Source: an uncultured Bacilli bacterium
GTDB taxonomy: Bacteria > Bacillota_I > Bacilli_A > RF39 > UBA660
Direction of reading: 5' to 3'
NCBI GenBank assembly: GCA_947627435.1
Contig: CANQWB010000001.1
Span: 7,952 to 71,951, forward strand
DNA length: 64,000 bases
The position numbers were made by a program, and so were the translations under genes. How positions within the stretch are numbered: the first letter of the stretch is position 1; the number at the start of each line of letters is the position of its first letter. The notes under the pieces were generated by a model that worked only from the letters and a program-made list of their open reading frames with translations, made no database searches and had not been told where the DNA came from. Of this stretch, positions 1 through 64,000 are shown in pieces.

Positions 1-38
1 TAAAAGAAAAACCAGATGTATTATTATACGCAAAAGAG

Positions 39-359
39 TCATAGACTCTTTTTGATTTCATCAATTTCATGTTGCATCGCTTGTACCATTTTTTGCAACA
101 TGGCAACAGTTTCTGAAGGAGTAGGGGTTGTTGCATTACTTGTTCCTTGTGCACGTTCTGCTTGAACTTGTTTATAGTAAGCATTGGTACAAAGCACTTG
201 TGCAGTTAACATGAGCCAGTTTCCTAGAGCATTTTGTTCATTGGCTGTTGTATCATCAATGAGTAAATAACCAACAATGACAGCACTAAATGAAAATACT
301 TTGGGGGAGACATCTGGTATAATACGCATAGAATCCCTCCCTATCATAATATATGACAA
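39..359 (-). CDS. hypothetical protein (106 aa) downstream of cotJC
   Basis: Complete ORF with N-terminal hydrophobic stretch, co-oriented with cotJB-cotJC; no recognisable motif. Confidence 0.35.
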   Translation of the reverse strand: MSYIMIGRDSMRIIPDVSPKVFSFSAVIVGYLLIDDTTANEQNALGNWLMLTAQVLCTNAYYKQVQAERAQGTSNATTPTPSETVAMLQKMVQAMQHEIDEIKKSL

Positions 360-394
360 TTTATAGAGAATTCATAACTACAAAAGAACTCTTT

Positions 395-961
395 TTATGA
401 GTTCTTTGTTTGCATTTCTAAATAATAATTACGTAATTCTTTAAAACGTTGATAATGGATAATTTCTCTTTGTCTTAAGAATGAAAGTGGCCCTAAAATA
501 TCAGGATCATTGGTCATATCCATTAAGTGTTCATAAGTAGCACGAGCTCTTTGTTCCGCAGCCATATCACTTTCAATATTGGCAATTGGATCTCCAGCTG
601 TTTTAATATAAGCCATTGTAAACGGATTTCCGAATGAATCAGATGGGAATAAGTCGACACCAAATTGTGCATAACTAGGACCTAATCCAGCAGCTTCTAA
701 TTCTTCTACGGTAGCACCATTCATTAATTGATATAACATAGTAGAAATTATTTCGACATGGGCAAGCTCTTCAGTACCAATATCTGTTAATAGTGCTTTT
801 CCTTTTTCATCTGGCATTGTATATCTTTGATTTAAATATTGCCATGCAGCTGATAGTTCTCCGGCAGGGCCTCCATATTGTGTTAATATATATCTAGCCA
901 TACGGAGATCTTTATTTTTAATATTTACTGGATATTCTAATTTTTTCTTATAAATCCACAT
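395..961 (-). CDS. cotJC: spore coat protein CotJC (manganese catalase-like ferritin fold)
   Basis: 188 aa; N-term MWIYKKKLEYPVNIKNKD and internal EELAHVEII di-iron motifs typical of CotJC/Mn-catalase family; immediately downstream of cotJB. Confidence 0.85.
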   Translation of the reverse strand: MWIYKKKLEYPVNIKNKDLRMARYILTQYGGPAGELSAAWQYLNQRYTMPDEKGKALLTDIGTEELAHVEIISTMLYQLMNGATVEELEAAGLGPSYAQFGVDLFPSDSFGNPFTMAYIKTAGDPIANIESDMAAEQRARATYEHLMDMTNDPDILGPLSFLRQREIIHYQRFKELRNYYLEMQTKNS

Positions 962-973
962 AACTTTTCCTCC

Positions 974-1426
974 TTATTGATTTTCCCATGGCCATGGACG
1001 ATTATCCCAAGCCCAAGGATATGTATTAGATGCGTCACTATCGACTAAGATAGGACCATATTTGTTTTCATATTCAGATCTTACACGATCGGCTTCCATA
1101 CGATATTGATTAAATAATGAAATCATATCTCTATCATTTGGATAAATATCTAAGTATAAGTTTATATCAATAGTAGCGAATGAAAGCGCATCTAAGTAGA
1201 TAAGCATTTGATCTTTTTCACTTTTTACTGTTAAATCCATAGGTTGTTCGAATTTATACCAATTATACAAATCTGGAAACATATTTCCACGAATAAATCC
1301 TTGATATGGATCATATAGTGATGCTGGATTGGCATCTTCTGTATAATATGGTTGATTAAAATTCATATTGTTATAGTAATTTAAATTTCTATCTTGGTAA
1401 CTGTACATAAAATTTTCCCCTTTCAC
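974..1426 (-). CDS. cotJB: spore coat protein CotJB-like
   Basis: Contains CotJB signature INLYLDIYPND and C-terminal PWPWE; position directly upstream of cotJC; N-terminal extension relative to B. subtilis CotJB. Confidence 0.7.
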   Translation of the reverse strand: MKGENFMYSYQDRNLNYYNNMNFNQPYYTEDANPASLYDPYQGFIRGNMFPDLYNWYKFEQPMDLTVKSEKDQMLIYLDALSFATIDINLYLDIYPNDRDMISLFNQYRMEADRVRSEYENKYGPILVDSDASNTYPWAWDNRPWPWENQ

Positions 1427-1598
1427 CTTATCATATGGTTTTTTATCTAGTGTGTATGGGTGTCTAACTATATGTGATGTTCGAACATTATTTTTTATGA
1501 TTGAGACAACTTTTCCTCATTTATATATATCCTATTGTAAAATTTTGAAAAAAGGGTTGAATAAAGTTCGCTAATAGTATACAAATTATAGTAAGGTC

Positions 1599-2309
1599 GT
1601 GTGGTGTATGATTCATTATATTGTATGTGATGATAAAGCAGTATTTAGAGAAGAAGTAGTACAAGTAATAGATCGTGTTATGATGCATAATAACATGGAA
1701 TATGAAAAATATTTATTTGATTGTTATGATGAAAAGTTTATGGAAGTTTTAAATCATAAAACATCACTTAAAATCTATATACTAGATATTGAAGTGCATG
1801 GAAAATCAGGAATTAATATTGCCAAACTTATTCGTAAAAATGATATTGATAGTATGCTTATTTTTTGTACAGCGTATTATCAAAAATATGAAAAAGATAT
1901 GTTAAAAAGTCGATTTTTGTTTTTAGATTTTATTGACAAAAATGGAGATTATCAAAAAGAATTAGAAGAATCTATTACCTATGCATTAAAAACATTAAGT
2001 ATGAAAAAAATCATTCGTTTTAAAAATCAAAATATTATACACACAATTGCTATGAATGATATTTTATATATTATGAGAGACAAAGATCGTAAATGTACGA
2101 TTCAAACAACTGATAATCAAATTATTGTGAATAAACCTTTAGTAGAATTCAAAAAAATGTTAGATGATCGTTTTGTCTATTCACATCGAGCATGTATTGT
2201 CAATTATGATAGAATTATACAGTTTGATAAAAAGAATCGTACGATTTTGTTTGATAATCATATGGGTACAGATTTAGTATCTTCTCGTTTTCATATGAAA
2301 GATGAATAA
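1599..2309 (+). CDS. LytTR-family response regulator (orphan, no adjacent kinase)
   Basis: 236 aa; N-terminal receiver-like domain and C-terminal LytTR DNA-binding domain; paralogous to regulator at 40163-40885 (shared YILDIE.. and LytTR C-terminus). Confidence 0.8.
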   Translation: MWCMIHYIVCDDKAVFREEVVQVIDRVMMHNNMEYEKYLFDCYDEKFMEVLNHKTSLKIYILDIEVHGKSGINIAKLIRKNDIDSMLIFCTAYYQKYEKDMLKSRFLFLDFIDKNGDYQKELEESITYALKTLSMKKIIRFKNQNIIHTIAMNDILYIMRDKDRKCTIQTTDNQIIVNKPLVEFKKMLDDRFVYSHRACIVNYDRIIQFDKKNRTILFDNHMGTDLVSSRFHMKDE

Positions 2310-2385
2310 GTTACTAAATTTTATCAAAAAGTCTTGCTTATTCATTGATTTATTGATAAAATATAACATGTAACTTATGTTACAT

Positions 2386-2462
2386 GGCGTGGTTGGTGAA
2401 GTGGTTAACACGGTGGATTGTGGTTCCATTATGCGTGGGTTCGATTCCCACATCGCGCCCCA
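2386..2462 (+). tRNA. tRNA-His (anticodon GTG)
   Basis: Hand-folded cloverleaf; extra G-1 typical of tRNA-His; anticodon loop TTGTGGT; T-loop GGTTCGATTCC; encoded CCA. Confidence 0.9.
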
Positions 2463-2711
2463 TTTATAAAAGAGAGCAAACTTGTATTAAGTTTGTTTTT
2501 TTATAAAATAAAATTAAAGCAAAATAAGACGAAAAAAAAGTAAAAATCAAAAAATTAATTTACTAATGTATATTATTTTATAACTTAATAAAAAAATAGA
2601 GGGATATTGTATGAAAAAACCTCTATTTTACGATATGAAGAATTTTAAAGGTATTCAAGAAGAATTAGTAGAATTATTAAATGTATAAAAAAGCTAGAAC
2701 AACTAGCTTTT

Positions 2712-3179
2712 TTATTTTGAAAATGTAACTGTTACATTGCCATTACCTAAATCAGGTAGATTCTCAATATATCCTATTTTCGTATAACTGTAAATTGTAT
2801 CAAAAGATTCATAAAATAAAACCAAACAATTATTACCATAAAGCATAATGTCGCCTTTTTCAATATGCTTAGGGTTATATGGATTTGTTGGTAAGTTATA
2901 ATCCATATAAATATATTTCTCATTACCATTTAACTCAGTCAATGTAAATTGTTGTGGTAATAAATTAAAAAAAGCTTTAGCTGTGGCATTTTGTTCTAGT
3001 GTTGCATAATAATTTTTTTCATTAATAGTAACCTGTATCATTTTATCTAGATTTTCCATATTTTCATTTACCTCACTTTGACTATAGGGATTTGTTTGCT
3101 TTGCGATTTTGTGATTGGAACAACTAGTCATTGTAAATATTATAAAAATGAACCCATAAATTAATATTTTTGTTTTCAT
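2712..3179 (-). CDS. putative lipoprotein
   Basis: Signal peptide plus lipobox-like MTSC at N-terminus; 155 aa; bidirectional terminator hairpin at 2688-2714. Confidence 0.55.
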   Translation of the reverse strand: MKTKILIYGFIFIIFTMTSCSNHKIAKQTNPYSQSEVNENMENLDKMIQVTINEKNYYATLEQNATAKAFFNLLPQQFTLTELNGNEKYIYMDYNLPTNPYNPKHIEKGDIMLYGNNCLVLFYESFDTIYSYTKIGYIENLPDLGNGNVTVTFSK

Positions 3180-3306
3180 TTTTTGTTATCCTTTCATTCT
3201 TATTGAATATGATAAAATTCTATTTATCATCTAAATATAGTATATATAAAAATATAATAAATTAGATAAATAACATTGAAAATATCATTGTATGAGAAGT
3301 AGCTTT

Positions 3307-3810
3307 TTATCGTAATGTTTTATTTCGTAATTCTAACTCTTCCTGTATTTGTTCATATTGAATCCACTCATCATTCATATCAGCTTTACCTACTTTAACA
3401 ATAGTCATATGATAGGTTTCATTTATTTTCTGATAAATATTTAATATTTTTTGTAATTGTATTTCAGTGAGTTCTTCTAAAGAATTGATATATAAAATAC
3501 CACCATTATATATTCTGTTTTCAGAACTGCATCCTTGATATGGTAAACACCCAAAATCATCTAATAATATTTGAAACAAAATACCTGTATTATTTTGTTT
3601 TGCAACACTTTTAATTTCATTTGTGTTCTTACCCGTTTTAGTAATTCCAACTTTTCCAATACCACCTGTAAGTTTCAATATTTCTTTTCCAATGACATTT
3701 TGGAAGAAACGATTATGATTTTCAGTTGTCATGGAAATAATATTACCTTCTTTTGTAATGACGAATCCGGGTGTATAAGGATCCATTGTTATTTCATCTA
3801 CATATTCCAT
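3307..3810 (-). CDS. hypothetical protein
   Basis: 167-aa ORF, no recognised motif. Confidence 0.45.
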   Translation of the reverse strand: MEYVDEITMDPYTPGFVITKEGNIISMTTENHNRFFQNVIGKEILKLTGGIGKVGITKTGKNTNEIKSVAKQNNTGILFQILLDDFGCLPYQGCSSENRIYNGGILYINSLEELTEIQLQKILNIYQKINETYHMTIVKVGKADMNDEWIQYEQIQEELELRNKTLR

Positions 3811-3921
3811 GTTATCACCTTATAACATTATAGCATAAATTCATATATTTCACTACTGACTGAATAAGTCATAGTTTTTTTGTATGAAATTTTGTATAAT
3901 CGGTACAAAGAGGTGAAGAAC

Positions 3922-4050
3922 ATGAATCAACAAAAAATGGGAAAATTTATTGCAGAATTGAGGGTAGAGCACCACTATACACAAAAAGAAATAGGAGATA
4001 AATTAGGAATTTCGGATAACTCTGTATCAAAATGGGAACGCGGACTATGA
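3922..4050 (+). pseudogene. 5-prime fragment (HTH_XRE N-terminus) of an XRE::ABC-ATPase fusion gene disrupted by element insertion
   Basis: Encodes MNQQKMGKFIAELRVEHHYTQKEIGDKLGISDNSVSKWERG then runs into foreign sequence and stops; the missing HTH C-terminus (INAPDIYYLTTLAELFDVTVKELLNGE) reappears in frame at 14122 fused to an ABC ATPase. Confidence 0.65.
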
Positions 4051-4339
4051 CCTTACAAATGACACAAAATAAAAATATACAAGATTTGCTTTATTTTAAA
4101 GGGAAAATTGAAGAAACAAACATAATTGTAAAACACGAAGAAAAAGCAAAAATTGATTATAATTTAAGTATTATGGTATCAATAAACATATAAAATAAGA
4201 AAATGTCCTCTAATTGATACAAATACTTAATAAAACTAAAATAAAGTAAAAACTTATAATAATTCGGTTATGAAATTAACAAAGGTATGTGAGAAATCAT
4301 ATCTTTTTTATTTTGTGTAAAGAAAGTGAGGAATGATAT

Positions 4340-5620
4340 ATGAATTATGGAATATTTAGAAGTGAGCCAATAATGACTATAAATGATTTAGCACAAATAG
4401 GATCTCATAACAAACGTGAGAAAAAAGCCTATAAAAGTAACCCTAATATTAAATTAGAATTAACGAAAGATAATATAGAATTAGTACCCTTAAAAGAAAA
4501 ATATGTTAAGGGCTTTAAAATGCTTGTAAAAGACTATGAAAAAGAACACAACGAAAGAATGAAAACTGAAAGAGATGATAGAAAACGAACTTTTAATGAA
4601 ATGTTAAATAAATCTAAAAGTGTTGTTGCAGATGAATTAATGTTTACAGCAACACATAAGTTTTTTGATAATATGAGTAAAGAAGAAATAATGAGGTGGG
4701 CTGATACTTGTATGGATTTTGTTTACAATGATTTAGGTTATAAAAAAGAACAAGTATTACACGCAACAATCCACATGGATGAACTAACACCTCACATTCA
4801 TTGTGTAGTTGTTCCACTTGTTAAAAAATTAGATAAAAGAACAAATACTGAAAGATTTACTATTTCAAAAAAACAATATATTAAAGACAATATTCACTTA
4901 TCAGAATTACAAGATGTTTATAATTTAAGATTAAAGGAAGCAGGATTTGAACTAGAACGAGGTATTAAAAATAGTGATAGAAAACACATTAAAATTAAAG
5001 AATTTAAGAAAACCACTAGATATTATGAAAATAAAGTAACCACTATCAATAAAAATCTTGATAATGCTATGAACGATTTTGAAGAAAAAATGAAAACAAC
5101 CAAAAGTACCATTATTGATAAAGAATATGTAAAGGTTAGAAAAGACACTTTTGATAGTATGAATAATGTTATACAAGAAACAAAAAAAGCAATAGAATTT
5201 CAACCTAAAATAGAGCAATTATTTAATGAAGTTAATACCTACACTACAAGTCATCAAACACTAGAAAAAGAAAATAAGAATCTTCAAAGAGAAGTAAAAG
5301 CACTTACTACTAGAAATCAAAACTTAACAAAAGAGAATAACAACCTTAAAACCTATTTAAAAGCCATTTTAGAGGCAATTAAACACTTTTTTAGAGAAAT
5401 ACTACAAATTGGTAATGAACCTACAAAAGAAGCCACTACAAGCGAAATAAAGGACTATTATAATAATGAGGATTTTGACTCCAATGATGTTTATGATATT
5501 TCCAAAGGAACAACCAAAGAAGATGAATTATTTGATTATGCAGAAATTCCTAGTTATTTAAAAACCAGCAAAAAATCTTATAAAGAAAAAGACAAAGATG
5601 ACTACGAAATGAGCCTATAA
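4340..5620 (+). CDS. MobV-family relaxase (plasmid recombination enzyme Mob/Pre)
   Basis: 426 aa; signature HATIHMDELTPHIHCVVVPL (HxDE...PHxH motif III of MobV/Pre relaxases); coiled-coil C-terminus. Confidence 0.85.
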   Translation: MNYGIFRSEPIMTINDLAQIGSHNKREKKAYKSNPNIKLELTKDNIELVPLKEKYVKGFKMLVKDYEKEHNERMKTERDDRKRTFNEMLNKSKSVVADELMFTATHKFFDNMSKEEIMRWADTCMDFVYNDLGYKKEQVLHATIHMDELTPHIHCVVVPLVKKLDKRTNTERFTISKKQYIKDNIHLSELQDVYNLRLKEAGFELERGIKNSDRKHIKIKEFKKTTRYYENKVTTINKNLDNAMNDFEEKMKTTKSTIIDKEYVKVRKDTFDSMNNVIQETKKAIEFQPKIEQLFNEVNTYTTSHQTLEKENKNLQREVKALTTRNQNLTKENNNLKTYLKAILEAIKHFFREILQIGNEPTKEATTSEIKDYYNNEDFDSNDVYDISKGTTKEDELFDYAEIPSYLKTSKKSYKEKDKDDYEMSL

Positions 5621-5662
5621 GAAAAGTGAGATATGTTATTGATTTAGCATATTCTCACTTTT

Positions 5663-6091
5663 TTATTTTCTTAAAAACTCATCAATAGAAAGATTATGAT
5701 TTTTACAGATTGTATATAAAGTTAATGTTGTTATCAAACTCATACCTATTTCATAATGACTATAAGTAGAACGAGATATAGAACATTCATCAGCAATTTC
5801 TTGTTGAGTTAAGCCTAATTTAGTTCTCAATGATTTTAGTTTCTTTCCAATTTTGACTTGGTTAATCACTATGTTATTTGTATGTTCTTGATTTTCTCTA
5901 GTTAGTCCTAAAACAAAATCTATTGAATAATTAAATTGATTACAGAACTTTACTAATTTCTTTAATGGTATAGAATCATAAGCATTTTCCCAACCACGAA
6001 CTGTTGAATTACTTACACCAAATATATTACCCAATTCAGTTTGTGTCATCTCTAATTCTTCTCTACAATACTTTAAATTATTTCCTATCAT
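5663..6091 (-). CDS. XRE-family transcriptional regulator with two tandem HTH_3 domains
   Basis: Two Cro/C1-type HTH units (QTELGNIFGVSNSTVRGWEN.. and QQEIADECSISRSTYSHYE..). Confidence 0.8.
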   Translation of the reverse strand: MIGNNLKYCREELEMTQTELGNIFGVSNSTVRGWENAYDSIPLKKLVKFCNQFNYSIDFVLGLTRENQEHTNNIVINQVKIGKKLKSLRTKLGLTQQEIADECSISRSTYSHYEIGMSLITTLTLYTICKNHNLSIDEFLRK

Positions 6092-6192
6092 ATATGTTTC
6101 ACCATAATAATTTTCCCATCAAATTTTAATTTGATACGAAAATAGCGGGTAATGTATCAAAAATGTGATATAATCTTTTATAGAAAGGGGAA

Positions 6193-6495
6193 ATGAATAT
6201 GTATTTAAGTTTCAAAGATATTTGTTTATGTGTTTTAAAGGCTCTTATATTAACCTTAATCTTTGTAGCATTAATAGGCTTAATAATGTTTGATTACAAA
6301 ATTGGAATTAATTATTGTGATTTAATGAATATACCGAGAGATTTAGCACTTTCTGTTATGAGTTTAGGTATGGCAATAAATATCACTATTATTATGTTTG
6401 TAATAGAAATAATTGTATTGTATTTTATTATTAAAAAACTTAAACGAATTCAGTTATTTAACAATATTTGTGAATTTTTAAGTATTGATTATTGA
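6193..6495 (+). CDS. small integral membrane protein (3 predicted TM)
   Basis: 100 aa, three hydrophobic helices. Confidence 0.4.
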   Translation: MNMYLSFKDICLCVLKALILTLIFVALIGLIMFDYKIGINYCDLMNIPRDLALSVMSLGMAINITIIMFVIEIIVLYFIIKKLKRIQLFNNICEFLSIDY

Positions 6496-6593
6496 TAAAA
6501 GATTATTAAATCTAGTTAAAATCATTAAGAAAAAGTGATATAATTATATTACAAAGTGATGCAGAAATAGTAATTTGTTGAATAGGAGGAATT

Positions 6594-7814
6594 ATGAAAA
6601 AACAAATTAAAATAATTTTAGTAGTTATAATAAGTCTTATAGTTTTATATGGTGTATTATTCTTTGTTGATATGAACAGAGTTAAGCACTTAAAAAGACC
6701 TATATTTTGTGTAGAAAATGGATATATGGGTAGTATGACAAGATATGATGGTTTAGGATATAAAATAGGTCTTGATATTAACGCAACAACAGGAGAAATA
6801 ACTTATGGACAAATGACTATATTAGGACAAACTATTGTCAAATCATATAGTGAAAATGAAGATAATAAAGCAACAGATGATTATGATAAGCAATTAGTAC
6901 AATGTTTAGAAAGCCAATTAGGAGGCTATCTTGTAACCGAAAAAGATGATTTAATAGAAATACCTTTGAGTGAAATAAAAAATAGTGATAAAGAAAAAAT
7001 CTCCTATTATAAAGGAGTATATGCTAGTAATCATCCAAATAATATTTATGTAATGGTTTTTCCAAAAAATGGAACTTATGAATCTAGTGTAATGAAAGAT
7101 TTTGATAAATATTTTTATGAAAAATTTTCTGTATATCAAAAGTATGAAAGTCCTACTACTCCAACAATTTACATTCATACTAATGACAACGATGTAGATT
7201 TCAAAGAAATCACTAACAAGTGTGTAACTAGGAAAAATACTGAAAATGGTAAATCTATTCCTACAGAAACATTAAATAAAATTAATGACACTACTAAAAT
7301 AATTATAAAATCTAGTCAAGAAGAGTTAGGAACAATAACCGATAAAGAAAAACTGACAGAAATATTAAGTGCTATTTCAAGCAGTAAAAGATATGGCGAA
7401 GTATGTACTTCTGATGGACATGGATTTGAATTTAATATGTATGACAAAAATAATAAACTTATTGATACCATTTATATTTGGGGTGATGGTGCAAGATTAA
7501 TGCCTAAAAGTCTTAATGGTTGTCCTTATGTAACCACAGATAATACTGATTTAAGAAAAATAATTGAAGATACAACTGATTATATATTTTCTGGAATTTT
7601 AGATTTTAGAGATGATATTAATCAAACAGAGCAAACATTAATATACAAAGATGGTAAAAATAGTTATTATTTAAATAGTAAAGATCCTAATGAAATATTG
7701 ATTAAATTTATGTTAAATAATAAAGTAATGACTCTTAAATATGCTTTAGAAAATAAATATATTTCAGCAGAAAAAGTTGCTAGTGAGTATCCAGATATAT
7801 TGATAAGAAAATAA
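6594..7814 (+). CDS. membrane-anchored protein, N-terminal domain paralogous to 8414-8950 (GLGYK motif)
   Basis: N-terminal TM, then KRPIFCVENGYMGSMTRYDGLGYKIGL resembling EPKYCIKIVSNDGSKVTYWGLGYKVIRYV of the downstream paralog. Confidence 0.5.
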   Translation: MKKQIKIILVVIISLIVLYGVLFFVDMNRVKHLKRPIFCVENGYMGSMTRYDGLGYKIGLDINATTGEITYGQMTILGQTIVKSYSENEDNKATDDYDKQLVQCLESQLGGYLVTEKDDLIEIPLSEIKNSDKEKISYYKGVYASNHPNNIYVMVFPKNGTYESSVMKDFDKYFYEKFSVYQKYESPTTPTIYIHTNDNDVDFKEITNKCVTRKNTENGKSIPTETLNKINDTTKIIIKSSQEELGTITDKEKLTEILSAISSSKRYGEVCTSDGHGFEFNMYDKNNKLIDTIYIWGDGARLMPKSLNGCPYVTTDNTDLRKIIEDTTDYIFSGILDFRDDINQTEQTLIYKDGKNSYYLNSKDPNEILIKFMLNNKVMTLKYALENKYISAEKVASEYPDILIRK

Positions 7815-7824
7815 TAAGTTAAAT

Positions 7825-7837
7825 AAATTACAATTTG
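7825..7837. repeat. palindromic motif AAATT-AC-AATTT copy 1, upstream of 7856 gene
   Basis: Perfect inverted repeat immediately followed by GTAAGGGAG RBS. Confidence 0.4.
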
Positions 7838-7855
7838 TAAGGGAGATGTTGTTTT

Positions 7856-8383
7856 ATGGATAATAAGAAAAAAATAGTAATAGGAGTTGTGATTTTAATT
7901 TTGTTAGTAACTATTGGAGGAGTAATTTACTATACTATTTATAAAGATGTTACTGATAGAGAAAACTTTGATGGAAAAAAAGAAAATTTGGGTAATACTC
8001 CAGTAGATACAACAAGTAACAATTTTGATTTTTATATTGAAAAACCAGAAATTCATAATGATATTAGATTTAATGATTATTTCACTTTTAGTGATAGAAA
8101 GATTTATTTAGCAGGTAATATTGAACAATTTTATGTTATAGATGGAAAAACCATGATTTTAAAGGAATATATTTCAAATGCTAATAGAACAATGAATGAT
8201 AGCATTAAATCGATAACTGATAAATTAGAATTAAAAGATACCTTAAAAGATGGAGGAACAAAGATTTACAAATCAAAAGACAAAGATATTACAATGATAG
8301 TATGTAACACTATTAAAAACGATAAAAATATATTTATTGGGGATTATTCTATGGAATATACAGAAGGAGATTGTAAAAACTAA
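7856..8383 (+). CDS. membrane-anchored small protein (175 aa), cassette member
   Basis: N-terminal TM (KKKIVIGVVILILLV..), start context identical to the next gene. Confidence 0.5.
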   Translation: MDNKKKIVIGVVILILLVTIGGVIYYTIYKDVTDRENFDGKKENLGNTPVDTTSNNFDFYIEKPEIHNDIRFNDYFTFSDRKIYLAGNIEQFYVIDGKTMILKEYISNANRTMNDSIKSITDKLELKDTLKDGGTKIYKSKDKDITMIVCNTIKNDKNIFIGDYSMEYTEGDCKN

Positions 8384-8397
8384 CAAATTACAATTTG
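8384..8397. repeat. palindromic motif CAAATT-AC-AATTTG copy 2, upstream of 8414 gene
   Basis: Perfect 6+2+6 inverted repeat followed by GAAAGGGAA RBS. Confidence 0.4.
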
Positions 8398-8413
8398 AAA
8401 GGGAAATGCGTTT

Positions 8414-8950
8414 ATGAAAAAGAAAATATATATTGGTGCAGGAATAATTTTAGTTATACTTATAGTTGCAGGAATCATAACAAACTATGCAGATAGTGGT
8501 AGAGTAACAACAGGACATGAGCCAAAGTATTGTATTAAAATAGTTAGTAATGATGGTAGTAAAGTGACTTATTGGGGATTAGGTTATAAAGTTATTAGAT
8601 ATGTTGGAGTATCTCCAAATGAGCCTTATGAAAATAATATTGGTGTAAAAATGGGAAGTTGGTTTATGAATTATGATTTACCAAATGAAAAAGTCATCAC
8701 AATAGAATATGAAGGTAAAACAATAGAAATAAATAATTATGATGACATCAATAAAATTTACAATATATTAGTTAATTCAAAATACAACTCTGAAATATGT
8801 GATGGGATAAATACTCACAAAATAATAATAGACAATGAAGTATATTATTTAAAAGAGAGTTGTCAAGAAATTCAAAAAGGAGATAAACAATCAAAAATAT
8901 CAAAAGAAGATTTAGACACAATATTAAAAATAATAGATAGTAATAAGTAA
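8414..8950 (+). CDS. membrane-anchored small protein (178 aa), cassette member
   Basis: N-terminal TM (KKKIYIGAGIILVILIV..), GLGYK motif shared with 6594 gene. Confidence 0.5.
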   Translation: MKKKIYIGAGIILVILIVAGIITNYADSGRVTTGHEPKYCIKIVSNDGSKVTYWGLGYKVIRYVGVSPNEPYENNIGVKMGSWFMNYDLPNEKVITIEYEGKTIEINNYDDINKIYNILVNSKYNSEICDGINTHKIIIDNEVYYLKESCQEIQKGDKQSKISKEDLDTILKIIDSNK

Positions 8951-8952
8951 TA

Positions 8953-8966
8953 CAAATTACAATTTA
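8953..8966. repeat. palindromic motif CAAATT-AC-AATTTA copy 3 (imperfect), after last cassette gene
   Basis: Third copy of the motif, not followed by an ORF. Confidence 0.35.
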
Positions 8967-8971
8967 TAGAA

Positions 8972-9385
8972 CAGATTAAAGCGAGAACCGAGCCAAAAGA
9001 AATTACATAACTAATGGCTCGGTTAAAACCTAGTTCTTGGCGACTAGGTAACACACTACGATATTGGCAAAGCCAATAACGATGTGTGCAAAGGGTGATC
9101 CCTTTTGAAACCCCTTTTAAGCAACATATTACAAAGTTTCACAATGTAATATTGTTGCCTTTTTATTTCACTTACGTTTCATAAAAAGAAAAAAAGGACT
9201 ACAACTTTCATCAGCATAGCTGACAAAACGTGATAGCCTTTTTTTAATGAAAATAACCTTAATGCTAAAGTCTTACGACTAAAGCAAAAAGGTTATTTTT
9301 TTCTTTTGTTATCACAAAAGTATTGATGAATAAAATTACTTTTCCCACTTTCATTGTCTTACGACAACAAAACGTGTTCGTAATT
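8972..9385. other. GC-enriched, highly structured non-coding region (candidate oriT/sso or ncRNA) within the element
   Basis: No ORF; multiple stem-loops (AACCGAGCC..GGCTCGGTT 9 bp; CCTAGT..ACTAGG; CAACATATTACA..TGTAATATTGTTG; AATAACCTT..AAGGTTATT+T-run); GTCTTACGAC direct repeat x2; local GC well above flanks. Confidence 0.4.
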
Positions 9386-9832
9386 TTATTTCTTCTTATT
9401 ATATGTTTTTTCTAATAATCTTGCAGTATCTCTCTTTGCTACATAAATTGCTAAATAAGTAAACACTTCATATACTACCATTACAATAAAGAATCCGATT
9501 ATAATATATTGATTATGTGTGATGCTTTGTTTAACCCATTCAGCACCCTGAATAATTAAATATACTACACCAAAGAATACAGTTGATAATGTAGTAGAGT
9601 CATCAAAAGATCGTTGTATCACTCTTGATTCTTCTTTATCAACATTTAATCCTCTTACACTCCATCTTGCAATTACCATTAACACCAACACCATTAAAAA
9701 TGGAGTAATAACCCAATATAGATTATAACCATAATCATTTTTGAGTATTAAAACGAATACTAAACTTACTAACATAAAAATATTTAATAATACGATTCCA
9801 ATATTTCTTATTAGATTTTTATTTCTTTGCAT
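9386..9832 (-). CDS. integral membrane protein (4 TM), co-transcribed with XRE repressor
   Basis: 148 aa, four hydrophobic segments; overlaps stop of upstream XRE gene by 14 nt. Confidence 0.5.
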   Translation of the reverse strand: MQRNKNLIRNIGIVLLNIFMLVSLVFVLILKNDYGYNLYWVITPFLMVLVLMVIARWSVRGLNVDKEESRVIQRSFDDSTTLSTVFFGVVYLIIQGAEWVKQSITHNQYIIIGFFIVMVVYEVFTYLAIYVAKRDTARLLEKTYNKKK

Positions 9833-10337
9833 TTTTGTTTCTCTCCTTTACTTTTAAACTTAGAATTAAATTAACAATTTCATTAGACGTATTGATTTGA
9901 TATTTTGTATCTTCTATTGTATGTAGTAGTAATTCTTTTTCACTTTCTAATATGTTTTGCTTTTTTAAATTTTCTTCACACGACTTAACTAATTGTTCTG
10001 AATTAGTAATACTACCTAACACATTGATTTCAGCCTCATTTAATTCATCTAAATTCATTTTTTCATAGTAATCCTTAATAAATGGATTTAATGAACTAAC
10101 TTCCATACCCAAACCTATCATGTACATCATTTCATTATAATTTACGTTTATGTGTCTACTAATCTTTCTTAAAGTTTTAGGGTTAGGTATTTCTCTTTCT
10201 CCTGATTCAATTTTAGATAATTCAGCATTACTAATATTTGCAATTTTAGCAAGTTGTCTTTGAGAAAGTTTTGCTTTTTCTCGTGCTTCAGCGATTATCT
10301 CGCCAATCTTTTTTTCTTGCATTGTAATACACCTCAC
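9819..10337 (-). CDS. XRE/cI-like HTH repressor
   Basis: HTH_3 (LSQRQLAKIANISNAELSKIESGEREIPNPKTLRKISRHINV); divergent from sigma-A promoter TTGACA-17-TATATT at 10413-10441. Confidence 0.75.
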   Translation of the reverse strand: MRCITMQEKKIGEIIAEAREKAKLSQRQLAKIANISNAELSKIESGEREIPNPKTLRKISRHINVNYNEMMYMIGLGMEVSSLNPFIKDYYEKMNLDELNEAEINVLGSITNSEQLVKSCEENLKKQNILESEKELLLHTIEDTKYQINTSNEIVNLILSLKVKERNKNAKK

Positions 10338-10474
10338 ACATACATAATAGCATATATGTTACCTAAAATCAACAAAATACATAAAAATGTTTCAAAAAGT
10401 GTTGACAACTTCGTAATTATTATGTATATTGTATGTGTTACCGAAAATTAACATTGAAAGGAGGGATTAAATGA

Positions 10475-10735
10475 ATGAGGATTAAACACCTAGAAGTACC
10501 ACAAGAGATTTGGGAAGATAAAAGAATCCCAAAAGAAACGAAGTATATTTACTCTTATATCTATTCTAAAGGATTTGATAGAATTATCACAGACATAAAT
10601 ATAGGAGAGATACAACAAACCATTAAAATTAAAAATAAGGGTTTGAAAAGAAGTCTTGAAATATTAAAACAATTAAAGTATCTAAAATATTTTCAAGAAT
10701 ATGCAACAGGAATGTACACAATAACACTTAACTAA
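10475..10735 (+). CDS. HTH_36-like small DNA-binding protein
   Basis: Pattern KETKYIYSYIYSKGFDRIITDINIGEIQQTIKIKNKGLKRSLEILKQLKYL resembles the winged-helix HTH_36 fold of phage/plasmid replication organisers. Confidence 0.45.
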   Translation: MRIKHLEVPQEIWEDKRIPKETKYIYSYIYSKGFDRIITDINIGEIQQTIKIKNKGLKRSLEILKQLKYLKYFQEYATGMYTITLN

Positions 10736-11005
10736 AGTGCCGAAAAGCGTTAGTTATAAGAGGTACAGTAAGATGAAAGGCTTATGTTAGTACCTATTCT
10801 AGTAATAGAATGAATCTAGTTTGAAATAAGACATACTCAAAGAACTATTAAAATAAAAAGAAATGTATGTGTTATTTCAAATAATATAATCCGATGAAAC
10901 AGGATTTAAAATAAAGTTTCAGGGATAACTTTGCTTATTTTTAGTAGTTAGACTTGTAGATAATACAGGTTTTTTTGTTGTTTAAATCAAATAAAGGAAA
11001 GGAGA

Positions 11006-11257
11006 ATGTCTATGAGAGAATTAACAAGAGTTGATATTGTAAAAAACAGAGTTGATACGATCCCACAATACTATATTTTAGATTACTTAAAGAAAAACTT
11101 AAATATAGATGAATTTAAAATATATCTAGTTAATCGTAATAGTATCAAAGTTATTGATTCAACAGGAGATTATTTATATTTTAATTGTGATGACAATACA
11201 AAAGAAGTAACTTATCATGAAAAACCAAAAGAAAAAGAATATGAAATAGGATTATAA
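11006..11257 (+). CDS. hypothetical protein
   Basis: 83-aa ORF with RBS AAAGGAAAGGAG. Confidence 0.4.
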   Translation: MSMRELTRVDIVKNRVDTIPQYYILDYLKKNLNIDEFKIYLVNRNSIKVIDSTGDYLYFNCDDNTKEVTYHEKPKEKEYEIGL

Positions 11258-11261
11258 GACT

Positions 11262-11519
11262 ATGGGTTGCATTATACTAGATGATTCCATAGTTAAAAGT
11301 AATAAGATAAATTCCACAGAAAAACTTGTATATGGTGTTATTCTATCACTTGCGAATAATAAAGGTTATTGTTATGCAAGTAATGATTATATAAGTGATA
11401 AAGTAAACCTATCTAAAAGAACGATTACTAATTCTATCAGCGAACTAAAAAGAGCAAATTATATAAGAGTTGAATACGTAAACTTTGAAAGACACATCTA
11501 TCCCATACAAACCGAGTAG
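11262..11519 (+). CDS. HTH_36 domain protein
   Basis: STEKLVYGVILSLANNKGYCYASNDYISDKVNLSKRTITNSISELKRANYI matches the HTH_36 pattern. Confidence 0.55.
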   Translation: MGCIILDDSIVKSNKINSTEKLVYGVILSLANNKGYCYASNDYISDKVNLSKRTITNSISELKRANYIRVEYVNFERHIYPIQTE

Positions 11520-11690
11520 CAATATTCTTCTATACCCTATGGAAGAATACTGCTATACCCCATAGCAAAATACTTCTACCAAAGAATATAAGAATAATAA
11601 ATAAGTATAATAAATAAATATTTTAATTATATTTAAATTTATTTTAAGTAATTTAAATAACTAAAGAAATTAAATGAAAGGATTTGATAT

Positions 11691-12131
11691 ATGGATTATG
11701 AAAATGTAAATTATAATGAGGTTATCATATCAGGAATAATCAATGTTGTTACAGATACTAATGATAAGTATATTAAGTTTGGATTAACAACTAACAAATA
11801 TACTTTAAATGATGATAAAAAGGTTTATGTAAGTTTAAATATATCAAGAGAATTATATAACACTTATCAAGATTATTTTGTTAAAGGAAATAAAGTCTTT
11901 ATCAAAGGTTATCTAAATTCTTATGTTGATAAAACTAAACACATACAGAGTTTTATTACAACAACTGATATTTCAAATAACCCAAATGACATTAAAACAG
12001 GAAGAAAAGCACCACATATTAGGTATGATCCTGATGGTGTTATGGTATGGAATGGCAAACGTTGTGAGGCGATTCCACCAACTGAAAAAGAACTACAAGA
12101 AATGCAAGAATTATTAGGCGATTATAAATAG
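11691..12131 (+). CDS. single-stranded DNA-binding protein (divergent SSB, OB fold)
   Basis: NEVIISGIINVV.. and YVSLNISRELYNTYQDYFVKGNKVFIKGYLNSY parallel the SSB OB-fold core; acidic C-terminal tail region. Confidence 0.5.
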   Translation: MDYENVNYNEVIISGIINVVTDTNDKYIKFGLTTNKYTLNDDKKVYVSLNISRELYNTYQDYFVKGNKVFIKGYLNSYVDKTKHIQSFITTTDISNNPNDIKTGRKAPHIRYDPDGVMVWNGKRCEAIPPTEKELQEMQELLGDYK

Positions 12132-12204
12132 TATTGAACGGAGGAAATGAGATTATATATGAAAAAGAATTATTATTAAAACTAAAAAGAAAGGGGGAAG
12201 TTTA

Positions 12205-12357
12205 TTGAACGATACTAAAAAATTAACACAAATTGAAATTGAAAATATATTAGATGAAACAATTAACTTATCAATAATAAGTAAATTACTGAATTTAAAA
12301 CTTATTACAGAAAAACAATATTACGTACTGAAAGAAAAAATAAAGAATTTTTATTAA
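12205..12357 (+). CDS. small ORF (TTG start, 50 codons) with SHOCT-like C-terminus; possible recombination directionality factor
   Basis: RBS AAGGGGGAAG 7 nt upstream of TTG; C-terminal LITEKQYYVLKEKIKNF; directly upstream of recombinase. Confidence 0.25.
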   Translation: MNDTKKLTQIEIENILDETINLSIISKLLNLKLITEKQYYVLKEKIKNFY

Positions 12358-12413
12358 AAGGCTACAGGAATGTACAAAAATAAGATATAATAAATACAGA
12401 GGACATTTATTTA

Positions 12414-14171
12414 ATGTCTAACATTAAAAGAAAGAGAGGTAAAATGGCGATTGTTGAGGTTATTAAAAGTAATAATCTCATAACCGAAGAAATCAATACT
12501 GAAAATAAACTAAAGAAAGTATGTGCATATTGTAGAGTTTCAACAGATAGTGAGGAACAATTAACAAGTTATTCATCACAAATAAAACATTATTCAGCAC
12601 AGATAAAAGCGAATCCAAATTGGGAGTTTGTAGGAATATATGCTGATGAGGGTATAAGTGGAACACAAGTTAAAAAACGTACTGAATTTCAAAGAATGAT
12701 AAACGATGCTTTAAATGGTAAGATAGATATTATTATAGCAAAATCAATATCAAGATTTGCAAGAAATACTATTGATACCTTAAAGTATGTAAGAGATTTA
12801 AGAGAACGTAAAGTTGATGTGTATTTTGAAAAGGAAAATATTCACACATTAGAACTTGAAAGTGAAATGTTTTTAACACTCTTTAGTGCATTTGCTCAAG
12901 CTGAAAGTGAATCAACTTCTCAAAACGTTAAAATGGGAATAAAAGCAATGATGAAACGAGGAGAATTTGTTGGTAAAGCAGAATGCTATGGCTATAAATG
13001 GAATAAGGAAACGAAGACACTAGAAGTTTACGAAGAACAAGCAAGTGTTGTTAGAATGATATTTAATTGGTATGCTGATGGAGTTGGAACAAGAACGATT
13101 GCTAATAGACTTAATGAAAAAGGTTATAAAACTTATACAGGTAAAAATTTTACTCAACAAGGTGTAAGAGAAATGATTTCTAATGAAAAATATGTTGGAG
13201 ATTTATTGTGTCAAAAGTATTATACGATAAGTCCTCTAACACATAAGAAAACAAGAAATTATGGCGAACGTGAAAAATATTATGTCAAAGATCATCATAC
13301 ACCTATCATTACAAGAAAAGTTTGGGACAAAGTACAAGAAATACTAACAAAAAGAAGTAAGAAGATAATCCCTGATGGCAAAAGTCATGCAAGTAAATTC
13401 ACAAGTCAATATGCTTTTAGTTCTAAAATAGAATGTGGACTATGTGGAACAAATTATGCTCGTAGAGTTAGTGGCAAGTATAAAGATGGAAGTCAAAAAG
13501 TCTATTGGGCTTGTTATCATAAAGTAGTTAAGAAAAGTAATTGTGAACACTCTATAACCTTTAGAGAAGATTTTTTAAAAGATTTATTCATACAAATTTA
13601 TAATTCTATTGTGGAGAAAAAGCATAAGACAAAAGATAAGTTATTAAAGGCAATACGTGAAACTCTAGAAAGTGATGATAGCAAGACTAAAATTGATAAA
13701 CTTTATAAAGAACTAGAATCACAACAAAAAAGATTATCTAATTTAATTGATATGAAACTAGATGACTATGAGAATAAAAATGCTTATACTGAAAAGGAAA
13801 AAGAAATAAATGGTAAAATCAAAAGCCTAAATGATGAAATCTATCAATTAGAGTTAGAAAACAATAATAACAAAGAAATTTCTAAAAGACTAAAAGAGAT
13901 AGAAGAAGTTGTGTTTGAAAGTGAGAAATCTTTAAAAGAATTTGATGAGGCAACATTTGAAAATTTAGTTGAGAAAATCATAATAGGAGAAAAAGATGAG
14001 AATGGAAATGAGAATCCTAATGTGATTAGATTTATTTTAAAAATTGGTGGAGATTATAAAGCCATAATCTCCCCAAATAATAATAGTATTGATGATGTGT
14101 CATTTGAACAAGGAAACAGGTATCAATGCACCCGATATTTATTACTTAACTACATTAGCAGAATTATTTGA
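12414..14171 (+). CDS. large serine recombinase (resolvase/invertase N-terminal domain + recombinase domain + zinc ribbon + coiled coil)
   Basis: 585 aa; catalytic region YCRVSTDSEEQ...IIAKSISRFARN; Cys-rich CGLCGTNYARR...CYHK zinc ribbon; coiled-coil; reads across the right junction of the element. Confidence 0.9.
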   Translation: MSNIKRKRGKMAIVEVIKSNNLITEEINTENKLKKVCAYCRVSTDSEEQLTSYSSQIKHYSAQIKANPNWEFVGIYADEGISGTQVKKRTEFQRMINDALNGKIDIIIAKSISRFARNTIDTLKYVRDLRERKVDVYFEKENIHTLELESEMFLTLFSAFAQAESESTSQNVKMGIKAMMKRGEFVGKAECYGYKWNKETKTLEVYEEQASVVRMIFNWYADGVGTRTIANRLNEKGYKTYTGKNFTQQGVREMISNEKYVGDLLCQKYYTISPLTHKKTRNYGEREKYYVKDHHTPIITRKVWDKVQEILTKRSKKIIPDGKSHASKFTSQYAFSSKIECGLCGTNYARRVSGKYKDGSQKVYWACYHKVVKKSNCEHSITFREDFLKDLFIQIYNSIVEKKHKTKDKLLKAIRETLESDDSKTKIDKLYKELESQQKRLSNLIDMKLDDYENKNAYTEKEKEINGKIKSLNDEIYQLELENNNNKEISKRLKEIEEVVFESEKSLKEFDEATFENLVEKIIIGEKDENGNENPNVIRFILKIGGDYKAIISPNNNSIDDVSFEQGNRYQCTRYLLLNYISRII

Positions 14172-14961
14172 TGTAACCGTAAAAGAACTATTAAATGGTG
14201 AAAGAGATTTTAAGAAAAAAGAAATAGATAAAAACCATCATGCCAAAGTATTAGAAGTATCGCATGTATCAAAAAAGTTTGGTAATAGAATGGTACTACA
14301 AGATATTAATTTGGACATTTATGAGGGAGATATAGTTGGTTTAATTGGACCAAATGGTGCCGGAAAAACATCTTTGATTAAAACCATATTGAATTTATAT
14401 CATGCAGATATGGGTACCATTAAGATATGTGGTTATAACACCAAAAAGAATCTAGAAAAAGCATTATCAAATACAGGATGTATTATTGAAAATCCAGATT
14501 TATATGCCAATTTAAGTGCTAGAAAAAATATAGAGATTACTTCTTTAATCAATGGAATTCAAGATAAGGATTATATCAATCAAATGATTGTTTCTATGAA
14601 ATTAGATACGAGAATAGATGAAAAAGTAAAAACATATTCATTAGGAATGAAACAAAGACTTGGATTAGTAAATGCTTTGATTAAAAAACCCAAACTTTTA
14701 ATTTTAGATGAACCAACGAATGGGTTAGATCCAGTTGGAATCAAAGAACTAAGAAATTTATTAAAAGAAATTAGTAAAAAAGAACACATGAGTATTTTAA
14801 TCAGTAGTCATATTCTATCGGAAGTTGAAAACATATGTGATCAAATTGTAATTATAGATGAAGGAAAAATAATAAGTCAATTTGGCATTGAAGAAATTAA
14901 ATATAAAAATAGAAATTTGGAAGAAGAATTTTTCTTGAAAATGAATCAAAGGAATATTTAG
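14089..14961 (+). CDS. ABC transporter ATP-binding protein, 3-prime portion of the XRE::ABC fusion gene split by the element (authentic reading frame resumes at about 14122)
   Basis: Walker A GPNGAGKT, signature LSGGQ-like YSLGMKQRL, Walker B LLILDEP; N-terminal residues INAPDIYYLTTLAELFDVTVKELLNGE are the C-terminal half of an HTH_3 domain. Confidence 0.75.
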   Translation: MMMCHLNKETGINAPDIYYLTTLAELFDVTVKELLNGERDFKKKEIDKNHHAKVLEVSHVSKKFGNRMVLQDINLDIYEGDIVGLIGPNGAGKTSLIKTILNLYHADMGTIKICGYNTKKNLEKALSNTGCIIENPDLYANLSARKNIEITSLINGIQDKDYINQMIVSMKLDTRIDEKVKTYSLGMKQRLGLVNALIKKPKLLILDEPTNGLDPVGIKELRNLLKEISKKEHMSILISSHILSEVENICDQIVIIDEGKIISQFGIEEIKYKNRNLEEEFFLKMNQRNI

Positions 14962-14969
14962 GTGATAAT

Positions 14970-16511
14970 ATGAAAATTATAAAATTAGTCAAAAGTGAGT
15001 TTATCAAGAATTGTACAATAAAAAAATGGCTTATTATTGTATTTGTTTTGTTAATTTCATCAATATTTTTAACCGAATTCGTCGATTTATCGATGCAACC
15101 AAGCAATATACTTTCTATGTTACATTCAGAAAATGTTATCTATGAGGATAATTACAATAGTTTATCCAAAAAAGAAGAATTGACATTAAAAGAAAAATAT
15201 CAATTATATTATGCAAGCATTAGTTTAAAATTAAATCAATATTTTATTGATAAAAATATAAAGACAATAGATTGGAAATTTGAACTCGGTCAAAATTTAA
15301 AATATATATTAAAAAATAATTATATAATTGAGCTTTTACAAGAAAATCGAAACAATCCTACAATAGTAATGCTATGTGAAAATGAGTTATCTAATGGAGA
15401 ATTTGAATCAAATATGAATTATTATTGTAATAATTATTCACAAGAGGAATTAAATAATTTATTTGTTATGAATCAAAAAACGGTTGAGATATATAAAAAT
15501 TTATTAGCACGTGATCAATTTTATTTATATATAACATATTTATTTAATACAGGAAAAATAAATGAAGATAATAAACCTTTCGCAAAAGAAATAATAGAAC
15601 AAAAAGTACAGTCGGTAGAAGATTTCCGTGCTTTATACTATTTGCAAAGTGCGCAATTGCATTTTGAAGAATTTCCAATACAGTATTCTAAGTCATACTA
15701 CCGCTATATCAATATCTTCAATCAAAATGTTACTATGCAAAGAGCAATACTACTTTATAGCATCAAACACAATATCAAACATGATATGTTACATATATCA
15801 ACAGCAAACTCTATTTATGCTACAAATTATATTACAAGTAAAATGATTGTGAACAAAATATTTTATTTATCGATTGTTGTCTTGCTTATTGTAAGTATAT
15901 CTTGTAGTGGAATTGTAAGTAAAGAACATAATACAGGGACTATTAAAAATATTATTACGGCGCCTATTAAAAGATGGAAAGTACTATTATCTAAATTCAT
16001 TTATTTGATTTTATACACATATATTGTCTGGTTTATTGGACTCTTAATGCTTAGCATCTATGCAGGAATAAAATATGGATTTCAAGATTTATTTACACCA
16101 AAATTGATTTACTTTAATAATAAGGTAATAGAAGTCAATTATTATTTATATTTGCTAAAAGATTTATTTATCATTAATATTCCCATTTTAGCTTTTCTAT
16201 GCATTTTATTATTTCTTTCTACAATTACTTTAAATACAACGATTACAACTAGTATAACTACTGTACTAACTATTTTAGCCCCAATCACTTATTATTTATG
16301 TGAATACAATAAATTGTTTTCTATTTTTCTATATACACCATTACCATATTTCAATTGTGGGTTTATTTTAGAAAAAAGTAATGTATACATGGAAATACTA
16401 AAACAAACAACTATTTCACTCCATTTGGGAATTTTTATATCAATTGTAACATGTATTGTTTTATATGTCATCATAAACACTATTTATCAAAAACGTGATA
16501 TCAAAAGTTAA
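14970..16511 (+). CDS. ABC-2 type transporter permease with large N-terminal extracytoplasmic domain
   Basis: 513 aa; N-terminal TM, about 280-aa soluble region, then about 5 TM helices; downstream of the ABC ATPase. Confidence 0.55.
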   Translation: MKIIKLVKSEFIKNCTIKKWLIIVFVLLISSIFLTEFVDLSMQPSNILSMLHSENVIYEDNYNSLSKKEELTLKEKYQLYYASISLKLNQYFIDKNIKTIDWKFELGQNLKYILKNNYIIELLQENRNNPTIVMLCENELSNGEFESNMNYYCNNYSQEELNNLFVMNQKTVEIYKNLLARDQFYLYITYLFNTGKINEDNKPFAKEIIEQKVQSVEDFRALYYLQSAQLHFEEFPIQYSKSYYRYINIFNQNVTMQRAILLYSIKHNIKHDMLHISTANSIYATNYITSKMIVNKIFYLSIVVLLIVSISCSGIVSKEHNTGTIKNIITAPIKRWKVLLSKFIYLILYTYIVWFIGLLMLSIYAGIKYGFQDLFTPKLIYFNNKVIEVNYYLYLLKDLFIINIPILAFLCILLFLSTITLNTTITTSITTVLTILAPITYYLCEYNKLFSIFLYTPLPYFNCGFILEKSNVYMEILKQTTISLHLGIFISIVTCIVLYVIINTIYQKRDIKS

Positions 16512-16573
16512 CAAAAAAATTCTAGTAATTTGATGTGAATTTTGAATAGGTGACATCAATTTACTAGGATTTT

Positions 16574-17572
16574 TTATGTAGCATTTTCGAGTAAAATTGT
16601 AATTAAATCTTTATAACAAATCTGTTTTTGTTCTATGAGCTTAGGGTACATACTGATTGTTGTAAAACCAGGTAATGTATTGATTTCATTGATATAGATA
16701 TTTTTTGTATTTTCTTCGTAGAAAAAATCAATTCTAGATAACCCATTACATCCTAAATTGATGAATATTTTTTTCGCATATTCTTGAATTATTGAAATGG
16801 TCGTTTTTTCTAAATCGTCAGGGATAACTGTATAGGAATTTTGGTTAATATATTTTGCTTCATAATCATAAAATTCATTTGCGGATTTAATTTCACCAGG
16901 ATTGGAGCATATTAAATTACCATCTTTTTCTAAAACAGCGCACTCTAATTCACGACATACAATAAATTGTTCTATAATAATTTTAGAATCATATTTTTTA
17001 GCTTCATTGATAGCTTTAATAAGTTCTTTTTTATTTTCTGCTTTTGTAATTCCAATGGAGGATCCACCATTAGAAGGTTTTACTATAACAGGAAATTTCA
17101 TTTTTTCTAAAATCTCATTTATTTTATATTTTGAGTCAATAACCAAATAAGGAACTTGTGGAATTTGTAAGGAATCAAAGAAACGTTTTGACATAGCTTT
17201 ATCCATTCCAATTGCGCTTGCTAAAGTTTTACATCCAACAAAAGGTATGTGGAAATATTCTAGCATTCCTTGTAGTGTGCCATCTTCTCCATATACACCA
17301 TGCATCATAGGAAATACAACATCAAACGCTTTTAAGTAATTTACAATGTTATCAATTTTTAAAATGTTTGCATCTTTCCAATTGCCATTTTCTAAATAGG
17401 AAAGATCCCCGCTAAATTGATACCAAGTATGATCAAAATCAATTCCGACCATTTTATAGTGGAATTTCGTTGTATCTATATTTTCAATGACACTTTTGGC
17501 AGATTTACATGAAACGTAATGTTCACTCGAACTCCCACCAAATAAAACTAATACTTTTTTCAAAACATACAC
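16574..17572 (-). CDS. ddl: D-alanine--D-alanine ligase
   Basis: 332 aa; N-terminal VLFGGSSSEHYVS, ATP-grasp central domain, C-terminal TLPGFT and ENAT-like motifs. Confidence 0.85.
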   Translation of the reverse strand: MYVLKKVLVLFGGSSSEHYVSCKSAKSVIENIDTTKFHYKMVGIDFDHTWYQFSGDLSYLENGNWKDANILKIDNIVNYLKAFDVVFPMMHGVYGEDGTLQGMLEYFHIPFVGCKTLASAIGMDKAMSKRFFDSLQIPQVPYLVIDSKYKINEILEKMKFPVIVKPSNGGSSIGITKAENKKELIKAINEAKKYDSKIIIEQFIVCRELECAVLEKDGNLICSNPGEIKSANEFYDYEAKYINQNSYTVIPDDLEKTTISIIQEYAKKIFINLGCNGLSRIDFFYEENTKNIYINEINTLPGFTTISMYPKLIEQKQICYKDLITILLENAT

Positions 17573-17691
17573 CTCACTAAAGTATATGATATATATACGT
17601 TGGTGGTGTTTGGTTTGTTGTATAATTTGGGAAAAAATGATATACTTAATAAAATAGGATGGGTAAAATATGAATATAAATTTAGAACGAT

Positions 17692-18627
17692 TTGAGAAAT
17701 TTTTTAAAACGGGATTTATTGATTAAGAAAAAAATCATGGTTGAATTTTTACCAACAACTGCAGTTACTTATAATGAAGATGCGATGGTCGAATATAAAG
17801 ATGCATTATGGAAATGGGTAAGAGAATTAAAAGATATATTGGTGCAAATTGCTGATTCATTTAATTTTGGTGATGGTGTTGACAATGTCATAATAGAAAA
17901 AATGGATTATATTCAAGATAAGATTTTAAATACAAGAAATGATTATAGCAGTTTTCAAAAATTGTATGAAGATTGCTTTACAAATATGAGCAATTATATT
18001 ATTGATGAAACCAAAGCAGAATTTACTGGTTATTCTTTATTTTATGGAAGTGCTTATAATATCTTAAGAGAGTGTAAGACAGTAAATGAGATGTTACATG
18101 TTTTACACTGTGCGATTGTAAATAACGAAAATTATTATAAAATAATGCCTATTCGTTCAAAAAAGGAAAACTTGAGTCAAGAATCAATTATACTATATGG
18201 TAATGAAAATCCACTAGCAGAGCAAGTTTTTCAAACATGGCCATTTGATTTAGATTGTGGTGTTACAGATATTGTTGGCTTAGAAAATCAGGTATTGATT
18301 ATGGTACGTGATAGAGGGCACGCATTATCAATTGAAATTACGAAAGATGAGAAAAATGATATTTGGATTCACTATTTTATTCCTAAAATTTGTAATATTG
18401 ATATGGTAAATCGATTGAATGGAATTAGAGCAGTTAAGCCAAATGAAAAGGGTGCGATTGGGCTAATTAGAACAACGCAGGAAAAGTTATCTTATGATTT
18501 ATTTCATTTTATAGCATCAGTACCTACTGATAATGATATGATATTGAGTAATTCAAATCCATATTTTTCAGATACTATAGATGGTAGTAATGAAATGGAA
18601 GAACAACATGAAAGAAAAATAGTATAG
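17692..18627 (+). CDS. hypothetical protein (likely start at internal Met about 17737)
   Basis: 311-aa ORF, no recognised motif. Confidence 0.45.
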   Translation: MRNFLKRDLLIKKKIMVEFLPTTAVTYNEDAMVEYKDALWKWVRELKDILVQIADSFNFGDGVDNVIIEKMDYIQDKILNTRNDYSSFQKLYEDCFTNMSNYIIDETKAEFTGYSLFYGSAYNILRECKTVNEMLHVLHCAIVNNENYYKIMPIRSKKENLSQESIILYGNENPLAEQVFQTWPFDLDCGVTDIVGLENQVLIMVRDRGHALSIEITKDEKNDIWIHYFIPKICNIDMVNRLNGIRAVKPNEKGAIGLIRTTQEKLSYDLFHFIASVPTDNDMILSNSNPYFSDTIDGSNEMEEQHERKIV

Positions 18628-18675
18628 TATTATATCAATTATTTTGATATAATCAACTTAGAAAAGAGGATAAAT

Positions 18676-19230
18676 ATGCGAAAAACGATTAATCAAACAT
18701 TATGGATTTCTCTAATTTCATCTGCACTATTTTGTGTGTTTGGAATTATTTTAATCACTAACCCTGAGAAATCACTTACAATCATGGCTTATGGCATTTC
18801 TATACTATTGATTGCGAATGGAGTATATCAATTGATAATGGGATATCATGATATATCATTTTCATTATTGGATGGATTTAGTGGCGGATTACTTTCCATC
18901 ATATTAGGAATTTTAATCCTTGTAAGACCAAATGCACTAACCATTATGATTCCAATTGCAATCGGTTTATGGTTTATTGTGAGTAGTGCTTATAAATTAA
19001 GAATAGCAATTGCCTTGCGTTCATTCAACCAACCCATATGGATTACTATTTTTGTAATGGCAGTGTTAATGATGATATGTGGTATTATATTATTATTCAA
19101 TCCAATGTCAGGAGTGGTTGCAATTACTCGTTTTATCGGAATACTTGCAGTCATTTATTCTTTAATTGATATTGTGGATGCTATTCTGATTAAGAAAAAT
19201 TTAAAATTATTCGATAATATGTTTCATTAA
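18676..19230 (+). CDS. DUF308/HdeD-family membrane protein
   Basis: 184 aa with paired repeat helices, typical of DUF308. Confidence 0.55.
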   Translation: MRKTINQTLWISLISSALFCVFGIILITNPEKSLTIMAYGISILLIANGVYQLIMGYHDISFSLLDGFSGGLLSIILGILILVRPNALTIMIPIAIGLWFIVSSAYKLRIAIALRSFNQPIWITIFVMAVLMMICGIILLFNPMSGVVAITRFIGILAVIYSLIDIVDAILIKKNLKLFDNMFH

Positions 19231-19321
19231 ATTAATGATTAAAAGATAAAAATCGTGGTGTAAAGGGACAACATAATCTTGCATTTAAAATAAAATTATG
19301 ATAATCTAAATGTAGAAATAA

Positions 19322-19400
19322 AATCATAGAATAGTTTCAAATAGTAAGCATTTCTAATATTTACTATTTGTAAACGGGGGGGGGGTACCCCTCTTTTTTA
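19322..19400 (+). promoter_or_regulatory. conserved leader copy 1: 10-bp hairpin (CAAATAGTAA..TTACTATTTG) + G10 tract + CCCC + T-run
   Basis: About 90% identical to 43375-43450; poly-G 19376-19385 (10 G) versus 9 G in the paralogous leader. Confidence 0.45.
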
Positions 19401-19497
19401 TTGTCTTGAAAAGAAAAATAAAATATAGTACACTAGTGGTGTATATAAGAATAAAAGAATTAGAAAAGTATCAGAATAGGAGTAAGGAGAGATGTAT

Positions 19498-20949
19498 ATG
19501 AAGAAAAAAGGATTTACATTGATAGAATTATTAGCGGTAATCGTAATACTTGCAATTATCGCACTAATCGCAACGCCAATGATTATGGGTGTAATAGAAG
19601 ATGCCAGAAAAGGAGCAGCAATTCAATCAGTAAATGGATTACTAGAAGCAGGAGAACAATATCAAATAGAAGGAATGCTAGAGGGGAATTCTTCAAATGT
19701 AATTGATTTAACAAGTGATACATTAAGTATAAAAGGAAGTAAACCAGAAAGTGGCTTATTAGTAATAGATAATAGTGGAGATATGAGTATTATAGCAAAA
19801 TACGGAAAATACTGTATCGAAAAGAAATATGAAGATGAAGAGCCAACAATAGTAGAAAAAAATCCATGTGTGATAGAAGAAGATGAAGTTGATGTCAAAA
19901 TCTATGGAGTAAAAAGAAAAATTAATAGCTCATCAACAGAGTGGGAAAGAATCGATAATAGTGTTGGATTAGAAGCAAAAGCACAAATAGGAACACAAGA
20001 AGTAACAAATGATTTTGACAATATTTATCCATGGAGTGAAATATATACTTACAGTTGGAATAAAGCAACAGGAAAAGAGACAAGATGGAATGAAGAAGGA
20101 TTTTCATATACTGATGATTATGTATTTACAAAAATACCAGAATTTTATTATAGAAGATATCAAGAGAATGGATATGAATATGTTTTAATATCTAAAAATA
20201 AAATAGAAGGATATACAAAAAGCAATGAATTTTCAATAGGAAGATATACGATGTCAGGAACTGAAACAGGGGTTTATAGTAAAAGTGGAGCACAACCGTT
20301 AAGAAATAAAACAATAGGCGAATTTAGAGACTATGCAAGAGCCTTAGGAAATGAATTCAGTCAATTAGATTATCATTACTTTATTATTCAATTATTATAT
20401 TTAGTAGAATATGCAAATTATGATTCTCAAGAAAAATTAGGAAGAGGAAATGTGGCCAATAGTATAGTAATATCTAGTGGTGGTTGCGATACATTAGGCA
20501 TGAAATCAGGGACACTTAATAATGATGGACAACATTCCATGATATATAGAGGAATGGAAGATATTTATGGAAATATATTTCAATTTGTAGATGGAATTAA
20601 TATCAAAGATTATCAAGCATATGTATGTTATAATCCAAATCAATATGAATCAGATACATTTGAAGGCTATTATCAACAATTAGGTTATGTAAATACAATT
20701 GCGGGAGGATATATCAAAAAACTAGGATATGATGTCAATCATTCATTAATCAGTTTTCCATTAGAGGTAGGTGGAAAAGAAAATACATATATTCCAGATA
20801 GTTATTATCGATCTTCTGGAAATAGAATAGTAATGGTTGGTGGGCTTGGAAATCGTGATTCTCAGGCAGGCTTGTGGTGTTGGGACTGTAATAATCCTTC
20901 GTCCATTGTTGGTGACTATATCAGTGCTCGCCTTATTAAAACTAGTTAG
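19498..20949 (+). CDS. modular type IV prepilin-like protein (class III signal peptide + about 450-aa C-terminal module), paralog A
   Basis: N-terminus MKKKGFTLIELLAVIVILAIIALIATPMIMGV (G/FTLIE prepilin peptidase site, Glu+5); C-terminal half highly similar to 43476-44963. Confidence 0.7.
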   Translation: MKKKGFTLIELLAVIVILAIIALIATPMIMGVIEDARKGAAIQSVNGLLEAGEQYQIEGMLEGNSSNVIDLTSDTLSIKGSKPESGLLVIDNSGDMSIIAKYGKYCIEKKYEDEEPTIVEKNPCVIEEDEVDVKIYGVKRKINSSSTEWERIDNSVGLEAKAQIGTQEVTNDFDNIYPWSEIYTYSWNKATGKETRWNEEGFSYTDDYVFTKIPEFYYRRYQENGYEYVLISKNKIEGYTKSNEFSIGRYTMSGTETGVYSKSGAQPLRNKTIGEFRDYARALGNEFSQLDYHYFIIQLLYLVEYANYDSQEKLGRGNVANSIVISSGGCDTLGMKSGTLNNDGQHSMIYRGMEDIYGNIFQFVDGINIKDYQAYVCYNPNQYESDTFEGYYQQLGYVNTIAGGYIKKLGYDVNHSLISFPLEVGGKENTYIPDSYYRSSGNRIVMVGGLGNRDSQAGLWCWDCNNPSSIVGDYISARLIKTS

Positions 20950-21044
20950 GAAAGATAAAATGTTCAAAGTTTTGTTGAAAATTCGATAAAAAAGGGATAA
21001 GGAATCTTTCCTTTTTTTGTTTAAAGGAAATTTGAATATGGATA

Positions 21045-22817
21045 TTGTATGATATTAGTATGATAGAAGAATTTGTTGAAACAATTTTACAATATAAAAA
21101 ACAGTATATTACACTTATGCAGTTGGAACAGTTAAAAATACAATATAAAATAGTGTGTAAAAAAACACATAATCGTCAATTTAAAAAACAATATAAGCAT
21201 TTAGATACATTAATAGAAAAATGGAATCAAGAATATATACATCAGGAAGAACAAAAAGTAAAGAATTTATTAGATGATGTAAAAGGCTATCCTTTAGATT
21301 CTGAACAAAGAGAAGTCGTTTTAAGCGAGGAACAAAATACGTTAGTAATTGCAGGTGCAGGAAGTGGCAAATCACTTACTATGATTGGAAAAATTAGATA
21401 TTTAGTCGAACGAAAGAAAATATCACTGGATCAAATACTTTGTATTTCATTTACTAATGATGCAACAAAAAGTTTAAAAAATACATTAAAGCAATATTAC
21501 AACTACGATTTACCAGTCCTTACCTTTCATAAATTGGCCTTAAAAATTATTCGTAATCAAAAGATAGACATAAAAATCGCAGATCCTAATGCGTTAGAAA
21601 AGACTGTGGAAAACTATTTTGAAATAACTATTTTTGAAGAAATAGATGCTCAAAAGTGGTTATGCAAACACTTTTTTCACAAAAATAAAGAAAAAATAGA
21701 TAAAAAAGCATACAAAAAGCAAAGTTTTCCACAAATTTATAAAGAAATACAAAAAACCAGTGTCTTTCAAAAATATCAAAAAATAATTCCAACTTTTATC
21801 CGTTTGATGAAAGCCAACCAAAAAGAAATAAATGATATGCATTCGTATATTTTAGAAAGTAAATTTCTAAAAAGGTGGAATCAACCAGATACTTATTTTT
21901 TACTATTAATCAAACGAATCTATGTACACTATCAAAAGTTTCTTCAAAATAATCAACAAATGGATTTTGATGATTTAATTTTTTACGCTACAAAATTGGT
22001 AAAACAGGATGAAACATTACATTATCATTATATACTGATTGATGAATATCAAGATACATCAGAAACAAGATATCAACTCATAAAAGCAATCATAGAAAAA
22101 ATCAATGCAAAATTGATTGCTGTAGGAGATGATTTTCAGTCCATCTATCGCTTTACAGGATGTAACTTGGATATATTTTTAAAATTTAAAACTTATTTTC
22201 CATATGCTAAAATTCTGAAAATTCAAACAACATATCGCAACAGTCAAGAACTCATTGACGTTGCGGGATCCTTTGTTATGCGAAACTCTCGGCAAATGAA
22301 AAAACAATTGGTATCCAATAAAACGATACAAAAACCAATTCATATTGTCTATTATCAAAATCTAGTTTCAAAACTAAAAGAAATACTGAATCGACTAGAA
22401 TCCAAACAAGTATATTTATTGGGTCGTAATCATAGAGATATCATTCCTATTTTAGAGGATTCTGATTTTCTAAGTGATGACGGGAAAACCATTCAATATC
22501 AAAAACGCAAAGAATTAGAAATTACCTTTTTTACAGTACATACATCGAAGGGATTAGAAAGTGATATTGTGATTGTACTCAATAATACAAATAATATATT
22601 AGGTTTTCCAAGCCAGTTAGAAGAGGACGAAATTTTAAAATACGTAAATGTCAATCATGATTTTTATCCCTATGAAGAAGAAAGACGCCTTTTTTATGTC
22701 GCAATTACAAGAACAAAAAATATCGTATATCTCATGGTATCAAAAAAGAATCCATCTATATTTATACAAGAATTGTTGCGTAAGAATAGAAGGGATATCT
22801 TATTACAAAGCAAGTAA
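21045..22817 (+). CDS. UvrD/HelD-like superfamily-1 DNA helicase (compact, 590 aa)
   Basis: Motifs I AGAGSGKS, II DEYQDTS, III GDDFQSIYRFTG, V VHTSKGLESD, VI YVAITRTK. Confidence 0.75.
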   Translation: MYDISMIEEFVETILQYKKQYITLMQLEQLKIQYKIVCKKTHNRQFKKQYKHLDTLIEKWNQEYIHQEEQKVKNLLDDVKGYPLDSEQREVVLSEEQNTLVIAGAGSGKSLTMIGKIRYLVERKKISLDQILCISFTNDATKSLKNTLKQYYNYDLPVLTFHKLALKIIRNQKIDIKIADPNALEKTVENYFEITIFEEIDAQKWLCKHFFHKNKEKIDKKAYKKQSFPQIYKEIQKTSVFQKYQKIIPTFIRLMKANQKEINDMHSYILESKFLKRWNQPDTYFLLLIKRIYVHYQKFLQNNQQMDFDDLIFYATKLVKQDETLHYHYILIDEYQDTSETRYQLIKAIIEKINAKLIAVGDDFQSIYRFTGCNLDIFLKFKTYFPYAKILKIQTTYRNSQELIDVAGSFVMRNSRQMKKQLVSNKTIQKPIHIVYYQNLVSKLKEILNRLESKQVYLLGRNHRDIIPILEDSDFLSDDGKTIQYQKRKELEITFFTVHTSKGLESDIVIVLNNTNNILGFPSQLEEDEILKYVNVNHDFYPYEEERRLFYVAITRTKNIVYLMVSKKNPSIFIQELLRKNRRDILLQSK

Positions 22818-22846
22818 GTTATGGTATAATAAAATTAGGTGGTAGT

Positions 22847-25222
22847 ATGTTACAAACAAATAGAATAGACATTGTACCAAATTCATATAAAAGAAAAGAA
22901 CTCATACATGCAACAGCAACAAAAAAATTCCAAAAAAAAGTCTATATGACTTTAGAAGAATTAATGGAGAAAATGACATTTATAATCACTCCAAAATCGC
23001 TATATTATTTGATGAAAGAATATCATTTTTCTTATGGAACTGCAAATATGTATTTAAAGCATTTAAAATACGTATATGATGTAACCGAAAGTAGTCATCC
23101 CAATATTCAAAAATTGTTAGAAATAAAGAACATATTAGAACGTGAACATTTATTAGAAATAGATTCCACCTTTCAAAAATATATCAAAGGAAAAACCATC
23201 TGCGTAAAAGGATATGTACTTACCAAAGAACAACAAAAATTTTTAAATATCCTTAAAAATACTGCCAATGTAGAAATTGTCCAAGAACAAGAAAAATCTT
23301 ATACACATCCTGTTTATGGATTTGAAACAATTGATGATGAAATTGCCTATATTGCATCTGATATTGCAAAGAGATTACAAAATGGAACAGCACTTGATAA
23401 AATTTTTTTAACCAATGTAACTGAAGAATATGAAATTCCATTACATCGTATATTTGATATGTATGGTATTCCTTTAGAAGAAAAAAGCAACCATACTCTA
23501 TATGGAAATACCTTGATACAATCATGGCTGAATATGATTGCATCTTGTACAAATAAAGAAGAAGCAATACAAACCATCCCAATACCAGACGATACATTAG
23601 AATTACCATTGTATGAAGCATTTATTGAAATATGTAATCGCTATGTTATGTTACCAAAAGATGATATTTGGTTTACTTGTATTGTAGAAACATGCAAACA
23701 ACAAACTATTACAGAACCAAAACTTATATCAGCAGTACATATTCAAGATTTTAGAAAAGATTTTTTTAAAGAAGATGATATTGTATATGTTTTAGGTATG
23801 AATCAAGAGAATATTCCTAGAGTATATCAAGATGAAAATTATTTAAATGATACTTGTTGTAAAATACTTGGAATAGATACGACACAAGATAAAAATCAAT
23901 ATGAAAGAAATATAGTTGTTCAAAAAATAAATGCCATTCCTAGAGCAATTTTAACGTATAAGAAAAAAACACCATTTTTATCTTTTTATCGTTCATCCAT
24001 ATTAGATATCTTAGACTGTAAAGAAGAAAAACCAAACACCAATATTTATCAGTATTCAGATACTTGGAATCAAATAGCGCTTGCCCGTCAGATGGATCAA
24101 TATCTAAAATACAATCAAAAAGAAAAAACATTGGACTTACTATATGCACATTATCCTAATTTGCAATATTGTACCTATGATAATCAATATCAGAAAATTG
24201 ATATTCATCATTTCCATGATTATATGCATCAAAAATTATTGCTTTCTTATACGAGTTTAGATCATTATAACCGTTGTGGGTTTCGTTATTATATGTCTAA
24301 TATTTTAAAAGTAGAAGCATATCAAGAAACATTTGCGCAAACAATTGGAAATTTATTTCACTATTTTTTATCCATTGCCTTCCAACCATCTTTTGATTTT
24401 GATTTAGAATGGGGAAAATATCATCAAGACAATACCTATACTGCAAAAGAACAATTTTTCTTGAAAAAATTAAAACAAGAATTATTGTTTGTGATTGATA
24501 CAATCAAGGAACAAAATCAATATACTTCTTGTAAAGAAGAAAAGTATGAACAAAAGATATTTACAAATATTGAAGGAAATATCAAAATTACATTTATGGG
24601 AATTGTGGACAAAATAAAATACCAAGAAGAAGATGGCGTTATTTATGCCACTATTATTGATTATAAGACAGGTACTTTAGAAACCAATTTAAATCAAAGT
24701 ATCTATGGAATCGGTATGCAGTTACCTATCTATTTATATTTAGTCAAAAATCAACCAGGATGGAAATCGATTAAAGTGTTAGGCTTTTATTTACAAAAAA
24801 TGATTCAAAATGAAATCAACAATGATGAAAATAAAGATTATAAAAAACTAAAAAAAGACAACCTGAAGTTAGAAGGATACAGTATCAATCAAATGGATTT
24901 ATTAGAAAAATTAGATTCTACTTATAAAGATAGCCAAATGATTAAAAGTTTAAAAGTAGGCAAAAATGGATTTTACGCGTATGCTAAAGTTTTGAGTGAA
25001 AAACAGATGGAACAACTGATTCATCTAACACAAAAGCAAATTGAACAAGCTGCACATAAAATCGAACAAGCGGATTTTACGATTAATCCAAAACAGATTG
25101 GGCAAAAATTAGTTGGATGCGAATTTTGCAAATATCAAGATTTATGTTTTAAAACAGCTAAAGATATTGTACCTTTAAAGGAATATAAAAATTTAGAATT
25201 CTTAGAGGAGGGCTTAAGATGA
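22847..25222 (+). CDS. addB: ATP-dependent helicase/nuclease subunit B (AddB/RexB)
   Basis: 791 aa directly upstream of addA and translationally coupled to it; C-terminal nuclease region with Cys cluster GCEFCKYQDLCF; no helicase Walker A. Confidence 0.75.
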   Translation: MLQTNRIDIVPNSYKRKELIHATATKKFQKKVYMTLEELMEKMTFIITPKSLYYLMKEYHFSYGTANMYLKHLKYVYDVTESSHPNIQKLLEIKNILEREHLLEIDSTFQKYIKGKTICVKGYVLTKEQQKFLNILKNTANVEIVQEQEKSYTHPVYGFETIDDEIAYIASDIAKRLQNGTALDKIFLTNVTEEYEIPLHRIFDMYGIPLEEKSNHTLYGNTLIQSWLNMIASCTNKEEAIQTIPIPDDTLELPLYEAFIEICNRYVMLPKDDIWFTCIVETCKQQTITEPKLISAVHIQDFRKDFFKEDDIVYVLGMNQENIPRVYQDENYLNDTCCKILGIDTTQDKNQYERNIVVQKINAIPRAILTYKKKTPFLSFYRSSILDILDCKEEKPNTNIYQYSDTWNQIALARQMDQYLKYNQKEKTLDLLYAHYPNLQYCTYDNQYQKIDIHHFHDYMHQKLLLSYTSLDHYNRCGFRYYMSNILKVEAYQETFAQTIGNLFHYFLSIAFQPSFDFDLEWGKYHQDNTYTAKEQFFLKKLKQELLFVIDTIKEQNQYTSCKEEKYEQKIFTNIEGNIKITFMGIVDKIKYQEEDGVIYATIIDYKTGTLETNLNQSIYGIGMQLPIYLYLVKNQPGWKSIKVLGFYLQKMIQNEINNDENKDYKKLKKDNLKLEGYSINQMDLLEKLDSTYKDSQMIKSLKVGKNGFYAYAKVLSEKQMEQLIHLTQKQIEQAAHKIEQADFTINPKQIGQKLVGCEFCKYQDLCFKTAKDIVPLKEYKNLEFLEEGLR

Positions 25223-28200
25223 CAAAATGGACAGAAGCACAATTAGAAGCAATCCAAAAAGAGGGTATGCCTATTTTAGTCAGTGCAGGTGCAGGAAGTG
25301 GAAAAACAGCTGTCTTAACAGAGCGTGTATTTCGGAAAGTGAAAGAAGGTGTTCCTTTAAATTCGCTTTTGATTTTGACCTTTACCAAAGCTGCAGCTGG
25401 AGAAATGAAACAACGTATTCGTATGCGCTTACAAAAAGAAGGATTTATAGAAGAAGCAAAACAAGTAGATGCGTCTTACATTACAACATTCGATAGTTAT
25501 GCCTTATCTTTAGTTAAAAAATATCATTATATCTGTGAAGTGGATCAAAATATCGCTATAGTAGATTCTAGTATAATTGCATTAGAAAAAGAAAAGATAT
25601 TAGATCAAATTTTTGAAAATAGATATGAAACAGATTCTGCATTTTGTAATTTCATTTCCAAATTTTGTACAAAGGATGATACTGAACTCAAAAGTGATCT
25701 TTTAAACATGCATCATAAGTTAGATTTAAAATATGATAAATGCAAGTATTTAAAAACATATATAGAAGAAGAAATGTCTGAAGATAAAATAGATAGCAAA
25801 ATAGATGCATATCTTAAATTATTGCAATCTTATATTCAAGATTTAAATCAGGAAATGGAAGAACTTCAATTATTACATGAAGAATATTATCATCAAGTGT
25901 ATGATGTTTTATGTAGTTTACTCAACAGTCATACTTATGAAGAGATAAAAAAGAATTGCCAAGTTATGATACCAAGAGTTCCTGATAGTGAAGAAGAAGT
26001 AAAAACAGTCAAAGAAGATATTGCTTCTATTTTAAAAGAAATCATAAAACTGACTCGTTTTGAATCTATTTCACAAATAAAACAAGATTTATTATCTACC
26101 AAAGAAGATATCCAAGTCATTATTTCGATTCTTCTAGAATTAGAACAAACATTAGAAAATTGGAAAAAGTGGCATAATGCCTATGAATTTCATGATATAG
26201 CCAATATGGCAATTCGTGTCATTGAAGAAAATGATTGGATTCAGGAAGAACTCAAAAATAGTTGGAATGAAATTTTGTTAGATGAATATCAAGATACTAA
26301 CGATTTACAGGAACGTTTGATTGGTTTAATTGCAAATAAAAATGTCTATATGGTGGGAGACATTAAGCAATCTATTTACAGGTTCCGTAATGCCAATCCA
26401 AAGATATTTAAAGAAAAATATGACTGGTACCGTGAAGGAAAAGAAGGAATCAAAATAGATTTAACAACAAACTTCCGTTCTAGAAAAGAACCATTAGAAG
26501 ATATCAATCTTATTTTTAATCATCTTTTAAAAGAAGAAACAGGTGGTGCAGATTATAAAAAAGAACATCAGATGATTTTTGGAAATCAAGATTATGAACA
26601 AGATCCACCAAAAGAAAATAGACATCTTCGTATATTAGAATATGAAGAACAAGAAAACTATACCAAAGAAGAAATGGAAGCTTTTATTGTTGCACAAGAT
26701 ATTCAAGATAAGATAAACAATCATTTTCAAGTAATGGATCAAAAAACAAAAAATTTAAGAGATGTTACTTATTGTGATTTTGTAATTTTAGTGGATCGTG
26801 CAACACAGTTTGATTTGTATCGTAAAATATTTGATGCAAACAATATTCCTTTTACAGTATATAAAGATGAAACTATTACATCGGGAATTGAAATTCGTCT
26901 TTTCTATCATATTTTAAAATGTATGGAAAAAATGGAAAACCATGTATTTGATGAGGAATGGAAATATGCATATATTAGTATTTCAAGAAGTTATTTATTA
27001 GAAGAAAAAGATTCTGATATTTTTGAGACAATTCGAAATCAAGATTATGAGCATACCAAATTGTGGGGACACATCGTACATTTATTAGAACAAAAAAATA
27101 TAGGAAATAATGAAACTTTATTACAAGCGATTATCAAAGAATTTGATTTCTATGCTGCTTTCATTAAAGTAGGCAAGGTAGAAGAAAGTATGATTCGAAT
27201 CGAATATTTATTATCTTTGGCCAAAAATTTATCTATTTTAGGTTATGATTGGCATAAAATGATGGAATTCTTGAAAGAAATTGCAGATCGTAAATATGAA
27301 ATTCGTTTTTCCCAAAATGTAGAACATGAAAATAGTGTACATATGATGACAATACATAAATCGAAAGGACTAGAATATCCTATTTGTTATTACACAGGAT
27401 TATATGTAAAATTTAATCAAAGTGAAATTAAAGAACGAATGATTTATGATGAGACTTATGGTTTCATTGTTCCGGTTGTTCGAAATGGAATACAATCGAC
27501 GATGTATAAGGATTTGATGAAATATAAATATCGTAAAGAAGAAATGGCAGAAAAGATTCGCTTATTCTATGTGGCTTTAACAAGAGTGCGTGAACAAATC
27601 ATTTTGGTTTTACCGAAAGTAACTACAAAACCACATGTAAAACATTATCAATCATTTATGGATATGATAAAATCTGTTTATGAAAAATTAGAAAATTATG
27701 TAGAAGATGTAGTACCTACATTATCGAAAGATTATTTATATCATAAACCTTTACAACTAATGGATAGAAAAGAAGATACTTTAGTGGTAACGCCTACTTT
27801 AGTTGATGTTGAAACTTTCAAAGATACTTCTTTTTCTAAGAAGATTGTAAAAGAAATAGATCAGAATCAATATCAAAATATTGAGTTTGGTAAATATGTC
27901 CATCATATTTTAGAATGTTTTGATTTTGAACATCCTAATTATGAAGATATTCCGATCTTTTTACAAAATAAAATTAAAAAATTTTTAAAAACTCCTATAT
28001 TTCAAGATCATATTTTACATATTTATCAAGAATATGAATTTTATGAAATGGAAGATAAAGAATTGTTACATGGAATTATTGACCTTATGGTAGAATATGA
28101 AGATGCAATCTATATTGTGGATTATAAATTAAAGCAAATTGATGATGATGCATATAGAAAACAGTTAAAAGGCTATCAAACATATATAGAAAAGATTACA

Positions 28201-28263
28201 AGTAAAAAAGTATGCACTTATCTTTATTCTATTTTAGATGAGACATTAGAACAAATACCATAA
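25219..28263 (+). CDS. addA: ATP-dependent helicase/nuclease subunit A (AddA/RexA)
   Basis: 1014 aa; N-term TEAQLEAIQKEGMPILVSAGAGSGKT (UvrD motif I), DEYQDTN, VHKSKGLEYP, C-terminal PD-(D/E)xK nuclease (IIDLMVEYEDAIYIVDYK). Confidence 0.85.
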   Translation: MTKWTEAQLEAIQKEGMPILVSAGAGSGKTAVLTERVFRKVKEGVPLNSLLILTFTKAAAGEMKQRIRMRLQKEGFIEEAKQVDASYITTFDSYALSLVKKYHYICEVDQNIAIVDSSIIALEKEKILDQIFENRYETDSAFCNFISKFCTKDDTELKSDLLNMHHKLDLKYDKCKYLKTYIEEEMSEDKIDSKIDAYLKLLQSYIQDLNQEMEELQLLHEEYYHQVYDVLCSLLNSHTYEEIKKNCQVMIPRVPDSEEEVKTVKEDIASILKEIIKLTRFESISQIKQDLLSTKEDIQVIISILLELEQTLENWKKWHNAYEFHDIANMAIRVIEENDWIQEELKNSWNEILLDEYQDTNDLQERLIGLIANKNVYMVGDIKQSIYRFRNANPKIFKEKYDWYREGKEGIKIDLTTNFRSRKEPLEDINLIFNHLLKEETGGADYKKEHQMIFGNQDYEQDPPKENRHLRILEYEEQENYTKEEMEAFIVAQDIQDKINNHFQVMDQKTKNLRDVTYCDFVILVDRATQFDLYRKIFDANNIPFTVYKDETITSGIEIRLFYHILKCMEKMENHVFDEEWKYAYISISRSYLLEEKDSDIFETIRNQDYEHTKLWGHIVHLLEQKNIGNNETLLQAIIKEFDFYAAFIKVGKVEESMIRIEYLLSLAKNLSILGYDWHKMMEFLKEIADRKYEIRFSQNVEHENSVHMMTIHKSKGLEYPICYYTGLYVKFNQSEIKERMIYDETYGFIVPVVRNGIQSTMYKDLMKYKYRKEEMAEKIRLFYVALTRVREQIILVLPKVTTKPHVKHYQSFMDMIKSVYEKLENYVEDVVPTLSKDYLYHKPLQLMDRKEDTLVVTPTLVDVETFKDTSFSKKIVKEIDQNQYQNIEFGKYVHHILECFDFEHPNYEDIPIFLQNKIKKFLKTPIFQDHILHIYQEYEFYEMEDKELLHGIIDLMVEYEDAIYIVDYKLKQIDDDAYRKQLKGYQTYIEKITSKKVCTYLYSILDETLEQIP

Positions 28264-28466
28264 AAAATGAGTCCAATGGTCAAAATGCAGAAACTATAAG
28301 TCAAGAGATAAAACTACTACACTTGATATTAAAACTGCATCCAAAGAAAATTTAATTGCGTTAATCCTTTTATTGTTTTGACTGCAGATGCTGTTTCAGG
28401 TGTGAAAAAATATTTGTCAAAAGGATTTATAGATTCAATTGTAAAATCAAAGTTAAATAAAATCAC

Positions 28467-29096
28467 CTAATAGAGCAAGGTGATTTTTCTTGACTTAATT
28501 TCAATAAAACCTTCTTCTTTTAAATGTTTTAATTCTCGAGACATGGCACATCGATCTACAGCTAGATAATCTGCTAATTCTGTAAAACTAAAAGGAAGAT
28601 AGATGTTTTTAGAAACGTTCTTTTCCGACATGATTTTAAAATATTCTAGTAGCTTATTACGAATTGATTTTTTCGTTAAAATCTCAATGCGATCATTTTT
28701 TTCGGAGATTTTAGAAGATAGTATTTGTAATAAATTTTGAATGAATTGATGATAAAAAGAATAATTATTGTAAGAACTTTCAATAATGCGATTATATTCG
28801 ATGATAATAATTTTGGCATCTTCTTTTACTAAGATATCACTTTCATTACTTGAAATAGCAGAAAACATGGTTCCAAAAACAGAATTTGGTTCTAGTTCTT
28901 CAATGATGGTTCTATTTCCATTGTAATCGTTTTGAATAATCTGAAGATATCCAGATAGAACAACACCGATCATGTTTTCAATGTTTATTTTAGAAAGGAT
29001 AGTTGTATCTTTCTTGAAAAAATAGGTGTTTGCTTCTAGCAACTTTAACAATTTTTCTTGGTTTTTATCATTGATTTGATCAAACAAATTAGCCAT
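28467..29096 (-). CDS. Crp/Fnr-family transcriptional regulator (start revised to MANLF Met with RBS AAGAGGTG)
   Basis: cNMP-binding-like N-terminal domain and C-terminal HTH (FSFTELADYLAVDRCAMSRELKHLKEEGFI). Confidence 0.75.
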   Translation of the reverse strand: MANLFDQINDKNQEKLLKLLEANTYFFKKDTTILSKINIENMIGVVLSGYLQIIQNDYNGNRTIIEELEPNSVFGTMFSAISSNESDILVKEDAKIIIIEYNRIIESSYNNYSFYHQFIQNLLQILSSKISEKNDRIEILTKKSIRNKLLEYFKIMSEKNVSKNIYLPFSFTELADYLAVDRCAMSRELKHLKEEGFIEIKSRKITLLY

Positions 29097-29136
29097 GTTT
29101 ACACCTCTTGTAAAAATAATATCACTTTTTTCAAAA

Positions 29137-29152
29137 TGTTGCAATTGCAACA
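29137..29152. promoter_or_regulatory. perfect 16-bp palindrome TGTTGCAATTGCAACA in the crp/fnr - nrdD divergent region (candidate operator)
   Basis: Exact self-complementary 16-mer read from sequence, 54 bp upstream of nrdD start. Confidence 0.4.
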
Positions 29153-29205
29153 ATTACATTTTTTTGAAATGTGCTATAGTGAGTGTAATGTAGGAGGTAG
29201 TAAGT

Positions 29206-31368
29206 ATGAAAGTAATCAAAAGAGATGGACATATGGTAGATTATTGCCCAGAAAAAATAGAGGCTGCCATTGAAAAAGCAAACAAAGAGGTGGAAGAGGA
29301 AGAACAAGCTTCTAGTACCCAAATCAAAAACATTATTAAATATATTGAAAAATTAGGAAAGAAAAGAATTTTAGTAGAAGATATCCAAGACATTATTGAG
29401 ATGAAATTGATGTCAATTGGAAAATATACACTTGCCAAAAAATATATCACATATCGTTATACAAGAGAGTTGGTACGTAGAAGTAATACAACTGACCGTG
29501 CCATCAAAGAATTAATCGATGGTGAAAACGAATATTGGAATACCGAAAATTCAAATAAAAATGCTAAAGTAGTTACAACCCAAAGAGATTATTTAGCAGG
29601 TATTACAAGTACCGATATTACCAAAAGATTTTTACTTCCAGAAGATATTGTGCAAGCACATGACGATGGAATTATCCATTTCCATGATGCCGATTATTTT
29701 GCACAAAATGCATTACATAACTGTGATTTGATTAACTTAGAAGATATGCTTCAAAATGGAACCAATATCAATGGAGTTATGATTGAAAAACCACATAGAT
29801 TTTTAACGGCAGTTACGATTGCAACTCAACTTATTACTGCTGTAAACTCTAGTCAATATGGTGGATGTACCATTACATTAACGCATTTGGCACCATTTGT
29901 AAGGGAAAGTTACAATCGCTATATTGATAAATATAAAAAGAGAAAATTTAGTAAAGAAGATTGTGAAAAATATGCAAAAGAAGATTTACAGAAAGAAGTT
30001 GTAGATGGGGTACAAACCTTCCAATATCAAATTAATTCTATGACTACGACCAATGGACAATCTCCTTTCTTAAGTGTATGTATGTATTTAGGCGAAACAG
30101 AAGAATATAAAGAAGAACTTGCGATGATTATAGAAGAAGTATTAAAACAACGTATTCAAGGTATGAAAAATGAAAAAGGTGTTTATATTACTCCAGCATT
30201 TCCAAAACTTTTATACGTGTTAGAAGAAGACAATATTCATAAGAATTCTAAATACTATTACTTAACAAAATTAGCAGCAGAATGTACTGCAAAGCGCATG
30301 GTACCTGATTATATTTCTGAAAAGATCATGAAACAATTAAAGGTAGATAAAAATGGGGATGGTCAATGTTATCCATGTATGGGATGTCGTTCTTTCTTAA
30401 CACCTTATGTAGATGAAAATGGAAAACCAAAATATTATGGTAGATTTAATCAAGGTGTAGTTACCATCAATTTAGTCGATGTTGCTCTATCTTCTGATAA
30501 AAATATGGATGATTTCTGGAAAATTTTTGATGAACGTTTAGAGTTATGCCATAGAGCACTACAAATAAGACATAAAAGATTAAGCAAAGCGGTATCTGAT
30601 GTTGCGCCAATTTTATGGCAATATGGTGCCTTAGCACGTCTCAAAAAAGGGGAAAGTATTCATGAATTATTACACCATGGATATTCTACAATTTCTTTAG
30701 GATATGCAGGTCTATATGAATGCGTAAAATATATGACAGGACATAGCCATACTGATAATGGAAAAGGAAAAGAATTTGGACTTGAAGTAATGCAACATAT
30801 GGTTGATAAATGTAATGAATGGAAAGCGACTGAGGATATTGACTACAGTGTTTATGGAACTCCTATTGAATCTACTACTTATAAATTTGCAAAATGCTTA
30901 AGAGAACGTTTTGGTCGTATTAAAGGAATTACAGATAGAGATTATATTACCAATTCATATCATGTTCCTGTATTTGAAGAAATTGATGCTTTTACTAAAT
31001 TAAAATTGGAAAGTGAATTCCAAAGATTAAGTCCAGGTGGTGCGATTTCTTATATTGAAACTCCTAATTTATCAAATAATTTAGATGCAGTTATGGAAGT
31101 AATTCAATTTATCTATGATAACATTATGTATGCGGAATTAAATACGAAATTAGATTATTGTCAAGAATGTGGATACACAGGTGAAATCTTAATTGACGAT
31201 GATTTAGAATGGTATTGTCCAAACTGTGGAAATAGAGATCATGATAAGTTAAATGTAGCACGTCGTACTTGTGGATATATCGGAGCAAATTTCTGGAACA
31301 AAGGTAGAACACAAGAAATCAAAGAAAGAGTTGTACATATCGACAACAAAGATGCTGAGGCTGTATAA
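29206..31368 (+). CDS. nrdD: anaerobic ribonucleoside-triphosphate reductase
   Basis: 720 aa; N-terminal ATP-cone (VIKRDGHMVDY); C-terminal Zn-ribbon CQECGY..CPNCGN and glycyl radical motif RRTCGYIG. Confidence 0.9.
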   Translation: MKVIKRDGHMVDYCPEKIEAAIEKANKEVEEEEQASSTQIKNIIKYIEKLGKKRILVEDIQDIIEMKLMSIGKYTLAKKYITYRYTRELVRRSNTTDRAIKELIDGENEYWNTENSNKNAKVVTTQRDYLAGITSTDITKRFLLPEDIVQAHDDGIIHFHDADYFAQNALHNCDLINLEDMLQNGTNINGVMIEKPHRFLTAVTIATQLITAVNSSQYGGCTITLTHLAPFVRESYNRYIDKYKKRKFSKEDCEKYAKEDLQKEVVDGVQTFQYQINSMTTTNGQSPFLSVCMYLGETEEYKEELAMIIEEVLKQRIQGMKNEKGVYITPAFPKLLYVLEEDNIHKNSKYYYLTKLAAECTAKRMVPDYISEKIMKQLKVDKNGDGQCYPCMGCRSFLTPYVDENGKPKYYGRFNQGVVTINLVDVALSSDKNMDDFWKIFDERLELCHRALQIRHKRLSKAVSDVAPILWQYGALARLKKGESIHELLHHGYSTISLGYAGLYECVKYMTGHSHTDNGKGKEFGLEVMQHMVDKCNEWKATEDIDYSVYGTPIESTTYKFAKCLRERFGRIKGITDRDYITNSYHVPVFEEIDAFTKLKLESEFQRLSPGGAISYIETPNLSNNLDAVMEVIQFIYDNIMYAELNTKLDYCQECGYTGEILIDDDLEWYCPNCGNRDHDKLNVARRTCGYIGANFWNKGRTQEIKERVVHIDNKDAEAV

Positions 31369-31877
31369 TGCGATATAATAAAGTAAGAAAAATGGATATT
31401 TCCAATGGACCAGGAGTCAGAGTTTCTATCTTTATGCAAGGCTGTGTATTTCATTGTAAAGGATGTTTTAATCCAGAAACACATGATTTTAATGGCGGAA
31501 AAGAATTTACGAAAGATACCATTGAACATGTATTAGAGTTATGTGACAAAGAATATATTGTAGGGTTGTCAATTCTAGGTGGGGAACCATTACATCCTAA
31601 AAATAGAGAAGGAACATTAGAACTTGCGAAAGCATTTAAGGAACGTTTTCCTGAAAAAAATTTGTGGGTATGGTCTGGTTTCCTTTGGGATAGAGATTTA
31701 AAAGATTTAGAAATCATGAACTATATTGATGTTTTAGTAGATGGTCAATATCAGAGTGAATTATATAGCCCTCTATTAAGATGGAAAGGTTCTTCTAATC
31801 AAAGAGTCATTGATGTACAAGCATCACTGAAAAAGAAAAAAGTTGTATTATTTGAAGAAGAAGGAGTACTTGTATGA
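31368..31877 (+). CDS. nrdG: anaerobic ribonucleotide reductase activating protein (radical SAM)
   Basis: 169 aa; CVFHCKGC (CxxxCxxC) cluster; translationally coupled to nrdD. Confidence 0.85.
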   Translation: MRYNKVRKMDISNGPGVRVSIFMQGCVFHCKGCFNPETHDFNGGKEFTKDTIEHVLELCDKEYIVGLSILGGEPLHPKNREGTLELAKAFKERFPEKNLWVWSGFLWDRDLKDLEIMNYIDVLVDGQYQSELYSPLLRWKGSSNQRVIDVQASLKKKKVVLFEEEGVLV

Positions 31878-32332
31878 AAACAAGAGGGTTTGAAATTGCT
31901 AAAGGATGGGAAGATAAAGATATTCATCTTCCAAAAAGAAGTACAGCACATGCTGCTGGGTATGATGTGGAAGCTGCAGAAGATGTTGTGATTCCTCCAT
32001 TTCAACCAGGAATGAAACCTACTTTAATTCCAACTGGATTAAAAGCATATTGTGCACCAGATGAGTGGTATATGCTTGCGAATCGAAGTTCAGGTCCTAA
32101 AAAAGGATTTGTTATGGCAAATAGTATTGGAATTGTAGATTCGGATTATTATGGAAATGAGTCAAATGATGGACATTTCTATTTTCAATATATCAATATT
32201 TTAGACCATGATTTAGAAGTAAAAAAAGGAGATATTATTGGACAAGTAATTTTCCAAAAATATTTATTAGTAGATGACGATCATGCAGAAGGTATTAGAA
32301 CTGGAGGTTTTGGTTCTACTGATAAAAAATAA
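31874..32332 (+). CDS. dut: dUTP diphosphatase
   Basis: 152 aa; motifs AAGYDV, RSSG, GIVDSDYYG typical of trimeric dUTPases. Confidence 0.85.
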   Translation: MKTRGFEIAKGWEDKDIHLPKRSTAHAAGYDVEAAEDVVIPPFQPGMKPTLIPTGLKAYCAPDEWYMLANRSSGPKKGFVMANSIGIVDSDYYGNESNDGHFYFQYINILDHDLEVKKGDIIGQVIFQKYLLVDDDHAEGIRTGGFGSTDKK

Positions 32333-32454
32333 ACGACTGATAATGGTCGTTTTTATGTTATTATGCATATAGATGATAAAGGTAATCTATGTTTTTTTAT
32401 AATTTGATTTGGAATTTATGGTATAATGTATAGTAAGGGTATGGAGATGATATT

Positions 32455-33372
32455 GTGATTATATTAACATCTGGTAAAAAATATATCGATATTGATGCGT
32501 ATGCAAGTTGTATTGCATATCGAGAACTATTATGTATGCAAGGAATAGATGCTAAGTTTGTTAGTAATTCAAATATCAATTATAGTGTTACAGAAAGCTT
32601 AAAAAAGCTTCCCTTTACGATGGACAATTATGCACCAGCAGATAATGACCAGTTTATTATACTAGATGTTTCAAATAAAGATTTTTTTGCGGATTATGTA
32701 GCTCAAGATAAAATTATTGAAATTATTGATCATCATCCTGGATATGAGGAGTATTGGACCAATGTTATAGGAAATAAAGCAACTATAGAATCTATTGGTT
32801 CTGTTGCGACAATTATTGTTGAGAAGTATGAAAAATATGGTTTTTTAGATAGAATGGATAAATCAGTCGCTAAACTATTAATGGCAGCCATTTTAGATAA
32901 CACATTAAATTTTACTGCAAAAATCACAAGTGATAGAGACAAAAATGCATACCAAAAGTTACAAGCTATATCAGAAATTCAAAATTTTGACCAAGTATAT
33001 TTTAGTGAATGCCAAGCAAGAATAGAAAAAAATCTTGCGGATTCTATTCTGAACGATGTCAAAGTAGAAACAGTAAATGAATATTTGCCAAAAACTCTGG
33101 GGCAATTGACAATTTGGAGTATAGATTCTATTTTAAAAATGCTAGATGTAGTAACTCAAACAATGAATACATTTGGAAGTGAATGGCTAATCAATATAAT
33201 TGCTTTAAAAGATAAAAAAAGTTATATATTTTGCTCTGATAATCAAGTTAAGGAACAAATATCTTTATTATTTAATGAATCTATGGAAAATGAAAGATTA
33301 GTAATAGTACCCATTACACTCAGAAAAGAGATTATTAAACGAGCGATTGAAAAAAAATTAAAGACTAGATAA
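32455..33372 (+). CDS. DHH-family phosphoesterase (NrnA-like)
   Basis: 305 aa; DHH motif IIEIIDHHPG, DxD-like N-terminal motifs. Confidence 0.6.
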   Translation: MIILTSGKKYIDIDAYASCIAYRELLCMQGIDAKFVSNSNINYSVTESLKKLPFTMDNYAPADNDQFIILDVSNKDFFADYVAQDKIIEIIDHHPGYEEYWTNVIGNKATIESIGSVATIIVEKYEKYGFLDRMDKSVAKLLMAAILDNTLNFTAKITSDRDKNAYQKLQAISEIQNFDQVYFSECQARIEKNLADSILNDVKVETVNEYLPKTLGQLTIWSIDSILKMLDVVTQTMNTFGSEWLINIIALKDKKSYIFCSDNQVKEQISLLFNESMENERLVIVPITLRKEIIKRAIEKKLKTR

Positions 33373-33730
33373 AAATAACAAAAACGACTATACAAAGGTC
33401 GTTTTTTATGTTATGATGTATATAGATGAAGGAAACTTCATAAAATAAAAAGGATATACTTAACTTTTTCGTGGTTAGGTACATTCCATTAAATGGTTTT
33501 GCACACTAATACTTCATCAGATGAAACGTTAGTGTGCTTTTTCTATTTATATAGTAAAGTGAATACTAAAATAAATAGGAGGATAATTATAATAAATTGA
33601 GATTTTTCTCTTTTTGTTATAAAAACCACCTCCTTTATCAATAAATATAAAGGAGTGCACCTAACGCTAGTTCAGTATATCCATTTTAATTATATCAAAC
33701 ATATGTTTGTTATACAATAGAAAAATCCAA

Positions 33731-34264
33731 TTAACTGGATTTTTTTGTACTTTGTAAAAAAGTTTCAATATGTTTTAATGTATTAGAATCAATAAAATGT
33801 TCTACTTTTTCCACTTGTTCTAATTGAAAATCTTCTTCACTAATCATTTTAAATAGAGATTCTAATAATTCATGTCTCCATAATAAATATTTTCCCATAG
33901 AACTTCCTTTTTCTGTTAAATCAATATTCCCATAACGTTCAAACGTAATTAGTTGTTCCTTTTTTAATCTTGTACACATCTTACTAACAGAAGATGGTTT
34001 GACATTGAGTGAACTTGCTAATTGTTTTACTGTAATTGGTGATTCTACTTGAGAGATACGATAAATCATTTCTAAATAATCTTCCATAGAAGCAGTTAAT
34101 GCCGTATGATTTTTACTACGATATCCTTGTAAAGTATAAAATTCACTTTTTTCCATTGATAAGTGTCCCCCTTTTCCAAACCCATCATATAGTAATATAG
34201 AAGTTAGCTTATGGAAACTTCTATCAAAATTTATGAAATATAGAGGTGAAATATGATGAGTCAA
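33731..34264 (-). CDS. DtxR/MntR-family metal-dependent transcriptional regulator (probable true start at MEKSEFY, about 34158)
   Basis: HTH then metal-binding/dimerisation region (LTEKGSSMGKYLLWRHELLESLF); divergent from feoAB. Confidence 0.75.
   Translation of the reverse strand: MTHHISPLYFINFDRSFHKLTSILLYDGFGKGGHLSMEKSEFYTLQGYRSKNHTALTASMEDYLEMIYRISQVESPITVKQLASSLNVKPSSVSKMCTRLKKEQLITFERYGNIDLTEKGSSMGKYLLWRHELLESLFKMISEEDFQLEQVEKVEHFIDSNTLKHIETFLQSTKKSS
34198..34223. promoter_or_regulatory. inverted repeat TAGAAGTT-N10-AACTTCTA between dtxR-like gene and feoA (candidate metalloregulator operator)
   Basis: Perfect 8-bp arms read directly from sequence, 30 bp upstream of feoA start. Confidence 0.4.
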
Positions 34265-34492
34265 ACATTAGATACCTTAACTGTTGGAGATATCGGATAT
34301 ATTGAATCCATTGCATCCGAAGGAAGTATCAGAAGACGTTTTTTGGATATGGGAATGACACCTGGATGCCGTATTCAATGTGTGCTTTCTAGTCCAAATA
34401 AAAATCCAATGGCTTATTGGATTCGAGGCGCACTGATTGCCATTCGAATGGAAGATGCAAAGGGAATTATGGTAAGGAAGGCGGAGGCATGA
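34253..34492 (+). CDS. feoA: ferrous iron transport protein A
   Basis: 79 aa FeoA/SH3-like domain; stop overlaps feoB start (ATGA). Confidence 0.8.
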   Translation: MMSQTLDTLTVGDIGYIESIASEGSIRRRFLDMGMTPGCRIQCVLSSPNKNPMAYWIRGALIAIRMEDAKGIMVRKAEA

Positions 34493-36567
34493 TTTCACAA
34501 GAGAAAATGGAAAAAGTAATTGCTTTAGCAGGTAATCCTAATGTCGGAAAAAGTACTGTCTTCAATGAATTAACAGGTTTGCACCAACATACTGGTAATT
34601 GGCCTGGAAAAACAGTCAGCAACGCATCAGGGCTTTGTAGTTATCGTTATACCAACTACACCATATATGATTTACCAGGAACGTATTCTTTAATTGCCCA
34701 TTCACAAGAGGAAGAAGTTGCAAGAGATTTTTTATGCTTTGAACATTATGATGCTGTTATTGTTGTATGTGATGCAGTATGTTTAGAGAGAAATCTAAAT
34801 TTAGTCTTACAAACATTGGAAATAACGGATAAAGTAGTTGTTTGTGTGAATTTACTAGATGAAGCAAAGAAAAAGAAAATTAAAATTAACTTGAAAAAAT
34901 TATCGCAAACATTAGGTGTACCTGTTGTTGGAACTAGTGCAAGAAGTAAAAAGGGATTAGATAAATTAGTAGAAACAATGGACGATTTGGTATATCAAAA
35001 AATAAAAAATGATCCAATACATCCTACATATACTCCATTTGTAGAACAGGCCATCGAAATGGTAGAACAAGAATTAAATAAAATAAAAATCAATGGTAAT
35101 ACAAGATGGTTAGCAATGCAATTGTTAGATCACGATGATGTACCAATGATGATGGATTGCCCATTAGAAACAATAGAAAATTTACAAAATAAAATTGAAG
35201 AAGCTAGAATTTTACTTTATCATAATGGTGTTGCACAGGGACATGTCAAAGATATTTTTGTATCTACTTTAATGCAATTATCAGAAAATATTTGCCATGA
35301 AGTCGTTACCTATGAAAATGAAAATTATATGGAACGTGATTTAAAAATAGACCATATTGTTACAAGTAGAAAAATAGGAATTCCGCTAATGATTGTTTTA
35401 TTGATGGTCGTCTTTTGGATTACGATTGTAGGTGCGAACTATCCATCTGAAATATTGTCTAATTTTTTATTTGGATTTGAAAAATATTTCTTACAATTTC
35501 TAGAATTTTTACATGCACCAATTTGGCTTTCCAATATGCTTGTTTTTGGAATGTATCGTGTACTTGCATGGGTTGTTGCCGTAATGTTACCACCGATGGC
35601 GATATTCTTTCCACTATTTACATTATTAGAAGATTTGGGCTATTTACCAAGAATTGCTTTTAATATGGATCATGCCTTTAAAAAATGTTCTGCTTGCGGG
35701 AAACAAGCGCTAACCATGACGATGGGATTTGGATGTAATGCGGTAGGTGTTACGGGATGTCGTATTATTGATTCTCCAAGAGAACGATTGATTGCGATAT
35801 TAACCAATAATTTTGTGCCATGCAATGGAAGATTTCCTGCACTCATTTCTGTGATTACAATGTTTTTTATTGGTTTTCAATCAAGTGTAGGGACAACTTT
35901 TTTAAGTGTTGTTTTACTTACTAGTATCATTTTAATTGGAATTGGAATGACACTATTTGTATCTAAAATGTTGTCCAGAACGATATTGAGAGGAGTACCA
36001 TCTTCTTTTACATTAGAATTACCACCGTACCGAAAACCACAGGTCGGGAAAGTGATTATTCGTTCTATTTTTGACCGTACTTTATTTGTATTAGGAAGAG
36101 CAGTGTCGGTTGCTGCTCCTGCAGGTATTTTCATTTGGTTACTTTCTAATATTCAAATTGAACAAATTTCTTTATTACAAATGTGTGCTAATTTTTTAGA
36201 TCCTTTTGCACATGCGATCGGATTAGACGGGGTCATTTTAGTTGCATTTATTTTAGGATTTCCAGCCAATGAAATTGTCATTCCTCTGATTATGATGGGA
36301 TATATGGCTTCTGGAACCATTACGGAATATTCTAGTTTAATGGCACTAAAAACCTTACTAGTCGATCATGGCTGGACTTGGTTAACTGCTCTTTGTTTTA
36401 TGATTTTTTCTTTAATGCATTTTCCATGTTCAACCACTTGTTTAACCATAAAAAAAGAAACAGGAAGTTGGAAATGGGTAGGAGTATCTGTATTGATTCC
36501 AACTATTATTGGAATTGTATTTTGTTTTATACTGACTACATTTGTACGTTATTTTGGAATCATTTGA
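34489..36567 (+). CDS. feoB: ferrous iron transport protein B
   Basis: N-terminal G-domain GNPNVGKST, DLPG; C-terminal polytopic membrane domain; start set at MISQEK with RBS GGAGG. Confidence 0.9.
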   Translation: MISQEKMEKVIALAGNPNVGKSTVFNELTGLHQHTGNWPGKTVSNASGLCSYRYTNYTIYDLPGTYSLIAHSQEEEVARDFLCFEHYDAVIVVCDAVCLERNLNLVLQTLEITDKVVVCVNLLDEAKKKKIKINLKKLSQTLGVPVVGTSARSKKGLDKLVETMDDLVYQKIKNDPIHPTYTPFVEQAIEMVEQELNKIKINGNTRWLAMQLLDHDDVPMMMDCPLETIENLQNKIEEARILLYHNGVAQGHVKDIFVSTLMQLSENICHEVVTYENENYMERDLKIDHIVTSRKIGIPLMIVLLMVVFWITIVGANYPSEILSNFLFGFEKYFLQFLEFLHAPIWLSNMLVFGMYRVLAWVVAVMLPPMAIFFPLFTLLEDLGYLPRIAFNMDHAFKKCSACGKQALTMTMGFGCNAVGVTGCRIIDSPRERLIAILTNNFVPCNGRFPALISVITMFFIGFQSSVGTTFLSVVLLTSIILIGIGMTLFVSKMLSRTILRGVPSSFTLELPPYRKPQVGKVIIRSIFDRTLFVLGRAVSVAAPAGIFIWLLSNIQIEQISLLQMCANFLDPFAHAIGLDGVILVAFILGFPANEIVIPLIMMGYMASGTITEYSSLMALKTLLVDHGWTWLTALCFMIFSLMHFPCSTTCLTIKKETGSWKWVGVSVLIPTIIGIVFCFILTTFVRYFGII

Positions 36568-36650
36568 TTCCTTTTTTGTCAAATTATAGGAGATGAAAAT
36601 TCTTCTATAAAAAAATAACCCTCAATATAGTTTACTATAGGAGGGAACCT

Positions 36651-39278
36651 ATGAGATTAAATACTAATGTGGCTACAGGTTTGACAGAAGCAGAAGTAGA
36701 AAAAAATAAAGAACAATATGGAAGCAACCAAATCACAACGATAGAACAAACAGGATTTATGAAAAAATTACTAGAAACATTAGGAGATCCTATTATTCGT
36801 ATTCTTTTGATTGCACTTGGAATCAAAGTCGTTTTTTTAATTCAAGATTTTGACTGGTATGAAACTGTTGGGATTGTAATCGCCATTTTTATTGCATCTT
36901 TTATTTCTACCATTTCCGAATATGGAAGTGAACAAGCTTTTATCAAATTACAGGAAGAATCTTCTAAAATCAAATGTCGTGTGAGAAGAAATGGAAAAAT
37001 AGTAGAAATTAGTGTCGATGATGTCGTGGCAGGAGATATTGTTTTACTAGAATCTGGGGATAAAATACCTGCTGATGGGATCATTGTAGATGGTGAAATT
37101 AGTGTCGATGAATCTTCTATCAATGGCGAAACAAAAGAAGCGTATAAATATCCAGTAACTGGTGAAATAACAGAAAAAAATCAAGTATATCGTGGAACTG
37201 TTGTCTATTCTAAACAAGCATGTATGTTAGTAACAAAAGTAGGAAATGATACTTTATATGGTAAATTAGCGTCTGAACTTTTGGAACAACAACCAGAAAG
37301 CCCTTTAAAAATTCGTTTGAGAGGTCTTGCGCAAATTATTAGTAAGATTGGTTATGTAGGAGCAGTGTTGGTATCAATTTCCTATTTGTTTTCAGTTATT
37401 TTTATTGCCAATCAATTTCAAATGGATAAAGTAACTGCTCTCGTTACCAATTTTCCAGTTATGATTGGACATGTTCTATATGCACTTACCTTAAGTGTAA
37501 CGATTATTGTAGTGGCAGTTCCAGAAGGACTTCCGATGATGATTACACTCGTTCTTTCTTCCAATATGAAACGTATGCTCAAAAATCATGTATTGGTTAG
37601 AAAAATGGTTGGAATTGAAACGGCAGGAAGCATCAATATTTTATTTACTGATAAAACGGGAACATTAACCAAAGGAAAATTAGAAGTTACTCATTTTGTA
37701 AGTGGAAGTTTAAAAGAATATCATAATATGTTTGAGTTGGAAAGATATTCTAAGTTATACCATTTGTTTGCAGTTTCTTCTATTTATAATAATGCGAGTA
37801 CATTTGACGAAAATAAAAATGTCATTGGCGGCAATATTACAGATCGTGCCCTTTTACAATTTGTAGGACCAAAGGAAATGCCCGTACAAGTATTAGAGAC
37901 AATTCCTTTTAACAGCAAAGAAAAATATTCTTGTGCAACCATAAGAGATGACAATCACAAACAAAAATTAATCAAAGGAGCACCAGAAAAAATTTTAGAA
38001 CATTGTACTCATTATTATGATGAATTAGGAAATAAAAAATCTTTATACAATAAAACCAATATTACTGCATATTTAAATCGTATGACTAAAATGGGAATTC
38101 GCATTCTGGCCCTTGCTATTAATGATAATTATGATGTGAAAGATACATTCTATAATATTACACTTGTCGGATTTGTCTTAATCAAAGATGAGGTTCGCAA
38201 AGAAGCCATTACAGGAATTGATTTGGTCAAACAAGCACATATTCAAACGGTTATGATTACAGGCGACAATAAAGAAACTGCTTATACGATTGGAAAAGAA
38301 GTAGGATTGATTGAAGGTAGTCATGATTTGGTACTTACCAGTGATGAATTAAAACAAAAAACAGATGAAGAAGTAAAAATTTTATTACCCAATTTGCGAA
38401 TTGTTGCAAGAGCATTACCACAAGATAAAAGTAGATTAGTTCGTTTGGCACAAGAATTAGATTTAGTCGTAGGTATGACTGGTGATGGCGTCAATGATGC
38501 ACCGGCTTTAAAAAAAGCTGACGTTGGTTTTGCAATGGGAAGTGGAACAGAAGTATCCAAAGAAGCTAGTGATATTGTAATTTTAGATGATAATTTCTTG
38601 TCCATTTCCAAAGCCATTTTATTTGGTAGAACAATATTCAAAAGTATTCGTAAATTTATCATTGTCCAATTAACGATTAATTTCTGTGCAATCAGTTTAT
38701 CTATTATTGGACCATTTATTGGCATTGATACACCAATTACCGTCATTCAAATGTTGTGGATCAATATGGTCATGGATACCCTTGCAGGTCTTGCCTTTGC
38801 TTACGAGCCACCATTACTAGAATATATGAAAGAATATCCAAAGAAAAAAGAAGAACCAATTATTAACTCTTATATGATGCAACAAATTGTAGTAACAGGA
38901 CTTTATTCTGCTTTACTATGTATCTTATTTTTAAAACTGCCAATGGTTAAAAACTGGTTTTTAGATAATGAAGCAGAATTTATGACAGCATTTTTTGGAC
39001 TATTTATCTTTATTGATATTTTTAATAGTTTTAATGCAAGAACACACCGTCTGAATTTATTAGCTAATATTGAAAAGAATCGTGTCTTTTTAGCTATTAT
39101 GATATTTGTAGTTACTGTTCAAATTATTCTAATTTATTATGGTGGTGAACTCTTCCGTACTGTTGGTTTAAATTTAAAAGAATTTGAAATTATGATTTTT
39201 CTAGCAGCTACCGTGATTCCAGTAGATTGGATGCGTAAACTTTATTTACGAAGTAAAGGACAAGTAGGAGGAGTCTAA
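36651..39278 (+). CDS. P-type cation-transporting ATPase (Ca2+-ATPase, type IIA/IIB-like)
   Basis: 875 aa; phosphorylation motif DKTGTLT, TGES-like (SGETKEA region), hinge GDGVNDAPALKKADVG, 10 TM helices. Confidence 0.85.
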   Translation: MRLNTNVATGLTEAEVEKNKEQYGSNQITTIEQTGFMKKLLETLGDPIIRILLIALGIKVVFLIQDFDWYETVGIVIAIFIASFISTISEYGSEQAFIKLQEESSKIKCRVRRNGKIVEISVDDVVAGDIVLLESGDKIPADGIIVDGEISVDESSINGETKEAYKYPVTGEITEKNQVYRGTVVYSKQACMLVTKVGNDTLYGKLASELLEQQPESPLKIRLRGLAQIISKIGYVGAVLVSISYLFSVIFIANQFQMDKVTALVTNFPVMIGHVLYALTLSVTIIVVAVPEGLPMMITLVLSSNMKRMLKNHVLVRKMVGIETAGSINILFTDKTGTLTKGKLEVTHFVSGSLKEYHNMFELERYSKLYHLFAVSSIYNNASTFDENKNVIGGNITDRALLQFVGPKEMPVQVLETIPFNSKEKYSCATIRDDNHKQKLIKGAPEKILEHCTHYYDELGNKKSLYNKTNITAYLNRMTKMGIRILALAINDNYDVKDTFYNITLVGFVLIKDEVRKEAITGIDLVKQAHIQTVMITGDNKETAYTIGKEVGLIEGSHDLVLTSDELKQKTDEEVKILLPNLRIVARALPQDKSRLVRLAQELDLVVGMTGDGVNDAPALKKADVGFAMGSGTEVSKEASDIVILDDNFLSISKAILFGRTIFKSIRKFIIVQLTINFCAISLSIIGPFIGIDTPITVIQMLWINMVMDTLAGLAFAYEPPLLEYMKEYPKKKEEPIINSYMMQQIVVTGLYSALLCILFLKLPMVKNWFLDNEAEFMTAFFGLFIFIDIFNSFNARTHRLNLLANIEKNRVFLAIMIFVVTVQIILIYYGGELFRTVGLNLKEFEIMIFLAATVIPVDWMRKLYLRSKGQVGGV

Positions 39279-39392
39279 TTTTGACATAAATGAGGTAAAA
39301 TAATTTTGTTGATCAATTAAAAATTAAACAAATCGTCGGTAATATATTGAATAAAGCATAATATCTATGTATAATTAAAATGAGGTGGCTAT

Positions 39393-39941
39393 ATGATTTA
39401 CCTGTATAAAAATTTAACGCAAAAAGGATATAGTGATTATCAAATTAAAAAAATGGTACAAAAAAACCAACTTTACATGGTTGACAAAGGGGTTTACTCT
39501 GACAAGAAAGTGTACGATCCATTAGAGGTCATTATGAAGAAACATCCCAATGCAATTGTGACATTAGAAACGGCTTGTTATTGCTACAAACTTTTAAGTC
39601 ACCCTAGTAATATTTATGTGGTGGCTACTAAACAAAAAGACCGAAAAATACTAGATGCGAACGTGAAACAAATTTATATGACAGATACACTATATCCTAT
39701 TGGTAAAAATATAGTGACATATCAATCATATCCAATTCATATTTATGATTTAGAGCGATTACTTATTGAGGTAGTACGTCATAAAACGAGTATGGATTAT
39801 GAAGTATATCATGAAATAATCAAAAGTTATCAAAAATTAAATCGGTTGTTAAATATAGAAAAATTAAAATCTTATATACAATATTTTAAAGATGACAAGA
39901 TATGGATGCGAATTGAAAAAGAGATATTTCAACAAGTGTGA
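39393..39941 (+). CDS. hypothetical protein, possible AbiEi-like winged-helix N-terminus
   Basis: 182 aa; N-terminal pattern ..QIKKMVQKNQLYMVDKGVYS reminiscent of AbiEi antitoxin wHTH; no partner nucleotidyltransferase nearby. Confidence 0.35.
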   Translation: MIYLYKNLTQKGYSDYQIKKMVQKNQLYMVDKGVYSDKKVYDPLEVIMKKHPNAIVTLETACYCYKLLSHPSNIYVVATKQKDRKILDANVKQIYMTDTLYPIGKNIVTYQSYPIHIYDLERLLIEVVRHKTSMDYEVYHEIIKSYQKLNRLLNIEKLKSYIQYFKDDKIWMRIEKEIFQQV

Positions 39942-40083
39942 TATCTCTTTTTTATATGTATTGTTTTTTAGACCTAAAAACATTCAATTGATGCAAGGTA
40001 TATAGACATCGTGAAAAAACCTATTTATAATAAAACTATATGTATGCAGTAAGTTAATAATGAATTTGGTGCTTTTAGATAGA

Positions 40084-40112
40084 TTGCAAATTTTGTCAAA
40101 GCATGGTAGAAT
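40084..40112 (+). promoter_or_regulatory. sigma-A-type promoter TTGCAA-17-TAGAAT for the LytTR regulator/kinase operon
   Basis: Near-consensus -35/-10 with 17-bp spacer; implies the true start codon is ATG at 40163. Confidence 0.5.
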
Positions 40113-40162
40113 GTAAAAGCAGTAAGTTAACCTTTTGCAAACAAATTAGAAAGCGTGATAGT

Positions 40163-40885
40163 ATGATTCGTTTTGCAGTATGTGATGATGAAAAAGAATT
40201 TCGCACCAGAGTTGTAAAAGCAATTGATAAAATATTTATGAAAAATACAATTGAATATGAAATAGAGGAATTTATTGGTTATGATAACAAATTTGAAGAA
40301 TTTATGGAACAATCATATACTTCAAAAATTTATATATTAGATATAGAACTTAAAAATAGTATATCTGGAATTGATATTGCGAGAAAAATTCGAAAAAGTG
40401 ATTGGGATAGTATTATAATTATGGTGACATCGCATTTTGATTTGGGATATGAAGCATTAAAAGCCCAGATTATGCTTTTAGATTTTATTTCTAAGTATGA
40501 TGAATGTGAAAAAAGACTTACGGCTGTTTTAAAAAAAGCAATTAGTAATATAGATCATAAAAAAATTCTCATATTTGAGACAAATGGTATATCTCACCGT
40601 ATTTATTTAGATGATATACTATATGTTACAAAAGATACTGTTGAACGAAAATGTATTATTCGAACAACTTATACCGAATTTGCAGTCAATAAGACCATGA
40701 ATCAAATGATTGAAGAATTAGATGATAGATTTTATTTAACACATCGAAGTTGTTTGGTAAATACAGAAAAAATTAGAACTATTGATTGGAAAAATAACAT
40801 CATTTATTTTGAAAAAGATGAATCGATTGATCTTCTAGCTAGAGATAAAAAGAAGGGATTGAAAGAATTTGTCAGCGTGGATTAG
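40163..40885 (+). CDS. LytTR-family response regulator (AgrA/ComE-like)
   Basis: MIRFAVCDDEKEF receiver domain, C-terminal LytTR domain; followed by cognate kinase. Confidence 0.8.
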   Translation: MIRFAVCDDEKEFRTRVVKAIDKIFMKNTIEYEIEEFIGYDNKFEEFMEQSYTSKIYILDIELKNSISGIDIARKIRKSDWDSIIIMVTSHFDLGYEALKAQIMLLDFISKYDECEKRLTAVLKKAISNIDHKKILIFETNGISHRIYLDDILYVTKDTVERKCIIRTTYTEFAVNKTMNQMIEELDDRFYLTHRSCLVNTEKIRTIDWKNNIIYFEKDESIDLLARDKKKGLKEFVSVD

Positions 40886-42158
40886 TTGGACACTGATAGG
40901 AACAATATATAACTTATTGTATTGTTATTTATTTGTAAAATTGACAAATCATAATGATCGTATTTTTCAAGTCAAATCTATATTGTTAAGTGTTCTATTT
41001 TCTCTTTTGAATTGCTATGTCATTCAAAAGGGTATGTTAATAAGTCCTATTGTTATGAATGTTTGTTCTATTTTCATTTTGTATTTATCTTATCAAATAT
41101 CTTTTTCTCAAGCGACGATTACTGCCTTGTTATTTTCGGTTATTGTATTTATTAGTAAGATGATCATTAGTATCCTATTACATATCCATCTTGTTGAATT
41201 GCAATATTTACAAGAGATCATTATCAGCAATCTTGCTTGTATTGTTTTAGTAATATTATTGATACATAATCGAAAAATACAACAATGTATTGTCATTTTA
41301 TTAAAATGGTGTACAAATAATAAAGCGCTTCAGATGACTGCAATTTCTATTTTAAGCGTTTCTACACTTTTCATTTTGTTAAAAGAAAATCTAATCCAAT
41401 GGAATTCATTATCCCCTTTATTCATTATTAATCTTTTCATAACATGTATAGTTGTATTTGTCATTCTATATTTAAAAGAAAATAATCGTAGAAATAAGCT
41501 GATTCAACAATATGATAGATTATTGATGTATCTACAAGGATATGAAAAATTGATTATTGAAAAGAGTAAAGAACAACATGAATATAAAAATCAATTAATT
41601 ATTTTAAGAGGTTTGATTCATCAAAAAAATAAAAAAGCAATTGCGTATATAGATAATATGTTAAATATCAATAGAAGTGAAACCAATTATGATTGGTTAG
41701 CTAAATTAAACAATATACTATCTGATGGTTTAAAGGGGTTAATCTACTATAAAATATCACAAATGCAAGATCGAAACATAGATATTATGGTAAATATTAG
41801 CCCAGAATTAAATTCCAAAAAATTATGGAAAGTATGTGACACGTATTTGCAAGATGTCAGTCGTATTATCGGTGTTTATTTGGATAATGCGATGGAAGCT
41901 GCTATGAATGCATCTAAAAAATATATCATTATTGAAACTGAATTACACAATAAAGATATTATATTTACTTTTTCAAATACCTATTCTGGTTTAGTTGATA
42001 TAGAAAATATGGATAGTCCAGGTTTTTCCACTAAGGGAAAAGGAAAGGGATATGGATTACCACTCGTCAAAGATATTGTGCAAAAAAATCAACATTTAGA
42101 GCAGCAAAGAGAAATTAATGGTATTTATTATGTTCAAAAATTAATCATTAAGCAATAA
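40869..42158 (+). CDS. AgrC/ComD-like sensor histidine kinase (HPK10 family, GHKL ATPase)
   Basis: 429 aa; TTG start; 6-7 N-terminal TM helices; C-terminal ATPase with N-box YLDNAMEAA and G-boxes GKGKGYGL. Confidence 0.75.
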   Translation: MSAWISWTLIGTIYNLLYCYLFVKLTNHNDRIFQVKSILLSVLFSLLNCYVIQKGMLISPIVMNVCSIFILYLSYQISFSQATITALLFSVIVFISKMIISILLHIHLVELQYLQEIIISNLACIVLVILLIHNRKIQQCIVILLKWCTNNKALQMTAISILSVSTLFILLKENLIQWNSLSPLFIINLFITCIVVFVILYLKENNRRNKLIQQYDRLLMYLQGYEKLIIEKSKEQHEYKNQLIILRGLIHQKNKKAIAYIDNMLNINRSETNYDWLAKLNNILSDGLKGLIYYKISQMQDRNIDIMVNISPELNSKKLWKVCDTYLQDVSRIIGVYLDNAMEAAMNASKKYIIIETELHNKDIIFTFSNTYSGLVDIENMDSPGFSTKGKGKGYGLPLVKDIVQKNQHLEQQREINGIYYVQKLIIKQ

Positions 42159-42493
42159 AAAACGGGGAAACCGTTTTTTATTTTCATTATCAAAAATTAA
42201 ATTTTTCGTTCTATAAGTTAGAAAAAACGCATTAAAAGTTTTGAGATTGTTCTAATTGGAATAGAAATAGAATGAAATATTTTATTGAATACAATTGATA
42301 CATAAATACCTACTAAATTTGTAATTTGAATTGTGTGAGACGTTCATATTTGATAACATAAGAACGTGCATTTCATATAAAGAACTAGATTTTTATAAAA
42401 ATAATGTCGAGTTTTTGGGGTTGAAATAAGTTGAACTGGCATCTAAGAATCAGTATATTTATATTGTAAGCAACAATATGCTAGAAGGGAGAT

Positions 42494-42712
42494 TTGAGTA
42501 TGCGTGGTAAAGTAAAATGGTTTAACAATGAAAAAGGCTTTGGGTTCATTGAATACAATGAAGGCGAAGATATCTTTGTTCACTATTCTTCTATATTATC
42601 AGAAGGATACAAAACTTTAGTTGAAGGACAATATGTTGAATTTGAACTTGTAAGAACGGATAAGGGACTACAAGCCAAAAATGTTGTCGAAATTAAAACT
42701 ACTCTAGTATAA
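42494..42712 (+). CDS. cold-shock protein (CspA family)
   Basis: RNP1 KGFGFI and RNP2 VFVHY motifs; long 5-prime UTR. Confidence 0.9.
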
Positions 42713-42790
42713 GTAGTTTTTTTTTTGATGATAAAATTCTATTATTTTTCATCTGAATATGATATACTATAAATAGAAAGGAATGATGGT

Positions 42791-43321
42791 ATGACATTAA
42801 ATATTCGTGGTAATAAAATAGAGGTTACCAATGCAATTAAGTCTTATATTGAAGAAAAATTAGGGAAACTTGATAAGTATTTTGAAGAACCAGAGAGTAT
42901 CAATGCGAATGTAGTAGTCAGAATGAGTGGAATTGATCAAATTATTGAAGTTACAATTCCTCTAAAAAAAGCCGTGCTACGTGCTGAAGAAAGAGATAAA
43001 GATTTGTATGCAGCAATTGATTTTGTTACAGATAAATTAGAAAGACAAATTCGTAAGAATAAAACAAGAATGCACCATAAGAATAATAAAGAAATGATGA
43101 CTGCTTTTGTTGATTTTGCTATTACAGAAGAAGAACCAAAAGAAGGAACAATTGTAAAAAGAAAGACATTTGATGCCAAACCAATGAGTGAAGAAGAAGC
43201 AATGCTACAAATGAGCTTAGTAGGACATGACTTCTTTATCTTCAAAGATTCTGAAACAGAAAATATTGCAGTAATTTATAGAAGAAAAGACGGAAATTTT
43301 GGAATCATTGAAATGCAATAA
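42791..43321 (+). CDS. hpf: ribosome hibernation promoting factor (long HPF)
   Basis: 176 aa; N-terminal MTLNIRGNKIEVTNAIKSYIEEKLGKLDKY typical of HPF/RaiA; C-terminal dimerisation extension. Confidence 0.85.
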   Translation: MTLNIRGNKIEVTNAIKSYIEEKLGKLDKYFEEPESINANVVVRMSGIDQIIEVTIPLKKAVLRAEERDKDLYAAIDFVTDKLERQIRKNKTRMHHKNNKEMMTAFVDFAITEEEPKEGTIVKRKTFDAKPMSEEEAMLQMSLVGHDFFIFKDSETENIAVIYRRKDGNFGIIEMQ

Positions 43322-43374
43322 GAAAAAGGGCTTGAAAAATAGAGCCCTTTTATGATAATATGAATATGTCAAAT

Positions 43375-43450
43375 AAATCATAAGATAGTTTCAAATAGTA
43401 AGCATTTTTGATATTTACTATTTGTAAACGGGGGGGGGTAACCCTCTTTT
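43375..43450 (+). promoter_or_regulatory. conserved leader copy 2: same hairpin + G9 tract + CCC + T-run
   Basis: Hairpin arms 43392-43401/43415-43424; poly-G 43430-43438 (9 G). Confidence 0.45.
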
Positions 43451-43475
43451 TTTGTGATTGGAAGGAGTGAAAAGA

Positions 43476-44963
43476 ATGAAGAAGAAAGGATTTACATTGA
43501 TAGAATTATTGGCTGTAATCGTAATATTAGCAATTATTGCACTAATCGCAACGCCAATGATTATGGGAGTAATAGAAAATGCAAGAAAGAAAGCAGCAAT
43601 TCAATCAGTGAATGGCTTATTAGAAGCAGGAGAACAATATCAAGTAGAATCTATGATGGATGGAGCAAGAGAAACTGAAATCGATTTAACTGGTGATACT
43701 TTAGATATAAAAGGAAGTAAACCAGATAGTGGAGAACTCATCTATGATAGTTTAGGAAATATGAGTATTATAGCAAAATATGGAAAATACTGTATCGAAA
43801 AGAAATTTTTAGATGAAGAACCAACCATAGTCACAAGAAAAGAATGTGAGATGAAAGCATCAGAAAAAGCTAATCAAACAACAAAAATATATGGAGTAAA
43901 AAGAAATATAGAAAGTGAATCAACAGAATGGGAAAGAATAGATGATGGAATAGATTTAACAGCAAATGCCCAAATAGGACCAGATGCAACAAATGTAAAA
44001 AATGATTTTGATAGTGTATATCCATGGAGTGATATAGAGACATATACATATGATGTAGAGAAAAAAGAAGTAACCAGTTGGTATAATGAAGAAAAAGATA
44101 AATTCAAATTTGATGGAAGTAAAGGAGAAGTACTAACATATATACCAACATTCTATTATAAGAGATATCAAGAAGATGGATATGAATATATTTTAATAAG
44201 TAATAAAAATTTAGAGGGATATACAAGAAGTGATGCATTTTCAATAGGAAGATATACAATGTCAGGTGATAGCAATGCTGTACATAGTAAAAGTGGGAAA
44301 CAACCATTAACGAATAAAAAAATAAATGAATTTAGAGACTATGCAAGAGCATTAGGGGATGAATTTAGTCAATTAGATTATCATTACTTTATTATTCAAT
44401 TATTATATTTAGTGGAATATGCAGATTATGATTCACAAGTCAAGTTAGGACAAGGATATACAGCTACAAGCAATACTGCAGTTATTAAAAGTGGAGGTTG
44501 TGATGAATTAGGAATGAAATCAGGAACACTCAATAATGATGAACAACATTCTATGATATACAGAGGAATGGAAGATATCTATGGAAATGTATGGCAATTT
44601 GTAGATGGAATCAATATTAAAGATCATCAGGCATATGTATGTTATAATCCTAATCAATATGAATCAGACAAGTATGATGGATGTTATCAAAAACTAGGTT
44701 ATGTGAATGCAAATGTTAATGGATATATAAAGAAATTAGGTTATGATTCTAAAAATCCATTAGTGAGTTTTCCAACAGAAATTGGTGGAAGTGCTAGTAC
44801 ACATATTTCAGATAATTATTGGCATAATCCTGACAATAGAATAGCTATTGTCGGCGGTGCATGGTTCGTTACCAATCTTGGTGGGTTGTGGTATTGGAAC
44901 TTGTATCATGATTCGGGTGATACGTACGGCTACTTCGGAGCTCGACTTCTTAAAACTAATTAA
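43476..44963 (+). CDS. modular type IV prepilin-like protein, paralog B
   Basis: MKKKGFTLIELLAVIVILAIIALIATPMIMGV identical to paralog A; RBS GGAAGGAG; mosaic divergence in the first half, conserved C-terminal half. Confidence 0.7.
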   Translation: MKKKGFTLIELLAVIVILAIIALIATPMIMGVIENARKKAAIQSVNGLLEAGEQYQVESMMDGARETEIDLTGDTLDIKGSKPDSGELIYDSLGNMSIIAKYGKYCIEKKFLDEEPTIVTRKECEMKASEKANQTTKIYGVKRNIESESTEWERIDDGIDLTANAQIGPDATNVKNDFDSVYPWSDIETYTYDVEKKEVTSWYNEEKDKFKFDGSKGEVLTYIPTFYYKRYQEDGYEYILISNKNLEGYTRSDAFSIGRYTMSGDSNAVHSKSGKQPLTNKKINEFRDYARALGDEFSQLDYHYFIIQLLYLVEYADYDSQVKLGQGYTATSNTAVIKSGGCDELGMKSGTLNNDEQHSMIYRGMEDIYGNVWQFVDGINIKDHQAYVCYNPNQYESDKYDGCYQKLGYVNANVNGYIKKLGYDSKNPLVSFPTEIGGSASTHISDNYWHNPDNRIAIVGGAWFVTNLGGLWYWNLYHDSGDTYGYFGARLLKTN

Positions 44964-45099
44964 AAAGATAGTAAAAAAGAAATACTAAACTAAAATCCAA
45001 TGATTTGGATTTTTTTCTTTGAAGAAATGAAAGAAATGGTGAAAAAGACTTTATATCATATCATTTTTTTGGTAAAATATAATATAAGTTACAGAAAGG

Positions 45100-47601
45100 A
45101 TGAAACAGATGAGTATATTAAAAAAAATATTTGATCATGAATATAAAGAATTAGAAAAATTTAAAAAAATTGCGGACAAAATAATGGAATTAGAACCCGT
45201 TATTGAAAAATTGAGTGATGAAGAATTAAAAGAAAAAACTGAAGAATTCAAAAATAGATTAGCACAAGGAGAAACCTTAGAAGATATTAAAGTAGAGGCT
45301 TTTGCAGTTGCTCGTGAAGCTGCTTATCGTGTCATTGGAGAAAAACCATATTATGTACAAATTTTAGGTGGGCTTGCTATTCACGATGGAAATATTGCTG
45401 AGATGAAAACTGGTGAAGGAAAAACTTTAACTTCAACAATGCCAGCATATTTGAATGCTTTAACTGGCAAAGGCGTACATATCATTACAGTCAATGAATA
45501 TTTAGCAACTCGTGATGCTGAATGGATGGGAAATATCTATCGTTTTTTAGGACTTACTGTTGGTGTTAACTTAAGAGAACTTACGCACAGTGAAAAACAA
45601 CAAGCATATGCTTGTGATATTATGTATTCAACAAACAATGAACTTGGCTTTGATTATCTAAGAGACAATATGGTAGTCAAAGCAAGTGATCGTGTGGCAA
45701 GACCGCTTAATTTTGCAATTGTCGATGAAGTGGACTCTGTTTTAATTGATGAAGCGAGAACTCCATTAATTATTTCAGGTGGACATATGGAATCTGCTAA
45801 TTTATATATTGATGCAGATCGATTTGTAAAACGTCTAAAAGAAAATGACGGATATATTTATGATGAAAAAAATAAAGCGGTTACTTTAGATGAAAAAGGA
45901 ATTCACGAAGGTGAAAAATATTTTAAAGTAGACAATTTATATGATATTAATAATACAACTTTAGTTCACTATATTAATCAGGCTTTAAAAGCAAATTATG
46001 CAATGAAAAGAGATTTTGATTATGTAATAAATGATGGAAAAATCATTATTGTAGATCCATTTACAGGACGTTTAATGGCAGGAAGAAATTATTCGGATGG
46101 ATTACACCAAGCAATTGAAGCAAAAGAAGGTGTAGAAATTCAACAAGAAACTAGGACACTTGCAACAATTACGTTTCAAAATTTCTTTAGAATGTATCAA
46201 AAATTAGCAGGTATGACTGGAACTGCCAAAACAGAAGAAGAGGAATTTCGTGAAATTTATAACATGTATGTTATTTCAATTCCAACTAATAAACCAGTTG
46301 CAAGAGTAGATTATGGTGATTTAATCTTCGCAACCAAAAAGGGAAAATATAAAGCAATTATTAATGAAATTAAAGAAAGACACGAAAAAGGGCAACCTGT
46401 ATTAGTAGGTACGATTGCGGTTGAAACGAGTGAACTGATTAGTTCTATGTTGAAAAAAGAACACGTACCACATGAAGTATTGAATGCAAAAAATCATGCA
46501 AGAGAAGCAGAAATTATTGCCAAAGCTGGTGAAAAAGGTTCTGTTACAATCGCAACGAACATGGCAGGACGTGGAACTGATATTAAATTAGGTGAAGGTG
46601 TTAAAGAATTAGGTGGATTATGTGTGATTGGCACAGAACGACATGAGTCTAGGAGAATTGATAATCAATTGAGAGGTCGTTCTGGTCGTCAAGGAGATCC
46701 AGGTTTCTCACAATTTTGTGTTTCATTTGAAGATGATTTAATGGTTCGTTTTGGTACGGACCGTGCGAAAGCATTACTCGCAAGAGTTGGATTTAGTGAT
46801 GAGATGTCTATTCGTAATAAGATGTTATCTAGTTCTATTGAATCTGCACAAAAACGTGTTGAAGGAAACAATTTTGATATCCGTAAGACATTACTGGAAT
46901 ATGATGATGTTATTAATCAACAACGTGAATATATTTATGAAAAAAGAAATGAAATTTTAGATGCAGATTCTATTCATGAACGTGTATTAGAAACTTTTCA
47001 AAATTTTATTGTAGATCTTGTAGAAAGTCATATTGCTCCTGAAGGGTATTTAACGGAAAAAGATCATGCTGAAATTTTAGAATTTGTAAATGAACATTTA
47101 TTGAAATCAAAGATTACAGAGTCCAATATACAAAATAAATCAGTTGATGAAGTGATTAATTATTTATATGAATTGTTGGTAAATGAGTATAATGAAAAAC
47201 TAAAAGATGTTCCAGAAGAAGTAACAAAGGAATTTGAAAAAGCAATTTCATTACGTGTAATTGATACTCACTGGATGAATCATATTAATACAATGGCACA
47301 TTTAAGAGAAGGGATTCATTTAAGGGGATATGCTCAAGAAGATCCATTACGTGCCTACAAAACAGAAGGATTTGAATTATATGAAAATCTATTAAGTAAT
47401 ATTGATAAAGAAATTACGATGTTCTTAATGAAAGCTGAAATTAGACAAAATATTGAAAGAAAACAGGTTGTAAAAGGAGAAGCAGTTACTGATAATACAA
47501 AAACCAAAAAGGCAACGCCAAAAAAAGTGAATAAGATTGGTCGCAATGAACCTTGTCCTTGTGGCAGTGGTAAAAAGTATAAAAACTGCTGTGGAAAGTA
47601 G
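45100..47601 (+). CDS. secA: preprotein translocase ATPase SecA
   Basis: 833 aa; Walker A GEGKTL, DEAD-like DEVDSVLIDEARTPLIISG, C-terminal Zn-finger CPCGSGKKYKNCCG. Confidence 0.95.
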   Translation: MKQMSILKKIFDHEYKELEKFKKIADKIMELEPVIEKLSDEELKEKTEEFKNRLAQGETLEDIKVEAFAVAREAAYRVIGEKPYYVQILGGLAIHDGNIAEMKTGEGKTLTSTMPAYLNALTGKGVHIITVNEYLATRDAEWMGNIYRFLGLTVGVNLRELTHSEKQQAYACDIMYSTNNELGFDYLRDNMVVKASDRVARPLNFAIVDEVDSVLIDEARTPLIISGGHMESANLYIDADRFVKRLKENDGYIYDEKNKAVTLDEKGIHEGEKYFKVDNLYDINNTTLVHYINQALKANYAMKRDFDYVINDGKIIIVDPFTGRLMAGRNYSDGLHQAIEAKEGVEIQQETRTLATITFQNFFRMYQKLAGMTGTAKTEEEEFREIYNMYVISIPTNKPVARVDYGDLIFATKKGKYKAIINEIKERHEKGQPVLVGTIAVETSELISSMLKKEHVPHEVLNAKNHAREAEIIAKAGEKGSVTIATNMAGRGTDIKLGEGVKELGGLCVIGTERHESRRIDNQLRGRSGRQGDPGFSQFCVSFEDDLMVRFGTDRAKALLARVGFSDEMSIRNKMLSSSIESAQKRVEGNNFDIRKTLLEYDDVINQQREYIYEKRNEILDADSIHERVLETFQNFIVDLVESHIAPEGYLTEKDHAEILEFVNEHLLKSKITESNIQNKSVDEVINYLYELLVNEYNEKLKDVPEEVTKEFEKAISLRVIDTHWMNHINTMAHLREGIHLRGYAQEDPLRAYKTEGFELYENLLSNIDKEITMFLMKAEIRQNIERKQVVKGEAVTDNTKTKKATPKKVNKIGRNEPCPCGSGKKYKNCCGK

Positions 47602-47768
47602 TAGGTTTTATAAGGGTTTGCGATGCATAGGGTTTTGAAAAAATCATAAAAATACTTCAAAACTATAAAAATGTGCTCAAAATGTGCACAAAAAATTCAA
47701 CTTGTTCCCAAAAATGCCAAAAAACCCCGTAAAATAAAAGGTTTCCCAATGGGAACATTTTAAGTAAG

Positions 47769-48431
47769 GTGAAAAGTATGGAATGTAATATAAATTATGT
47801 TGGTAAATGGGGTCATGAAGATGTTTATTATTGTATTAATCATCATAAAAAAGCAAGTATAAATGGAAAAAAGTTAGATGAATGTATATGTAATAAAAAA
47901 GATTATGAAAAAAGTTTAGCAATAAATAAAGAAGATATATTCTCCATAAAATTTGTTTATCCAAATTTGTTAACTAATTTGGAAAGTATTTTAGAAGTAA
48001 ATGGTCAAAAAATAAATATATTATATATTGGTAGATCAATGTTAGAAAAACGAGATTTTGGAGGGCTTTTACTATCAAAATTGAATAATATAAATTTAGA
48101 AGTTGAAGTTTGTCCTTATTGTAATAATATCCATAGTGATGATGGCAAGTTTGCTTATAAACCGCATAATCCTCATTTATGTGCTTATTGCGGAAAATTA
48201 TTTCATGTTGATCATCCTAATATAGGCAATGAAATAGTAACTATCTTTAATATTCCTAATTTGAAACTTGATAATAAATGTCTTGAAATAAAATCAGAAT
48301 TAAAGATAGAATATGATATATTGAAAAATAGTTTACTAGTAAACAACATTTGTTGTAACAAAATAAGAATTAATAATGAAGAATATGATTTAAAAGATTA
48401 TCTTAATGAAAAATTATATAATGAATTTTAA
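47769..48431 (+). CDS. Cys-rich hypothetical protein
   Basis: 220 aa, multiple CxxC/CxC pairs (CPYCNN...CAYCGK); very AT-rich. Confidence 0.45.
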   Translation: MKSMECNINYVGKWGHEDVYYCINHHKKASINGKKLDECICNKKDYEKSLAINKEDIFSIKFVYPNLLTNLESILEVNGQKINILYIGRSMLEKRDFGGLLLSKLNNINLEVEVCPYCNNIHSDDGKFAYKPHNPHLCAYCGKLFHVDHPNIGNEIVTIFNIPNLKLDNKCLEIKSELKIEYDILKNSLLVNNICCNKIRINNEEYDLKDYLNEKLYNEF

Positions 48432-48498
48432 AAAGTAAAATTATATAATTTTTAGTATTGATAACAATGTTCCCATAATTTTATTTAGGAGATAGAAA

Positions 48499-49104
48499 AT
48501 GAATCAAAATAGAATTAGATATAGGCAGTTAGATTATACTATAAATGAATTTAGGAATAAATTAGGAGATTGGGATATTCCACATATGGGTTGTGGACCA
48601 ACTTCTATAGCTATTATACTTTCAAATTATGGTATAAAGTATGATCCTATTGAAATAGTAAAAAAGATAATTGTTGATAAAAATGGAAATTTTGATAATA
48701 CTTATTTAAAATCAAAAGGTATAAAACACGAGGGCTTAATATATTGCTTAGATAGGCTTATTAAAGAAGATAAAATAAAAATTGAATATGAAATAATAAA
48801 AATTAATTTTAATAATCCTGAAGAACAAAAACAGAGGATTATTAATAATATTAGAAATGGCAATATGGCTATTATTCATGTTGGGCCAGCAGATAACTAT
48901 GAAAACTATGAAGGTACTTTTTCCCATAATGGACATTACCTAGTAGTTAGTGATATAGATGAAAATAATAATTTTTATGTGATTAATCCAAATAAAATAG
49001 GTGATAATCAAATTGGCGTTCCATTTTCCTATAAAAGTTTAATTAGAGAAATTTATGGAAGAAAAGAATCGTTTAATTTTTTAGTTATAAAAAAAGTATA
49101 TTAA
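48499..49104 (+). CDS. papain-like cysteine peptidase (C39-like fold)
   Basis: Candidate catalytic Cys in HMGCGPTSIAIIL and His in HNGHYLVV, spacing consistent with C39/BtrH-like peptidases. Confidence 0.5.
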   Translation: MNQNRIRYRQLDYTINEFRNKLGDWDIPHMGCGPTSIAIILSNYGIKYDPIEIVKKIIVDKNGNFDNTYLKSKGIKHEGLIYCLDRLIKEDKIKIEYEIIKINFNNPEEQKQRIINNIRNGNMAIIHVGPADNYENYEGTFSHNGHYLVVSDIDENNNFYVINPNKIGDNQIGVPFSYKSLIREIYGRKESFNFLVIKKVY

Positions 49105-49166
49105 AATAGTGTTAAAAATTTTCTCGTTTTTTTGGAAAATAGAGAAAAATATTTAAAAATAGAGAG

Positions 49167-49667
49167 GTGCAAATGAGAATAAATTATTCGGATGAAGATG
49201 TCATAAAAGGAGAAAAATCTATATTCTTGGCTGGGCCGACACCAAGAGGTAAAGATACAATTTCATGGAGAATAGAAGCATGCAACATTTTAAAAAATAT
49301 GGGCTTTGATGGCATAGTATATGTTCCTGAATACTCTAGTTGGAAGCCAAAGGAAAGTTATGTTGATCAAGCAATGTGGGAAAGAATAGCTTTAAGTGAA
49401 GCTACTACTATAGTATTTTGGATTCCAAGACATTTACCAGATATGCCGGCATTTACTACTAATGTAGAATTTGGATATTGGTTACATACTGGAAAAGTAG
49501 TATATGGAAGACCTGATAATGCTGAAAAAATTAAATATTTAGATTGGCTTTATGAATTAGATTATGATAATAAACCAATAAATAATCTTCAAGAATTATT
49601 ACAGTTAGCAGTCATAAAAACTAATGAAACAAAATTAAATAAAGTATTAATAAATAACTTAAATTAA
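49167..49667 (+). CDS. nucleoside 2-deoxyribosyltransferase-superfamily protein (DNPH1/Rcl-like N-glycosidase)
   Basis: SIFLAGPTPRGKD parallels DNPH1 SVYFCGSIRGGRED; downstream acidic/Glu-containing NVEFGYWL region parallels the catalytic segment. Confidence 0.45.
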   Translation: MQMRINYSDEDVIKGEKSIFLAGPTPRGKDTISWRIEACNILKNMGFDGIVYVPEYSSWKPKESYVDQAMWERIALSEATTIVFWIPRHLPDMPAFTTNVEFGYWLHTGKVVYGRPDNAEKIKYLDWLYELDYDNKPINNLQELLQLAVIKTNETKLNKVLINNLN

Positions 49668-50566
49668 TGAAGGGGATTAAAATGGAACCAGATATAGTAA
49701 CAACCGAAATTATGGTAAAAGAAAATAAAATTGGAATAATGCGAGTTGGGAATGTTAATTATATTTCTTTAACCGATTTAGCAAAATATGCAAATCCCAA
49801 AGATCCATCTGGAGTAATAAGAAACTGGATGTCTAATAAGAATTCTTTTGATTATTATAGCTTATGGGAAGAAATTAATAATGAAAATTTTAATTCCGTG
49901 GAATCCCACAGAATTAAAATTGATGAAGTTCCATATAATAGATTTACTATGACTCCAAATAGATGGAAGAAAAATTTTAATGCTATTGGTATTATTCCAA
50001 GTAGTGGAAAATATAGTAAAGGCACTTTTGCCCATCCAGATATTGCTTTTGAATTTGCCAGTTGGTTATCACCAGAATTTAAATTATATTTAATAACTGA
50101 ATTCGAAAGATTAAAAACGAATGAAGCTTATCAATATAAAATTGAATGGAATGCTACTAGACTTTTATCAAAAGTTAATTATGTGGTCCATACAGATGCA
50201 ATTAAGAAATGTATAGTTCCAACTTTAACTGAAAAACAAAAACAATTTGTATATGCAGAAGAAGCTGATGTATTAAATGTTGCATTATTTGGAATGACTG
50301 CAAAAGAATGGAGAGAAAGTAATCCAAAGCTTTCAGAAAATGGAAATATAAGAGATTATACAGATCTGCTTCATTTAGTAATATTAAATAATTTACAAAA
50401 TACAAATGCAGAATTAATCGAAGAAAAAGTCCCTCAAAGAGAAAGACTTATTAGATTAAATAATTCAGCAAGAAGACAAATGGAAGCATTAAAAGATAAT
50501 AAAAGTCTTAAAGATTTAGAATTGTTACAAAAACAAGTTAATGAGAATAAGTTGATTGAACAATAA
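49667..50566 (+). CDS. KilA-N domain-containing protein
   Basis: N-terminal region IGIMRVGNVNYISLTDLAKYANPKDPSGVIRNWM matches the KilA-N/APSES pattern. Confidence 0.55.
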   Translation: MKGIKMEPDIVTTEIMVKENKIGIMRVGNVNYISLTDLAKYANPKDPSGVIRNWMSNKNSFDYYSLWEEINNENFNSVESHRIKIDEVPYNRFTMTPNRWKKNFNAIGIIPSSGKYSKGTFAHPDIAFEFASWLSPEFKLYLITEFERLKTNEAYQYKIEWNATRLLSKVNYVVHTDAIKKCIVPTLTEKQKQFVYAEEADVLNVALFGMTAKEWRESNPKLSENGNIRDYTDLLHLVILNNLQNTNAELIEEKVPQRERLIRLNNSARRQMEALKDNKSLKDLELLQKQVNENKLIEQ

Positions 50567-50801
50567 AAAAATTATATAATTATGTTGGTAAACGAATGTT
50601 GAAAATTTCCTCATTTTTTCTCATTTTGGAAATACCGATAATATGGATAATACTATATATACTGATGTTCCATTGAACGTATTTTCAAGAAATAACAAAA
50701 ATACGATAAATATGTAGGAATATGTATAAGTTACAAAAATGCTTTGAAGAGTAGAATATTTGAGGTAAAAAAAATTAAAAATTTTTACAAGGATTGATTA
50801 A

Positions 50802-51845
50802 ATGATAGATAAAATACTAAATTACAAAAACTTGACTAAAAATGAGTTGGCTAATATAAAACAAGAAATTATGCAGTCGAATGATGCGCGATTAATGTTT
50901 TTATATTTATATTTCATTGACCATGAACATCTTGAAGATATTAGTATGAAAATATTAAAAACAGGGAACCTTCGCTACATTCATTTTTTATTACGATCTT
51001 TTAAAGTAACTAATTATGCTAACATAATTGAGTACATTTTAATCAATATTAACGATGCTAAATACTTATATAACATACTTTATGATGTTGATTATTTAGA
51101 TAATAATTATCGTCTTCAAATAATTAATAAAATAATTACTTTAAATGATAATAAATACCTTTTAAAAGCTATATATTATTATTTTATTATTTTAAATTTA
51201 TATGATGAAGAACTATTTGATAAAATGCAAACGCTTTGTCAAAGTCTCTTTAAAATTACGATTAATAAAGATAATTACAAAGCTATATTAGATAACTTAA
51301 TTCATCAAAAAATTGTTGATCCTAAAGGTTTTAGCCCAAATTACTATGAGGGAAGAAACGGTCATATTCCACATCTAATTGTTTGTCATATCAATAATAC
51401 TTATGCTTCAGCTATTAATCACTTTTATGATGAAAAATCTCAAGTATCAAGTCATTATGTTATTAGACAAGATGGCCATATTAAACAGGTTGTCTCACTA
51501 GATAATAGTGCATATGCTAATGGAACATCGCTTAATGAAAATAGTGATGTTTATTATAAATTCGCCTCATCTCCTTTAATAAGCAATGTTAAAGATAATG
51601 CTAATTATTTTACTTTTTCTATCGAATATGAAAGTTTTGATGGTAGCTTAACTGATAAACAAATAAATTCTAGTCTTAAAGTTATAAAAGAAATTATTAA
51701 ATATTTAAAAGATAAATACAATTATGACTTTCCAATAGATAAAGAACACATAATTGGTCATAATGAAGTTAATCCATTAGTTAGAACCAAATGCCCGGGA
51801 TCCAATTTTCCTTATGATAAAATTATTTATCAATTAAAGTCCTAA
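50802..51845 (+). CDS. N-acetylmuramoyl-L-alanine amidase (Amidase_2/PGRP domain) with unknown 170-aa N-terminal domain
   Basis: C-terminal IIGHNEVNPLVRTKCPGSNFP (GH..CPG hallmark of amidase_2), upstream HLIVCHINNT zinc-ligand region. Confidence 0.7.
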   Translation: MIDKILNYKNLTKNELANIKQEIMQSNDARLMFLYLYFIDHEHLEDISMKILKTGNLRYIHFLLRSFKVTNYANIIEYILININDAKYLYNILYDVDYLDNNYRLQIINKIITLNDNKYLLKAIYYYFIILNLYDEELFDKMQTLCQSLFKITINKDNYKAILDNLIHQKIVDPKGFSPNYYEGRNGHIPHLIVCHINNTYASAINHFYDEKSQVSSHYVIRQDGHIKQVVSLDNSAYANGTSLNENSDVYYKFASSPLISNVKDNANYFTFSIEYESFDGSLTDKQINSSLKVIKEIIKYLKDKYNYDFPIDKEHIIGHNEVNPLVRTKCPGSNFPYDKIIYQLKS

Positions 51846-52066
51846 TCATTTTATGAACTGCACCCTTTAGAGTAGATATCAATAAAAAAACTAGTATATT
51901 AAAAAGAGAAAAGTCATTTTTCTCTTTTTATGTAAGTTTTTCTTTTTTTTCTTAACTTTTGACTTTAATCTATTTGTGTTATAATTAAATTAGTAAATGG
52001 ATGCAAACAACGTTTGTAAATGAAAAAATTTATAGTATCTAGAATTATTAGAGAATTCGTACTATA

Positions 52067-52585
52067 ATGATTAATAGGGGGCAGACAATCAAAATGGAAA
52101 TATTAAAAGATTACGTATTTTATATTGTTGAAAATATAGAAATTGCTCAAGGAGAAGCATTACAATATGGTATCAAAAGATGCCAAACAATAATGGATCA
52201 TGATATTTATTTTCAATCGCTACTAGACATGAGACCAGTTGTCGAAGATATTAATATATCAGAAGGATGGAATGAAACCTTTTGTAAACTAGCGGCGTGT
52301 GGATATATCGCGTTTGCAAATTCCGCATTAGAAATTTTAGACGAACAACAATTGTTCATATTGTATTTACCAAGTAATCCACTTGATTTTCAAATAAAAT
52401 TTTTAGAAGATCATATAGAACAATTTTCACAAAATAATTTTGATGTAGGAGTTTTTGGAGAAGAACACCAAGAATTTTTAAAAATAAGAAATCACCAGGA
52501 TTTTTCATCTATAGATTTTCTAACAACATATATACAGGAACATAAACAGAATAACAAACAAAAAAATTATATAAGCAATAAATGA
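52067..52585 (+). CDS. hypothetical protein; its last 6 codons plus stop lie within the IS target duplication
   Basis: 172-aa ORF ending NYISNK*; 3-prime end repeated at 54387-54415. Confidence 0.45.
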   Translation: MINRGQTIKMEILKDYVFYIVENIEIAQGEALQYGIKRCQTIMDHDIYFQSLLDMRPVVEDINISEGWNETFCKLAACGYIAFANSALEILDEQQLFILYLPSNPLDFQIKFLEDHIEQFSQNNFDVGVFGEEHQEFLKIRNHQDFSSIDFLTTYIQEHKQNNKQKNYISNK

Positions 52586-52597
52586 TATTATCAATCA

Positions 52598-54386
52598 TGT
52601 GAAAAATTTATGAAAATGTCTCTATTTTCAAATAGTAATAATTAGCGAAAATGTCTCTAACAACAAAATAAAAAAAAAGACGAATAATTAGTGAAAATGT
52701 CCCTATTTTCAATTAAAATATCTCCTAGTCATTTAAGATTAGGAGGTTTTTAAATTGTTAAATGCTATAGAACGAAAAAAATATGAAACAATTGAAAAAG
52801 TAATTAAAAATGAATTAACCAGAAAGGAAGCAAGTTTTGAACTTAATCTATCACTTAAACAAATTGATAGATTAAAAAAGATTTATTTGAATGAAGGTGA
52901 AAAAGGTTTTGTTCATGGAAATCGGGGTAAACCAAATCCTAATAAAAAAGATGACAAATTAATAATAGAATTAGAAGAATTATATTTAAAAGAATATTAT
53001 GATTATAATTTTGAACAATTTTATGAGGAAATAGAAAGAAAATATAATATATCATATGATGTTATTTTAAAAAGATTTAAACAAGATGATATTATCTCTC
53101 CATTAGCTCATAAAAAGACAGTGAAAAATTATAATGAGAAGATGAAAAATGCAATAGCAAATAAAGATTATATTCAAGAAGAAAAAATAGAACTTTTTAA
53201 ATCAAGAATAATTGAAATTGAAAAAGCACATATAAGAAGATCAAATAATTTATATGTATTTGGACAAGAAATACAAATGGATGCTTGTGAAAAAAAGTGG
53301 TTTGGTGGAATAGTAACTTATTTACATTTAGTAGTAGATAAAGCCACTAAAAAAGTTTTATTTGGATGGTTTGAATATGAAGAAATAACAAGGGGATATT
53401 TTGTTTTATTATTTCATATAATAATTAATTATGGCATACCTGCAAAAATAAAAGCAGATAACCGAAGTTCATTTTCTGCTAATAATGCTAAGAATAAAGA
53501 AAAAAAGAACTTTTTAACACAGTTTGGTAAAGTATGTGAAAGATTAAATATTGTATTAGAAACAACTAGTATAGCAACTGCTAAAGCAAATGTTGAGAGA
53601 GAAAATAAAACATTTAAAGATAGACTAATTGCTGAATTAAGACATGAAAATATTAATAATATCGATGATGCTAACAAATATTTAAATGAAATCTTTATTC
53701 CAAAAATGAATAAAAAATTTTCATACGTTATTGATAAAAAAACATCAGTAATGAAACCAAATACATATACAGAAGAAGAACTTAAAATAATAATTTCTGA
53801 AAGAAAAGACAAAATTATTGATAATGCATCTGCAATTAGTTATAACCATAATTATTATATTCCTATCAATCCAGAAACTGGTGAAGTTACCGCTTTTTCA
53901 AAAGGTACTAAATGTACTTTAATAATTAATTATGATGGTGATTTACTATGTGAAATAGAAAATCATTACTATCAATTATTAAAACTTGAAAATCGTGATT
54001 CAATTATGAAAAAAGAATCTGATATTAAACAAAATAAAAAAGAACATCATAAATATATTCCGCCTAAAAATCACCCTTGGAGGAAAAATATGATGCTCAA
54101 TCATTAATATTGAGGCTTTAACCTCATACCCTAAGGTTTATCGCTTAGGGCTTTCAAAAAAAGAAATATATCTTTTTTGCTTAGCATTACTTAAGTGCTC
54201 AGGTCACTCCTCAGTGTTGCCTTATCCCCTCAAGTAACATCCATTATTATATTTATTTTTATTAAGGAGTCAATAATTATTACTAGGGACATTTTCAAAA
54301 ATTTTTTACTAAAATTCATATTTTTATTAAGGACATTTTCACTAATTATTACTTAATAAAAAAAGAGACATTTTTACTAATTATTC
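52598..54386 (+). mobile_element. IS element of the ISNCY/IS1202 group (about 1.79 kb) flanked by 29-bp direct repeats
   Basis: Direct repeat ATATAAGCAATAAATGATATTATCAATCA at 52569-52597 and 54387-54415; imperfect terminal IRs with multiple sub-terminal GAAAATGTC(T/C)CT repeats at both ends in inverted orientation; single DDE transposase. Confidence 0.7.
52755..54107 (+). CDS. DDE transposase (N-terminal HTH + rve integrase-core domain)
   Basis: 450 aa, TTG start after AGGAGG; core IKADNRSSFSAN...ERENKTFKDRL resembles rve D,D(35)E region. Confidence 0.75.
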   Translation: MLNAIERKKYETIEKVIKNELTRKEASFELNLSLKQIDRLKKIYLNEGEKGFVHGNRGKPNPNKKDDKLIIELEELYLKEYYDYNFEQFYEEIERKYNISYDVILKRFKQDDIISPLAHKKTVKNYNEKMKNAIANKDYIQEEKIELFKSRIIEIEKAHIRRSNNLYVFGQEIQMDACEKKWFGGIVTYLHLVVDKATKKVLFGWFEYEEITRGYFVLLFHIIINYGIPAKIKADNRSSFSANNAKNKEKKNFLTQFGKVCERLNIVLETTSIATAKANVERENKTFKDRLIAELRHENINNIDDANKYLNEIFIPKMNKKFSYVIDKKTSVMKPNTYTEEELKIIISERKDKIIDNASAISYNHNYYIPINPETGEVTAFSKGTKCTLIINYDGDLLCEIENHYYQLLKLENRDSIMKKESDIKQNKKEHHKYIPPKNHPWRKNMMLNH

Positions 54387-54458
54387 ATATAAGCAATAAA
54401 TGATATTATCAATCAATTGATGAAATTGTAAATATATGATACAATAATTGCAATAAAA

Positions 54459-55268
54459 TTGTTATATGAAAGGAAAATTACTATGAATGAAAAGAAGAAA
54501 TTATTGGTTTTGTTGGGACTAGCTATTTTACTAGCAATTGTAATTGTAATTATTTATATAGTAAATGCAATTACAACAAAACAATTATTAAAAGATATTG
54601 ATAAAACGATGAAATCGGAAGAAGTGCAAATATTTTATTTAGCCAGACCAACTTGTTACTATTGTAATTTATTAAAACCAGTTACTGATACTTTGAAAGA
54701 AGAATATGATTTAACATATTATGAAATTAATACAGATAATTATAATAAAAATCAGTTGAAAAAAATAATAAAACATTTTGGAGTGGATTTTGAAACATTT
54801 GGTACACCAGATTTAATTATTACACAAAATGGAAAAGTAATTGATGAACATGGTGGATATGCAGATGAAAATATTATATTTGATTTTTTCCAATCAAATG
54901 GAGTGATTTCATCCGATGCTACACTCGCATTTCAATATATTGATTACGATACTTTTAAAAATATGTGGAATAATGGTGAAAAACATTTGATTATGATTGG
55001 TGAAACCGGAGAAACAAGTTTAACTGCTAGAAATACATTAAAAAGCTTAATTAGTCAATATGGTTTTACTATCTCATATATGGATATCGCAGAATCGGGA
55101 GAGACAGAAGGTTATACGGAACTATTAGAAATGATTGGTCATGTAGATCAGGTAACTTATCCAATTTTAATGGTAGTTGAGAATGGAACTATATTAGCAG
55201 AAACAAATCAAACTACAAAAGAAACATATGAGGAATTTTTAAAAACAAACGGATATATTGTATCTTAA
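54459..55268 (+). CDS. membrane-anchored thioredoxin-fold protein
   Basis: N-terminal TM; CxxC motif PTCYYC; two thioredoxin-like halves. Confidence 0.5.
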   Translation: MLYERKITMNEKKKLLVLLGLAILLAIVIVIIYIVNAITTKQLLKDIDKTMKSEEVQIFYLARPTCYYCNLLKPVTDTLKEEYDLTYYEINTDNYNKNQLKKIIKHFGVDFETFGTPDLIITQNGKVIDEHGGYADENIIFDFFQSNGVISSDATLAFQYIDYDTFKNMWNNGEKHLIMIGETGETSLTARNTLKSLISQYGFTISYMDIAESGETEGYTELLEMIGHVDQVTYPILMVVENGTILAETNQTTKETYEEFLKTNGYIVS

Positions 55269-55725
55269 AGGAGTTAATATGGAAAATAATATTTATGAAC
55301 AAGCTGTAGCTTTTAAAAAAAGATATCCTTTTACCATTGCATGGAGAATCAAAGCACATGCTAAAGTAGCGCAGAAACATTTGAATCCAGATGAACAAGT
55401 CTTATATGTTTTTACTGCTCAGAAAAATAATAATCCAATTGATATCATTACAAGCTATGTCTGTGTGTTGACCAATCGTAGATTGTTATTAGCACATAAA
55501 AGAGTAGCATTTGGATATTTTTTTACATCTATTACACCAGATTTATTTAATGATTTAAAAGTAAATATGGGATTTTTATGGGGCAAAGTTTATATTGATA
55601 CCGTAAAAGAAATAGTTCCATTGTCCAATATTCAAAAAGATGCTTTAAATGAAATTGAAACAAACATTACAAGTTACATGATGGAAGAAAAAAAGAAATA
55701 TATAAATTTTCAAGCAAACATATAG
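55258..55725 (+). CDS. bacterial PH (bPH_2/YdbS-like) domain protein
   Basis: 155-aa ORF; weak pattern match only. Confidence 0.4.
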   Translation: MYLKGVNMENNIYEQAVAFKKRYPFTIAWRIKAHAKVAQKHLNPDEQVLYVFTAQKNNNPIDIITSYVCVLTNRRLLLAHKRVAFGYFFTSITPDLFNDLKVNMGFLWGKVYIDTVKEIVPLSNIQKDALNEIETNITSYMMEEKKKYINFQANI

Positions 55726-55822
55726 AAAACTAGATAAAATATCTAGTTTTCAATTGTTTTTCATCTATTTTCAAAATAAAAATAATATGATATACTAAAT
55801 ACAATAGATTGTAGGTGACAAC

Positions 55823-56842
55823 ATGAAAGAAAAATCTATTCTAACAGGAATACGTCCTACCGGTAATATGCATTTAGGGCATTATTTTGGTGCTGCCAAA
55901 ACATGGAAACAATTACAAGAACGTAGGGAACCATTTTATTTAGAGATAGCAGATGTCCAAGCATTGACCGATAACTTTGAACAACCAGAGAAAGTGCGTA
56001 AAAATGTAAGAGAATTAACAATTGACATTTTATCATGCGGAATTGATCCAAATAAAACTAATATTTTTATACAATCTATGATTCCAGAAATTGCAGAATT
56101 AACAGTATTTTATTCTAATTTAGTAACGATAGCAAGATTGTATCGCAATCCTACTGTAAAAACAGAAATGCGTCAGAAAAAAGAGTTATTTGGTGAAAAT
56201 GGGGAAGGAATTACATATGGTTTTTTAGGCTATCCAGTCAGTCAAGCAGCCGATATCACTGCATTTACGGGAGCATATGTTCCTGTCGGCGAAGACCAAT
56301 TACCTCTTTTAGAGCAATGTCGTGAAATTGTTCGTAAATTTAATCATATATATGGAGAAACATTGATAGAACCAGAACCTATTTTAAGTGAAAATACCAG
56401 AATTAAAGGATTGGATGGTAACGAAAAAATGGGGAAAAGTCTCGGAAATGCTATATTTTTATCAGACGATGAAAGTACAGTTGCAAGTAAAATTATGGGA
56501 GCTGTTACCGATCCAAGCAAAATTAGAAAAGATGATCCTGCGAATCCAGAAATTTGTATGGTATATTACTATCATAAATTAGTCAATTCCGATAACTTAG
56601 AAACTGTTTGTAAAGAATGTAAAAATGGTACCCGTGGATGTGTAGCATGTAAAAAAGAATTAATTGCTAGTATGCTTAAATTTCTAAAACCAATTCAAGA
56701 AAAACGAACATATTATATAAACCATCCTGAAGTAGTCGATAAAGTATTACAAGATGGTACAAAAAAAGCACAGGAAAAAGCCAAAGAAACAATGAAAACA
56801 ATTAAAGCGAATATGCAAATTGAATATTTTGATAAGGAATGA
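55823..56842 (+). CDS. trpS: tryptophan--tRNA ligase
   Basis: 339 aa; HIGH motif TGNMHLGHY, KMSKS variant KMGKS, class I TrpRS architecture. Confidence 0.9.
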   Translation: MKEKSILTGIRPTGNMHLGHYFGAAKTWKQLQERREPFYLEIADVQALTDNFEQPEKVRKNVRELTIDILSCGIDPNKTNIFIQSMIPEIAELTVFYSNLVTIARLYRNPTVKTEMRQKKELFGENGEGITYGFLGYPVSQAADITAFTGAYVPVGEDQLPLLEQCREIVRKFNHIYGETLIEPEPILSENTRIKGLDGNEKMGKSLGNAIFLSDDESTVASKIMGAVTDPSKIRKDDPANPEICMVYYYHKLVNSDNLETVCKECKNGTRGCVACKKELIASMLKFLKPIQEKRTYYINHPEVVDKVLQDGTKKAQEKAKETMKTIKANMQIEYFDKE

Positions 56843-57210
56843 ATCGTATGATTAGGGAAAGAAAAATAACAACGAATATCTTATTATCCATATTTACATT
56901 AGGATTATATACAATTGTATGGTTTATTACATTAACGGATGATGCTAGTAGCGCATCTGAAGATAGCAGTATGTCGGGTGCAATAGCTCTTCTACTAACT
57001 ATTATTACTTGTGGCATCTATGGCATTTATTGGAATTATAAAATGGGAAAATTATTATGTAGTGCCAAAGAAAATGTTGGTTTGAGAGCAACTGATAATT
57101 CTATTTTGTATTTAATACTTAGTATATTGAGTTTTAGTATATTTGGTTTAGAAATTGTCAATTATTGTTTAATGCAATCAGAGTTAAATGATATCGCAAA
57201 TGCACAATGA
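56839..57210 (+). CDS. DUF4234-like small membrane protein
   Basis: Two TM helices with GIYGIYW motif. Confidence 0.45.
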   Translation: MNRMIRERKITTNILLSIFTLGLYTIVWFITLTDDASSASEDSSMSGAIALLLTIITCGIYGIYWNYKMGKLLCSAKENVGLRATDNSILYLILSILSFSIFGLEIVNYCLMQSELNDIANAQ

Positions 57211-57593
57211 AAAAGTGGATTAGTTTCATTTTATTTCCTATATTAGGAATACTTTTCTATGTTCTATATCATTGTGGAATTCAAATACCGTGTTTTTTTC
57301 ATGAATTAACAGGATATTATTGTCCAGGATGTGGTATGGGACGTGCTTTATACGCATTACTGAATTGGCAATGGCATCGTGCATTCCAATTGAATTTGTT
57401 AGGGTTAATACTATTGCCATGGTTATTATGCTATTTACAATATCAATTACTTTGTTGGGGATTTGATTGGAAAGATAAAATAACAAAACATCTTCCTAAA
57501 CAAGTATTATATGGAATTCTTGCGATTGTAATACTATATGGAATGATGCGAAACATAGATGTTTTTTCATGGATGGCACCTATTGATATATAG
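57207..57593 (+). CDS. DUF2752-like membrane protein
   Basis: CPGCGMGRA motif after first TM helix. Confidence 0.5.
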   Translation: MKKWISFILFPILGILFYVLYHCGIQIPCFFHELTGYYCPGCGMGRALYALLNWQWHRAFQLNLLGLILLPWLLCYLQYQLLCWGFDWKDKITKHLPKQVLYGILAIVILYGMMRNIDVFSWMAPIDI

Positions 57594-57626
57594 AATTTAA
57601 TAAATAAGAAAAAGGGAGAGGATAGT

Positions 57627-58376
57627 GTGAAGAAAATTTTTTTACGTGATGCAGAAAACAACGAAATTTCACCAGATTTAGTACGTTATTTTCAATATCA
57701 ATCCGGTGGATGTCTCATATATACTTTCCATGAAATAGATGAAAATAAATTTATCACATTATATGCTGTAAAAGTAATAGAAGAATTAGGTGTTTTTGTT
57801 TCTAAATACGCATTTAATGATTGGGAATGGGGGAATATGCGTACCATTATTCAAACCATGCTAACAGAGATTCAAAACCATGAAGAATCGTCTTTTAAAG
57901 ATTTAGATGTAAATGCTATTCAAGGAATGCGCATAGTAGAAGTAAGACGTTTTAAAATTCTTGCAGAGTTAGTAGACAGCTTGAGCAATGGTATAGAAGA
58001 TGGTTTGGATGACACGGTTACTCAGAATTTAGAAGATAATGTAGTAGATACCAATATTAACCATTCTAAATGCATTCAATTGGATCAATTAAAAGCACAA
58101 TATCGTTTGGAAAATCATATAAATCCTATTTATGAAGTATTCACAAACTATGATATTCCACCATTGGCAGAAATTCCAAAACCTAAAATGGAAAAGAAAA
58201 AGATTCATATGAAAGAAATGTATCATAGTCCAACTGCCAAAAAAATTTTGGATACCACCATTACAATAGAAAAATATCGACAATTAAAACAAGAAAATGA
58301 GTTTTTAAAACAAAAACTAGTGCAATATGAAAAAAAATACCAAGCAATTTTAGAATTACTGAATAAAGACGAATAG
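57627..58376 (+). CDS. hypothetical protein with C-terminal coiled coil
   Basis: 249-aa ORF. Confidence 0.4.
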   Translation: MKKIFLRDAENNEISPDLVRYFQYQSGGCLIYTFHEIDENKFITLYAVKVIEELGVFVSKYAFNDWEWGNMRTIIQTMLTEIQNHEESSFKDLDVNAIQGMRIVEVRRFKILAELVDSLSNGIEDGLDDTVTQNLEDNVVDTNINHSKCIQLDQLKAQYRLENHINPIYEVFTNYDIPPLAEIPKPKMEKKKIHMKEMYHSPTAKKILDTTITIEKYRQLKQENEFLKQKLVQYEKKYQAILELLNKDE

Positions 58377-58421
58377 TCTTTTTTTTAATATGCTTACATA
58401 AATTGGAATAGAGGTGAATAT

Positions 58422-59330
58422 ATGAAAAATGCACTACAATATTATTATCATCTAATGGTTCAAGATATTCATCAAGTAGATGGTGTATATAAATTCGCCA
58501 TCCAAAACCAATATTATGCTTTGTATCCATATGATGGAGATACCAATTATATAAATATTATATATCGCTTTAGTATTCGTTTATTAGAACAAGGTATCTA
58601 TTGTCATCAAATTATGCTGAATATTAATCAAGAGATGATTACATATATCAATCAAATACCCTATATTTTATTGAGAAGCAATTATGCTTTAGATGAAAAA
58701 ATAACGATGGAACATTTAATTATGTTTTCCAATATGACGAGTAATATTCAATATTTAGAGGAATTACGTCATGATAATTGGGAAAAATTGTGGAGTGAAA
58801 AAATTGATTATTTTGAATATCAGGTCAATCAATTTGGAAAAGCACATCCAATTATTCGAGAAAGTTTTAGTTATTTTGTTGGACTGGCGGAGACTGGAAT
58901 TAGTTTATTAAATCAAACGAAATTAGATTATAAAAATTTAGTAATATCTCATAAAAGGATGAAACGTAATCAAACTGTTTTTGATTTATACAATCCACTT
59001 TCTTTTATTATAGATGTCAAGATTCGAGATGTTTGTGAATATTTTAAAGAATCCTTTGTCAGTAATGAAGATATATGGAAGGATATTGAATTTTATTTAA
59101 CAAATAATACTCTTACAAGTTATGAATATTTAATGTTTTTAATTCGCATGTTCTATCCATCCTTTTATTTTGATTTATATGAAGATATTATGAAAAATAA
59201 TAAGGATGAAAAACTATTATTACCTGTCATTCGTCTTGCCAGTCGTTATGAACAATTATTGAAACAAATATATTTTTATATCGGACATTTTGTTGCACTT
59301 CCAGATATAGAATGGATAAAAAAAATATAG
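58422..59330 (+). CDS. hypothetical protein, possibly CotS/YutH-like kinase-fold spore coat protein
   Basis: 302-aa ORF; weak resemblance only. Confidence 0.3.
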   Translation: MKNALQYYYHLMVQDIHQVDGVYKFAIQNQYYALYPYDGDTNYINIIYRFSIRLLEQGIYCHQIMLNINQEMITYINQIPYILLRSNYALDEKITMEHLIMFSNMTSNIQYLEELRHDNWEKLWSEKIDYFEYQVNQFGKAHPIIRESFSYFVGLAETGISLLNQTKLDYKNLVISHKRMKRNQTVFDLYNPLSFIIDVKIRDVCEYFKESFVSNEDIWKDIEFYLTNNTLTSYEYLMFLIRMFYPSFYFDLYEDIMKNNKDEKLLLPVIRLASRYEQLLKQIYFYIGHFVALPDIEWIKKI

Positions 59331-59334
59331 AAGG

Positions 59335-59601
59335 TTATGCTTCCATATTTTTAACATTAATAACTTCTTTGACTTCTGGTACCTCTTCTTTGATGGCCAT
59401 TTCAATTCCATCTTTTAATGTAAGATCAATCATTTCACAGTCAGAACATGCACCTAACATGTGAATATATACAATATTATCTTCATATTTAATAAATTCA
59501 ATATTTCCACCATCATTGATTAAAAAAGGTCTTAGGGTATCAATGACTTCTTTAATTTTTTCTTCTGCATTTTTCATATAATCACCATATTTATTATACA
59601 A
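59335..59601 (-). CDS. NifU-like Fe-S cluster protein (Nfu C-terminal domain)
   Basis: 88 aa; CxxC pair GACSDCEM within Nfu-type fold pattern. Confidence 0.7.
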   Translation of the reverse strand: MYNKYGDYMKNAEEKIKEVIDTLRPFLINDGGNIEFIKYEDNIVYIHMLGACSDCEMIDLTLKDGIEMAIKEEVPEVKEVINVKNMEA

Positions 59602-59641
59602 AAATAATAGGTTTACGTAAACATTTTTTGATTATTTCTAT

Positions 59642-60052
59642 TTGTATGATATAATACTAATTGAGGTGTCCCTTATGGCAAAATATGAAAAAGGAAAAAT
59701 TATACAAGGTACTGTTAGTGGAATTGAACCATATGGAATTTTTATTCAGATCGATGAATATTACAGTGGCCTTATACATATATCTGAAGTATCAAGCAAA
59801 TTTGTGAGACACCCATCAAATTATGCAACAGTAGGGGAAACGATTCATGCAGAAATATTAGATATTAATGAAGCAACACACCAAATGAAATTAAGTATTA
59901 AAAATATTGCTTATCGCAATCAACCTCATAGAAGAAGAAAGCAAATTGTAGAAACAAAATCTGGTTTTAGAACACTTGCTTATAAGCTTCCAAAATGGAT
60001 TGACGAAAACTTAAAAAATGCCAAAAAAGAAACAAATTCTATTGACAAATAA
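59642..60052 (+). CDS. S1 RNA-binding domain protein (YugI/GSP13-like); probable start MAKYEKGK at 59678
   Basis: S1 motif GKIIQGTVSGIEPYGIFIQIDEYYSGLIHISEV. Confidence 0.7.
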   Translation: MYDIILIEVSLMAKYEKGKIIQGTVSGIEPYGIFIQIDEYYSGLIHISEVSSKFVRHPSNYATVGETIHAEILDINEATHQMKLSIKNIAYRNQPHRRRKQIVETKSGFRTLAYKLPKWIDENLKNAKKETNSIDK

Positions 60053-60088
60053 ATAGAGAGATGGTATAGTTAAATACGTCCAGTACAT

Positions 60089-60165
60089 GGGCGATTAGCT
60101 CAGTTGGTTAGAGCACCTGCCCTACAAGCAGGGGGTCGTAGGTTCGAGTCCTACATCGCCCACCA
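60089..60165 (+). tRNA. tRNA-Val (anticodon TAC)
   Basis: Hand-folded: acceptor GGGCGAT/ATCGCCC, anticodon stem CCTGC/GCAGG, loop CCTACAA, encoded CCA. Confidence 0.85.
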
Positions 60166-60176
60166 TTTATTTTTTT

Positions 60177-60252
60177 GCCGAAATGGCGCAATTGGTAGCG
60201 CAACTGACTTGTAATCAGTAGGTTACGGGTTCGATTCCTGTTTTCGGCACCA
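60177..60252 (+). tRNA. tRNA-Thr (anticodon TGT)
   Basis: Acceptor GCCGAAA/TTTCGGC, anticodon loop CTTGTAA, encoded CCA. Confidence 0.85.
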
Positions 60253-60257
60253 GTTAT

Positions 60258-60341
60258 GGAGGGGTAGCGAAGTGGTCAAACGCGGCAGACTGTAAATCTG
60301 TTCCTTCGGGTTCGATGGTTCAAATCCATCTCCCTCCACCA
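60258..60341 (+). tRNA. tRNA-Tyr (anticodon GTA), type II with long variable arm
   Basis: Acceptor GGAGGGG/TCCCTCC, anticodon loop CTGTAAA, variable arm TCCTTCGGG.., CCA. Confidence 0.85.
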
Positions 60342-60356
60342 CTTATTTGGTTACAT

Positions 60357-60432
60357 TGCCTCGTAGCCAAGCGGTAAGGCACCACACTTTGACTGTGGCA
60401 TTGCGCTAGTTCGAATCTAGCCGAGGCAGCCA
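60357..60432 (+). tRNA. tRNA-Gln (anticodon TTG)
   Basis: U1:A72, acceptor TGCCTCG/CGAGGCA, anticodon stem CCACA/TGTGG loop CTTTGAC, CCA. Confidence 0.85.
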
Positions 60433-60447
60433 TTTTTTAATTCATAT

Positions 60448-60523
60448 GTCCCGTTAGCTCAGCAGGTAGAGCATTTGACTTTTAATCAAAGGGTCACAGA
60501 TTCGAATTCTGTACGGGACACCA
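60448..60523 (+). tRNA. tRNA-Lys (anticodon TTT)
   Basis: Acceptor GTCCCGT/ACGGGAC, anticodon loop CTTTTAA, CCA. Confidence 0.9.
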
Positions 60524-60527
60524 CTGT

Positions 60528-60616
60528 GCCTGAGTGGCGAAATTGGTAGACGCACAGGACTTAAAATCCTGCGGGAGTCAAATCCCGTGCCGGTTCAAGT
60601 CCGGCCTTAGGCACCA
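60528..60616 (+). tRNA. tRNA-Leu (anticodon TAA), type II
   Basis: Acceptor GCCTGAG/CTTAGGC, anticodon loop CTTAAAA, long variable arm, CCA. Confidence 0.85.
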
Positions 60617-60796
60617 TGTTGATAAGAGCTCCACAAGTGTGGAGTTTTATGTTGTATAAAATTTTTTATAGATTATATATTAGTTGTGTCAACTAAGGCA
60701 TCTTTTTTAATAAATTGAATAAAATGTATTGCATTCATAAAAATATTTTGTTATAATCAAATACGTATCGAGGGACAAATACGATACATATTGGAT

Positions 60797-60887
60797 GGAG
60801 AAATACCCAAGTCTGGTTGAAGGGACCGGTCTTGAAAACCGGGAGGTCGGCGACGGCGCGGGGGTTCGAATCCCTCTTTCTCCGCCA
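60797..60887 (+). tRNA. tRNA-Ser (anticodon TGA), type II
   Basis: Acceptor GGAGAAA/TTTCTCC, anticodon stem CCGGT/ACCGG loop CTTGAAA, GC-rich long variable arm, CCA. Confidence 0.85.
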
Positions 60888-60902
60888 TTTAATAATTGAT
60901 AT

Positions 60903-60979
<77 letters not shown>

Positions 60980-60982
60980 AAT

Positions 60983-61058
60983 GGTTCCGTGGTGTAGCGG
61001 TTATCACGTCTGCCTGTCACGCAGAAGATCGCGAGTTCGATTCTCGTCGGAACCGCCA
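60983..61058 (+). tRNA. tRNA-Asp (anticodon GTC)
   Basis: Acceptor GGTTCCG/CGGAACC, anticodon loop CTGTCAC, CCA. Confidence 0.9.
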
Positions 61059-61067
61059 TTTATTGTT

Positions 61068-61143
61068 GGCTCTGTAGCTCAGTCGGTAGAGCAAGGGACT
61101 GAAAATCCCTGCGTCGGTGGTTCGATTCCACTCGGAGCCACCA
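61068..61143 (+). tRNA. tRNA-Phe (anticodon GAA)
   Basis: Acceptor GGCTCTG/CGGAGCC, anticodon stem AGGGA/TCCCT loop CTGAAAA, CCA. Confidence 0.9.
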
Positions 61144-61323
61144 TTTAAAAAATTAGAAACTGGAGTAATCTAGTTTTTATGTGTGCCAATAACTATCTTT
61201 ATTGGCAATCGTACAAGCTTGTACATTTTATGATTTAGTAAAAAATACTAAATTTTATTTTGTAAATAGCTAAAAAGTAGTAATGGAGGAATTATATTGA
61301 ATAGTAGAATGTGAGGAGATTTT

Positions 61324-62085
61324 ATGAGTAAAAATGTTTTGGATGCAGTAATTGATGTAAAAACTTTAAAATTAAAAATAACTTGTTATTTATCAGCCAC
61401 TATACTAGTGTTAACAGGACCATTTAAATTGCATAAAGAATGTGAATATTTAAATGACAAAAATAATATAGTAACAACTACCGCTGATAAAACGTATCCA
61501 ACTTCATCAAAATCTACAGTAAATTCTATTATGAATGAAACAACTGTTGTGCAAGATGATAGTAATATCGCGGAAAAAGAAGTAAGTATGGAGGAAAAAG
61601 TAAATTATATTTTAGAACACTATGATTTAACACTTGAACAATTTGAAGTGATTGTCGCAGTTGTTTTGGCCGAGTCCAAAGGAGCAGGAACATGTTATGA
61701 AGATGCTTATGCGGTTATTAGTACTATATACAACCGTACATTAAGTAAAAAATGGAATGATACTGTAGAACAATGTATGGGTGACGGCACAGGTTCAAAT
61801 TTATATTATCAAGTGATAACTCCTGGTCAATTTAGTACTTATGCAGATGAAAAGTATCTTGAATTTTTAGGTGTCACGAATGGCAATGGATATCAAGCAA
61901 TTATTGATCTTCTTTATACAGAGCAACCAGTTCACTCATTTTTATCATTTCGCGCAAGTGATCAAAAAGCTGATAATCGCACTCAATTTATATCTGGTGG
62001 CAATTGGTATTTTAGTGAATTGGAAACTGAAGATCGAATAGATGGCTGTGTAAAATGTTTAGAATATAATAATTATAATAGATGA
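61324..62085 (+). CDS. cell wall hydrolase, SleB/CwlJ family (Hydrolase_2 domain) with N-terminal signal/anchor
   Basis: VIVAVVLAESKGAGTCYEDAYAVISTIYNRT...QVITPGQFSTYAD parallels the SleB C-terminal catalytic domain (AEARGE..NR..QFS motif set). Confidence 0.65.
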   Translation: MSKNVLDAVIDVKTLKLKITCYLSATILVLTGPFKLHKECEYLNDKNNIVTTTADKTYPTSSKSTVNSIMNETTVVQDDSNIAEKEVSMEEKVNYILEHYDLTLEQFEVIVAVVLAESKGAGTCYEDAYAVISTIYNRTLSKKWNDTVEQCMGDGTGSNLYYQVITPGQFSTYADEKYLEFLGVTNGNGYQAIIDLLYTEQPVHSFLSFRASDQKADNRTQFISGGNWYFSELETEDRIDGCVKCLEYNNYNR

Positions 62086-62241
62086 AAACAGGTATGATGT
62101 TTAGTAAAGAGCATATAATTATATGGAAAATAAAAAAATTTAAATTAAGGGTTGCGAAAGTTCAGGAAATATGGTAACATAATAATTGTATTTAGTAGAA
62201 AGGACAAATTTTCCTTTCTCTATAGTATCATATATGTGCCT

Positions 62242-62318
62242 GCGCTCGTAGCTCAGCTGGATAGAGTGTTTGGCTACGAACCAAAAGGTCAGGGGTTCGA
62301 ATCCCTTCGAGCGCACCA
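62242..62318 (+). tRNA. tRNA-Arg (anticodon ACG)
   Basis: Acceptor GCGCTCG/CGAGCGC, anticodon stem TTTGG/CCAAA loop CTACGAA, CCA. Confidence 0.9.
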
Positions 62319-62323
62319 TATTT

Positions 62324-62400
62324 CGGGAAATGGCTCAACTTGGTAGAGCACTTGGTTTGGGACCAAGGGGTTGCAGGTTCAAATCCTGTTTTCCCGACCA
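62324..62400 (+). tRNA. tRNA-Pro (anticodon TGG)
   Basis: Acceptor CGGGAAA/TTTCCCG, anticodon stem CTTGG/CCAAG loop TTTGGGA, CCA. Confidence 0.9.
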
Positions 62401-62488
62401 TTTTGTTTAAAATACCCCCTAAAAATCAAAAATAAAGGGTGTTTTAAAATAAACTTGATTAAATTAGTGACGAACGCCAATTCAAATA

Positions 62489-63421
62489 CTAATTTAATCT
62501 TAAATGATTGAGAGTTGAAATAACTCTTTTTTCTTTATTTGGTAAATTTCTTAAATAGGTATCAATTGTTATAGATATATTAGAATGTCCTAATCTATTT
62601 GATATTTCGCTAATAGGAACATCATTCATGTATAATAAACAAGCATGAGAATGTCTAAATTCATGTAATTTTATTCTTTTTACTTTAGACAAATCACAAT
62701 ATTTATTTTTATATCTAGTAATTGTAGTAATACTTAATGTTTTGATTCCACCAAAGATATAATAATTATTATTAAAGTTAGTATCATTTTTTTCATAATA
62801 AATTTTTAAATTGTATAAATCTTTAATCATATGATCATCTAACATAATATATCTTGTTGAAGATTTAGTTTTAGGATTAGATATAATTTTATTTCCATTG
62901 TACAATTCTTTTGTAATTGTTTTATTTATATAAATCGTATTATTGTAAAAATTAATATCATTCCAATTTAAGGCCAATGCCTCTCCAATTCTAGCACCAG
63001 TAAAATATAAAAAACAAAATAAATTTTTAAAAATAATATTATCTACAGTTGATATAAATTTATTAAATTCTTCTAATTCAAGTATGTTTCCTTTTTGAAT
63101 AATATCATTATTTTTAAAATTTCCTACTATACTAGCAACATTTCTATCTAAATCTAAAAATTTAATACAGAAATTTAAAAATGATACAAAACAATAATGT
63201 ATAGTTTTCTTATAACTATATTTATAATTATGTTTACTTATTTCTATTTGCCAATCAATATAGTCTTTTTTTGTAAATTCAAAAATATTTTGTTCTTTTA
63301 GATAAGGTAGAATATGTAAATTAATTCTATTTTTGATTTTCATAATTGATTGTTCTTTATCCTTTAATTTAAGATAATTTAAATATTCTTCTATTGCCTC
63401 TTCGAACGTGATTTTTTTCAT
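62489..63421 (-). CDS. tyrosine-type site-specific integrase (phage integrase family)
   Basis: 310 aa; C-terminal catalytic LHEFRHSHACLLYMNDVPISEISNRLGHSNISITIDTYLR (H-x-x-R ... Y); lies 88 bp from the tRNA-Pro 3-prime end; extremely AT-rich. Confidence 0.8.
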   Translation of the reverse strand: MKKITFEEAIEEYLNYLKLKDKEQSIMKIKNRINLHILPYLKEQNIFEFTKKDYIDWQIEISKHNYKYSYKKTIHYCFVSFLNFCIKFLDLDRNVASIVGNFKNNDIIQKGNILELEEFNKFISTVDNIIFKNLFCFLYFTGARIGEALALNWNDINFYNNTIYINKTITKELYNGNKIISNPKTKSSTRYIMLDDHMIKDLYNLKIYYEKNDTNFNNNYYIFGGIKTLSITTITRYKNKYCDLSKVKRIKLHEFRHSHACLLYMNDVPISEISNRLGHSNISITIDTYLRNLPNKEKRVISTLNHLRLN

Positions 63422-63556
63422 ATAATTATAATTCCCCCTTTAAAAATGAAAAATGAAAAAATCGGGGTTTATTATACAAAAAAATCTATAATTGTCAAAT
63501 CCTCCTTTCTTATAATCTAAAATATCACATATTTTTGTAAAAAAAAATACTTTTTT

Positions 63557-63949
63557 TTAAAAAAGCATTTCTTTTAATTCTTCTTTTTCTTGATTCGTAA
63601 TCATAAAACCTTTTATAACATCTGATTTTCTCATCTTAAGACTTTCAAATGTACCATAATTATAAATAGGTAATTCATCATTTAAAGCACCTAAATATTT
63701 TGTAATATATCCGTTATAAACTCTACGATTAAAAAATCTTACTGTATCATATTCTGCGTTTGGATCTTCTTGTAGATCATTTTCATTATTTTTAGAGGAT
63801 ACAATATCAGTAGTAATTTTGAAAGTAACTTTTGATAAGAACGGTAATAATAAATATTGTTTTAATTCTATTACATTCCAAAATTCTTCCGAAACACATA
63901 ATACTCTTTTGATAACTCTAGATAATGATTGAGAATTGGTATAGATCAT
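63557..63949 (-). CDS. hypothetical protein (in the integrase-associated element)
   Basis: 130-aa ORF. Confidence 0.35.
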   Translation of the reverse strand: MIYTNSQSLSRVIKRVLCVSEEFWNVIELKQYLLLPFLSKVTFKITTDIVSSKNNENDLQEDPNAEYDTVRFFNRRVYNGYITKYLGALNDELPIYNYGTFESLKMRKSDVIKGFMITNQEKEELKEMLF

Positions 63950-64000
63950 GTTATATGAAAGATGTCTATGAACTTGAAAAAAATGTGCGATACAATCTGG

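Follow-up and report, generated by a model that had tools for sequence, protein, structure and literature searches.

A probable integrative mobilizable element inserted at the conserved helix-turn-helix codons of XRE-type regulator genes

Integrative mobilizable elements (IMEs) are a known kind of element, and the best-studied IME combining a large serine recombinase (LSR; TnpX) with a MobV-type relaxase (TnpZ) is Tn4451/Tn4453 of Clostridium perfringens and C. difficile (PMC5704250). Serine-integrase IMEs have been reported inside 'HTH-XRE regulator' genes of Streptococcus suis (PMC7168690), and in C. difficile an aadE IME with MobV and a serine recombinase occurs in several different HTH-regulator genes; for the npmA2 ICE/IME of that study, the integration sites had 'no discernible core motif' (PMC12271512). 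The census of Durrant et al. (2022) defines multi-targeting as one 90% LSR cluster found in >3 target-gene clusters, and HTH, XRE and helix-turn-helix go unmentioned in its text and in the available supplements (PMC10083194).

The window studied here, that is, the whole stretch of 64,000 nucleotides from an uncultured Bacilli bacterium, carries an insertion at 4044-14120 for which we estimate a probability of roughly 87% that it is an IME integrated by its own LSR at an attB in XRE-HTH coding sequence. It resembles the S. suis and C. difficile IMEs in element class and in target-gene class, and the C. difficile case also in MobV; however, these papers name the gene class only, whereas here the target can be given as the KWERG-x3-PD codons with a GG crossover. 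The element itself is of an ordinary kind; what is new is that its recombinase and close relatives target the conserved KWERG...PD codons of many XRE regulator genes.

The insertion interrupts a 320-aa XRE-HTH::ABC-ATPase gene inside its DNA-binding domain, which we could confirm to the nucleotide. The 5' fragment of the host gene (3922..4043, + strand) encodes HTH_3 positions 1-32 and ends in ...SKWERG. As integrated, its ORF (3880/3922..4050) yields MNQQ...SKWERG followed by a premature leucine-stop at 4045-4050, and the HTH_3 profile is matched at positions 1-32 only. The 3' part (14121..14961, +) starts with T14121, the third base of the Gly41 codon GGT, and continues with INAPDIYYLTTLAELFDVTV, which supplies HTH_3 positions 33-55, before a linker and the ABC ATPase; in ORF 14089..14961 this frame encodes (G)INAPDIYYLTTLAELFDVTV... 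and then a complete ABC_tran domain, and an ABC-2 permease gene (14970-16511) lies 3' of it. Joining 3922-4043 to 14121-14961 in silico, as the preliminary description of this DNA had proposed, gives 963 nt in frame and a 320-aa protein that matches HTH_3 1-55/55 plus ABC_tran. This protein aligns to 320-aa homologues without a gap at the junction, the top one (P0001) having 85% identity at 100% coverage, and S36, K37, W38, E39, R40, G41, N43, A44, P45, D46 and I47 are invariant in the alignment. The empty site that the description had expected in relatives exists in a sister species: three loci (L001-L003) hold the uninterrupted gene with syntenic downstream genes, at ~90% nucleotide identity to the joined sequence across the join and with no indel (...GGGAACGTGG TATCAATG...). 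The boundaries initially given for the insertion are exact. The insertion recurs with 100% identity in 8 contigs (L004-L006), which rules out an artefact of assembly; all 8 of the 8 contigs carrying this host gene fragment have it, and a same-species empty site was not found among them.

The integrated element (4044..14120, +) is 10,077 bp long, with boundaries set by the sister-species empty site and by same-ended elements elsewhere, and has a GC content of 25.9% versus 28.1% for the window. GG, already noticed at both junctions of this locus, is the sole sequence that they have in common (4042-4043 and 14119-14120), and it holds this place at all five sites; at 4042-4043 it forms the attL crossover dinucleotide and the last two bases of the host 5' fragment. 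The left end (4044..4066), the P' half of attP, consists of a 12-bp spacer ACTATGACCTTA and an 11-bp arm CAAATGACACA (4056-4066). The right end (14096..14120), the P half, consists of an 11-bp arm TGTGTCATTTG (14096-14106), a 12-bp spacer AACAAGGAAACA and GG (14119-14120). The two arms are exact reverse complements of each other, and the reconstructed attP, TGTGTCATTTG-N12-GG-N12-CAAATGACACA, has perfect 11-bp inverted arms lying 12 bp from GG on each side. Judged by its layout, a 2-bp crossover within attP inverted repeats would fit the site of a large serine recombinase. We propose that the LSR joined the attP of a circular element to attB in the HTH_3-coding part of the XRE::ABC-ATPase gene, with strand exchange at GG; because GG is non-palindromic, the orientation of insertion is fixed. 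The crossover dinucleotide of Tn4451 is GA, its recombinase gene lies at the other end of the element and its circularization creates the tnpX promoter. The predicted circle junction of the window element is GGAAACAGG directly followed by ACTATGACC; no such circular (attP) junction was found, the IMG/VR attP-junction search included.

The LSR gene (12414..14171, +; 585 aa as integrated) was correctly described as crossing the right junction. Its product has the Pfam domains Resolvase (PF00239, 114 bits), Recombinase (PF07508, 97 bits) and Zn_ribbon_recom (PF13408, 34 bits), i.e. the catalytic, Recombinase and zinc-ribbon domains that, with a coiled-coil region following, characterize a serine integrase, and the RVST catalytic serine context is present. 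The catalytic domain matches PDB 3g13 at 2e-57, and the SPbeta YokA/SprA recombinase is also a PDB relative. Residues 1-569 are encoded by the element (to 14120), whereas the last 16 (YQCTRYLLLNYISRII) come from host-gene sequence translated in another frame; the right-end arm at 14096-14106 also codes for the conserved V-S-F of the LSR. Since attP lies inside the 3' end of the LSR gene itself, each insertion gives the recombinase a new tail. At the opposite end lies a conserved 48-codon ORF (4047..4193, +; MTLQMTQNKNIQDLLYFKGK...MVSINI, then stop), the ATG of which shares bases with the TGA that cuts the host gene short (CTATGA). Across the reconstructed attP this ORF continues the frame of the LSR, so that the circular form would encode an LSR of 618 aa. 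Its frame stays open in relatives as distant as an element with 60% LSR identity, and the indels found in it are in-frame. In SSV1-type archaeal integrases and in mycobacteriophage integration-dependent immunity, attP is located in a phage gene and integration alters the protein. The archaeal case appears in PMC8371274. The window element would be similar in that its att site lies in coding sequence and the integrated and excised proteins are predicted to differ; however, the recombinases of those systems are tyrosine recombinases, while here the serine recombinase's own 3' end spans attP.

Next to the left end, the MobV-family relaxase named in the preliminary description (4340..5620, +; 426 aa) scores 102.5 bits with Pfam Mob_Pre and 110.5 bits with the NCBIfam MobV equivalog, above its cut-off of 100. 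An N-terminal ...SHNKRE... stretch is followed by IHMDELTPHIHCVVVP, which holds the HxDExxPHxH motif, and by a coiled-coil C-terminus; IHMDELTPHIH aligns to VHLDESTPHMH of MobM (4lvi). The Mob_Pre fold, this metal motif and a catalytic His motif near the N-terminus place the protein among MOBV relaxases of the pMV158 MobM type. A MobV oriT would conventionally be sought directly upstream of mobV. Here, a conserved block, AAAGGTATGTGA.AAATCATATC...TTTTGTGTA, lies in this region (4194..4339, +), as does a promoter-like site (4214-4242). Together with 9052-9088 the region is a candidate for oriT; no oriT was identified in either, and a query pattern for the pMV158 oriT core gave no match at <=3 mismatches. 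No VirB4, coupling protein or other T4SS/mating-pore family was detected in the element ORFs with Pfam, NCBIfam and PHROGs, a search in which four cargo proteins match no family at all; this agrees with the initial view of a mobilizable rather than conjugative element. No helper conjugative element was seen adjoining it. With an intact LSR, an intact MobV relaxase and no mating-pore genes, and with attL and attR placed to the base by the empty site and four other sites, the element is best read as an IME. Excision would be carried out by the same LSR, after which the MobV relaxase may nick a candidate oriT and the single strand may leave by way of the mating pore that a conjugative element in the same cell provides. 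An LSR with a 2-bp crossover and a MobV relaxase, without a mating pore and with mobilization in trans, would be shared with Tn4451/Tn4453 (PMC5704250). The window element does not qualify for that family, with a weak TnpX match (PDB 2mhc, E 4e-4, N-terminal domain only), a remote likeness, and no DNA match in the plasmid collection; the other gene content is unrelated.

Of the other contents, we could confirm three XRE-type regulators and one HTH_36 protein. A tandem double HTH_3 (XRE) regulator (5663..6091, -; 142 aa) is convergent with mobV and is followed by variable cargo (6193..8950, +) encoding four proteins (100, 406, 175 and 178 aa) whose N-termini are hydrophobic; these and several small proteins of the element have no family match. 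The cargo segment 6599-7794 is replaced in a close copy (L007), other relatives have entirely different cargo there, and a conserved backbone with variable cargo recurs in L087, L088, L090, L093, L096 and L098; the element's middle part is exchangeable cargo. Single-strand origins (sso) occur in pMV158-type rolling-circle plasmids and in ICEBs1. The conserved non-coding block at 8951..9385 (+) forms several hairpins supported by compensatory changes, and also has two terminator-like stems; a single-strand origin, an oriT or an ncRNA are candidate roles for it. Its likeness to an sso is one of description (strand-specific, multi-hairpin, conserved, non-coding), not a sequence match, and could equally point to an oriT or an RNA; the element carrying it would move as single-stranded DNA via the MobV relaxase.

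Further rightward, an XRE (HTH_3) repressor-like gene (9819-10337, -; 172 aa) has a gene for a 148-aa membrane protein (9386-9832, -) downstream of and overlapping it. Divergent from it, a promoter-like site (TTGACA-17-TATATT, 10402..10430, +), of a type that occurs at background frequency in this AT-rich DNA, faces a conserved rightward module (10475..12357, +). The repressor and this operon probably control excision; of the cI/Cro-like switch initially suggested, the XRE-type regulators stand, and the switch itself is plausible by gene arrangement only. The module begins with an 86-aa ORF (10475-10735, +) and a conserved non-coding block (10736-11005, +) containing an inverted repeat of 17 nt, followed by an 83-aa ORF (11006-11257, +) and an 85-aa HTH_36/replication-initiator-like wHTH protein (11262-11519, +). 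The latter upholds one of two HTH_36 proteins reported earlier; the second, the 86-aa product, has no Pfam match and a weak N-terminal DnaD-like PHROG match (E 8e-4). A 146-aa protein (11691-12131, +) had been called an SSB, a label that we could not confirm: its Pfam score of 21.4 bits falls short of the cut-off of 26, it has no PDB match and its AF2 model has a pLDDT of 47. Lastly, a 50-aa ORF (12205-12357, +) stands before the LSR in every case, the ICE-like L091 included, and its product is a candidate directionality factor that may assist in excision.

The HTH_36/DnaD-like proteins and the repressor module also fit a replicative or phage-related island. One could imagine a satellite or defective prophage that is moved by packaging and in which the relaxase is incidental: the repressor with its divergent operon, the resemblance of the wHTH proteins to phage/plasmid replication-initiator N-termini (phrog_270, 1.2e-14), the sub-threshold SSB match and the LSR, a type of enzyme commonly carried by temperate phages, would all suit it. 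However, capsid, terminase, portal, tail and lysis genes are missing and no structural PHROG is matched; 50,697 phage records gave 0 matches, and IMG/VR held no match to either end of the element or to its attP junction. Given also that the relaxase is intact and kept across most relatives, and that the elements measure only about 6-10 kb, we consider a phage-related island highly improbable.

Support for the IME as a mobile entity comes from same-ended elements at other chromosomal sites. Four other, unrelated XRE genes are interrupted by such elements, and one more site is known from its right junction alone; the insertions in other XRE genes are all at the same codon as in the window. The four fully reconstructed sites (L007, L093, L096 and L098) hold elements of 6.2-10.4 kb, and each reconstruction restores an intact XRE protein with HTH_3 1-55/55 (3-55/55 in one). 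The target proteins are alike only over the ~70-aa HTH domain, at 36-53% identity. The closest copies of the window element, L007 (96.6-99% nucleotide identity over shared parts) and L092 (95.5% over 10402-14120), occupy sites different from its own, which points to recent movement. This speaks against a fixed remnant that is no longer mobile in this lineage, as do the full-length LSR, MobV and regulators of the window and its two intact att halves. While neither a same-species empty site nor a circle was found, and relaxase genes have decayed in some relatives (Mob_Pre fragments of 205 and 158 aa in L093/L094), we regard a fixed remnant as unlikely.

The preliminary description took this particular gene as the site and overlooked that what is targeted is a conserved domain motif common to many genes. 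Here, attB reads ...AAATGGGAACGC GG TATCAATGCACCCGAT..., and across sites the motif is AAATGGGAAMGNGG-N10-CCMGAT (K-W-E-R-G-x3-P-D). Additional right junctions lie in the second halves of HTH_3 domains (L092, L087, L090 and L091), and the DNA-level junctions, 5/5 full and 4/4 partial, share the same HTH_3 codon and orientation. Among 99 loci the exact motif is confined to the three orthologous empty sites, and the rest of the 64-kb window does not contain it. The recombinase tails tell a similar story: 84 LSRs in nine 90% clusters have 66 distinct C-terminal tails after the conserved VSFxxxxR, and for 55 of these the host frame has Pro-Asp/Glu where it is expected. The 10 tails off the pattern (10/66) and one left junction that falls in a gene for a GNAT acetyltransferase instead of an XRE regulator (P0333) would be expected of a transposase-like LSR with low specificity (Tn4451 TnpX or Tn5397 TndX type), for which XRE sites reflect a short degenerate DNA preference. 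We judge this very unlikely in view of the uniform junctions, the rarity of the exact motif, the lack of DUF4368 and the weak match to TnpX. Unlike Tn4451, which has low target specificity (PMC5704250), the window element uses a defined ~30-bp motif. By the rule of Durrant et al., its LSR would count as multi-targeting, but DUF4368, the marker of the multi-targeting TndX-like clade (PMC10083194), is not among its Pfam matches at E <= 0.01, which places it outside that clade. The attB of this recombinase is not gene-specific; it is the DNA coding for the most conserved residues of the XRE-type HTH (K-W-E-R-G, three residues, P-D), which opens many different XRE genes to this element family.

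The insertion at 4044-14120 splits a gene encoding an XRE-HTH::ABC-ATPase, as the preliminary description had proposed. The left ORF (3922-4050) encodes MNQQ...SKWERG, followed by a leucine and a stop codon, and matches the 55-position HTH_3 profile at 1-32 only, while the right-hand frame reads (G)INAPDIYYLTTLAELFDVTV before entering a complete ABC ATPase. Joining 3922-4043 to 14121-14961 in silico gives 963 nt in frame, and the resulting 320-aa protein matches HTH_3 over positions 1-55/55 as well as ABC_tran. When the rejoined product was compared with intact homologues, as previously suggested, ten of them aligned without a gap at the join, the residues S-K-W-E-R-G-x-N-A-P-D-I being invariant, and the database protein P0001 (320 aa) proved 85% identical over 100% of the length. 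In the three contigs that carry P0001 (L001-L003), the gene is uninterrupted; the ABC-2 permease, Ddl, DUF308 and UvrD/AddB genes that lie downstream in the window follow here too, and alignment with the rejoined window sequence shows ~90% DNA identity and no indel across the join. The anticipated empty site thus exists in these relatives, but a same-species version was not found in the protein collection, where the best full-length match is the 85% identical one. At the junction, the rejoined host gene reads ...AAATGGGAACGCGG/TATCAATGCACCCGAT... (slashes mark junctions), and the GG dinucleotide reported earlier (4042-4043 and 14119-14120) comprises the sole bases common to both ends. Eight contigs carry the identical insertion, which therefore is no assembly artefact.

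The host gene is a member of a large family (P0001-P0120) of constant architecture, an XRE HTH_3 domain fused to an ABC ATPase. Both HTH_3 and ABC_tran are present in all 119 listed full-length matches; P0110 is the truncated product of the window itself. An ABC-2 permease gene follows the host gene in the window (3922-4043 plus 14121-16511 for the two genes together) and in L001-L003. Judging from the reading frames, the insertion deprives the XRE::ABC ATPase of its HTH domain, and expression of the remaining ATPase part may persist through putative read-through from the operon of the large serine recombinase (LSR).

Rebuilt from both ends of the element, the attP site reads TGTGTCATTTG-AACAAGGAAACA-GG-ACTATGACCTTA-CAAATGACACA, with a predicted circle junction of ...GAACAAGGAAACAGG/ACTATGACCTTACAAATG.... 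Its arms are perfect 11-bp inverted repeats, each exactly 12 bp from the GG, a geometry that would be expected for the attP of a serine integrase; given that GG is non-palindromic, orientation is fixed. An element in another Bacilli MAG (L007), 96.6-99% identical at the nucleotide level except for a swapped 1.2-kb cargo segment, resides in a different gene, whose 202-aa XRE product contains a membrane segment as well as a zinc ribbon, and the junction falls at the same place (...SKWERG/ICLPDAG...). For three further elements of this 90% LSR cluster, both ends could be retrieved (L093, 6,158 bp; L096, 10,367 bp; L098, 8,046 bp), and together with L007 they share left ends of identical pattern, ACTATG(A/C)CCTTACAAATGACACAAAA, and the right ends TGTGTCATTTGAACAAGGAAACAGG. 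Rejoining the flanks at these other sites yields intact XRE proteins matching HTH_3 over 1-55/55 (3-55/55 in one). All five target proteins have in common only the ~70-residue HTH domain, at 36-53% identity, and alignment of their attB sites gives AAATGGGAAMGNGG / N10 CCMGAT, that is, the codons for K-W-E-R-G, three variable residues and P-D. As judged from these junctions, the target is a domain motif common to many XRE genes and not one gene.

Additional junctions were recovered from further relatives. One JGI metagenome contig from squirrel gut (L092), matched by the right-end DNA pattern, carries a 95.5% identical element with the right junction (G)TGYPETEKL, and the LSRs of L090 (77% identity), L087 (73%) and L091 (63%) also abut second halves of HTH_3, in L091 as ERG/RGTPDISLLLPL. 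In the latter locus (6802-11731), the related LSR and the same 50-aa ORF that precedes it in the window adjoin a T4SS coupling protein and a sortase, indicating that a conjugative-type element, too, makes use of a related recombination module. Insertion sites differ in other sub-clades, for example an intergenic one with a CC core (L010) or the 3' end of another gene (L008). P0333 (165 aa) consists of a GNAT acetyltransferase N-terminus fused in frame to the left-end ORF (...KMELW/TMTLQMTQNK...), apparently the result of off-target insertion into a non-XRE gene. No other copy of the exact attB motif is present in the window, and in 99 fetched loci it is confined to the three orthologous empty sites. 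Comparison of the attB and attP half-sites by eye revealed no convincing shared arm motif, and the conservation of attB may therefore owe as much to coding constraint as to contacts with the recombinase.

Within its 10,077 bp, the element carries a conserved 48-codon ORF (4047-4193, + strand), a MobV relaxase (4340-5620, +), a convergent tandem double HTH_3 regulator (5663-6091, -), four unannotatable cargo proteins with hydrophobic N-termini (6193-8950, +) and a conserved non-coding block of 435 bp (8951-9385, +). These are followed by a 148-aa membrane protein (9386-9832, -), an XRE repressor-like gene (9819-10337, -) and an 86-aa ORF that opens a divergent rightward operon (10475-10735, +); further right lie a second conserved non-coding block of 270 bp (10736-11005), an 83-aa ORF (11006-11257, +), an HTH_36 protein resembling replication-initiator N-termini (11262-11519, +), a 146-aa protein (11691-12131, +), the 50-aa ORF that always precedes the LSR (12205-12357, +) and the LSR itself (12414-14171, +), which crosses the right junction and contains the Pfam domains Resolvase, Recombinase and Zn_ribbon_recom. 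MobV scores 102 bits with Pfam and 110.5 with the NCBIfam equivalog (cut-off 100), and its IHMDELTPHIH stretch aligns to the metal motif of MobM. No ORF of the element matched a T4SS or coupling-protein family in Pfam, NCBIfam or PHROGs, and the original classification as an integrative mobilizable element (IME), with LSR and MobV present and mating-pore genes absent, was essentially right. Its SSB could not be confirmed: the profile match of the 146-aa protein stays below threshold, phmmer against the PDB gave nothing meaningful, and a single-sequence AF2 model is unusable (pLDDT 47). Of the two HTH_36 proteins it had named, 11262-11519 is retained, but 10475-10735 has a weak PHROG match only.

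The pMV158 oriT core is absent from the element, and inverted-repeat scans for oriT returned candidates only. Promoter and terminator scans gave 88 matches versus 82 expected, which is background for AT-rich DNA; one promoter-like site lies at 10402-10430. The 50-aa protein (LSIISKL..KLITEKQYYVLKEKI), encoded directly upstream of the LSR and highly conserved in IME relatives as well as in the ICE-like L091, is a candidate recombination directionality factor. Plasmid and phage collections held no near-identical DNA of the element, and the best plasmid-borne LSR is 40% identical to that of the window.

Given that the LSR ORF runs through attR, each insertion provides the recombinase with a different C-terminus. 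Among 84 LSR sequences in nine 90% clusters, the segment beyond the conserved ...VSFxxxxR exists in 66 distinct versions. In 40 of these 66 tails, positions 4-5 are [STPA]-R, corresponding to nCC-MGA in the LSR frame and Pro-Asp/Glu in the host frame, and a further 15 stop after the fourth residue [STPA] (CCTGA); in total, G-x3-P-[DE] fits 55/66 tails. The conserved VSF codons coincide with the attP arm GTGTCATTT, which means that some of what looks like protein conservation is conservation of a DNA site. More distant LSRs (L013-L080, ~40% identical), which come from Finegoldia, Anaerococcus, Peptoniphilus, Paenibacillus and Clostridia, are conserved up to ...LCSHSSDDTCG and then diverge, so that an ORF running through the att site may be general in the larger LSR family.

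In the reconstructed circle, the LSR frame would continue for 49 more codons to give 618 aa, and every relative, L010 among them, conserves these codons as an ORF. Across relatives, substitutions in this left-end ORF (4047-4193) are conservative, indels keep the frame and the position of the stop is maintained. Once the element is integrated, the ATG of this ORF overlaps the premature TGA that ends the truncated XRE gene (CTATGA; ATGA), an overlap that recurs at every HTH_3 insertion because the motif fixes the host frame. The ORF may serve to extend the LSR, encode a small protein of its own, or do both. One possible reading, to which we give about one chance in five, is that the LSR gene straddles its own attP and the physical state of the element would thereby be written into its proteins: the recombinase would carry the conserved 49-residue C-terminal extension in the circle (618 aa), and a junk tail from the host XRE gene would replace it upon integration, with the detached extension expressed as the 48-codon ORF from a captured, probably de-repressed host promoter. 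Searches with the 48-aa peptide in a set of 5.8 billion proteins and in 1.84 billion representatives returned no LSR fused to the extension; database versions of the left-end ORF are 44-77 aa only, plus the 165-aa GNAT fusion. Viral contigs contained neither the attP junction pattern nor the right-end and left-end DNA patterns. Known parallels to a gene spanning its own attP are tyrosine systems. The searchable library held no report of a serine recombinase gene with this arrangement, which leaves novelty unproven. If the state-dependent reading of the LSR gene is true, a serine-recombinase element would possess an internal switch that toggles between an integration-competent and an excision-competent state, and targeting of a protein-domain motif would guarantee the reading-frame geometry at every insertion; wider interest would follow only if the arrangement were proven functional.

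Two non-coding blocks are conserved. All relatives have block 8951-9385, at 72-98% nucleotide identity, including where LSR identity falls to only 60%. Its + strand consensus fold comprises 74 pairs, 25 of which show compensatory double changes, and multiple hairpins, including one with the arms CACACTACGATATTGGC and GCCAATAACGATGTGTG and two stems followed by T-runs. We consider this block a candidate single-strand origin, oriT or non-coding RNA. Block 10736-11005 (70-100% nucleotide identity in relatives) is flanked by two small ORFs belonging to the rightward operon and harbours an inverted repeat of 17 nt (10820-10836 / 10865-10881); it could be an origin or operator. No credible Rfam family was found within the element, 8951-9385 included, and a scan of the whole window returned tRNAs only: an array of 12 genes near its right end (60089-62397) and a single tRNA (2387-2459) ~1.5 kb left of the insertion site. 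Elsewhere in the window, two paralogous genes (19492-20949 and 43458-44963; ~485-501 aa, ~78% nucleotide identity) encode an N_methyl prepilin-type signal according to the annotation of L004.

Sequence comparison shows precise LSR-type ends, a GG crossover and a motif-defined target, along with multiple independent insertions and intact recombinase and relaxase motifs in an element with no mating-pore genes. We propose that the LSR, perhaps with help from the 50-aa protein, would excise the element as a circle, and that MobV would nick at a putative oriT; the single strand would leave via the pore of a helper element and, following second-strand synthesis, could re-integrate into any XRE gene with the motif. 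The XRE repressor and the divergent promoter would exert control. On the conserved backbone, the cargo slot varies: a GH10 glycosidase and an Imm33 immunity-like protein (L087, 2259-7009), an ABC/FtsX transporter with a two-component system (L090, 1215-6466), an acyltransferase (L093, 6850-7836) or DUF2201 proteins (L096, 3035-7813). The MobV genes of L093 and L094 have decayed to fragments of 205 and 158 aa.

IMEs that pair a serine recombinase with a MobV relaxase and disrupt dispensable genes are well documented, and as such the element is of an ordinary kind. Tn4451 is the prototype of these IMEs (PMC5704250); the present element is not a Tn4451 relative. In S. suis, an 'HTH-XRE regulator' gene is listed as a serine-integrase IME site (PMC7168690), and in C. 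difficile a MobV and serine-recombinase IME resides in HTH-regulator genes, with no discernible core motif among the integration sites of that study (PMC12271512). HTH targets do not figure in the LSR census by Durrant et al., and the window LSR lacks DUF4368, the marker of multi-targeting LSRs in that work (PMC10083194). Added here are the domain-motif attB common to many XRE genes and the predicted position of attP inside the LSR gene, as well as the conserved left-end ORF and the putatively structured non-coding block.

The attP/attB pairs are ready for recombinase tool development, and for annotation such insertions are a recurring explanation for split XRE genes as well as for spurious, insertion-specific LSR C-termini, which inflate protein clusters (66 tails for 84 sequences). 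The motif may also help to interpret earlier reported integrations into different HTH-regulator genes. For the LSR clade itself (62-100% identical), the ~30-bp target encodes the most conserved residues of a very common bacterial DNA-binding domain, which explains how one recombinase can use many hosts and genes and yet be sequence-specific.

Follow-up and report, generated by a model that had tools for sequence, protein, structure and literature searches.

The 12-mer AAATTACAATTT is probably the junction between independently swappable gene cassettes, which would be strung together into an integron-like array on an integrative mobilizable element. Across the related loci, all from metagenome assemblies, the cassettes on either side of the motif assort independently and cassette content turns over within a single lineage, with the breakpoints confined to the motif. 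In the window (the whole stretch of 64,000 nucleotides that was analysed) the array would comprise three cassettes, carried as cargo by an element with a MobV relaxase and a large serine recombinase, and the 12-mer would be the site of cassette gain, loss and exchange among many mobile genetic elements (MGEs) of low-GC gut Bacillota.

Anatomy of the proposed array in the window

The array and its surroundings contain the following features, in which A denotes the 12-mer AAATTACAATTT, J1 to J3 its three copies, and B a sister motif.

About 3922-4050: HTH_3, placed from the identical element L001
4340..5620, + strand: MobV (Mob_Pre) relaxase, which marks the carrier as mobilizable
5663..6091, − strand: XRE-family regulator with two HTH_3 domains, part of the context of the array
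6121..6132, − strand: A-like variant AAATTAAAATTT with SD-like GATGGGAAAA, 29 nt upstream of the divergent XRE gene
6516..6544, + strand: sigma-A-type promoter-like site (TTAAAA-17 nt-TATAAT, preceded by TG), the probable array promoter
6565..6576, + strand: B motif AAATAGTAATTT, followed by G and the ORF1 RBS; junction of promoter module and first cassette
6594..7814, + strand: cassette 1, ORF1 (406 aa), TM anchor, GLGYK N-module and extracytoplasmic part of ~310 aa
7825..7836, + strand: A motif J1, 10 nt past the ORF1 stop, followed by the ORF2 RBS
7856..8383, + strand: cassette 2, ORF2 (175 aa), TM anchor and C-domain of ~125 aa
8385..8396, + strand: A motif J2, beginning 1 nt past the ORF2 stop, followed by the ORF3 RBS
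8414..8950, + strand: cassette 3, ORF3 (178 aa), TM anchor, GLGYK N-module and 85-aa C-domain
8954..8965, + strand: A motif J3, at the 3' end of the last cassette, with no gene behind it
8986..9166, + strand: non-coding structured element of five hairpins directly behind J3, the fifth being an intrinsic terminator
9819-10337: XRE gene of the window element
11262-11519: HTH_36, placed from the identical element L001
12414..14171, + strand: large serine recombinase (Resolvase, Recombinase and Zn_ribbon_recom domains; equals L001:10001-11758), 3.4 kb downstream

The three consecutive ORFs with a hydrophobic N-terminal helix are present as the original prediction described, and AF2 helices 2-30 and 3-28 support N-terminal anchors; its count of four HTH proteins on the element also agrees with the about four found here (two XRE, HTH_3 and HTH_36). 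The proteins had been called three paralogues, and the N-terminal kinship of ORF1 and ORF3 over ~60 aa including ...Y.GLGYK was recovered (BLASTP E = 4e-6, 33% identity), but the label is wrong for ORF2, which resembles the other two in its TM segment only. Similarly, of the perfect 14-nt palindrome reported three times only the copy at 8384-8397 is perfect, as the first reads TAAATTACAATTTG (7824-7837) and the third CAAATTACAATTTA; the exact unit common to all three is the 12-mer at 7825-7836, 8385-8396 and 8954-8965, with arms of 5 bp and not 6 bp. All three copies are on the + strand, 1-10 nt past three consecutive stop codons, and three exact 12-mers in the window compare with 0.36 expected by chance, a count of three being reached in 1 of 100 shuffles.

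J1 and J2 are alike across ~24 nt. The ribosome binding sites already noticed stand directly behind them (gTAAGGGAGatg and GAAAGGGAAatg, respectively), and in the window sequence neither junction contains a promoter or a terminator; the distance from stop to start is 41 nt between ORF1 and ORF2 and 30 nt between ORF2 and ORF3. Two related sites had not been listed before, AAATAGTAATTT at 6565-6576 (+) and AAATTAAAATTT at 6121-6132 (−). When both strands of the latter site are read together they form the palindrome CAAATTTTAATTTG, and the AAATTAAAATTT variant did not recur in the other loci compared. An Rfam search gave only tRNAs in the window, with nothing within 5.5-10.5 kb, including the five-hairpin element.

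From this layout, a cassette unit would consist of its own Shine-Dalgarno (SD) sequence and an ORF, ending about 0-10 nt past the stop codon with AAATTACAA, and the full junction would read AAATTACAA|TTT(G)-SD. A single upstream promoter would read the array, and the sister motif AAATAGTAA|TTTG would link its module to the first cassette.

With regard to the encoded proteins, the original prediction likened the layout to immunity, exclusion or polymorphic-toxin cassettes. Searches of ORF1-3 against Pfam, NCBIfam and PHROGs gave nothing above threshold and no Imm or toxin domain, and there was no toxin gene among their annotated neighbours. The AF2 models are confident for the C-terminal parts only (the 85-aa C-domain of ORF3 has a pLDDT of about 90), and Foldseek found no match with E < 0.01 in the PDB. 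Homologues of ORF1 are mostly 344-aa lipoproteins without the N-module, while the C-domain of ORF2 is elsewhere fused to DUF3221 or Big_14 lipoprotein modules. The three proteins are probably surface-tethered cargo. Few cargo families have spread as widely as that of ORF3: the 283-aa relative P0114 recurs as one and the same cassette in five or more MGE settings, and this single version is recorded on 242 contigs. A tblastn search of PLSDB plasmids and INPHARED phages with ORF3 gave no match. Since each of the three genes would travel separately as cargo, the question is no longer what this operon does.

Distribution of the motif and mosaic breakpoints

Genome stretches beyond the window were scanned with a pattern composed of the motif plus the RBS, which matched at least 119 stretches, mostly from low-GC gut Bacillota MAGs and mainly from Bacilli, Clostridia, 'Tenericutes' and Erysipelotrichales. 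At least two exact copies (2-7) were present in 72 of the 127 fetched loci, two of these 72 being unrelated CRISPR arrays; the Flavobacteriales matches L063 and L120 were left out because the pattern in their CRISPR repeats is coincidental. In nearly all multi-copy loci the copies lie on one strand at gene-sized spacings of 177-2000 bp, and 270 exact copies are on the array strand versus 2 on the opposite strand. Overall, the cassettes marked by the motif number in the hundreds and come from gut genomes of about 90 species-level groups, and in arrays other than that of the window it stands between about 100 unrelated gene families. The motif is real but not specific to this window.

Among copies not selected by the scan pattern, 84/115 (~73%) start between a 2-nt overlap with the upstream stop codon and 6 nt past it. 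Behind the motif, an ORF starts at +13 to +48 in 140 of 222 contexts, an ORF follows A directly without a terminator in 135 of 222, and a hairpin plus T-run terminator follows in 28 of 222. Between 116 and 126 of the 166 gene junctions within arrays bear the motif, and the 40 motif-free junctions are tightly coupled genes inside multi-gene cassettes, with a median gap of 13.5 nt. The conserved stretch is 12 nt long: the C and G at the two ends of the 14-mer vary (position −1 is C in 33% and T in 39%, position +12 is G in 60%), and positions −40 to −1 carry no information.

The B variant AAATAGTAATTT links promoter modules to first cassettes, including that at 6565 in the window, and TGnTATAAT boxes lie 7-24 nt upstream of B in 39 of 64 B motifs in the related loci, whereas a -10-like box is near only 19 of 201 A copies. 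Modules of promoter and B stand before first cassettes yet also occur within arrays, and some junctions are composites in the order A-terminator-promoter-B. The anatomy of promoter, B, A and terminator modules is consistent. An RNA or DNA signal that acts in expression would explain equally well the adjacency to the SD, the co-orientation with genes and the location of B in 5' UTRs. The cargo differs from cassette to cassette (GNAT, hydrolases, ANT(2''), Imm11 and small membrane proteins) and mostly does not consist of immunity genes; Imm11 is one family found among the few cassette families scanned individually, and it falls outside the 25 commonest Pfam families of the 92 cassette families.

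In a block test that was not anchored on the motif (shared blocks of at least 150 bp, at least 93% identical), 327 of the 605 internal block ends (54%) fell within ±4 nt of A or B, compared with 1.33% of positions. As with the block ends, pairs of motif copies switch at the motif: 94 pairs have at least 90% identity in the upstream 80 nt and less than 50% downstream, 116 show the reverse and 12 are alike on both sides, with identity in switching pairs ending 0-2 nt from the motif edge. In 62 of the 94 pairs the sequences diverge from the first base past the 12-mer, so that the identity at the point of exchange was only ~12 nt. B is likewise a mosaic breakpoint elsewhere (6 + 19 switching pairs). 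The right boundary of the P0114 cassette falls inside AAATTACAA|..., with positions 10-12 varying with the downstream neighbour, and these three positions are also the ones that could be assigned to the downstream module when the crossover was placed, positions 1-9 being inseparable. A signal for a crossover at position 7, seen with 1-mismatch variants, was discarded because it came from the coding-region look-alike AAATTAGAATTT.

Individual loci gave the same picture. Comparison of L045 and L033 revealed a precise insertion or deletion of one 195-bp cassette with a 25-bp direct repeat at its flanks, and in L147-L150, a single lineage, the host flank, recombinase and first cassettes are the same, with four different continuations that part exactly at the motif copy at 7836. 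The word "cassette" in the original prediction was apt, and more literally than it was meant: the three genes are separate, independently assorting cassettes.

Proposed catalysis of the exchange and other possible roles for the motif

The exchange may proceed in two steps, whereby two directly repeated junctions would recombine to excise a cassette with one motif copy, and the excised cassette would then insert at the junction of another array; this would be the logic of the integron with a short linear site, and without IntI or attC. We infer that a circular cassette intermediate exists and that a site-directed enzyme, not general recombination, catalyses the exchange. Candidates are the large serine recombinases of the MGEs, that of the window element being a possible actor, and an RNA-guided IS110-type recombinase, for which a recognition size of ~12-14 nt would fit. 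Against the reading as a whole, twelve conserved bp between unconserved flanks are short for the site of a protein-only recombinase. No recombinase was consistently linked to the arrays, the commonest neighbours in the 8-kb loci being XRE genes in 19 of 69, an ABC ATPase in 10 and a large serine recombinase in 6, and in L147-L151 no Phage_integrase adjoins the arrays, with a serine recombinase there instead. The TTGTAATACAA repeats beside the L147 recombinase belong to that platform alone, and the window shows no enrichment of them. We suggest tentatively that the arrays form a capture system of gut Bacillota that matches the integron in function but has an unrelated mechanism, in which exchange at the strand-specific 12-nt site would be due to an enzyme class not known in this role or would need no enzyme linked in cis: either an IS110-type RNA-guided recombinase might act in trans on A x A sites, or a large serine recombinase might act together with a non-coding accessory region, of which the 4x TTTGTAATACA block of L147 is an example.

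It is also conceivable, albeit unlikely, that the motif is primarily an expression signal, with the shuffling arising secondarily from short-homology recombination among its many copies, as is the case for the promoter-terminator motifs (PeSLs) of T4-type phages. It might be a strand-specific RNA element that affects how intercistronic RNA is processed or how stable it is, it might enhance translation or aid its re-initiation from a position upstream of the SD, or it might be a TACAAT element of the -10 kind related to sigma. Such a signal would account for a motif that is always co-oriented with the genes and adjoins the SD, with G at +12 starting SDs of the GAAAGGAGG type, but the tightly coupled genes of multi-gene cassettes do without it (the 40 motif-free junctions), and its invariant 9 nt go with the upstream cassette and are kept at array ends where no gene needs them. 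Similarly, B lies 7-24 nt past -10 boxes in 5' UTRs and has the AATTTG-SD half in common with A, and the composite A-terminator-promoter-B junctions are PeSL-like (PMC2839356, PMC4122927), whereas J1 and J2 have neither promoter nor terminator. That no dedicated recombinase was found, and that many junctions have a repeat of 24-25 nt in common if the SD is counted, is consistent with general recombination; however, the ~12 nt of identity at exchange in 62 of 94 pairs is short for recombination of the RecA type.

An IS110-family element has the junction motif as its specific target. One and the same IS lies exactly past AAATTACAA in three different junctions (L005, L084 and L079), with a common left end and duplication of the 2-bp AA core; in the sister contig L005 it sits inside the J2 copy and its right end abuts AATTTG. 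Transposases of this family also occur in the array loci L037, L039, L079, L095 and L126, and IS110/IS1111 elements are RNA-guided and are excised as circles (PMC11208160, PMC11187229). From these observations it could be argued that motif-targeting IS110-family elements drive the shuffling: copies in the junctions of different arrays would act as portable homology, their precise excision would leave clean chimeric junctions behind, and the motif would have existed beforehand for another reason. We consider this improbable, since an IS of this kind is limited to about 7 of the roughly 125 loci, the presence of the motif at every junction would be left unexplained, and B is a breakpoint as well.

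The original prediction took the motif for the operator of a dimeric HTH protein. Such a role, with a dimeric XRE/HTH repressor that the element itself encodes, now appears very improbable. The motif does have 5 + 5 dyad symmetry, but the 270:2 strand bias and the invariant asymmetric centre AC are not expected of a symmetric dimer site, and the outer C/G of the 14-mer is unconserved. XRE genes are common in and around the arrays, yet the motif is kept across MGEs with unrelated regulators; and while B lies just downstream of promoters and the palindrome CAAATTTTAATTTG is 29 nt upstream of the window XRE gene, A copies are mostly intercistronic without a promoter (19 of 201 with a -10-like box) and are kept before terminators at array ends. 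An operator would also leave the breakpoints unexplained. Finally, paralogy of the three junctions through tandem duplication of one ancestral gene, as the common N-terminal module of ORF1 and ORF3 and the ~24 nt alike between J1 and J2 might suggest, can be dismissed, as ORF2 is not related, the 12-mer lies between about 100 unrelated gene families elsewhere and similarity ends at the motif edges; motif-pair switching, cassette-family diversity and the block-end test refute it. A dif/Xer site, Fur/Zur half-boxes, a ComK box and a MazF site were rejected as explanations, since all matched the motif poorly.

Relation to integrons and other gene arrays

In integrons, attC sites are imperfect inverted repeats of 57-141 nt (R''-L''...L'-R') at the 3' ends of cassettes, and the integrase IntI is a tyrosine recombinase. 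The arrays described here have no attC, the site being a 12-nt conserved linear sequence, and stop-to-start distances of 30-41 nt leave no room for a folded attC of 57-141 nt; no IntI-type tyrosine recombinase was found adjoining the array, its neighbours in the window being the MobV relaxase, XRE and the large serine recombinase. They also differ in their Bacillota hosts, in their location within ICE/IME cargo regions and in the promoter and terminator modules interspersed in them. In other respects there is likeness: the cassettes are co-oriented and mostly promoterless, an upstream promoter would read them, B might correspond to attI as the primary junction behind that promoter, although promoter and B modules also occur within arrays, and the recombination site is at the cassette 3' end, right behind the stop codon. 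The cassettes are independent, have their boundaries in the recombination site and recur in many arrays in varying order, and the heterogeneous adaptive cargo includes GNATs and an aminoglycoside nucleotidyltransferase.

Gram-positive bacteria are, to our knowledge, essentially devoid of integrons, so that the assembly of cargo in Bacillota ICEs and IMEs has been without a comparable framework, and a literature search on the 12-mer and on integron-like systems in Firmicutes returned nothing relevant and no description. With a conserved 12-nt junction as a handle, the mobile cargo genes of gut Firmicutes could be located, demarcated and counted, among them orphan immunity genes and at least one cassette for aminoglycoside resistance, and the search for a new recombination activity would become directly testable. 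If the capture-system reading is true, the arrays would be a way, not seen before, for genes of resistance, immunity and the envelope to move between ICEs and IMEs.

Three other systems show partial likeness. The pdif modules of Acinetobacter plasmids have 28-bp XerC-spacer-XerD sites in alternating orientation and are shuffled among plasmids without an adjacent dedicated recombinase; this system too has small gene modules bounded by short recombination sites, whereas the sites here are 12 nt long, all in direct orientation and without convincing dif similarity. The rAID-1 arrays of Bacteroidales are orphan-immunity arrays with a conserved XerD-family recombinase at the head. T6SS immunity genes predominate in their cargo, their intergenic sequences are repetitive and 'reminiscent of integrons', and there is evidence that they actively acquire genes (Ross et al., bioRxiv 10.1101/471110). 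Both are arrays on gut MGEs with repetitive intergenic sequence, and at least one Imm11 cassette family is present here, but the present arrays come from another phylum, have another motif and carry mostly genes other than immunity genes, and no XerD-family recombinase heads the array in the window or in L147-L151. The PeSLs (promoter-early stem-loops) of T4-type phages are complete units of a strong sigma-70 promoter and a stem-loop terminator that flank small accessory ORFs, and recombination between their copies leads to insertion, deletion and replacement (PMC2839356, PMC4122927). Short conserved motifs flank ORFs here as well, and composite terminator-promoter junctions occur, but most junctions are a bare 12-mer between stop codon and SD, which sets them apart from PeSLs, and the carriers are conjugative or mobilizable Bacillota elements, not lytic phages.

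The targeting of the junction motif by an IS110-family element has its own counterpart, as the cassette site of integrons is likewise targeted by elements of the IS110/IS1111 type (PMC11187229). As with IS1111-attC elements at integron attC sites, such an IS is a parasite of the arrays and does not constitute the arrays themselves.

The three genes and the repeat between them

All three genes of the original prediction are present and start with a hydrophobic helix, and on at least eight other assemblies the element recurs with all three of them. Calling them three paralogues was an overstatement: ORF1 and ORF3 are related through approximately 60 N-terminal residues including Y.GLGYK (BLASTP E = 4e-6), while ORF2 has the membrane helix alone in common with them. 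Similarly, the palindromic 14-mer CAAATTACAATTTG proposed for each gene is exact at 8384-8397 only, with the flanking copies each off by one outer base, and the exact repeat unit is the 12-mer AAATTACAATTT (A motif). Its three copies (0.36 expected; 1/100 shuffles reached three) all lie 3-10 nt past three successive stop codons; the ribosome binding sites predicted directly 3' of the first two copies were confirmed. The window has a G+C content of ~27%, and the array is housed in an integrated mobilizable element near tRNA-His, with the following features:

4340-5620, MobV relaxase of the array-bearing element
6516-6544, promoter-like site upstream of the B motif
6565-6576, B motif, joining the promoter module to the first cassette, 21 nt past the promoter-like site
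6594-7814, ORF1, 406 aa
7825, + strand, A motif (J1)
7856-8383, ORF2, 175 aa
8385, + strand, A motif (J2)
8414-8950, ORF3, 178 aa
8954, + strand, A motif (J3)
12414-14171, large serine recombinase of the array-bearing element

Database relatives number over 1,100 for ORF3, 220 for ORF1 and 218 for ORF2, and none of these carries a functional assignment, such names as exist being 'hypothetical protein'; a profile-free scan of 1.8 billion representatives gave only 247 clusters for ORF3. The N-module (residues ~1-93) and C-domain (~85-178) of ORF3 were also found apart in other architectures. Among the relatives of the three proteins are many lipoproteins (LTGC- or VVGC-type lipobox) in which the same C-domains are joined to DUF3221 or Big_14 modules. 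AF2 models were confident for residues 95-406 of ORF1 and 95-178 of ORF3 and not for the shared N-module, and Foldseek searches against the PDB gave no match with E < 0.01. We therefore read ORF1-3 as surface-tethered, domain-shuffled proteins, for which an envelope-protective role (immunity or exclusion) is possible, but found no support here.

Mosaic breakpoints and junction anatomy

Among 232 unique A motif contexts, 94 pairs were at least 90% identical in the upstream 80 nt and below 50% downstream, 116 pairs were alike downstream but not upstream, and only 12 were alike on both sides. Identity on the differing side of switching pairs stops 0-2 nt from the motif, as in unrelated pairs, and the B motif switches in the same way (6 and 19 pairs). 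In an all-loci megablast comparison which was not anchored on the motif (internal ends, blocks ≥150 bp and ≥93% identical), 327/605 block ends (54%) lay at most 4 nt to either side of an A or B motif, versus 1.33% of the sequence. Individual loci show the same: a precise 195-bp insertion of one cassette, bounded by the 25-nt repeat AAATTACAATTTGAAAGTGAGATGA, sets L045 apart from L033. L147-L150 have the host flank, a 592-aa serine recombinase and the first cassettes in common and part ways exactly at the motif at 7836, with four different continuations, among them one with a 55-aa protein and two with a 47-aa membrane peptide, which is accompanied by Imm11 in one and by VanZ in the other. On these grounds ORF1-3 are three independent cassettes, with the 'palindrome' as the seam between them. 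In L149 (7836-8600) the 47-aa membrane-peptide cassette is found twice in one array, flanking the VanZ cassette, an outcome that integration of a two-cassette circle would produce. Tandem duplication was considered as origin of the array and excluded.

The 283-aa ORF3 relative P0114 is recorded on 242 contigs without any sequence change and sits in at least five mobile contexts unrelated to one another (among them T4SS/ICE, tyrosine-integrase elements and a MOBQ-type element), and its gene is 100% identical at the DNA level from context to context. Identity starts at AAATAGTAAGTT, ~8 nt past a TATAAT box that differs per context, and ends inside AAATTACAA|, with positions 10-12 and everything beyond varying with the neighbour. 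One-mismatch variants at real junctions also concentrate at positions 10-12 (GTT, TAT, TCT), and thus AAATTACAA is the invariant part.

A scan of one genome per species with the pattern AAATTACAATTTGAAAGNGA and a required SD gave at least 119 stretches, an under-sampling since an SD was required. The matches listed are nearly all labelled as, for example, Bacilli, Clostridium/Clostridia, Tenericutes/Mollicutes or Erysipelotrichales (gut MAGs, ~26% G+C), with ~90 Bacillota assemblies among them by our own count; two Flavobacteriales matches were left out as CRISPR repeats. Two to seven exact 12-mers were present in 72/127 loci (70 without the two CRISPR loci), spaced 177-2000 bp and on one strand in nearly all multi-copy loci, with 270 exact copies on the array strand versus 2 on the other; in L009 four unrelated genes in a row each have the motif in front of them. 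The comparison sequences are all assemblies, mostly MAGs, and chimeric assembly is an unlikely cause of the mosaic junctions, because 12 nt is far below assembler k-mers.

Of the 115 copies not chosen by the scan pattern, 84 (~73%) start between 2 nt overlapping and 6 nt past the upstream stop codon, the first two A often coming from a TAA stop. There is no conservation upstream of the motif and only an SD-like purine run (GAAAGKGAG) downstream. An ORF starts at +13 to +48 in 140/222 unique contexts, while in 28/222 a hairpin and T-run without ORF marks the array end. The motif was found at 116-126/166 gene junctions inside arrays; at the 40 motif-less junctions the median gap is 13.5 nt, and they hence represent genes within multi-gene cassettes. 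The B motif reads AAATAGTAA[T/G]TT, with G and an SD coming next, and has a TGnTATAAT box 7-24 nt upstream in 39/64 cases, versus 19/201 for the A motif; composite A-terminator-promoter-B junctions are common. Partial tandem duplications of the motif (AAATTACAAATTACAATTT) were seen at L118:4046, L029:1409 and L090:2983.

Exchange at the junction

As the comparison of loci shows, the cassettes are independent and recombine at the 12-mer, a strand-specific site, within a promoter-B-cassette-A-terminator grammar that is constant across loci. Recombination between direct-repeat junctions would excise or insert a cassette in integron-like fashion, and such exchange is probably site-directed rather than general recombination, because most switches offer only ~12 nt of identity, because the invariant 9 nt remain attached to the upstream cassette even at ends where nothing but a terminator comes next, and because the same seam was used hundreds of times. 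The main rival, which we regard as unlikely and which is compatible with site-directed exchange, takes the motif as an expression signal and the shuffling as a by-product, as in PeSL (PMC2839356). The element encodes XRE regulators, and the original reading of the motif as operator for a dimeric HTH protein is weak and very improbable. A perfect palindrome (CAAATTTTAATTTG) at 6120-6133, 29 nt upstream of a divergent XRE gene (5663-6091), reads on the minus strand as a junction motif with one mismatch and an SD-like run behind it. It represents either a genuine operator or the junction of an XRE cassette in inverted orientation.

The arrays follow the same logic as integrons and as the rAID-1 arrays of Bacteroidales, which are themselves integron-like (bioRxiv 10.1101/471110), but the integron-defining IntI and attC were looked for in the window and related arrays and not found, and the arrays conform neither to the PeSL definition (promoter and terminator at each seam) nor to the rAID-1 definition (XerD-type recombinase, immunity cargo). 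A literature search found no paper with the motif, and none describing such arrays in Firmicutes. We place them among cassette arrays having conserved seams; the exchange mechanism could be categorically new.

No recombinase was consistently linked to the arrays among the array loci. For a protein-only recombinase, 12 nt between unconserved flanks make a short site, but this length matches the span recognised by RNA-guided IS110 recombinases (PMC11208160), which are a lead only, as is the large serine recombinase that, on one platform, directly heads the array with a repeat-rich 450-nt non-coding region. That region (L147:3524-3970, also in L016, L033 and L148-L151) lies between the 592-aa recombinase and the array promoter, has TTTGTAATACA(A) in four copies, an 11-bp palindrome with a TACAA half in common with the junction motif, and folds better than shuffles (z = -4.4); the repeat region is limited to this platform, and the window lacks it.

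Three different cassette junctions carry an IS110-family element (400-aa DEDD transposase) inserted exactly after AAATTACAA, with the AA core duplicated:

L005:3690-5262, inside J2 of a copy of the window's element (CAAATTACAA|IS|AATTTGAAAGGG, AA duplicated)
L084:~398-640, left end directly after AAATTACAA
L079:~55-110 (reverse complement), left end directly after AAATTACAA

The upstream cassettes differ in the latter two, and more distant IS110-family transposases are present in L037, L039, L079, L095 and L126. This targeting parallels the IS1111-attC elements of integrons (PMC11187229). The left non-coding region of the IS contains the target-like strings GGCAAATTACAG and CTAACAAATTGACAG, which may serve as guide segments in a bridge or seek RNA.

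Cargo and neighbouring sequences

The 92 cassette families include GNAT acetyltransferases (7), CPBP/Rce1 proteases (4), alpha/beta hydrolases (3), VanZ (2), MBL hydrolases (2), an ANT(2'') aminoglycoside nucleotidyltransferase (E = 2.6e-60), a DNA-alkylation repair enzyme, exporters, a nitroreductase and one family of Imm11 immunity proteins, the remainder comprising many small membrane peptides and ORFans; few matched defence models. The commonest cassette encodes a helical 55-aa protein (MNNEVKNAIE...EAIEYL...; L045:4333-4500 and 5357-5524, L033:5866-6033) without family match and, in most cases, a membrane-anchored XRE protein after it; the cassette is present in 24/69 array loci versus 1/56 single-motif loci.

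A 100-aa multi-pass membrane ORF (6193-6495, + strand) without family match separates the XRE gene of the window from the array promoter. Directly after J3 there is a block of ~180 nt (8986-9166, + strand) with five hairpins, the last an intrinsic terminator, which appears to stand in place of the usual 'motif + GAGCAGAT-hairpin terminator' module. It has no Rfam match and is a candidate non-coding RNA, with an RNA MFE of -68.9 kcal/mol (z = -7.1) and conservation of 97.5% in L024 and 85% in L114, the changes being mainly in loops.

Follow-up and report, generated by a model that had tools for sequence, protein, structure and literature searches.

Do two long runs of G, each lying just upstream of a pilin-like gene in an uncultured Bacilli bacterium, act as length-dependent switches of gene expression, and if so by what mechanism? 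The window analysed here, a stretch of 64,000 nucleotides with a G+C content of 28.1%, contains only two runs of six or more G or C residues, G10 at positions 19376–19385 and G9 at 43430–43438. Both were read from the sequence at the coordinates given by a first-pass annotation; runs of nine or more would be expected about 0.005 times from base composition. That annotation described a leader of about 80 nt, roughly 90% identical in front of both genes, and proposed that slippage in the G tract could switch each gene independently, either by altering the stability of a GGGG/CCCC terminator-like stem or by altering promoter spacing.

Both pilin-like genes do have a conserved leader before them, and it is longer than first described. 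Over the interval originally compared (19322–19400 with 43376–43453), 72 of 79 columns are identical (91%), in keeping with the earlier figure. The full block spans about 105 nt (19296–19400 in copy 1), with 94 of 107 columns identical (88%), and opens with the promoter-like sequence TGATAAT. Both copies contain the inverted repeat CAAATAGTAA / TTACTATTTG, perfect over 10 bp as reported (19338–19347/19361–19370 and 43392–43401/43415–43424), and the hairpin that holds it reaches outward to GUUU...AAAC, making 14 bp with one bulge. A 38-nt pattern across this repeat occurs exactly twice in the window, against an expectation of zero from 100 shuffles. The first-pass annotation had suggested looking for further copies of the leader; a covariance-model search of the window with filters off returned only copies 1 and 2 (73 and 65 bits), and it is in metagenome-assembled genomes (MAGs) and metagenomes of uncultured gut Bacilli that further copies occur, as more than 50 distinct leaders. 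The next-best match in the window, at 51874–51932 (22.6 bits), is an ordinary AU-rich terminator and not a third leader. The parts of the two copies are as follows.

Copy 1
19279–19307, + strand: predicted sigma-70-type promoter, read from the sequence and conserved relative to copy 2; −35 TTGCAT (19279–19284), 17-nt spacer, TGn (19299–19301), −10 TAATCT (19302–19307)
From about 19313, + strand: leader RNA (predicted start)
19313–19333, + strand: A/U-rich conserved 5′ segment (..AAAUAAAAUCAUAGAAUA) ahead of P1
19334–19375, + strand: hairpin P1 (MFE fold, z = −3.6), which holds the 10-bp inverted repeat; 5′ arm GUUUCAAAUAGUAA (19334–19347), 13-nt loop, 3′ arm UUACUAUUUGUAAAC (19361–19375)
19376–19385, + strand: G10 tract, the 5′ arm of P2; also G10 in an independent ENA assembly (L001)
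19376–19399, + strand: hairpin P2, intrinsic-terminator-like; G run, UA, CCCCUC, U6
19401–19491, + strand: 'long-type' insert of about 80–90 nt between terminator and gene; second promoter-like site TTGTCT-17-TATAGT (19401–19429), small hairpin, SD AAGGAG (~19484–19489)
19498–20949, + strand: pilin-like gene (PF07963; phrog_5302, E = 2e-55), 66% identical to copy 2

Copy 2
43332–43361, + strand: predicted promoter, from a promoter scan and alignment with copy 1; −35 TTGAAA (43332–43337), TGn (43353–43355), −10 TAATAT (43356–43361)
43388–43429, + strand: hairpin P1 (leader fold with P2, z = −2.9); 5′ arm 43388–43401, 3′ arm 43415–43429
43430–43438, + strand: G9 tract
43430–43453, + strand: hairpin P2, terminator-like; G9, UAA, CCCUC, U7
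43460–44963, + strand: SD GGAAGGAG (43460–43467) and pilin-like gene, from ATG at 43476 to 44963

The order of elements 3′ of the G run, UA or UAA followed by CCCCUC or CCCUC and then U6 or U7, is as annotated. The promoter of copy 2 shares part of its sequence with the terminator of hpf, the gene upstream of it. The long-type insert of copy 1, which copy 2 lacks, is found again in L002 and L004, as it is in the other long-type members of the family described below.

RNA folding places the G run in P2, where it pairs through G-C and G-U pairs with CCCCUCUUUUUU; folded alone, this hairpin has a predicted energy of −12.7 kcal/mol in copy 1 and −9.9 kcal/mol in copy 2. The terminator-like stem of the first-pass annotation is upheld insofar as the G run forms its 5′ arm, while the predicted pairing engages the whole pyrimidine tract, G-U pairs included, and is not confined to GGGG/CCCC. 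A terminator scan found 8 terminator-like registers in copy 1 and 6 in copy 2, compared with 0.2 and 0.1 in shuffled sequences, and in each copy the stem-loop with its U tract lies on the sense strand between the predicted promoter and the start codon, the layout expected of an attenuator. The leader offers no antiterminator alternative that we could find, since P1 and P2 coexist in every fold, and no C-rich partner for the G run other than the 3′ arm of P2.

Comparison across related leaders lends moderate support, through covariation, to this structure at the RNA level. In an alignment fitted to the structure model (A4), 90% of pair cells hold standard pairs, compared with 54–65% when partners are slid, and none of 500 shuffles reached the observed percentage paired, the 23 doubly changed cells or the covariation score; these statistics are inflated, because the alignment is model-fitted and many of its rows are recent paralogs, and in a plain MAFFT alignment (A3) covariation did not exceed that of shuffles. 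Considered separately, the cells of P1 are paired in 89% of cases across the family, the slid controls of 54–65% referring to the whole structure. In alignment A3 these P1 cells contain 88 G-U or U-G combinations versus 13 A-C or C-A, an asymmetry to be expected of an RNA read from the + strand, that of the gene, rather than a palindrome in DNA. The inner stems of P1 differ in a compensatory manner between clades, CAAAUAGUAA/UUACUAUUUG in copy 1 (W1) versus GCGAAAAGCA/UGCUUUUUGC in L136, and the P1 apex accommodates insertions as long as ~60 nt (L137). One family member, L013, has a plain terminator, GAGGG-GUAA-CCCUC-U5, at the P2 site. Taken from sequence and folding, transcription of the leader and termination at P2 are what we infer for both copies, and we hold with considerable confidence that the block is a conserved transcribed leader ending in a terminator-like hairpin, with a maintained poly-G run as the 5′ arm.

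The position of P2 has direct consequences for the gene that follows it. In copy 2 the ATG follows the U tract at a distance of just 22 nt, and the promoter scan found no promoter-like site between P2 and the start codon, so the gene should be transcribable only by readthrough of P2. In copy 2 and in most other members of the short type the SD begins about 7–25 nt after the U tract, which leaves no room for a promoter; short-type genes would therefore be co-transcribed with their leaders.

The two copies in the window belong to a sizeable and previously undescribed leader family that accompanies, in uncultured gut Bacilli, an expansion of pilin-like genes. A covariance model trained on 39 leaders, applied to loci gathered from MAGs and metagenomes, identified 56 instances (52 of them distinct) that share a common order of parts. 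Among 80 pilin-related loci from species-representative genomes, many have G7–G11 just upstream of the gene and several have the same leader, and a metagenome scan with CTATWTGYAAACGGGGGG yielded 52 loci, of which about 38 are true members and the remainder carry G6 only, in unrelated high-GC sequence. Some 35 leader copies come from a single metagenome, OIZF01, and five of its loci are loci of the MAG MGYG-HGUT-02248 at no less than 99.5% identity. In almost every copy the leader precedes a MKKKGFTLIELLAV... gene; a few leaders stand ahead of non-pilin genes (L084, L093, L106 and L112). Its orientation is always that of the downstream gene, whose upstream side it adjoins. Most members are preceded by the promoter arrangement TTGAAA-17-TGnTAnnnT, and the 5′ segment AATCATAGAATAGTTT / AATAGTAATATAGTTTG is near-invariant across the family. 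P1 has a sequence-conserved base, GUUUG/CAAAC, and a variable apex. Rfam at gathering thresholds returned only tRNAs for the window and three loci, and at a permissive E-value the best sub-threshold matches to both leaders scored 14–18 bits (E > 0.4). That the leader constitutes a candidate cis-regulatory RNA family absent from Rfam is well supported, and would hold even if tract length were irrelevant.

The genes that the leader accompanies are unusual in composition. Both window genes encode a prepilin N-terminal methylation motif (PF07963) fused to a C-terminal domain of about 350 amino acids that matches the phage tail-protein family phrog_5302 (E = 2e-55), and a prepilin N-terminus joined to a tail-protein-like domain provides the association with a surface or host-interaction gene that is typical of contingency loci. 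Both stand alone amid housekeeping genes, and the window contains no pilus machinery. Among the matches listed, protein homologues come from uncultured Bacilli and 'Tenericutes' gut MAGs; exact-protein look-ups for P0004, P0015 and the copy-2 protein found none of them on record.

A hairpin does not by itself call for a homopolymer, and we therefore consider separately whether the G run is kept as such. Pure G runs are present in 49 of the 52 family members, with G10 in 29, G9 in 16, G8 in two, and G7 and G11 in one each. The homopolymer is thus genuine and, as the first-pass annotation recognised from its two copies, of differing length, ranging from 7 to 11 between paralogs; with G10 and G9 the window tracts exceed the uninterrupted length of about 7–8 at which homopolymers in contingency loci become prone to slippage. 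G is kept opposite U in 46–49 of 52 sequences, despite the greater stability that A-U pairs would have there and the strong AT bias of the genome. In roughly 600 kb of loci from the clade, all 55 G/C runs of at least 7 consist of G on the sense strand; 49 of them lie in the leader and, of the other six, four lie directly upstream of pilin-like genes, a fifth (L047), truncated where its contig ends, still has a pilin-like gene after it, and the sixth (L069) is in a stretch that stops short of a gene. Ordinary terminators in the window, such as that of hpf (43325–43352), contain no homopolymer. Single interruptions of the run are seen in L091 (GGTGGGGGG) and L124 (GGGGGGAGGG). Together with the plain terminator of L013, they indicate, on comparative sequence grounds, that the hairpin is the ancestral or essential part and that the pure G run is a property added to it and maintained. 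The tight clustering of lengths at 9–10 could equally mean that the structure requires this length; by inspection, G length shows no consistent compensation with the length of the loop or of the pyrimidine tract. We rejected an origin of the runs as poly-G read-end artefacts, because the tracts are internal, have conserved flanks and are found in independent NCBI, ENA and JGI assemblies.

Variation at a single locus bears more directly on mutability than differences between paralogs. Six loci are each represented by two assemblies whose 590-nt upstream flanks are 100% identical, and in two of the six the tract is G9 in one assembly and G10 in the other. These two pairs, L053/L096 and L078/L111, have no substitutions over about 1.47 kb, and L078/L111 has one further indel. 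Cross-assembly comparison of the window leaders covers copy 1 (W1) only, which has G10 in both assemblies. These pairs come from short-read metagenome assemblies that may share source data and in which homopolymers can be miscalled; with that caveat, they are suggestive of hypermutability at the tract.

Would a change in tract length matter? When both leaders were folded with n = 3–13, each additional G was predicted to add one G-U pair, contribute −0.5 kcal/mol and leave one fewer U free in the tail. For the whole fold, the energy goes from −24.2 kcal/mol with G9 to −24.7 kcal/mol with G10 in copy 1, and from −22.3 to −22.8 kcal/mol in copy 2, so that the proposal that G length alters stem stability is borne out in direction, with a predicted shift of only 0.5 kcal/mol between G9 and G10. 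From n = 6 upwards, tract length leaves the predicted accessibility of the SD in copy 2 unchanged. At equilibrium, hardly any difference between G9 and G10 is predicted for the window copies and, given the small energy change and the unaltered SD accessibility of copy 2, folding does not support an ON/OFF switch and would allow a graded effect at most. The abundant paralogs of the L094 type are predicted to behave differently, because their pyrimidine tract CUUCUUUUUU may pair instead with AAAAAGGAAG in the SD region; as the tract lengthens, a larger fraction of the SD is predicted to be free, from 0.37 at G7 through 0.48 (G8), 0.62 (G9) and 0.72 (G10) to 0.78 at G11. Overall, we put the chance that changes in tract length modulate expression, whether as a contingency switch or as a rheostat, at close to even or a little below.

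Other routes from tract length to expression fit the window less well. Promoter spacing, the second mechanism put forward by the first-pass annotation, can be excluded for the window: the tract lies about 69 nt downstream of the predicted −10, within what is predicted to be the transcribed leader, and no conserved −35/−10 pair flanks it on either strand. Candidate promoters across the tract (e.g. TTGTAA/ATGCAA...TAAATA) are weak, unconserved and missing from the window copies. In related loci poly-G does occupy the promoter spacer upstream of pilin-like genes, as TTGAAA-N11-G7-TATAAT in L059 and TTGACA-N8-G11-CATAAT in L062, and these spacer tracts make poly-G control of this class of gene plausible in the clade. 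We also considered frameshifting of a leader peptide. uORFs run through the tract in some subtypes only and lack an SD; no ORF that has a start codon spans the tract in copy 1, and in copy 2 the only one is a TTG ORF, again with no SD. Those that begin ATG-CAA-ACG-GGG are confined to ATGCAAAC subtypes, where they have no SD and are buried in P1.

We propose that the block is a transcribed premature-terminator leader with a slippage-prone G arm that allows graded, per-paralog variation, a model to which we give roughly equal odds of being right or wrong. An extended −10 promoter would start the leader RNA, in which the long hairpin P1 folds, directly followed by P2 with its intrinsic-terminator anatomy; the 5′ arm of P2 would be the pure sense-strand G run, joined by G-C and G-U pairs to a 3′ arm consisting of the pyrimidine tract CC(C)UCUUUUUU. 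P2 would act as a premature terminator, and the gene would be expressed by readthrough, obligatorily so in copy 2 and other short-type members, whereas copy 1 and the long-type members may use their second promoter-like site as well. In some paralogs the pyrimidine tract may alternatively sequester the SD, and there the G run would also serve as an anti-anti-SD. Slippage of the G run, by which each G gained or lost would add or remove one G-U pair in P2 and remove or free one U of the tail, would probably tune each gene copy at random. The outcome would be a heritable, reversible, per-paralog and probably graded output of a large family of surface-protein genes. A bolder version, which we advance only tentatively, is that of a heritable rheostat built into an intrinsic terminator, in which the slippage-prone poly-G arm would fix, one G-U pair at a time, the extent to which the hairpin reaches into the U tract, and would govern capture of the anti-SD in some paralogs, so that dozens of pilin–tail-fibre fusion genes would be dialled independently. 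It is also conceivable that the shared leader might serve as a homology patch for cassette exchange between paralogs.

The same leader could instead be a structural attenuator that has nothing to do with phase variation, a constitutive or regulated premature terminator or SD-unmasking element in which the difference between 9 and 10 G reflects drift or assembly error. The G run would then be kept as a partner of both C and U that zips up the pyrimidine/U tract, perhaps with a trans-acting protein binding at the base of P1 and AAAC-G(n). The restriction of lengths to 9–10 and the nearly equal predicted energies of G9 and G10 in the window copies fit this account, as does the sequence conservation of the P1 base, GUUUG/CAAAC, and of the 5′ AAUAGUAAUAUAG segment, which resemble a binding site; that poly-G RNA can pair workably with a pyrimidine-rich terminator arm is known from Bacillus subtilis pyrG (PMC7039003). 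Pairing alone, however, does not explain why G is retained opposite U, where A-U would be stronger and mutation pressure is towards AT, and L013 fills the site with an ordinary GAGGG/CCCUC stem. Nor do ordinary terminators of the window, as at hpf (43325–43352), use a homopolymer, and poly-G appears in pilin promoter spacers of related MAGs, where its length alone can matter. No candidate for such a binding protein emerged. We regard a purely structural role as possible yet on the unlikely side.

Two further readings would detach the block from control of the adjacent gene by readthrough. Promoter, P1 and P2 could together make a stand-alone sRNA gene whose product, about 87 nt long and ending at the U tract, acts in trans, for example through its CCUCUU anti-SD-like tract, while the pilin-like gene is served by its own promoter. 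The block does have its own predicted promoter and terminator, a second promoter-like site follows P2 ahead of the gene in copy 1 and other long-type members, and four leaders (L084, L093, L106, L112) precede non-pilin genes; but copy 2 and most short-type members leave no promoter room before the SD, and the block invariably points the same way as the gene that directly follows it, which renders an sRNA gene improbable. More improbable still, to the point of being a marginal candidate, is an element acting as DNA, either an operator for a dimeric regulator with spacing set by the G tract or a recombination hot spot at which pilin-like cassettes are shuffled (cf. the pilE G4). The 10-bp palindrome is perfect in the window copies, L078 and L111 are identical over a 1.47-kb stretch that ends about 20 nt after the G tract, from where they are unrelated, and L043 and L100 are 100% identical upstream and 98.5% identical in the gene. 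Against this, the repeat is kept through G-U wobbles (88 versus 13 A-C cells), which are mismatches in DNA; inspection of either strand reveals no conserved −35/−10 pair flanking the tract; and the sense strand carries G in the tract without exception. An intramolecular quadruplex cannot arise from one G run alone: a G4 of the pilE type has at least four, and each window leader has one run of 9–10 G with none other nearby. The L078/L111 junction may itself be an assembly chimera, as contigs frequently end at the leader repeat.

Among known systems, homopolymer phase variation is textbook material for Gram-negative pathogens, spirochaetes and mycoplasmas. The poly-C tract of Bordetella fim and the homopolymers of Neisseria porA/opc lie in promoter spacers, and the variable surface-protein families of Mycoplasma carry poly-A (vlp) or GAA repeats (vlhA). 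The Mycoplasma families resemble the one described here in being large sets of surface-protein paralogs in low-GC, Bacilli-related hosts, with a conserved 5′ region and a slippage-prone repeat at each gene; they differ in having their repeats within the promoter or ahead of it, in encoding lipoproteins rather than pilin-like proteins, and in involving no terminator hairpin. Promoter-spacer homopolymers, which vary in length within populations, share with our leaders a poly-G/C tract of 7–12 nt upstream of surface-protein gene families. Their layout is matched by the related loci L059 and L062 and not by the window, where neither copy has its tract between −35 and −10 as in loci of the fim, porA and tpr type; in Treponema pallidum, tpr genes and tp0126 have poly-G tracts in their promoters (PMC7864442).

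The closest functional parallel to the window leaders is uspA1 of Moraxella catarrhalis, in which a G(n) tract upstream of the ORF gives low mRNA at G9 and high mRNA at G10, or, in another strain, low mRNA at G8–10 and high at G11–12 (PMC7302503; the tract is also the subject of Lafontaine 2001, as cited there). The likeness lies in a G tract, of 8–12 in uspA1, upstream of a surface-protein ORF, there that of an adhesin; the uspA1 tract grades mRNA by one-G steps through something other than −35/−10 spacing. uspA1 is, in contrast, a single-copy gene of a Gram-negative pathogen for which no conserved two-hairpin leader or terminator arm is described, whereas in our leaders the G run supplies one arm, the 5′ one, of a terminator-like hairpin and recurs ahead of dozens of paralogs. 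The pil1 locus of Streptococcus gallolyticus, in which GCAGA repeats, a leader peptide and a premature terminator produce heterogeneous pilus expression by attenuation (PMC3894217), resembles our leaders as a Gram-positive pilus locus that couples a slippage-prone leader repeat to a premature intrinsic terminator. The pil1 repeats shift the frame of the leader peptide; our leaders have no conserved uORF or SD over the tract and no translated uORF of the pil1 type across it, and the repeat is itself a part of the terminator-like stem. In the 5′ leader of B. subtilis pyrG, poly-G RNA pairs by G-C and G-U with the pyrimidine-rich strand of a terminator; the extra G residues, which come from reiterative transcription at the start site in a CTP-sensitive manner, keep the terminator from forming (PMC7039003). 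There G is added and antiterminates, whereas here the run is encoded in DNA and would form the terminator stem. Strictly, the leader belongs to none of the uspA1, pil1, pyrG or tpr types.

The leader family also offers practical handles. The signature TGYAAAC-G9–10...CCUCUUUUUU flags, in MAGs, a large and variable set of pilin-like surface proteins that bear phage-tail-like heads, and metagenomic reads already available can give the distribution of tract lengths. To our knowledge, homopolymer phase variation is hardly documented in uncultured commensal gut Bacillota, and we know of no case in which the repeat is the stem of a terminator. If tract length does tune readthrough, these leaders would represent a new and simple design for stochastic control in which the mutable element is the RNA structure itself. 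Should the rheostat reading prove true, they would amount to a surface-adhesin phasome in a commensal clade in which none is known, operated by a previously undescribed type of contingency switch.

The leader, a conserved 5′ block in which a promoter and a long first hairpin (P1) are followed by a terminator-like hairpin (P2) with the G tract as its 5′ arm, occurs in about 35 or more copies in a single species, each preceding a separate pilin-like gene. This species comprises the related loci L085-L135 (metagenome OIZF01) together with L043, L044, L051, L053 and L078 (MAG MGYG-HGUT-02248). Two leaders are in places only 1.3-5.6 kb apart (L094, L099, L100), and because many contigs stop exactly at a leader, the element behaves as an assembly-breaking repeat. 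A few copies (L084, L093, L106, L109, L112) are followed by non-pilin ORFs; some of these code for small hypothetical proteins and one for a putative membrane protein (MQGVSSKSRLVALLLCFFLGGLGVH).

Comparisons between related loci indicate how sequences differ on either side of the leader. L078:1-1467 and L111:6774-8240 are identical over 1.47 kb, until ~20 nt beyond the G tract, the sole differences being the length of that tract (G9 against G10) and a single further indel. Past the end of this match the two are unrelated, one continuing as a short-type leader and gene, in which the SD and the gene soon follow the U tract, and the other as a long-type leader, in which an extra insert carries a second promoter-like site. 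Either recombination took place inside the leader, or the assembly is chimeric at this repeat. Between L043 and L100 (+6435), the 590 nt 5′ of the leader are 100% identical, whereas the first ~580 nt 3′ of it, mostly pilin-like gene, contain 9 substitutions (98.5%). On sequence comparison, this contrast suggests that the pilin-like gene is changing faster, or that gene conversion has occurred there.

The leader itself also varies. At L013:1318-1394 it has no upstream promoter and begins directly after the preceding gene's stop codon; GAGGGGG replaces the homopolymer found elsewhere, leaving a plain GAGGG/CCCUC terminator. The same MAG contains a G10 leader (L027). In L137:440-580, an insertion of ~60 nt at the P1 apex contains its own G+C-rich hairpin (GAGAGGGUAACCCCCUCU); insertions are thus tolerated at the apex. 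In subtypes with the P1 3′ arm ..TATGCAAAC, namely L099 (-5225), L128 (-372) and L044, a uORF reading ATG-CAA-ACG-GGG... crosses the G tract. Its frame varies with G length, and certain lengths bring it into the reading frame of the pilin-like ORF, e.g. MQTGGGYFTYLFFFVAIKRKEDYMKEKGFTLIE... Since it lacks an SD and is buried in P1, this uORF is probably not used.

Poly-G runs also occur in other layouts upstream of pilin-like genes. In other MAGs of the same clade the run lies in the promoter spacer, which is the classical spacing-type phase-variation layout:

L059:1432-1461, poly-G in promoter spacer of pilin-like gene, TTGAAA-N11-G7-TATAAT
L062:1438-1468, poly-G in promoter spacer of pilin-like gene, TTGACA-N8-G11-CATAAT

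Still different poly-G contexts precede pilin-like genes in L017, L047, L007 and L041, and probably in L069.

Apart from the two leaders and their genes, the window contains a probable integrated mobile element, a two-component pair and a tRNA array:

2387-14171, probable integrated mobile element, adjoining a tRNA gene (2387-2459)
4340-5620, Mob_Pre relaxase, within the probable element
12414-14171, large serine recombinase, within the probable element
40103-40885, LytTR response regulator, same strand as copy 2 (the leader with the pilin-like gene at 43476-44963)
40869-42158, GHKL histidine kinase, same strand as copy 2
60089-62397, tRNA array of 12 genes

The Agr/Com-like regulator and kinase pair (40103-42158) sits 1.2 kb 5′ of copy 2.

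The products of both pilin-like genes in the window (19498-20949 and 43476-44963) are fusions of a type IV pilin-like N-terminus of ~120 aa (PF07963) to a C-terminal domain of ~350 aa, which matches the phage tail-protein family phrog_5302 (E = 2e-55 and 2e-58). Homologues of the C-terminal domain without the pilin N-terminus number in the thousands (6473 matches overall; PF07963 is absent from many at 72% coverage). The fusion may represent a receptor-binding head derived from phage and displayed on a pilus.

Follow-up and report, generated by a model that had tools for sequence, protein, structure and literature searches.

PilB and PilC of S. sanguinis, which carry a vWA and a lectin module, respectively, are modular type IV pilins (Raynaud et al. 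2021, PMC8179133). The two proteins described here share their layout, in which a short linker connects a small pilin module, which begins with a class III signal, to a bulky binding module. The organism is likewise monoderm and, by analogy, the expected role would be that of a tip-exposed adhesin. In contrast to PilB and PilC, the binding module is a phage receptor-binding protein (RBP) of the type targeted by diversity-generating retroelements (DGRs), which is not recognized by Pfam, and surveys based on domain signatures would therefore miss such pilins. Furthermore, the genes are orphans located outside of a pil operon, their incorporation into a pilus is putative, and the multigene family of which they are members has hypervariable tips and a common G-tract leader.

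The module itself resembles DGR variable proteins, namely Mtd from Bordetella phage BPP-1, TaqVP (5vf4) and TvpA (2y3c), with which it shares a C-type-lectin-like fold and a variable region (VR) in the last ~40 residues; at the sequence level, it is directly homologous to prophage proteins that were verified as DGR targets. Unlike for Mtd, TaqVP and TvpA, no cognate template repeat (TR), reverse transcriptase (RT) or downstream hairpin lies at the genes studied here, and their tips are stable between samples. Mtd is a trimer, and a similar oligomerization of the module would need to be compatible with a pilus. In the proteins described here, a pilin takes the place of the N-terminal tail-attachment domain. 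The entire module aligns with the tail proteins of PHROG 5302, which are Mtd-like RBPs from siphoviruses of the gut and from crAss-like phages; however, these are encoded in phage tail modules and possess N-terminal adaptors (Mtd_N, tail-collar) or none. The tip adhesins of the type V pili of Bacteroides are actively diversified by adjacent DGRs (Macadangdang et al., PMC11601372). As in the present case, a C-type-lectin-like, DGR-type variable domain is placed on a pilus subunit of a gut commensal and encoded at many paralogous loci, whereas the type V system depends on strand exchange and belongs to the Bacteroidota, and the carrier here is a type IV pilin in Bacilli, whose tips are apparently frozen.

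Two paralogous genes with a pilin part and a phage-type module

The window, i.e. the whole stretch of 64 kb of DNA that was analyzed, contains two paralogous genes, as the original prediction had proposed. Both are intact open reading frames (ORFs) on the + strand, and their products are 66% identical (327/495, E = 0, BLASTP). The genes and their main parts are:

19498..20949, + strand: coding sequence of copy 1, 483 aa from MKKKGFTLIE, intact ORF
19498..19857, + strand: pilin module of copy 1 (PF07963 and TIGR02532 both exceed their cut-offs; aligned with the model of copy 2)
19888..20946, + strand: phage-RBP-like module of copy 1 (phrog_5302, E 2e-55, residues 125-480)
43476..44963, + strand: coding sequence of copy 2, 495 aa, intact ORF, identical to P0001
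43476..43835, + strand: pilin module of copy 2, aa 1-120 (PF07963/TIGR02532; match to PilE1 8pfb; model)
43884..44960, + strand: phage-RBP-like module of copy 2, aa 137-495 (phrog_5302, E 2e-58)

The ATG at position 19498 has a better distance to the GGAG than that at 19492 and was taken as the start of copy 1. Besides the pair in the window, there are at least two further paralogs (P0020 and P0127), whose longest contig has the same length (104,434 bp) as that of the two window proteins. The neighborhood consists of ddl, genes for a DUF308 protein and a UvrD-like helicase, addBA, hpf and secA, and the two copies sit among housekeeping genes rather than in a phage tail gene module, where PHROG 5302 proteins are located. 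Reading of the ORF translations and Pfam searches of the neighbors revealed neither phage genes near the two copies nor a defense-island context, and none of the PADLOC defense models matched. Matches to Kelch_2 (E 0.058) and RDH (E 0.078) were dismissed as noise.

The N-terminal part carries a canonical type IV prepilin signal, with a short basic leader and a stretch of ~20 hydrophobic residues. In both copies, the signal consists of MKKKG followed by FTLIELLAVIVILAIIALIATP, with G at position -1, F at +1 and E at +5, as is required for a class III signal; in copy 1, cleavage of the leader peptide MKKKG is expected before F6, E10 corresponds to position +5 of the mature protein, and an alpha-1 helix and a small beta-sheet follow. 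Both copies score 32 bits with PF07963 (curated cut-off 21.2) and 33 bits with TIGR02532 (curated cut-off 16.3). The similarity extends past the helix, as residues 6-97 of copy 2 match the S. sanguinis-type PilE1 8pfb (E 9e-6, phmmer). The AF2 model of copy 2 (pLDDT 91.4 and pTM 0.87 for the whole protein) contains a helix at residues 8-62 and strands at residues 68-70, 85-90, 96-102, 105-109 and 117-119, which together form the alpha-1 helix and antiparallel beta-sheet of a pilin, with pLDDT values of 72-90 for 10-residue blocks of this region. The module is modelled as separate folded domains and also occurs as standalone phage proteins of 371-375 aa, as would be expected for an extra, independently folding module that is not confined to pilus biology. 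The modular prepilin architecture that had been suggested is hence supported, with a class III signal, a long alpha-1 helix, a small domain formed by a beta-sheet and a grafted module.

The module comprises ~365 aa behind a pilin domain of ~120 aa and is composed of a beta-sandwich and a C-type-lectin-like core, as assigned for copy 1. Both copies align with the "tail protein" family PHROG 5302 over positions 140-541 of the 548 positions of the profile, which covers the whole module, and tblastn searches matched the module to tail or tail-fibre genes in 41 phage records. Residues 128-495 of copy 2 are 57% identical to a prophage DGR target (P0061), and an identity of 52-60% to copy 2 is shown by pilin-less proteins of 371-590 aa, some of which carry Mtd_N (PF18454) or PF12571 in place of the pilin. 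The best Foldseek matches of the model are DGR variable proteins, namely TaqVP (E 6.8e-10), Mtd (E 1.2e-4) and TvpA (E 5.9e-3), and the predicted module combines a C-type-lectin/FGE-like fold of the Mtd/TaqVP type with a C-terminal variable region. The original prediction had offered a lectin, a phage-RBP-like protein or an enzyme; the second of these guesses was borne out by phrog_5302, Foldseek and the prophage homologs, and no Pfam enzyme family, intracellular or other, matched the module. The module is thus homologous to tail RBPs of siphovirus prophages that are diversified by DGRs. It may have been captured from a prophage RBP gene and then fused to a pilin.

The gene family and its possible link to pilus machinery

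A search for additional paralogs, proposed in the original prediction, uncovered a multigene family, with at least eight loci in a single related MAG from rabbit gut, whose cotJ region is 88% identical to that of the window. Loci of this family are scattered among housekeeping genes in MAGs of gut "Bacilli", and orthologs of the two proteins of the window were found in many samples. The same architecture is seen in MAGs from a variety of hosts, even where the identity falls to ~50%. Purifying selection acts on the pilin and core parts (dN/dS 0.19-0.42, compared to 0.39-1.0 in the tip), and the genes are functional. Some paralogs adjoin clusters of glycosyltransferase genes for wall glycopolymers.

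Genes coding for T2SSE, T2SSF or an A24 peptidase were absent from the 64-kb window (motif scans, reading of ORFs of at least 80 aa and Pfam searches of unclear neighbors), and the claim that pilB, pilC and pilD are missing near either copy thus holds true within the window. Likewise, neither pilus assembly genes nor a prepilin peptidase gene were present within 10 kb of the pilin-fused orthologs that were examined. In a related MAG, however, a module homolog (L014) is encoded between a prepilin peptidase and a PilB-type ATPase, beside PilC and two pilin-like genes, and is flanked by the T2SSE and T2SSF genes. This homolog itself lacks the canonical GFTLIE N-terminus; since it is located within a pilus cluster, the absence of pilus genes from the window does not refute a role in a pilus. 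We consider it reasonably likely that both genes encode bimodular type IV pilins with a phage-derived module, which would be displayed on a pilus.

The proteins could also be surface lectins that are anchored in the membrane and never polymerize, with the prepilin-like N-terminus acting as signal-anchor only at the outer face of the membrane. In line with this, the genes are orphans among housekeeping genes at every pilin-fused locus examined, and the locus L009 encodes the same module behind the same leader on a plain hydrophobic, non-pilin anchor without E5 or a pilin domain, which implies that the N-terminus may need to supply no more than a membrane anchor; still other N-termini are found in the protein P0111 and in the L014 protein. 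However, purifying selection (dN/dS ~0.2-0.4) has preserved the complete pilin signature (G-1, F+1, E+5) together with a folded pilin domain of ~120 aa, which exceeds the needs of an anchor, and a tethered domain would struggle to reach beyond a Gram-positive wall. Moreover, orphan pilin genes are common where organisms have type IV filaments. An anchored lectin is a rather unlikely explanation.

The variable tip

The last ~40 residues of both copies correspond to the variable region of the phage proteins:

20836..20937, + strand: variable-region-like tip of copy 1 (V447-I480: VGGLGNRDSQAGLWCWDCNNPSSIVGDYISARLI), in register with verified phage VRs, 38% identical to copy 2
44850..44951, + strand: variable-region-like tip of copy 2 (V459-L492), followed by the 3' sequence GGAGCTCGACTTCTTAAAACTA common to phage VRs

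Comparison of the two copies by blocks identified the extreme C-terminus as the most divergent part of the protein, which changes the picture drawn in the original prediction. The N-terminus, thought to be identical over 45 aa, is identical over the first 34 aa and in 43 of the first 45. Strong divergence had been assigned to the ~230 residues behind the helix; this applies to residues 121-250 (48% identity, four indels), where the divergence after the helix is concentrated, but not to residues 35-120 of the pilin domain, which are ~74% identical. Similarly, an identity of 75-80% for the C-terminal ~220 residues is correct only for residues 296-420 (~81%), whereas the C-terminal ~200 residues are 66% identical overall, the last 75 residues ~43% and the last ~40-45 only 38%. 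Variable and conserved parts had hence been misplaced, and the hypervariable element, a DGR-type C-terminal tip, had been missed. The patchwork and the suspected recombination between copies receive some support, as the similarity ranks among homologs change from segment to segment, and differences between near-identical orthologs cluster at residues ~120-290. The tip of each paralog hardly varies between samples, and this speaks against continuing antigenic variation at this site.

At two phage-type loci, L016 and L017, homologs of the module without a pilin part are encoded in tail modules, and a TR and a gene for an RVT_1 reverse transcriptase lie behind them. If positions with A in the TR are disregarded, the agreement between TR and VR over the 105-nt core amounts to 100% for L016 and 99% for L017. 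In this phage family, multi-template DGR cassettes, which contain arrays of several distinct TRs, were observed and may be of independent interest. The tip codons of the bacterial family carry a matching signature: among 13 family members, the 18 tip codons with the highest variability end in T or C in 78% of the cases (NNY bias), compared to ~40% in the remainder of the two genes of the window, and the entropy at codon positions 1 and 2 is higher than at position 3. Copy 2 also retains phage-like framework codons and the 3' end GGAGCTCGACTTCTTAAAACTA.

These features would be expected if the tips were still rewritten in trans by an RT and a TR located elsewhere, in a prophage or on the chromosome. 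The GC-rich hairpin that follows phage VRs is retained behind the stop codon at L003, which is a pilin fusion, and at L008, which is 5'-truncated at a contig end, and prophages with cognate DGRs exist in related spore-forming gut Bacilli. Against such remote targeting, adenine-tolerant scans yielded A-rich noise and no TR for the tips in the window, within 10 kb on either side of 15 related loci or in 28 phage-type loci (26 IMG/VR loci as well as L016 and L017); the best candidate reached 88 of 105 compatible positions, while true pairs reach 104-105 of 105, and the two known TRs are not compatible with the tips either. No RT was seen in the window (58 principal ORFs of at least 80 aa read; Pfam searches of the pilin genes and 10 neighbors), and both genes of the window are followed by AT-rich sequence instead of the GC hairpin. 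Furthermore, 11 pairs of near-identical proteins from different samples show 0-2 differences in the last 50 residues and up to 41 in the rest of the protein, while a DGR target should have a VR that differs between near-identical copies. Active targeting by a remote DGR is thus quite unlikely. Given that TR and RT are missing from the window and that near-identical orthologs have almost identical tips, the tips look frozen and not under active mutation. The tip specificities may have been made earlier by adenine mutagenesis and may now be fixed, with recombination shuffling them between paralogs.

A shared leader and the proposed function

A conserved non-coding leader upstream of both genes had been overlooked in the original prediction:

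19296..19406, + strand: leader of copy 1, 84% identical to the leader of copy 2; RNA fold z = -3.7
19376..19385, + strand: G10 homopolymer in the leader of copy 1
43332..43359, + strand: promoter-like site of copy 2 (TTGAAA, 16 nt, GATAAT; 10/12 consensus matches)
43350..43453, + strand: leader of copy 2; RNA fold z = -5.1
43430..43438, + strand: G9 homopolymer in the leader of copy 2

The identity of 84% refers to the blocks 19296-19399 (reference) and 43350-43453. The leader of copy 1 is composed of a -10-like TTATGATAAT, a conserved box AAATCATAGAATAGTTT, the hairpin P1, the G10 tract, CCCCTC and a T-run, and resembles a terminator; in copy 2, the conserved box and P1 are followed by the G9 tract, CCCTC and a T-run. 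Six terminator-like matches were obtained for the leader of copy 2 compared to 0.1 expected, and the two G tracts are the only runs of at least seven G or C in the window, which has a GC content of 28%. The element recurs at related loci, and most genes of the family carry a conserved leader with a G9-10 terminator. No Rfam covariance model matched the leader at the gathering score (best E-value 1.4). RNAalifold predicts a plausible consensus structure with two hairpins and almost no covariation, as the pairing bases are invariant. This shared G-tract terminator leader may be of independent interest.

Based on these features, a sequence of events can be proposed, in which the shared leader, ending in a G9-10/U-tract terminator, would gate expression. 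An A24 prepilin peptidase, whose gene would be located in another part of the genome, would process the prepilin behind Gly5, and the pilin would be built into a type IV filament, probably at the tip. The lectin-like tip would then bind to a surface ligand, for which a glycan or protein is the most likely candidate, and different paralogs would supply different binding specificities. A more far-reaching version regards the genes as a contingency-locus family for the type IV filament, in which each paralog would be switched on and off by its G9-11 tract and terminator, and whose tips would be made by prophage DGRs and reach the chromosomal pilin genes through gene conversion or, occasionally, through retrohoming in trans. 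This version is speculative and appears unlikely; if true, it would constitute a phage-fuelled adhesin variation system in gut Bacilli.

A further function and the lack of any function were also considered. Prophages of related hosts encode RBPs with 57% identity to the module, which may therefore recognize a surface structure of the same lineage, and a cell-borne RBP that binds its own receptor or competes with the phage could block adsorption of related phages as a decoy or receptor mask; the paralogs next to wall-glycopolymer glycosyltransferase clusters would fit such a function. However, masking needs no pilin scaffold, and with neither a PADLOC match nor a defense-island context, this function seems highly improbable. 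That the genes are functionless, decaying prophage remnants with a chance pilin-like start is hardly credible, even though the module is of phage origin and the DGR cassette is missing, as the ORFs are intact with dN/dS well under 1 outside the tip, the architecture and the leader are conserved, the former between hosts, and no phage genes lie close by.

Taken together, the bimodular pilin is the preferred reading, and the pilin-RBP genes probably provide the cell with a set of surface "sticky tips" that differ in their binding specificities. This would be a case of bacterial reuse of phage host-recognition hardware, in which an RBP domain shaped by DGRs is placed on a subunit of a pilus and has given rise to a whole family whose specificities are fixed. 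It would extend the idea of the modular pilin to a module that is invisible to domain databases, and the type V pilus adhesins that are linked to DGRs in Bacteroides would have a type IV equivalent in Bacilli. The defined tips, the defined leader and the candidate machinery cluster offer testable handles on the adhesion of uncultured gut Bacilli.

Two paralogous pilin fusions

The window has a GC content of 28% and encodes two pilin-module fusion proteins:

19492/19498-20949, plus strand: open reading frame of copy 1, 483 amino acids counted from the MKKKG start
43458/43476-44963, plus strand: open reading frame of copy 2, 495 amino acids counted from the MKKKG start

The original prediction had described them as paralogues with a common prepilin N-terminus. 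Paralogy and the shared N-terminus are real, since both open reading frames are present at these places, the proteins are 66% identical (327/495) and their N-termini are the same. Identity was computed in 30-column blocks and by segment. The proposed map, a strongly diverged region after the N-terminal helix followed by a conserved C-terminal part, is only roughly right; it overlooked that divergence peaks at the very C-terminus.

Table. Identity between copy 1 and copy 2 by segment
Residues 1-34: identical (43/45 across the first 45)
Residues 35-120: about 74%
Residues 121-250: 48%, with four indels
Residues 251-330: 76%
Residues 331-450: 72%
Last 45 residues: 38%

At their N-termini, both proteins carry a type IV pilin module. 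Each copy scores above the curated cut-offs of PF07963 (32 bits, cut-off 21.2) and TIGR02532 (33 bits, cut-off 16.3), and sub-threshold matches to GspG, ComGC and other pilins were obtained for both. The start, MKKKG/FTLIELLAVIVILAIIALIATP, possesses a glycine at position -1, a phenylalanine at +1 and a glutamate at +5. Residues 6-97 align to the pilin PilE1 (8pfb, E 9e-6) and other pilins in a phmmer search of PDB sequences, and an AlphaFold2 model based on an 85-sequence alignment (mean pLDDT 91.4, pTM 0.87) consists of a helix (residues 8-62), five short strands reaching residue 119 and a subsequent linker.

A receptor-binding module of phage origin

The C-terminal ~365 residues, for which Pfam yields no match in either copy, are a phage receptor-binding module of the diversity-generating retroelement (DGR) type. 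PHROGs assigns residues ~125-490 to phrog_5302, "tail protein" (E 2e-55 and 2e-58), and a tblastn search of 50,697 phage records matched 41 of them at 24-36% identity. Among the matches are annotated tail and tail-fibre proteins from crAss-like phages and Yersinia phage fEV-1 as well as from Butyrivibrio, Clostridium and Lactobacillus phages. The best Foldseek match of the model in the PDB is TaqVP (E 7e-10), a DGR variable protein, followed by Mtd of phage BPP-1 (1e-4), PvdO and TvpA (6e-3). In a large protein collection, the module has more than 5,400 matches at E <= 1e-5. The prepilin motif is present in 48 of the best 120, and the remainder of these 120 are bare modules of 371-375 amino acids or proteins of 520-590 amino acids with PF12571 or Mtd_N (PF18454); the non-pilin proteins among them show 52-60% identity across the module. 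The phage protein P0061 (372 amino acids) is 57% identical to copy 2 from residue 128 through the end. Other N-termini carry this module as well, namely a plain hydrophobic anchor (locus L009) and other signal-anchor domains (protein P0111, locus L014), which is domain shuffling as typical of receptor-binding proteins.

P0061 and P0116, encoded by the prophage-type loci L017 and L016, respectively, are the terminal genes of siphovirus tail modules; the gene order in L017 is PhageMin_Tail, Sipho_tail, Sipho_Gp37, one unannotated 306-aa open reading frame and P0061. Downstream of each of the two genes, an RVT_1 reverse transcriptase gene follows after a gap, and template repeats (TRs) were located at both loci. 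Across a 105-nt core, the variable region (VR) agrees with the TR at 100% (L016) and 99% (L017) of the positions at which the TR base is not A. The differences are essentially all found at TR adenines, which is the signature of a DGR. The phage VR (..VGGxWxxxxxCGLWxWxxxxxSxxxxxxGARLLKT, then stop) is exactly in register with the hypervariable tails of copies 1 and 2. Several phage DGR cassettes of this family carry tandem, non-identical TRs between target gene and reverse transcriptase, up to four at a spacing of about 155 nt (L187 4192-4940; L017 11000-11690; also L182, L192, L196, L199 and L205). In L187, the second TR alone matches the current VR, and such cassettes look like a library of alternative templates.

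The architecture of both window proteins matches that of the modular pilins described by Raynaud et al. (PMC8179133), whose survey was blind to the receptor-binding module because it was built on domain signatures. A DGR-type lectin domain carried by a pilus adhesin is already an established concept for the type V pili of Bacteroides (PMC11601372), and in one survey's list of rare VR-bearing proteins a "GspG-type pilin" domain is mentioned but not analysed further (PMC11661182). A full-text literature search found no paper combining "diversity-generating retroelement" with "type IV pilin" or "prepilin", and a broader search that covered pilins, phage tails and receptor-binding proteins found no description of this fusion.

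Origin and present state of the tips

The tip comprises the last ~40 residues of the module. Among 13 family members, 182/234 third bases (78%) in its 18 most variable codons are T or C, and 10% are A; in copies 1 and 2 outside the tips, these shares are about 40% and 52%, respectively. Codon entropy in the tip is higher at positions 1 (1.52) and 2 (1.47) than at position 3 (1.20), whereas the order is opposite in conserved blocks. This pattern is the trace expected from mutagenesis of AAY template codons and speaks for a DGR origin of the tips. So does copy 2, which retains the phage framework codons GTC GGC GGT GCx TGG ... TTG TGG and the 3' end GGAGCTCGACTTCTTAAAACTA.

The evidence says that the tips are not currently diversified. 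No TR was found in the window or in the 10-kb flanks of 15 related loci, and the translations of the 58 principal open reading frames of the window contain no reverse transcriptase. The verified TRs of L016 and L017 match the tips of copies 1 and 2 at only 56-74% of non-A positions, and the top adenine-compatible score of the window tips across 28 phage-type loci is 88/105, compared to 104-105/105 in true pairs. The GC hairpin seen after phage VRs is absent downstream of both window genes; two members of the family, L003 and L008, still have it. The strongest evidence comes from comparing proteins with >90% identity between samples: in 11 such pairs, 0-2 differences fall in the last 50 residues and up to 41 elsewhere, clustered in residues ~120-290. 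Since the last 50 residues are nearly invariant between samples, TR and reverse transcriptase are absent from the window and the hairpin is missing, the tip appears fixed in each paralogue.

Genomic setting, shared leader and family

Copy 1 is accompanied by ddl, a gene for an unknown 311-aa protein, genes for a DUF308 membrane protein and a UvrD-like helicase, and addB/addA; copy 2 lies near genes for a LytTR response regulator with a GHKL kinase, hpf and secA. Orthologues elsewhere are solitary too: one is located between pcrA and ligA, another 3' of a glycosyltransferase cluster, and a third between tex and a 239-aa open reading frame downstream of two tRNA-synthetase genes. A motif scan of the window detected no T2SSE, T2SSF or A24 motifs. 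Only one gene cluster, in a Bacilli MAG from Hadza gut (L014, 978-8698), directly ties the module to a type IV filament system at the genomic level. This cluster encodes a 555-aa module homologue between a prepilin peptidase (A24_N_bact and Peptidase_A24) and a T2SSE ATPase (minus strand), with a T2SSF gene upstream and two pilin-like genes downstream, for a 161-aa protein and a 538-aa modular protein with an ALK_LTK_GRD glycine-rich domain. The 555-aa homologue itself has a non-canonical N-terminus without the canonical prepilin motif.

Further features of the window are:

1599-2309: LytTR-type response regulator
2387-14171: probable integrated mobile element 3' of a tRNA gene (2387-2459), with a Mob/Pre-like protein (4340-5620), HTH regulators, small membrane proteins and a large serine recombinase (12414-14171)
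40103-42158: LytTR-type regulator paired with an AgrC-like GHKL kinase, immediately upstream of hpf and copy 2
47769-54435: accessory genes 3' of secA (Cys-rich 220-aa protein, C39-like peptidase, KilA-N protein, Amidase_2), then a transposase-like open reading frame (52755-54107); flanking 60-nt direct repeats, 78% identical (52558-52617, 54376-54435)
60089-61140, 62242-62397, 62489-63421: 12-tRNA gene cluster, then a minus-strand tyrosine-recombinase-like open reading frame; likely an integration hotspot

No connection was established between the two LytTR regulators and the pilin genes.

A conserved leader precedes both copies and most family members:

19296-19406: leader of copy 1
43332-43453: leader of copy 2
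L001 ~9888-9975, and L002, L003, L004, L009, L018: leaders of related loci

It begins with a promoter-like site and the box AAATCATAGAATAGTTT; next comes a variable hairpin with GUUU/AAAC as its closing stem, and then, in this order, a G9-10 tract, CCCYC, a U-run and the ribosome-binding site. Apart from the G tracts of the two copies, the window contains no homopolymer of seven or more G or C. Rfam gave no match for the leader, which is specific to the lineage. A metagenome scan revealed about 25 further low-GC instances (loci L026-L080) with G tracts of 9, 10 or 11, preceding pilin fusions with other modules and a small membrane-anchored protein family (MKKIILGIIIGVIISGTVGV...). The modelled consensus structure is plausible; its stems are invariant, and covariation therefore carries little information. 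The leader may be an attenuator of transcription whose strength possibly depends on the length of the G tract, and/or carry a phase-variable G tract. At L009 (3021-4301), leader and module are as in the family; the N-terminus MKRKGFATSAILYTLLLL lacks Glu+5 and the pilin globular domain and therefore appears to be a simple membrane-anchored version.

Relatives in the genome collection were confined to MAGs labelled "uncultured Bacilli", from the gut of rabbits and of humans (Hadza). At least 8 family loci occur in one of the rabbit MAGs, which is a close relative, as its cotJ region shares 88% identity with window 3-2464. P0020 and P0127 are candidate further paralogues on the source contig, outside the window, and synteny of L015 1-828 with window 3-2464 suggests that another may lie ~5 kb upstream of the window start. 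dN/dS ranges from 0.19 to 0.42 in the pilin and core parts and from 0.39 to 1.0 in the tip, and is 0.70 in the middle domain between copies 1 and 2. The middle domain occurs in two allele classes, and homologue identities are discordant from segment to segment: P0002 is 95-98% identical to copy 2 across residues 1-250 and 66% across 331-450, and P0009 shows 100% identity in the pilin part and 75% in the middle. This discordance supports recombination between paralogues.

Taken together, origin and anatomy of the pilin-receptor-binding protein fusions are well supported, and we lean slightly towards their display on a pilus and a function as adhesins.
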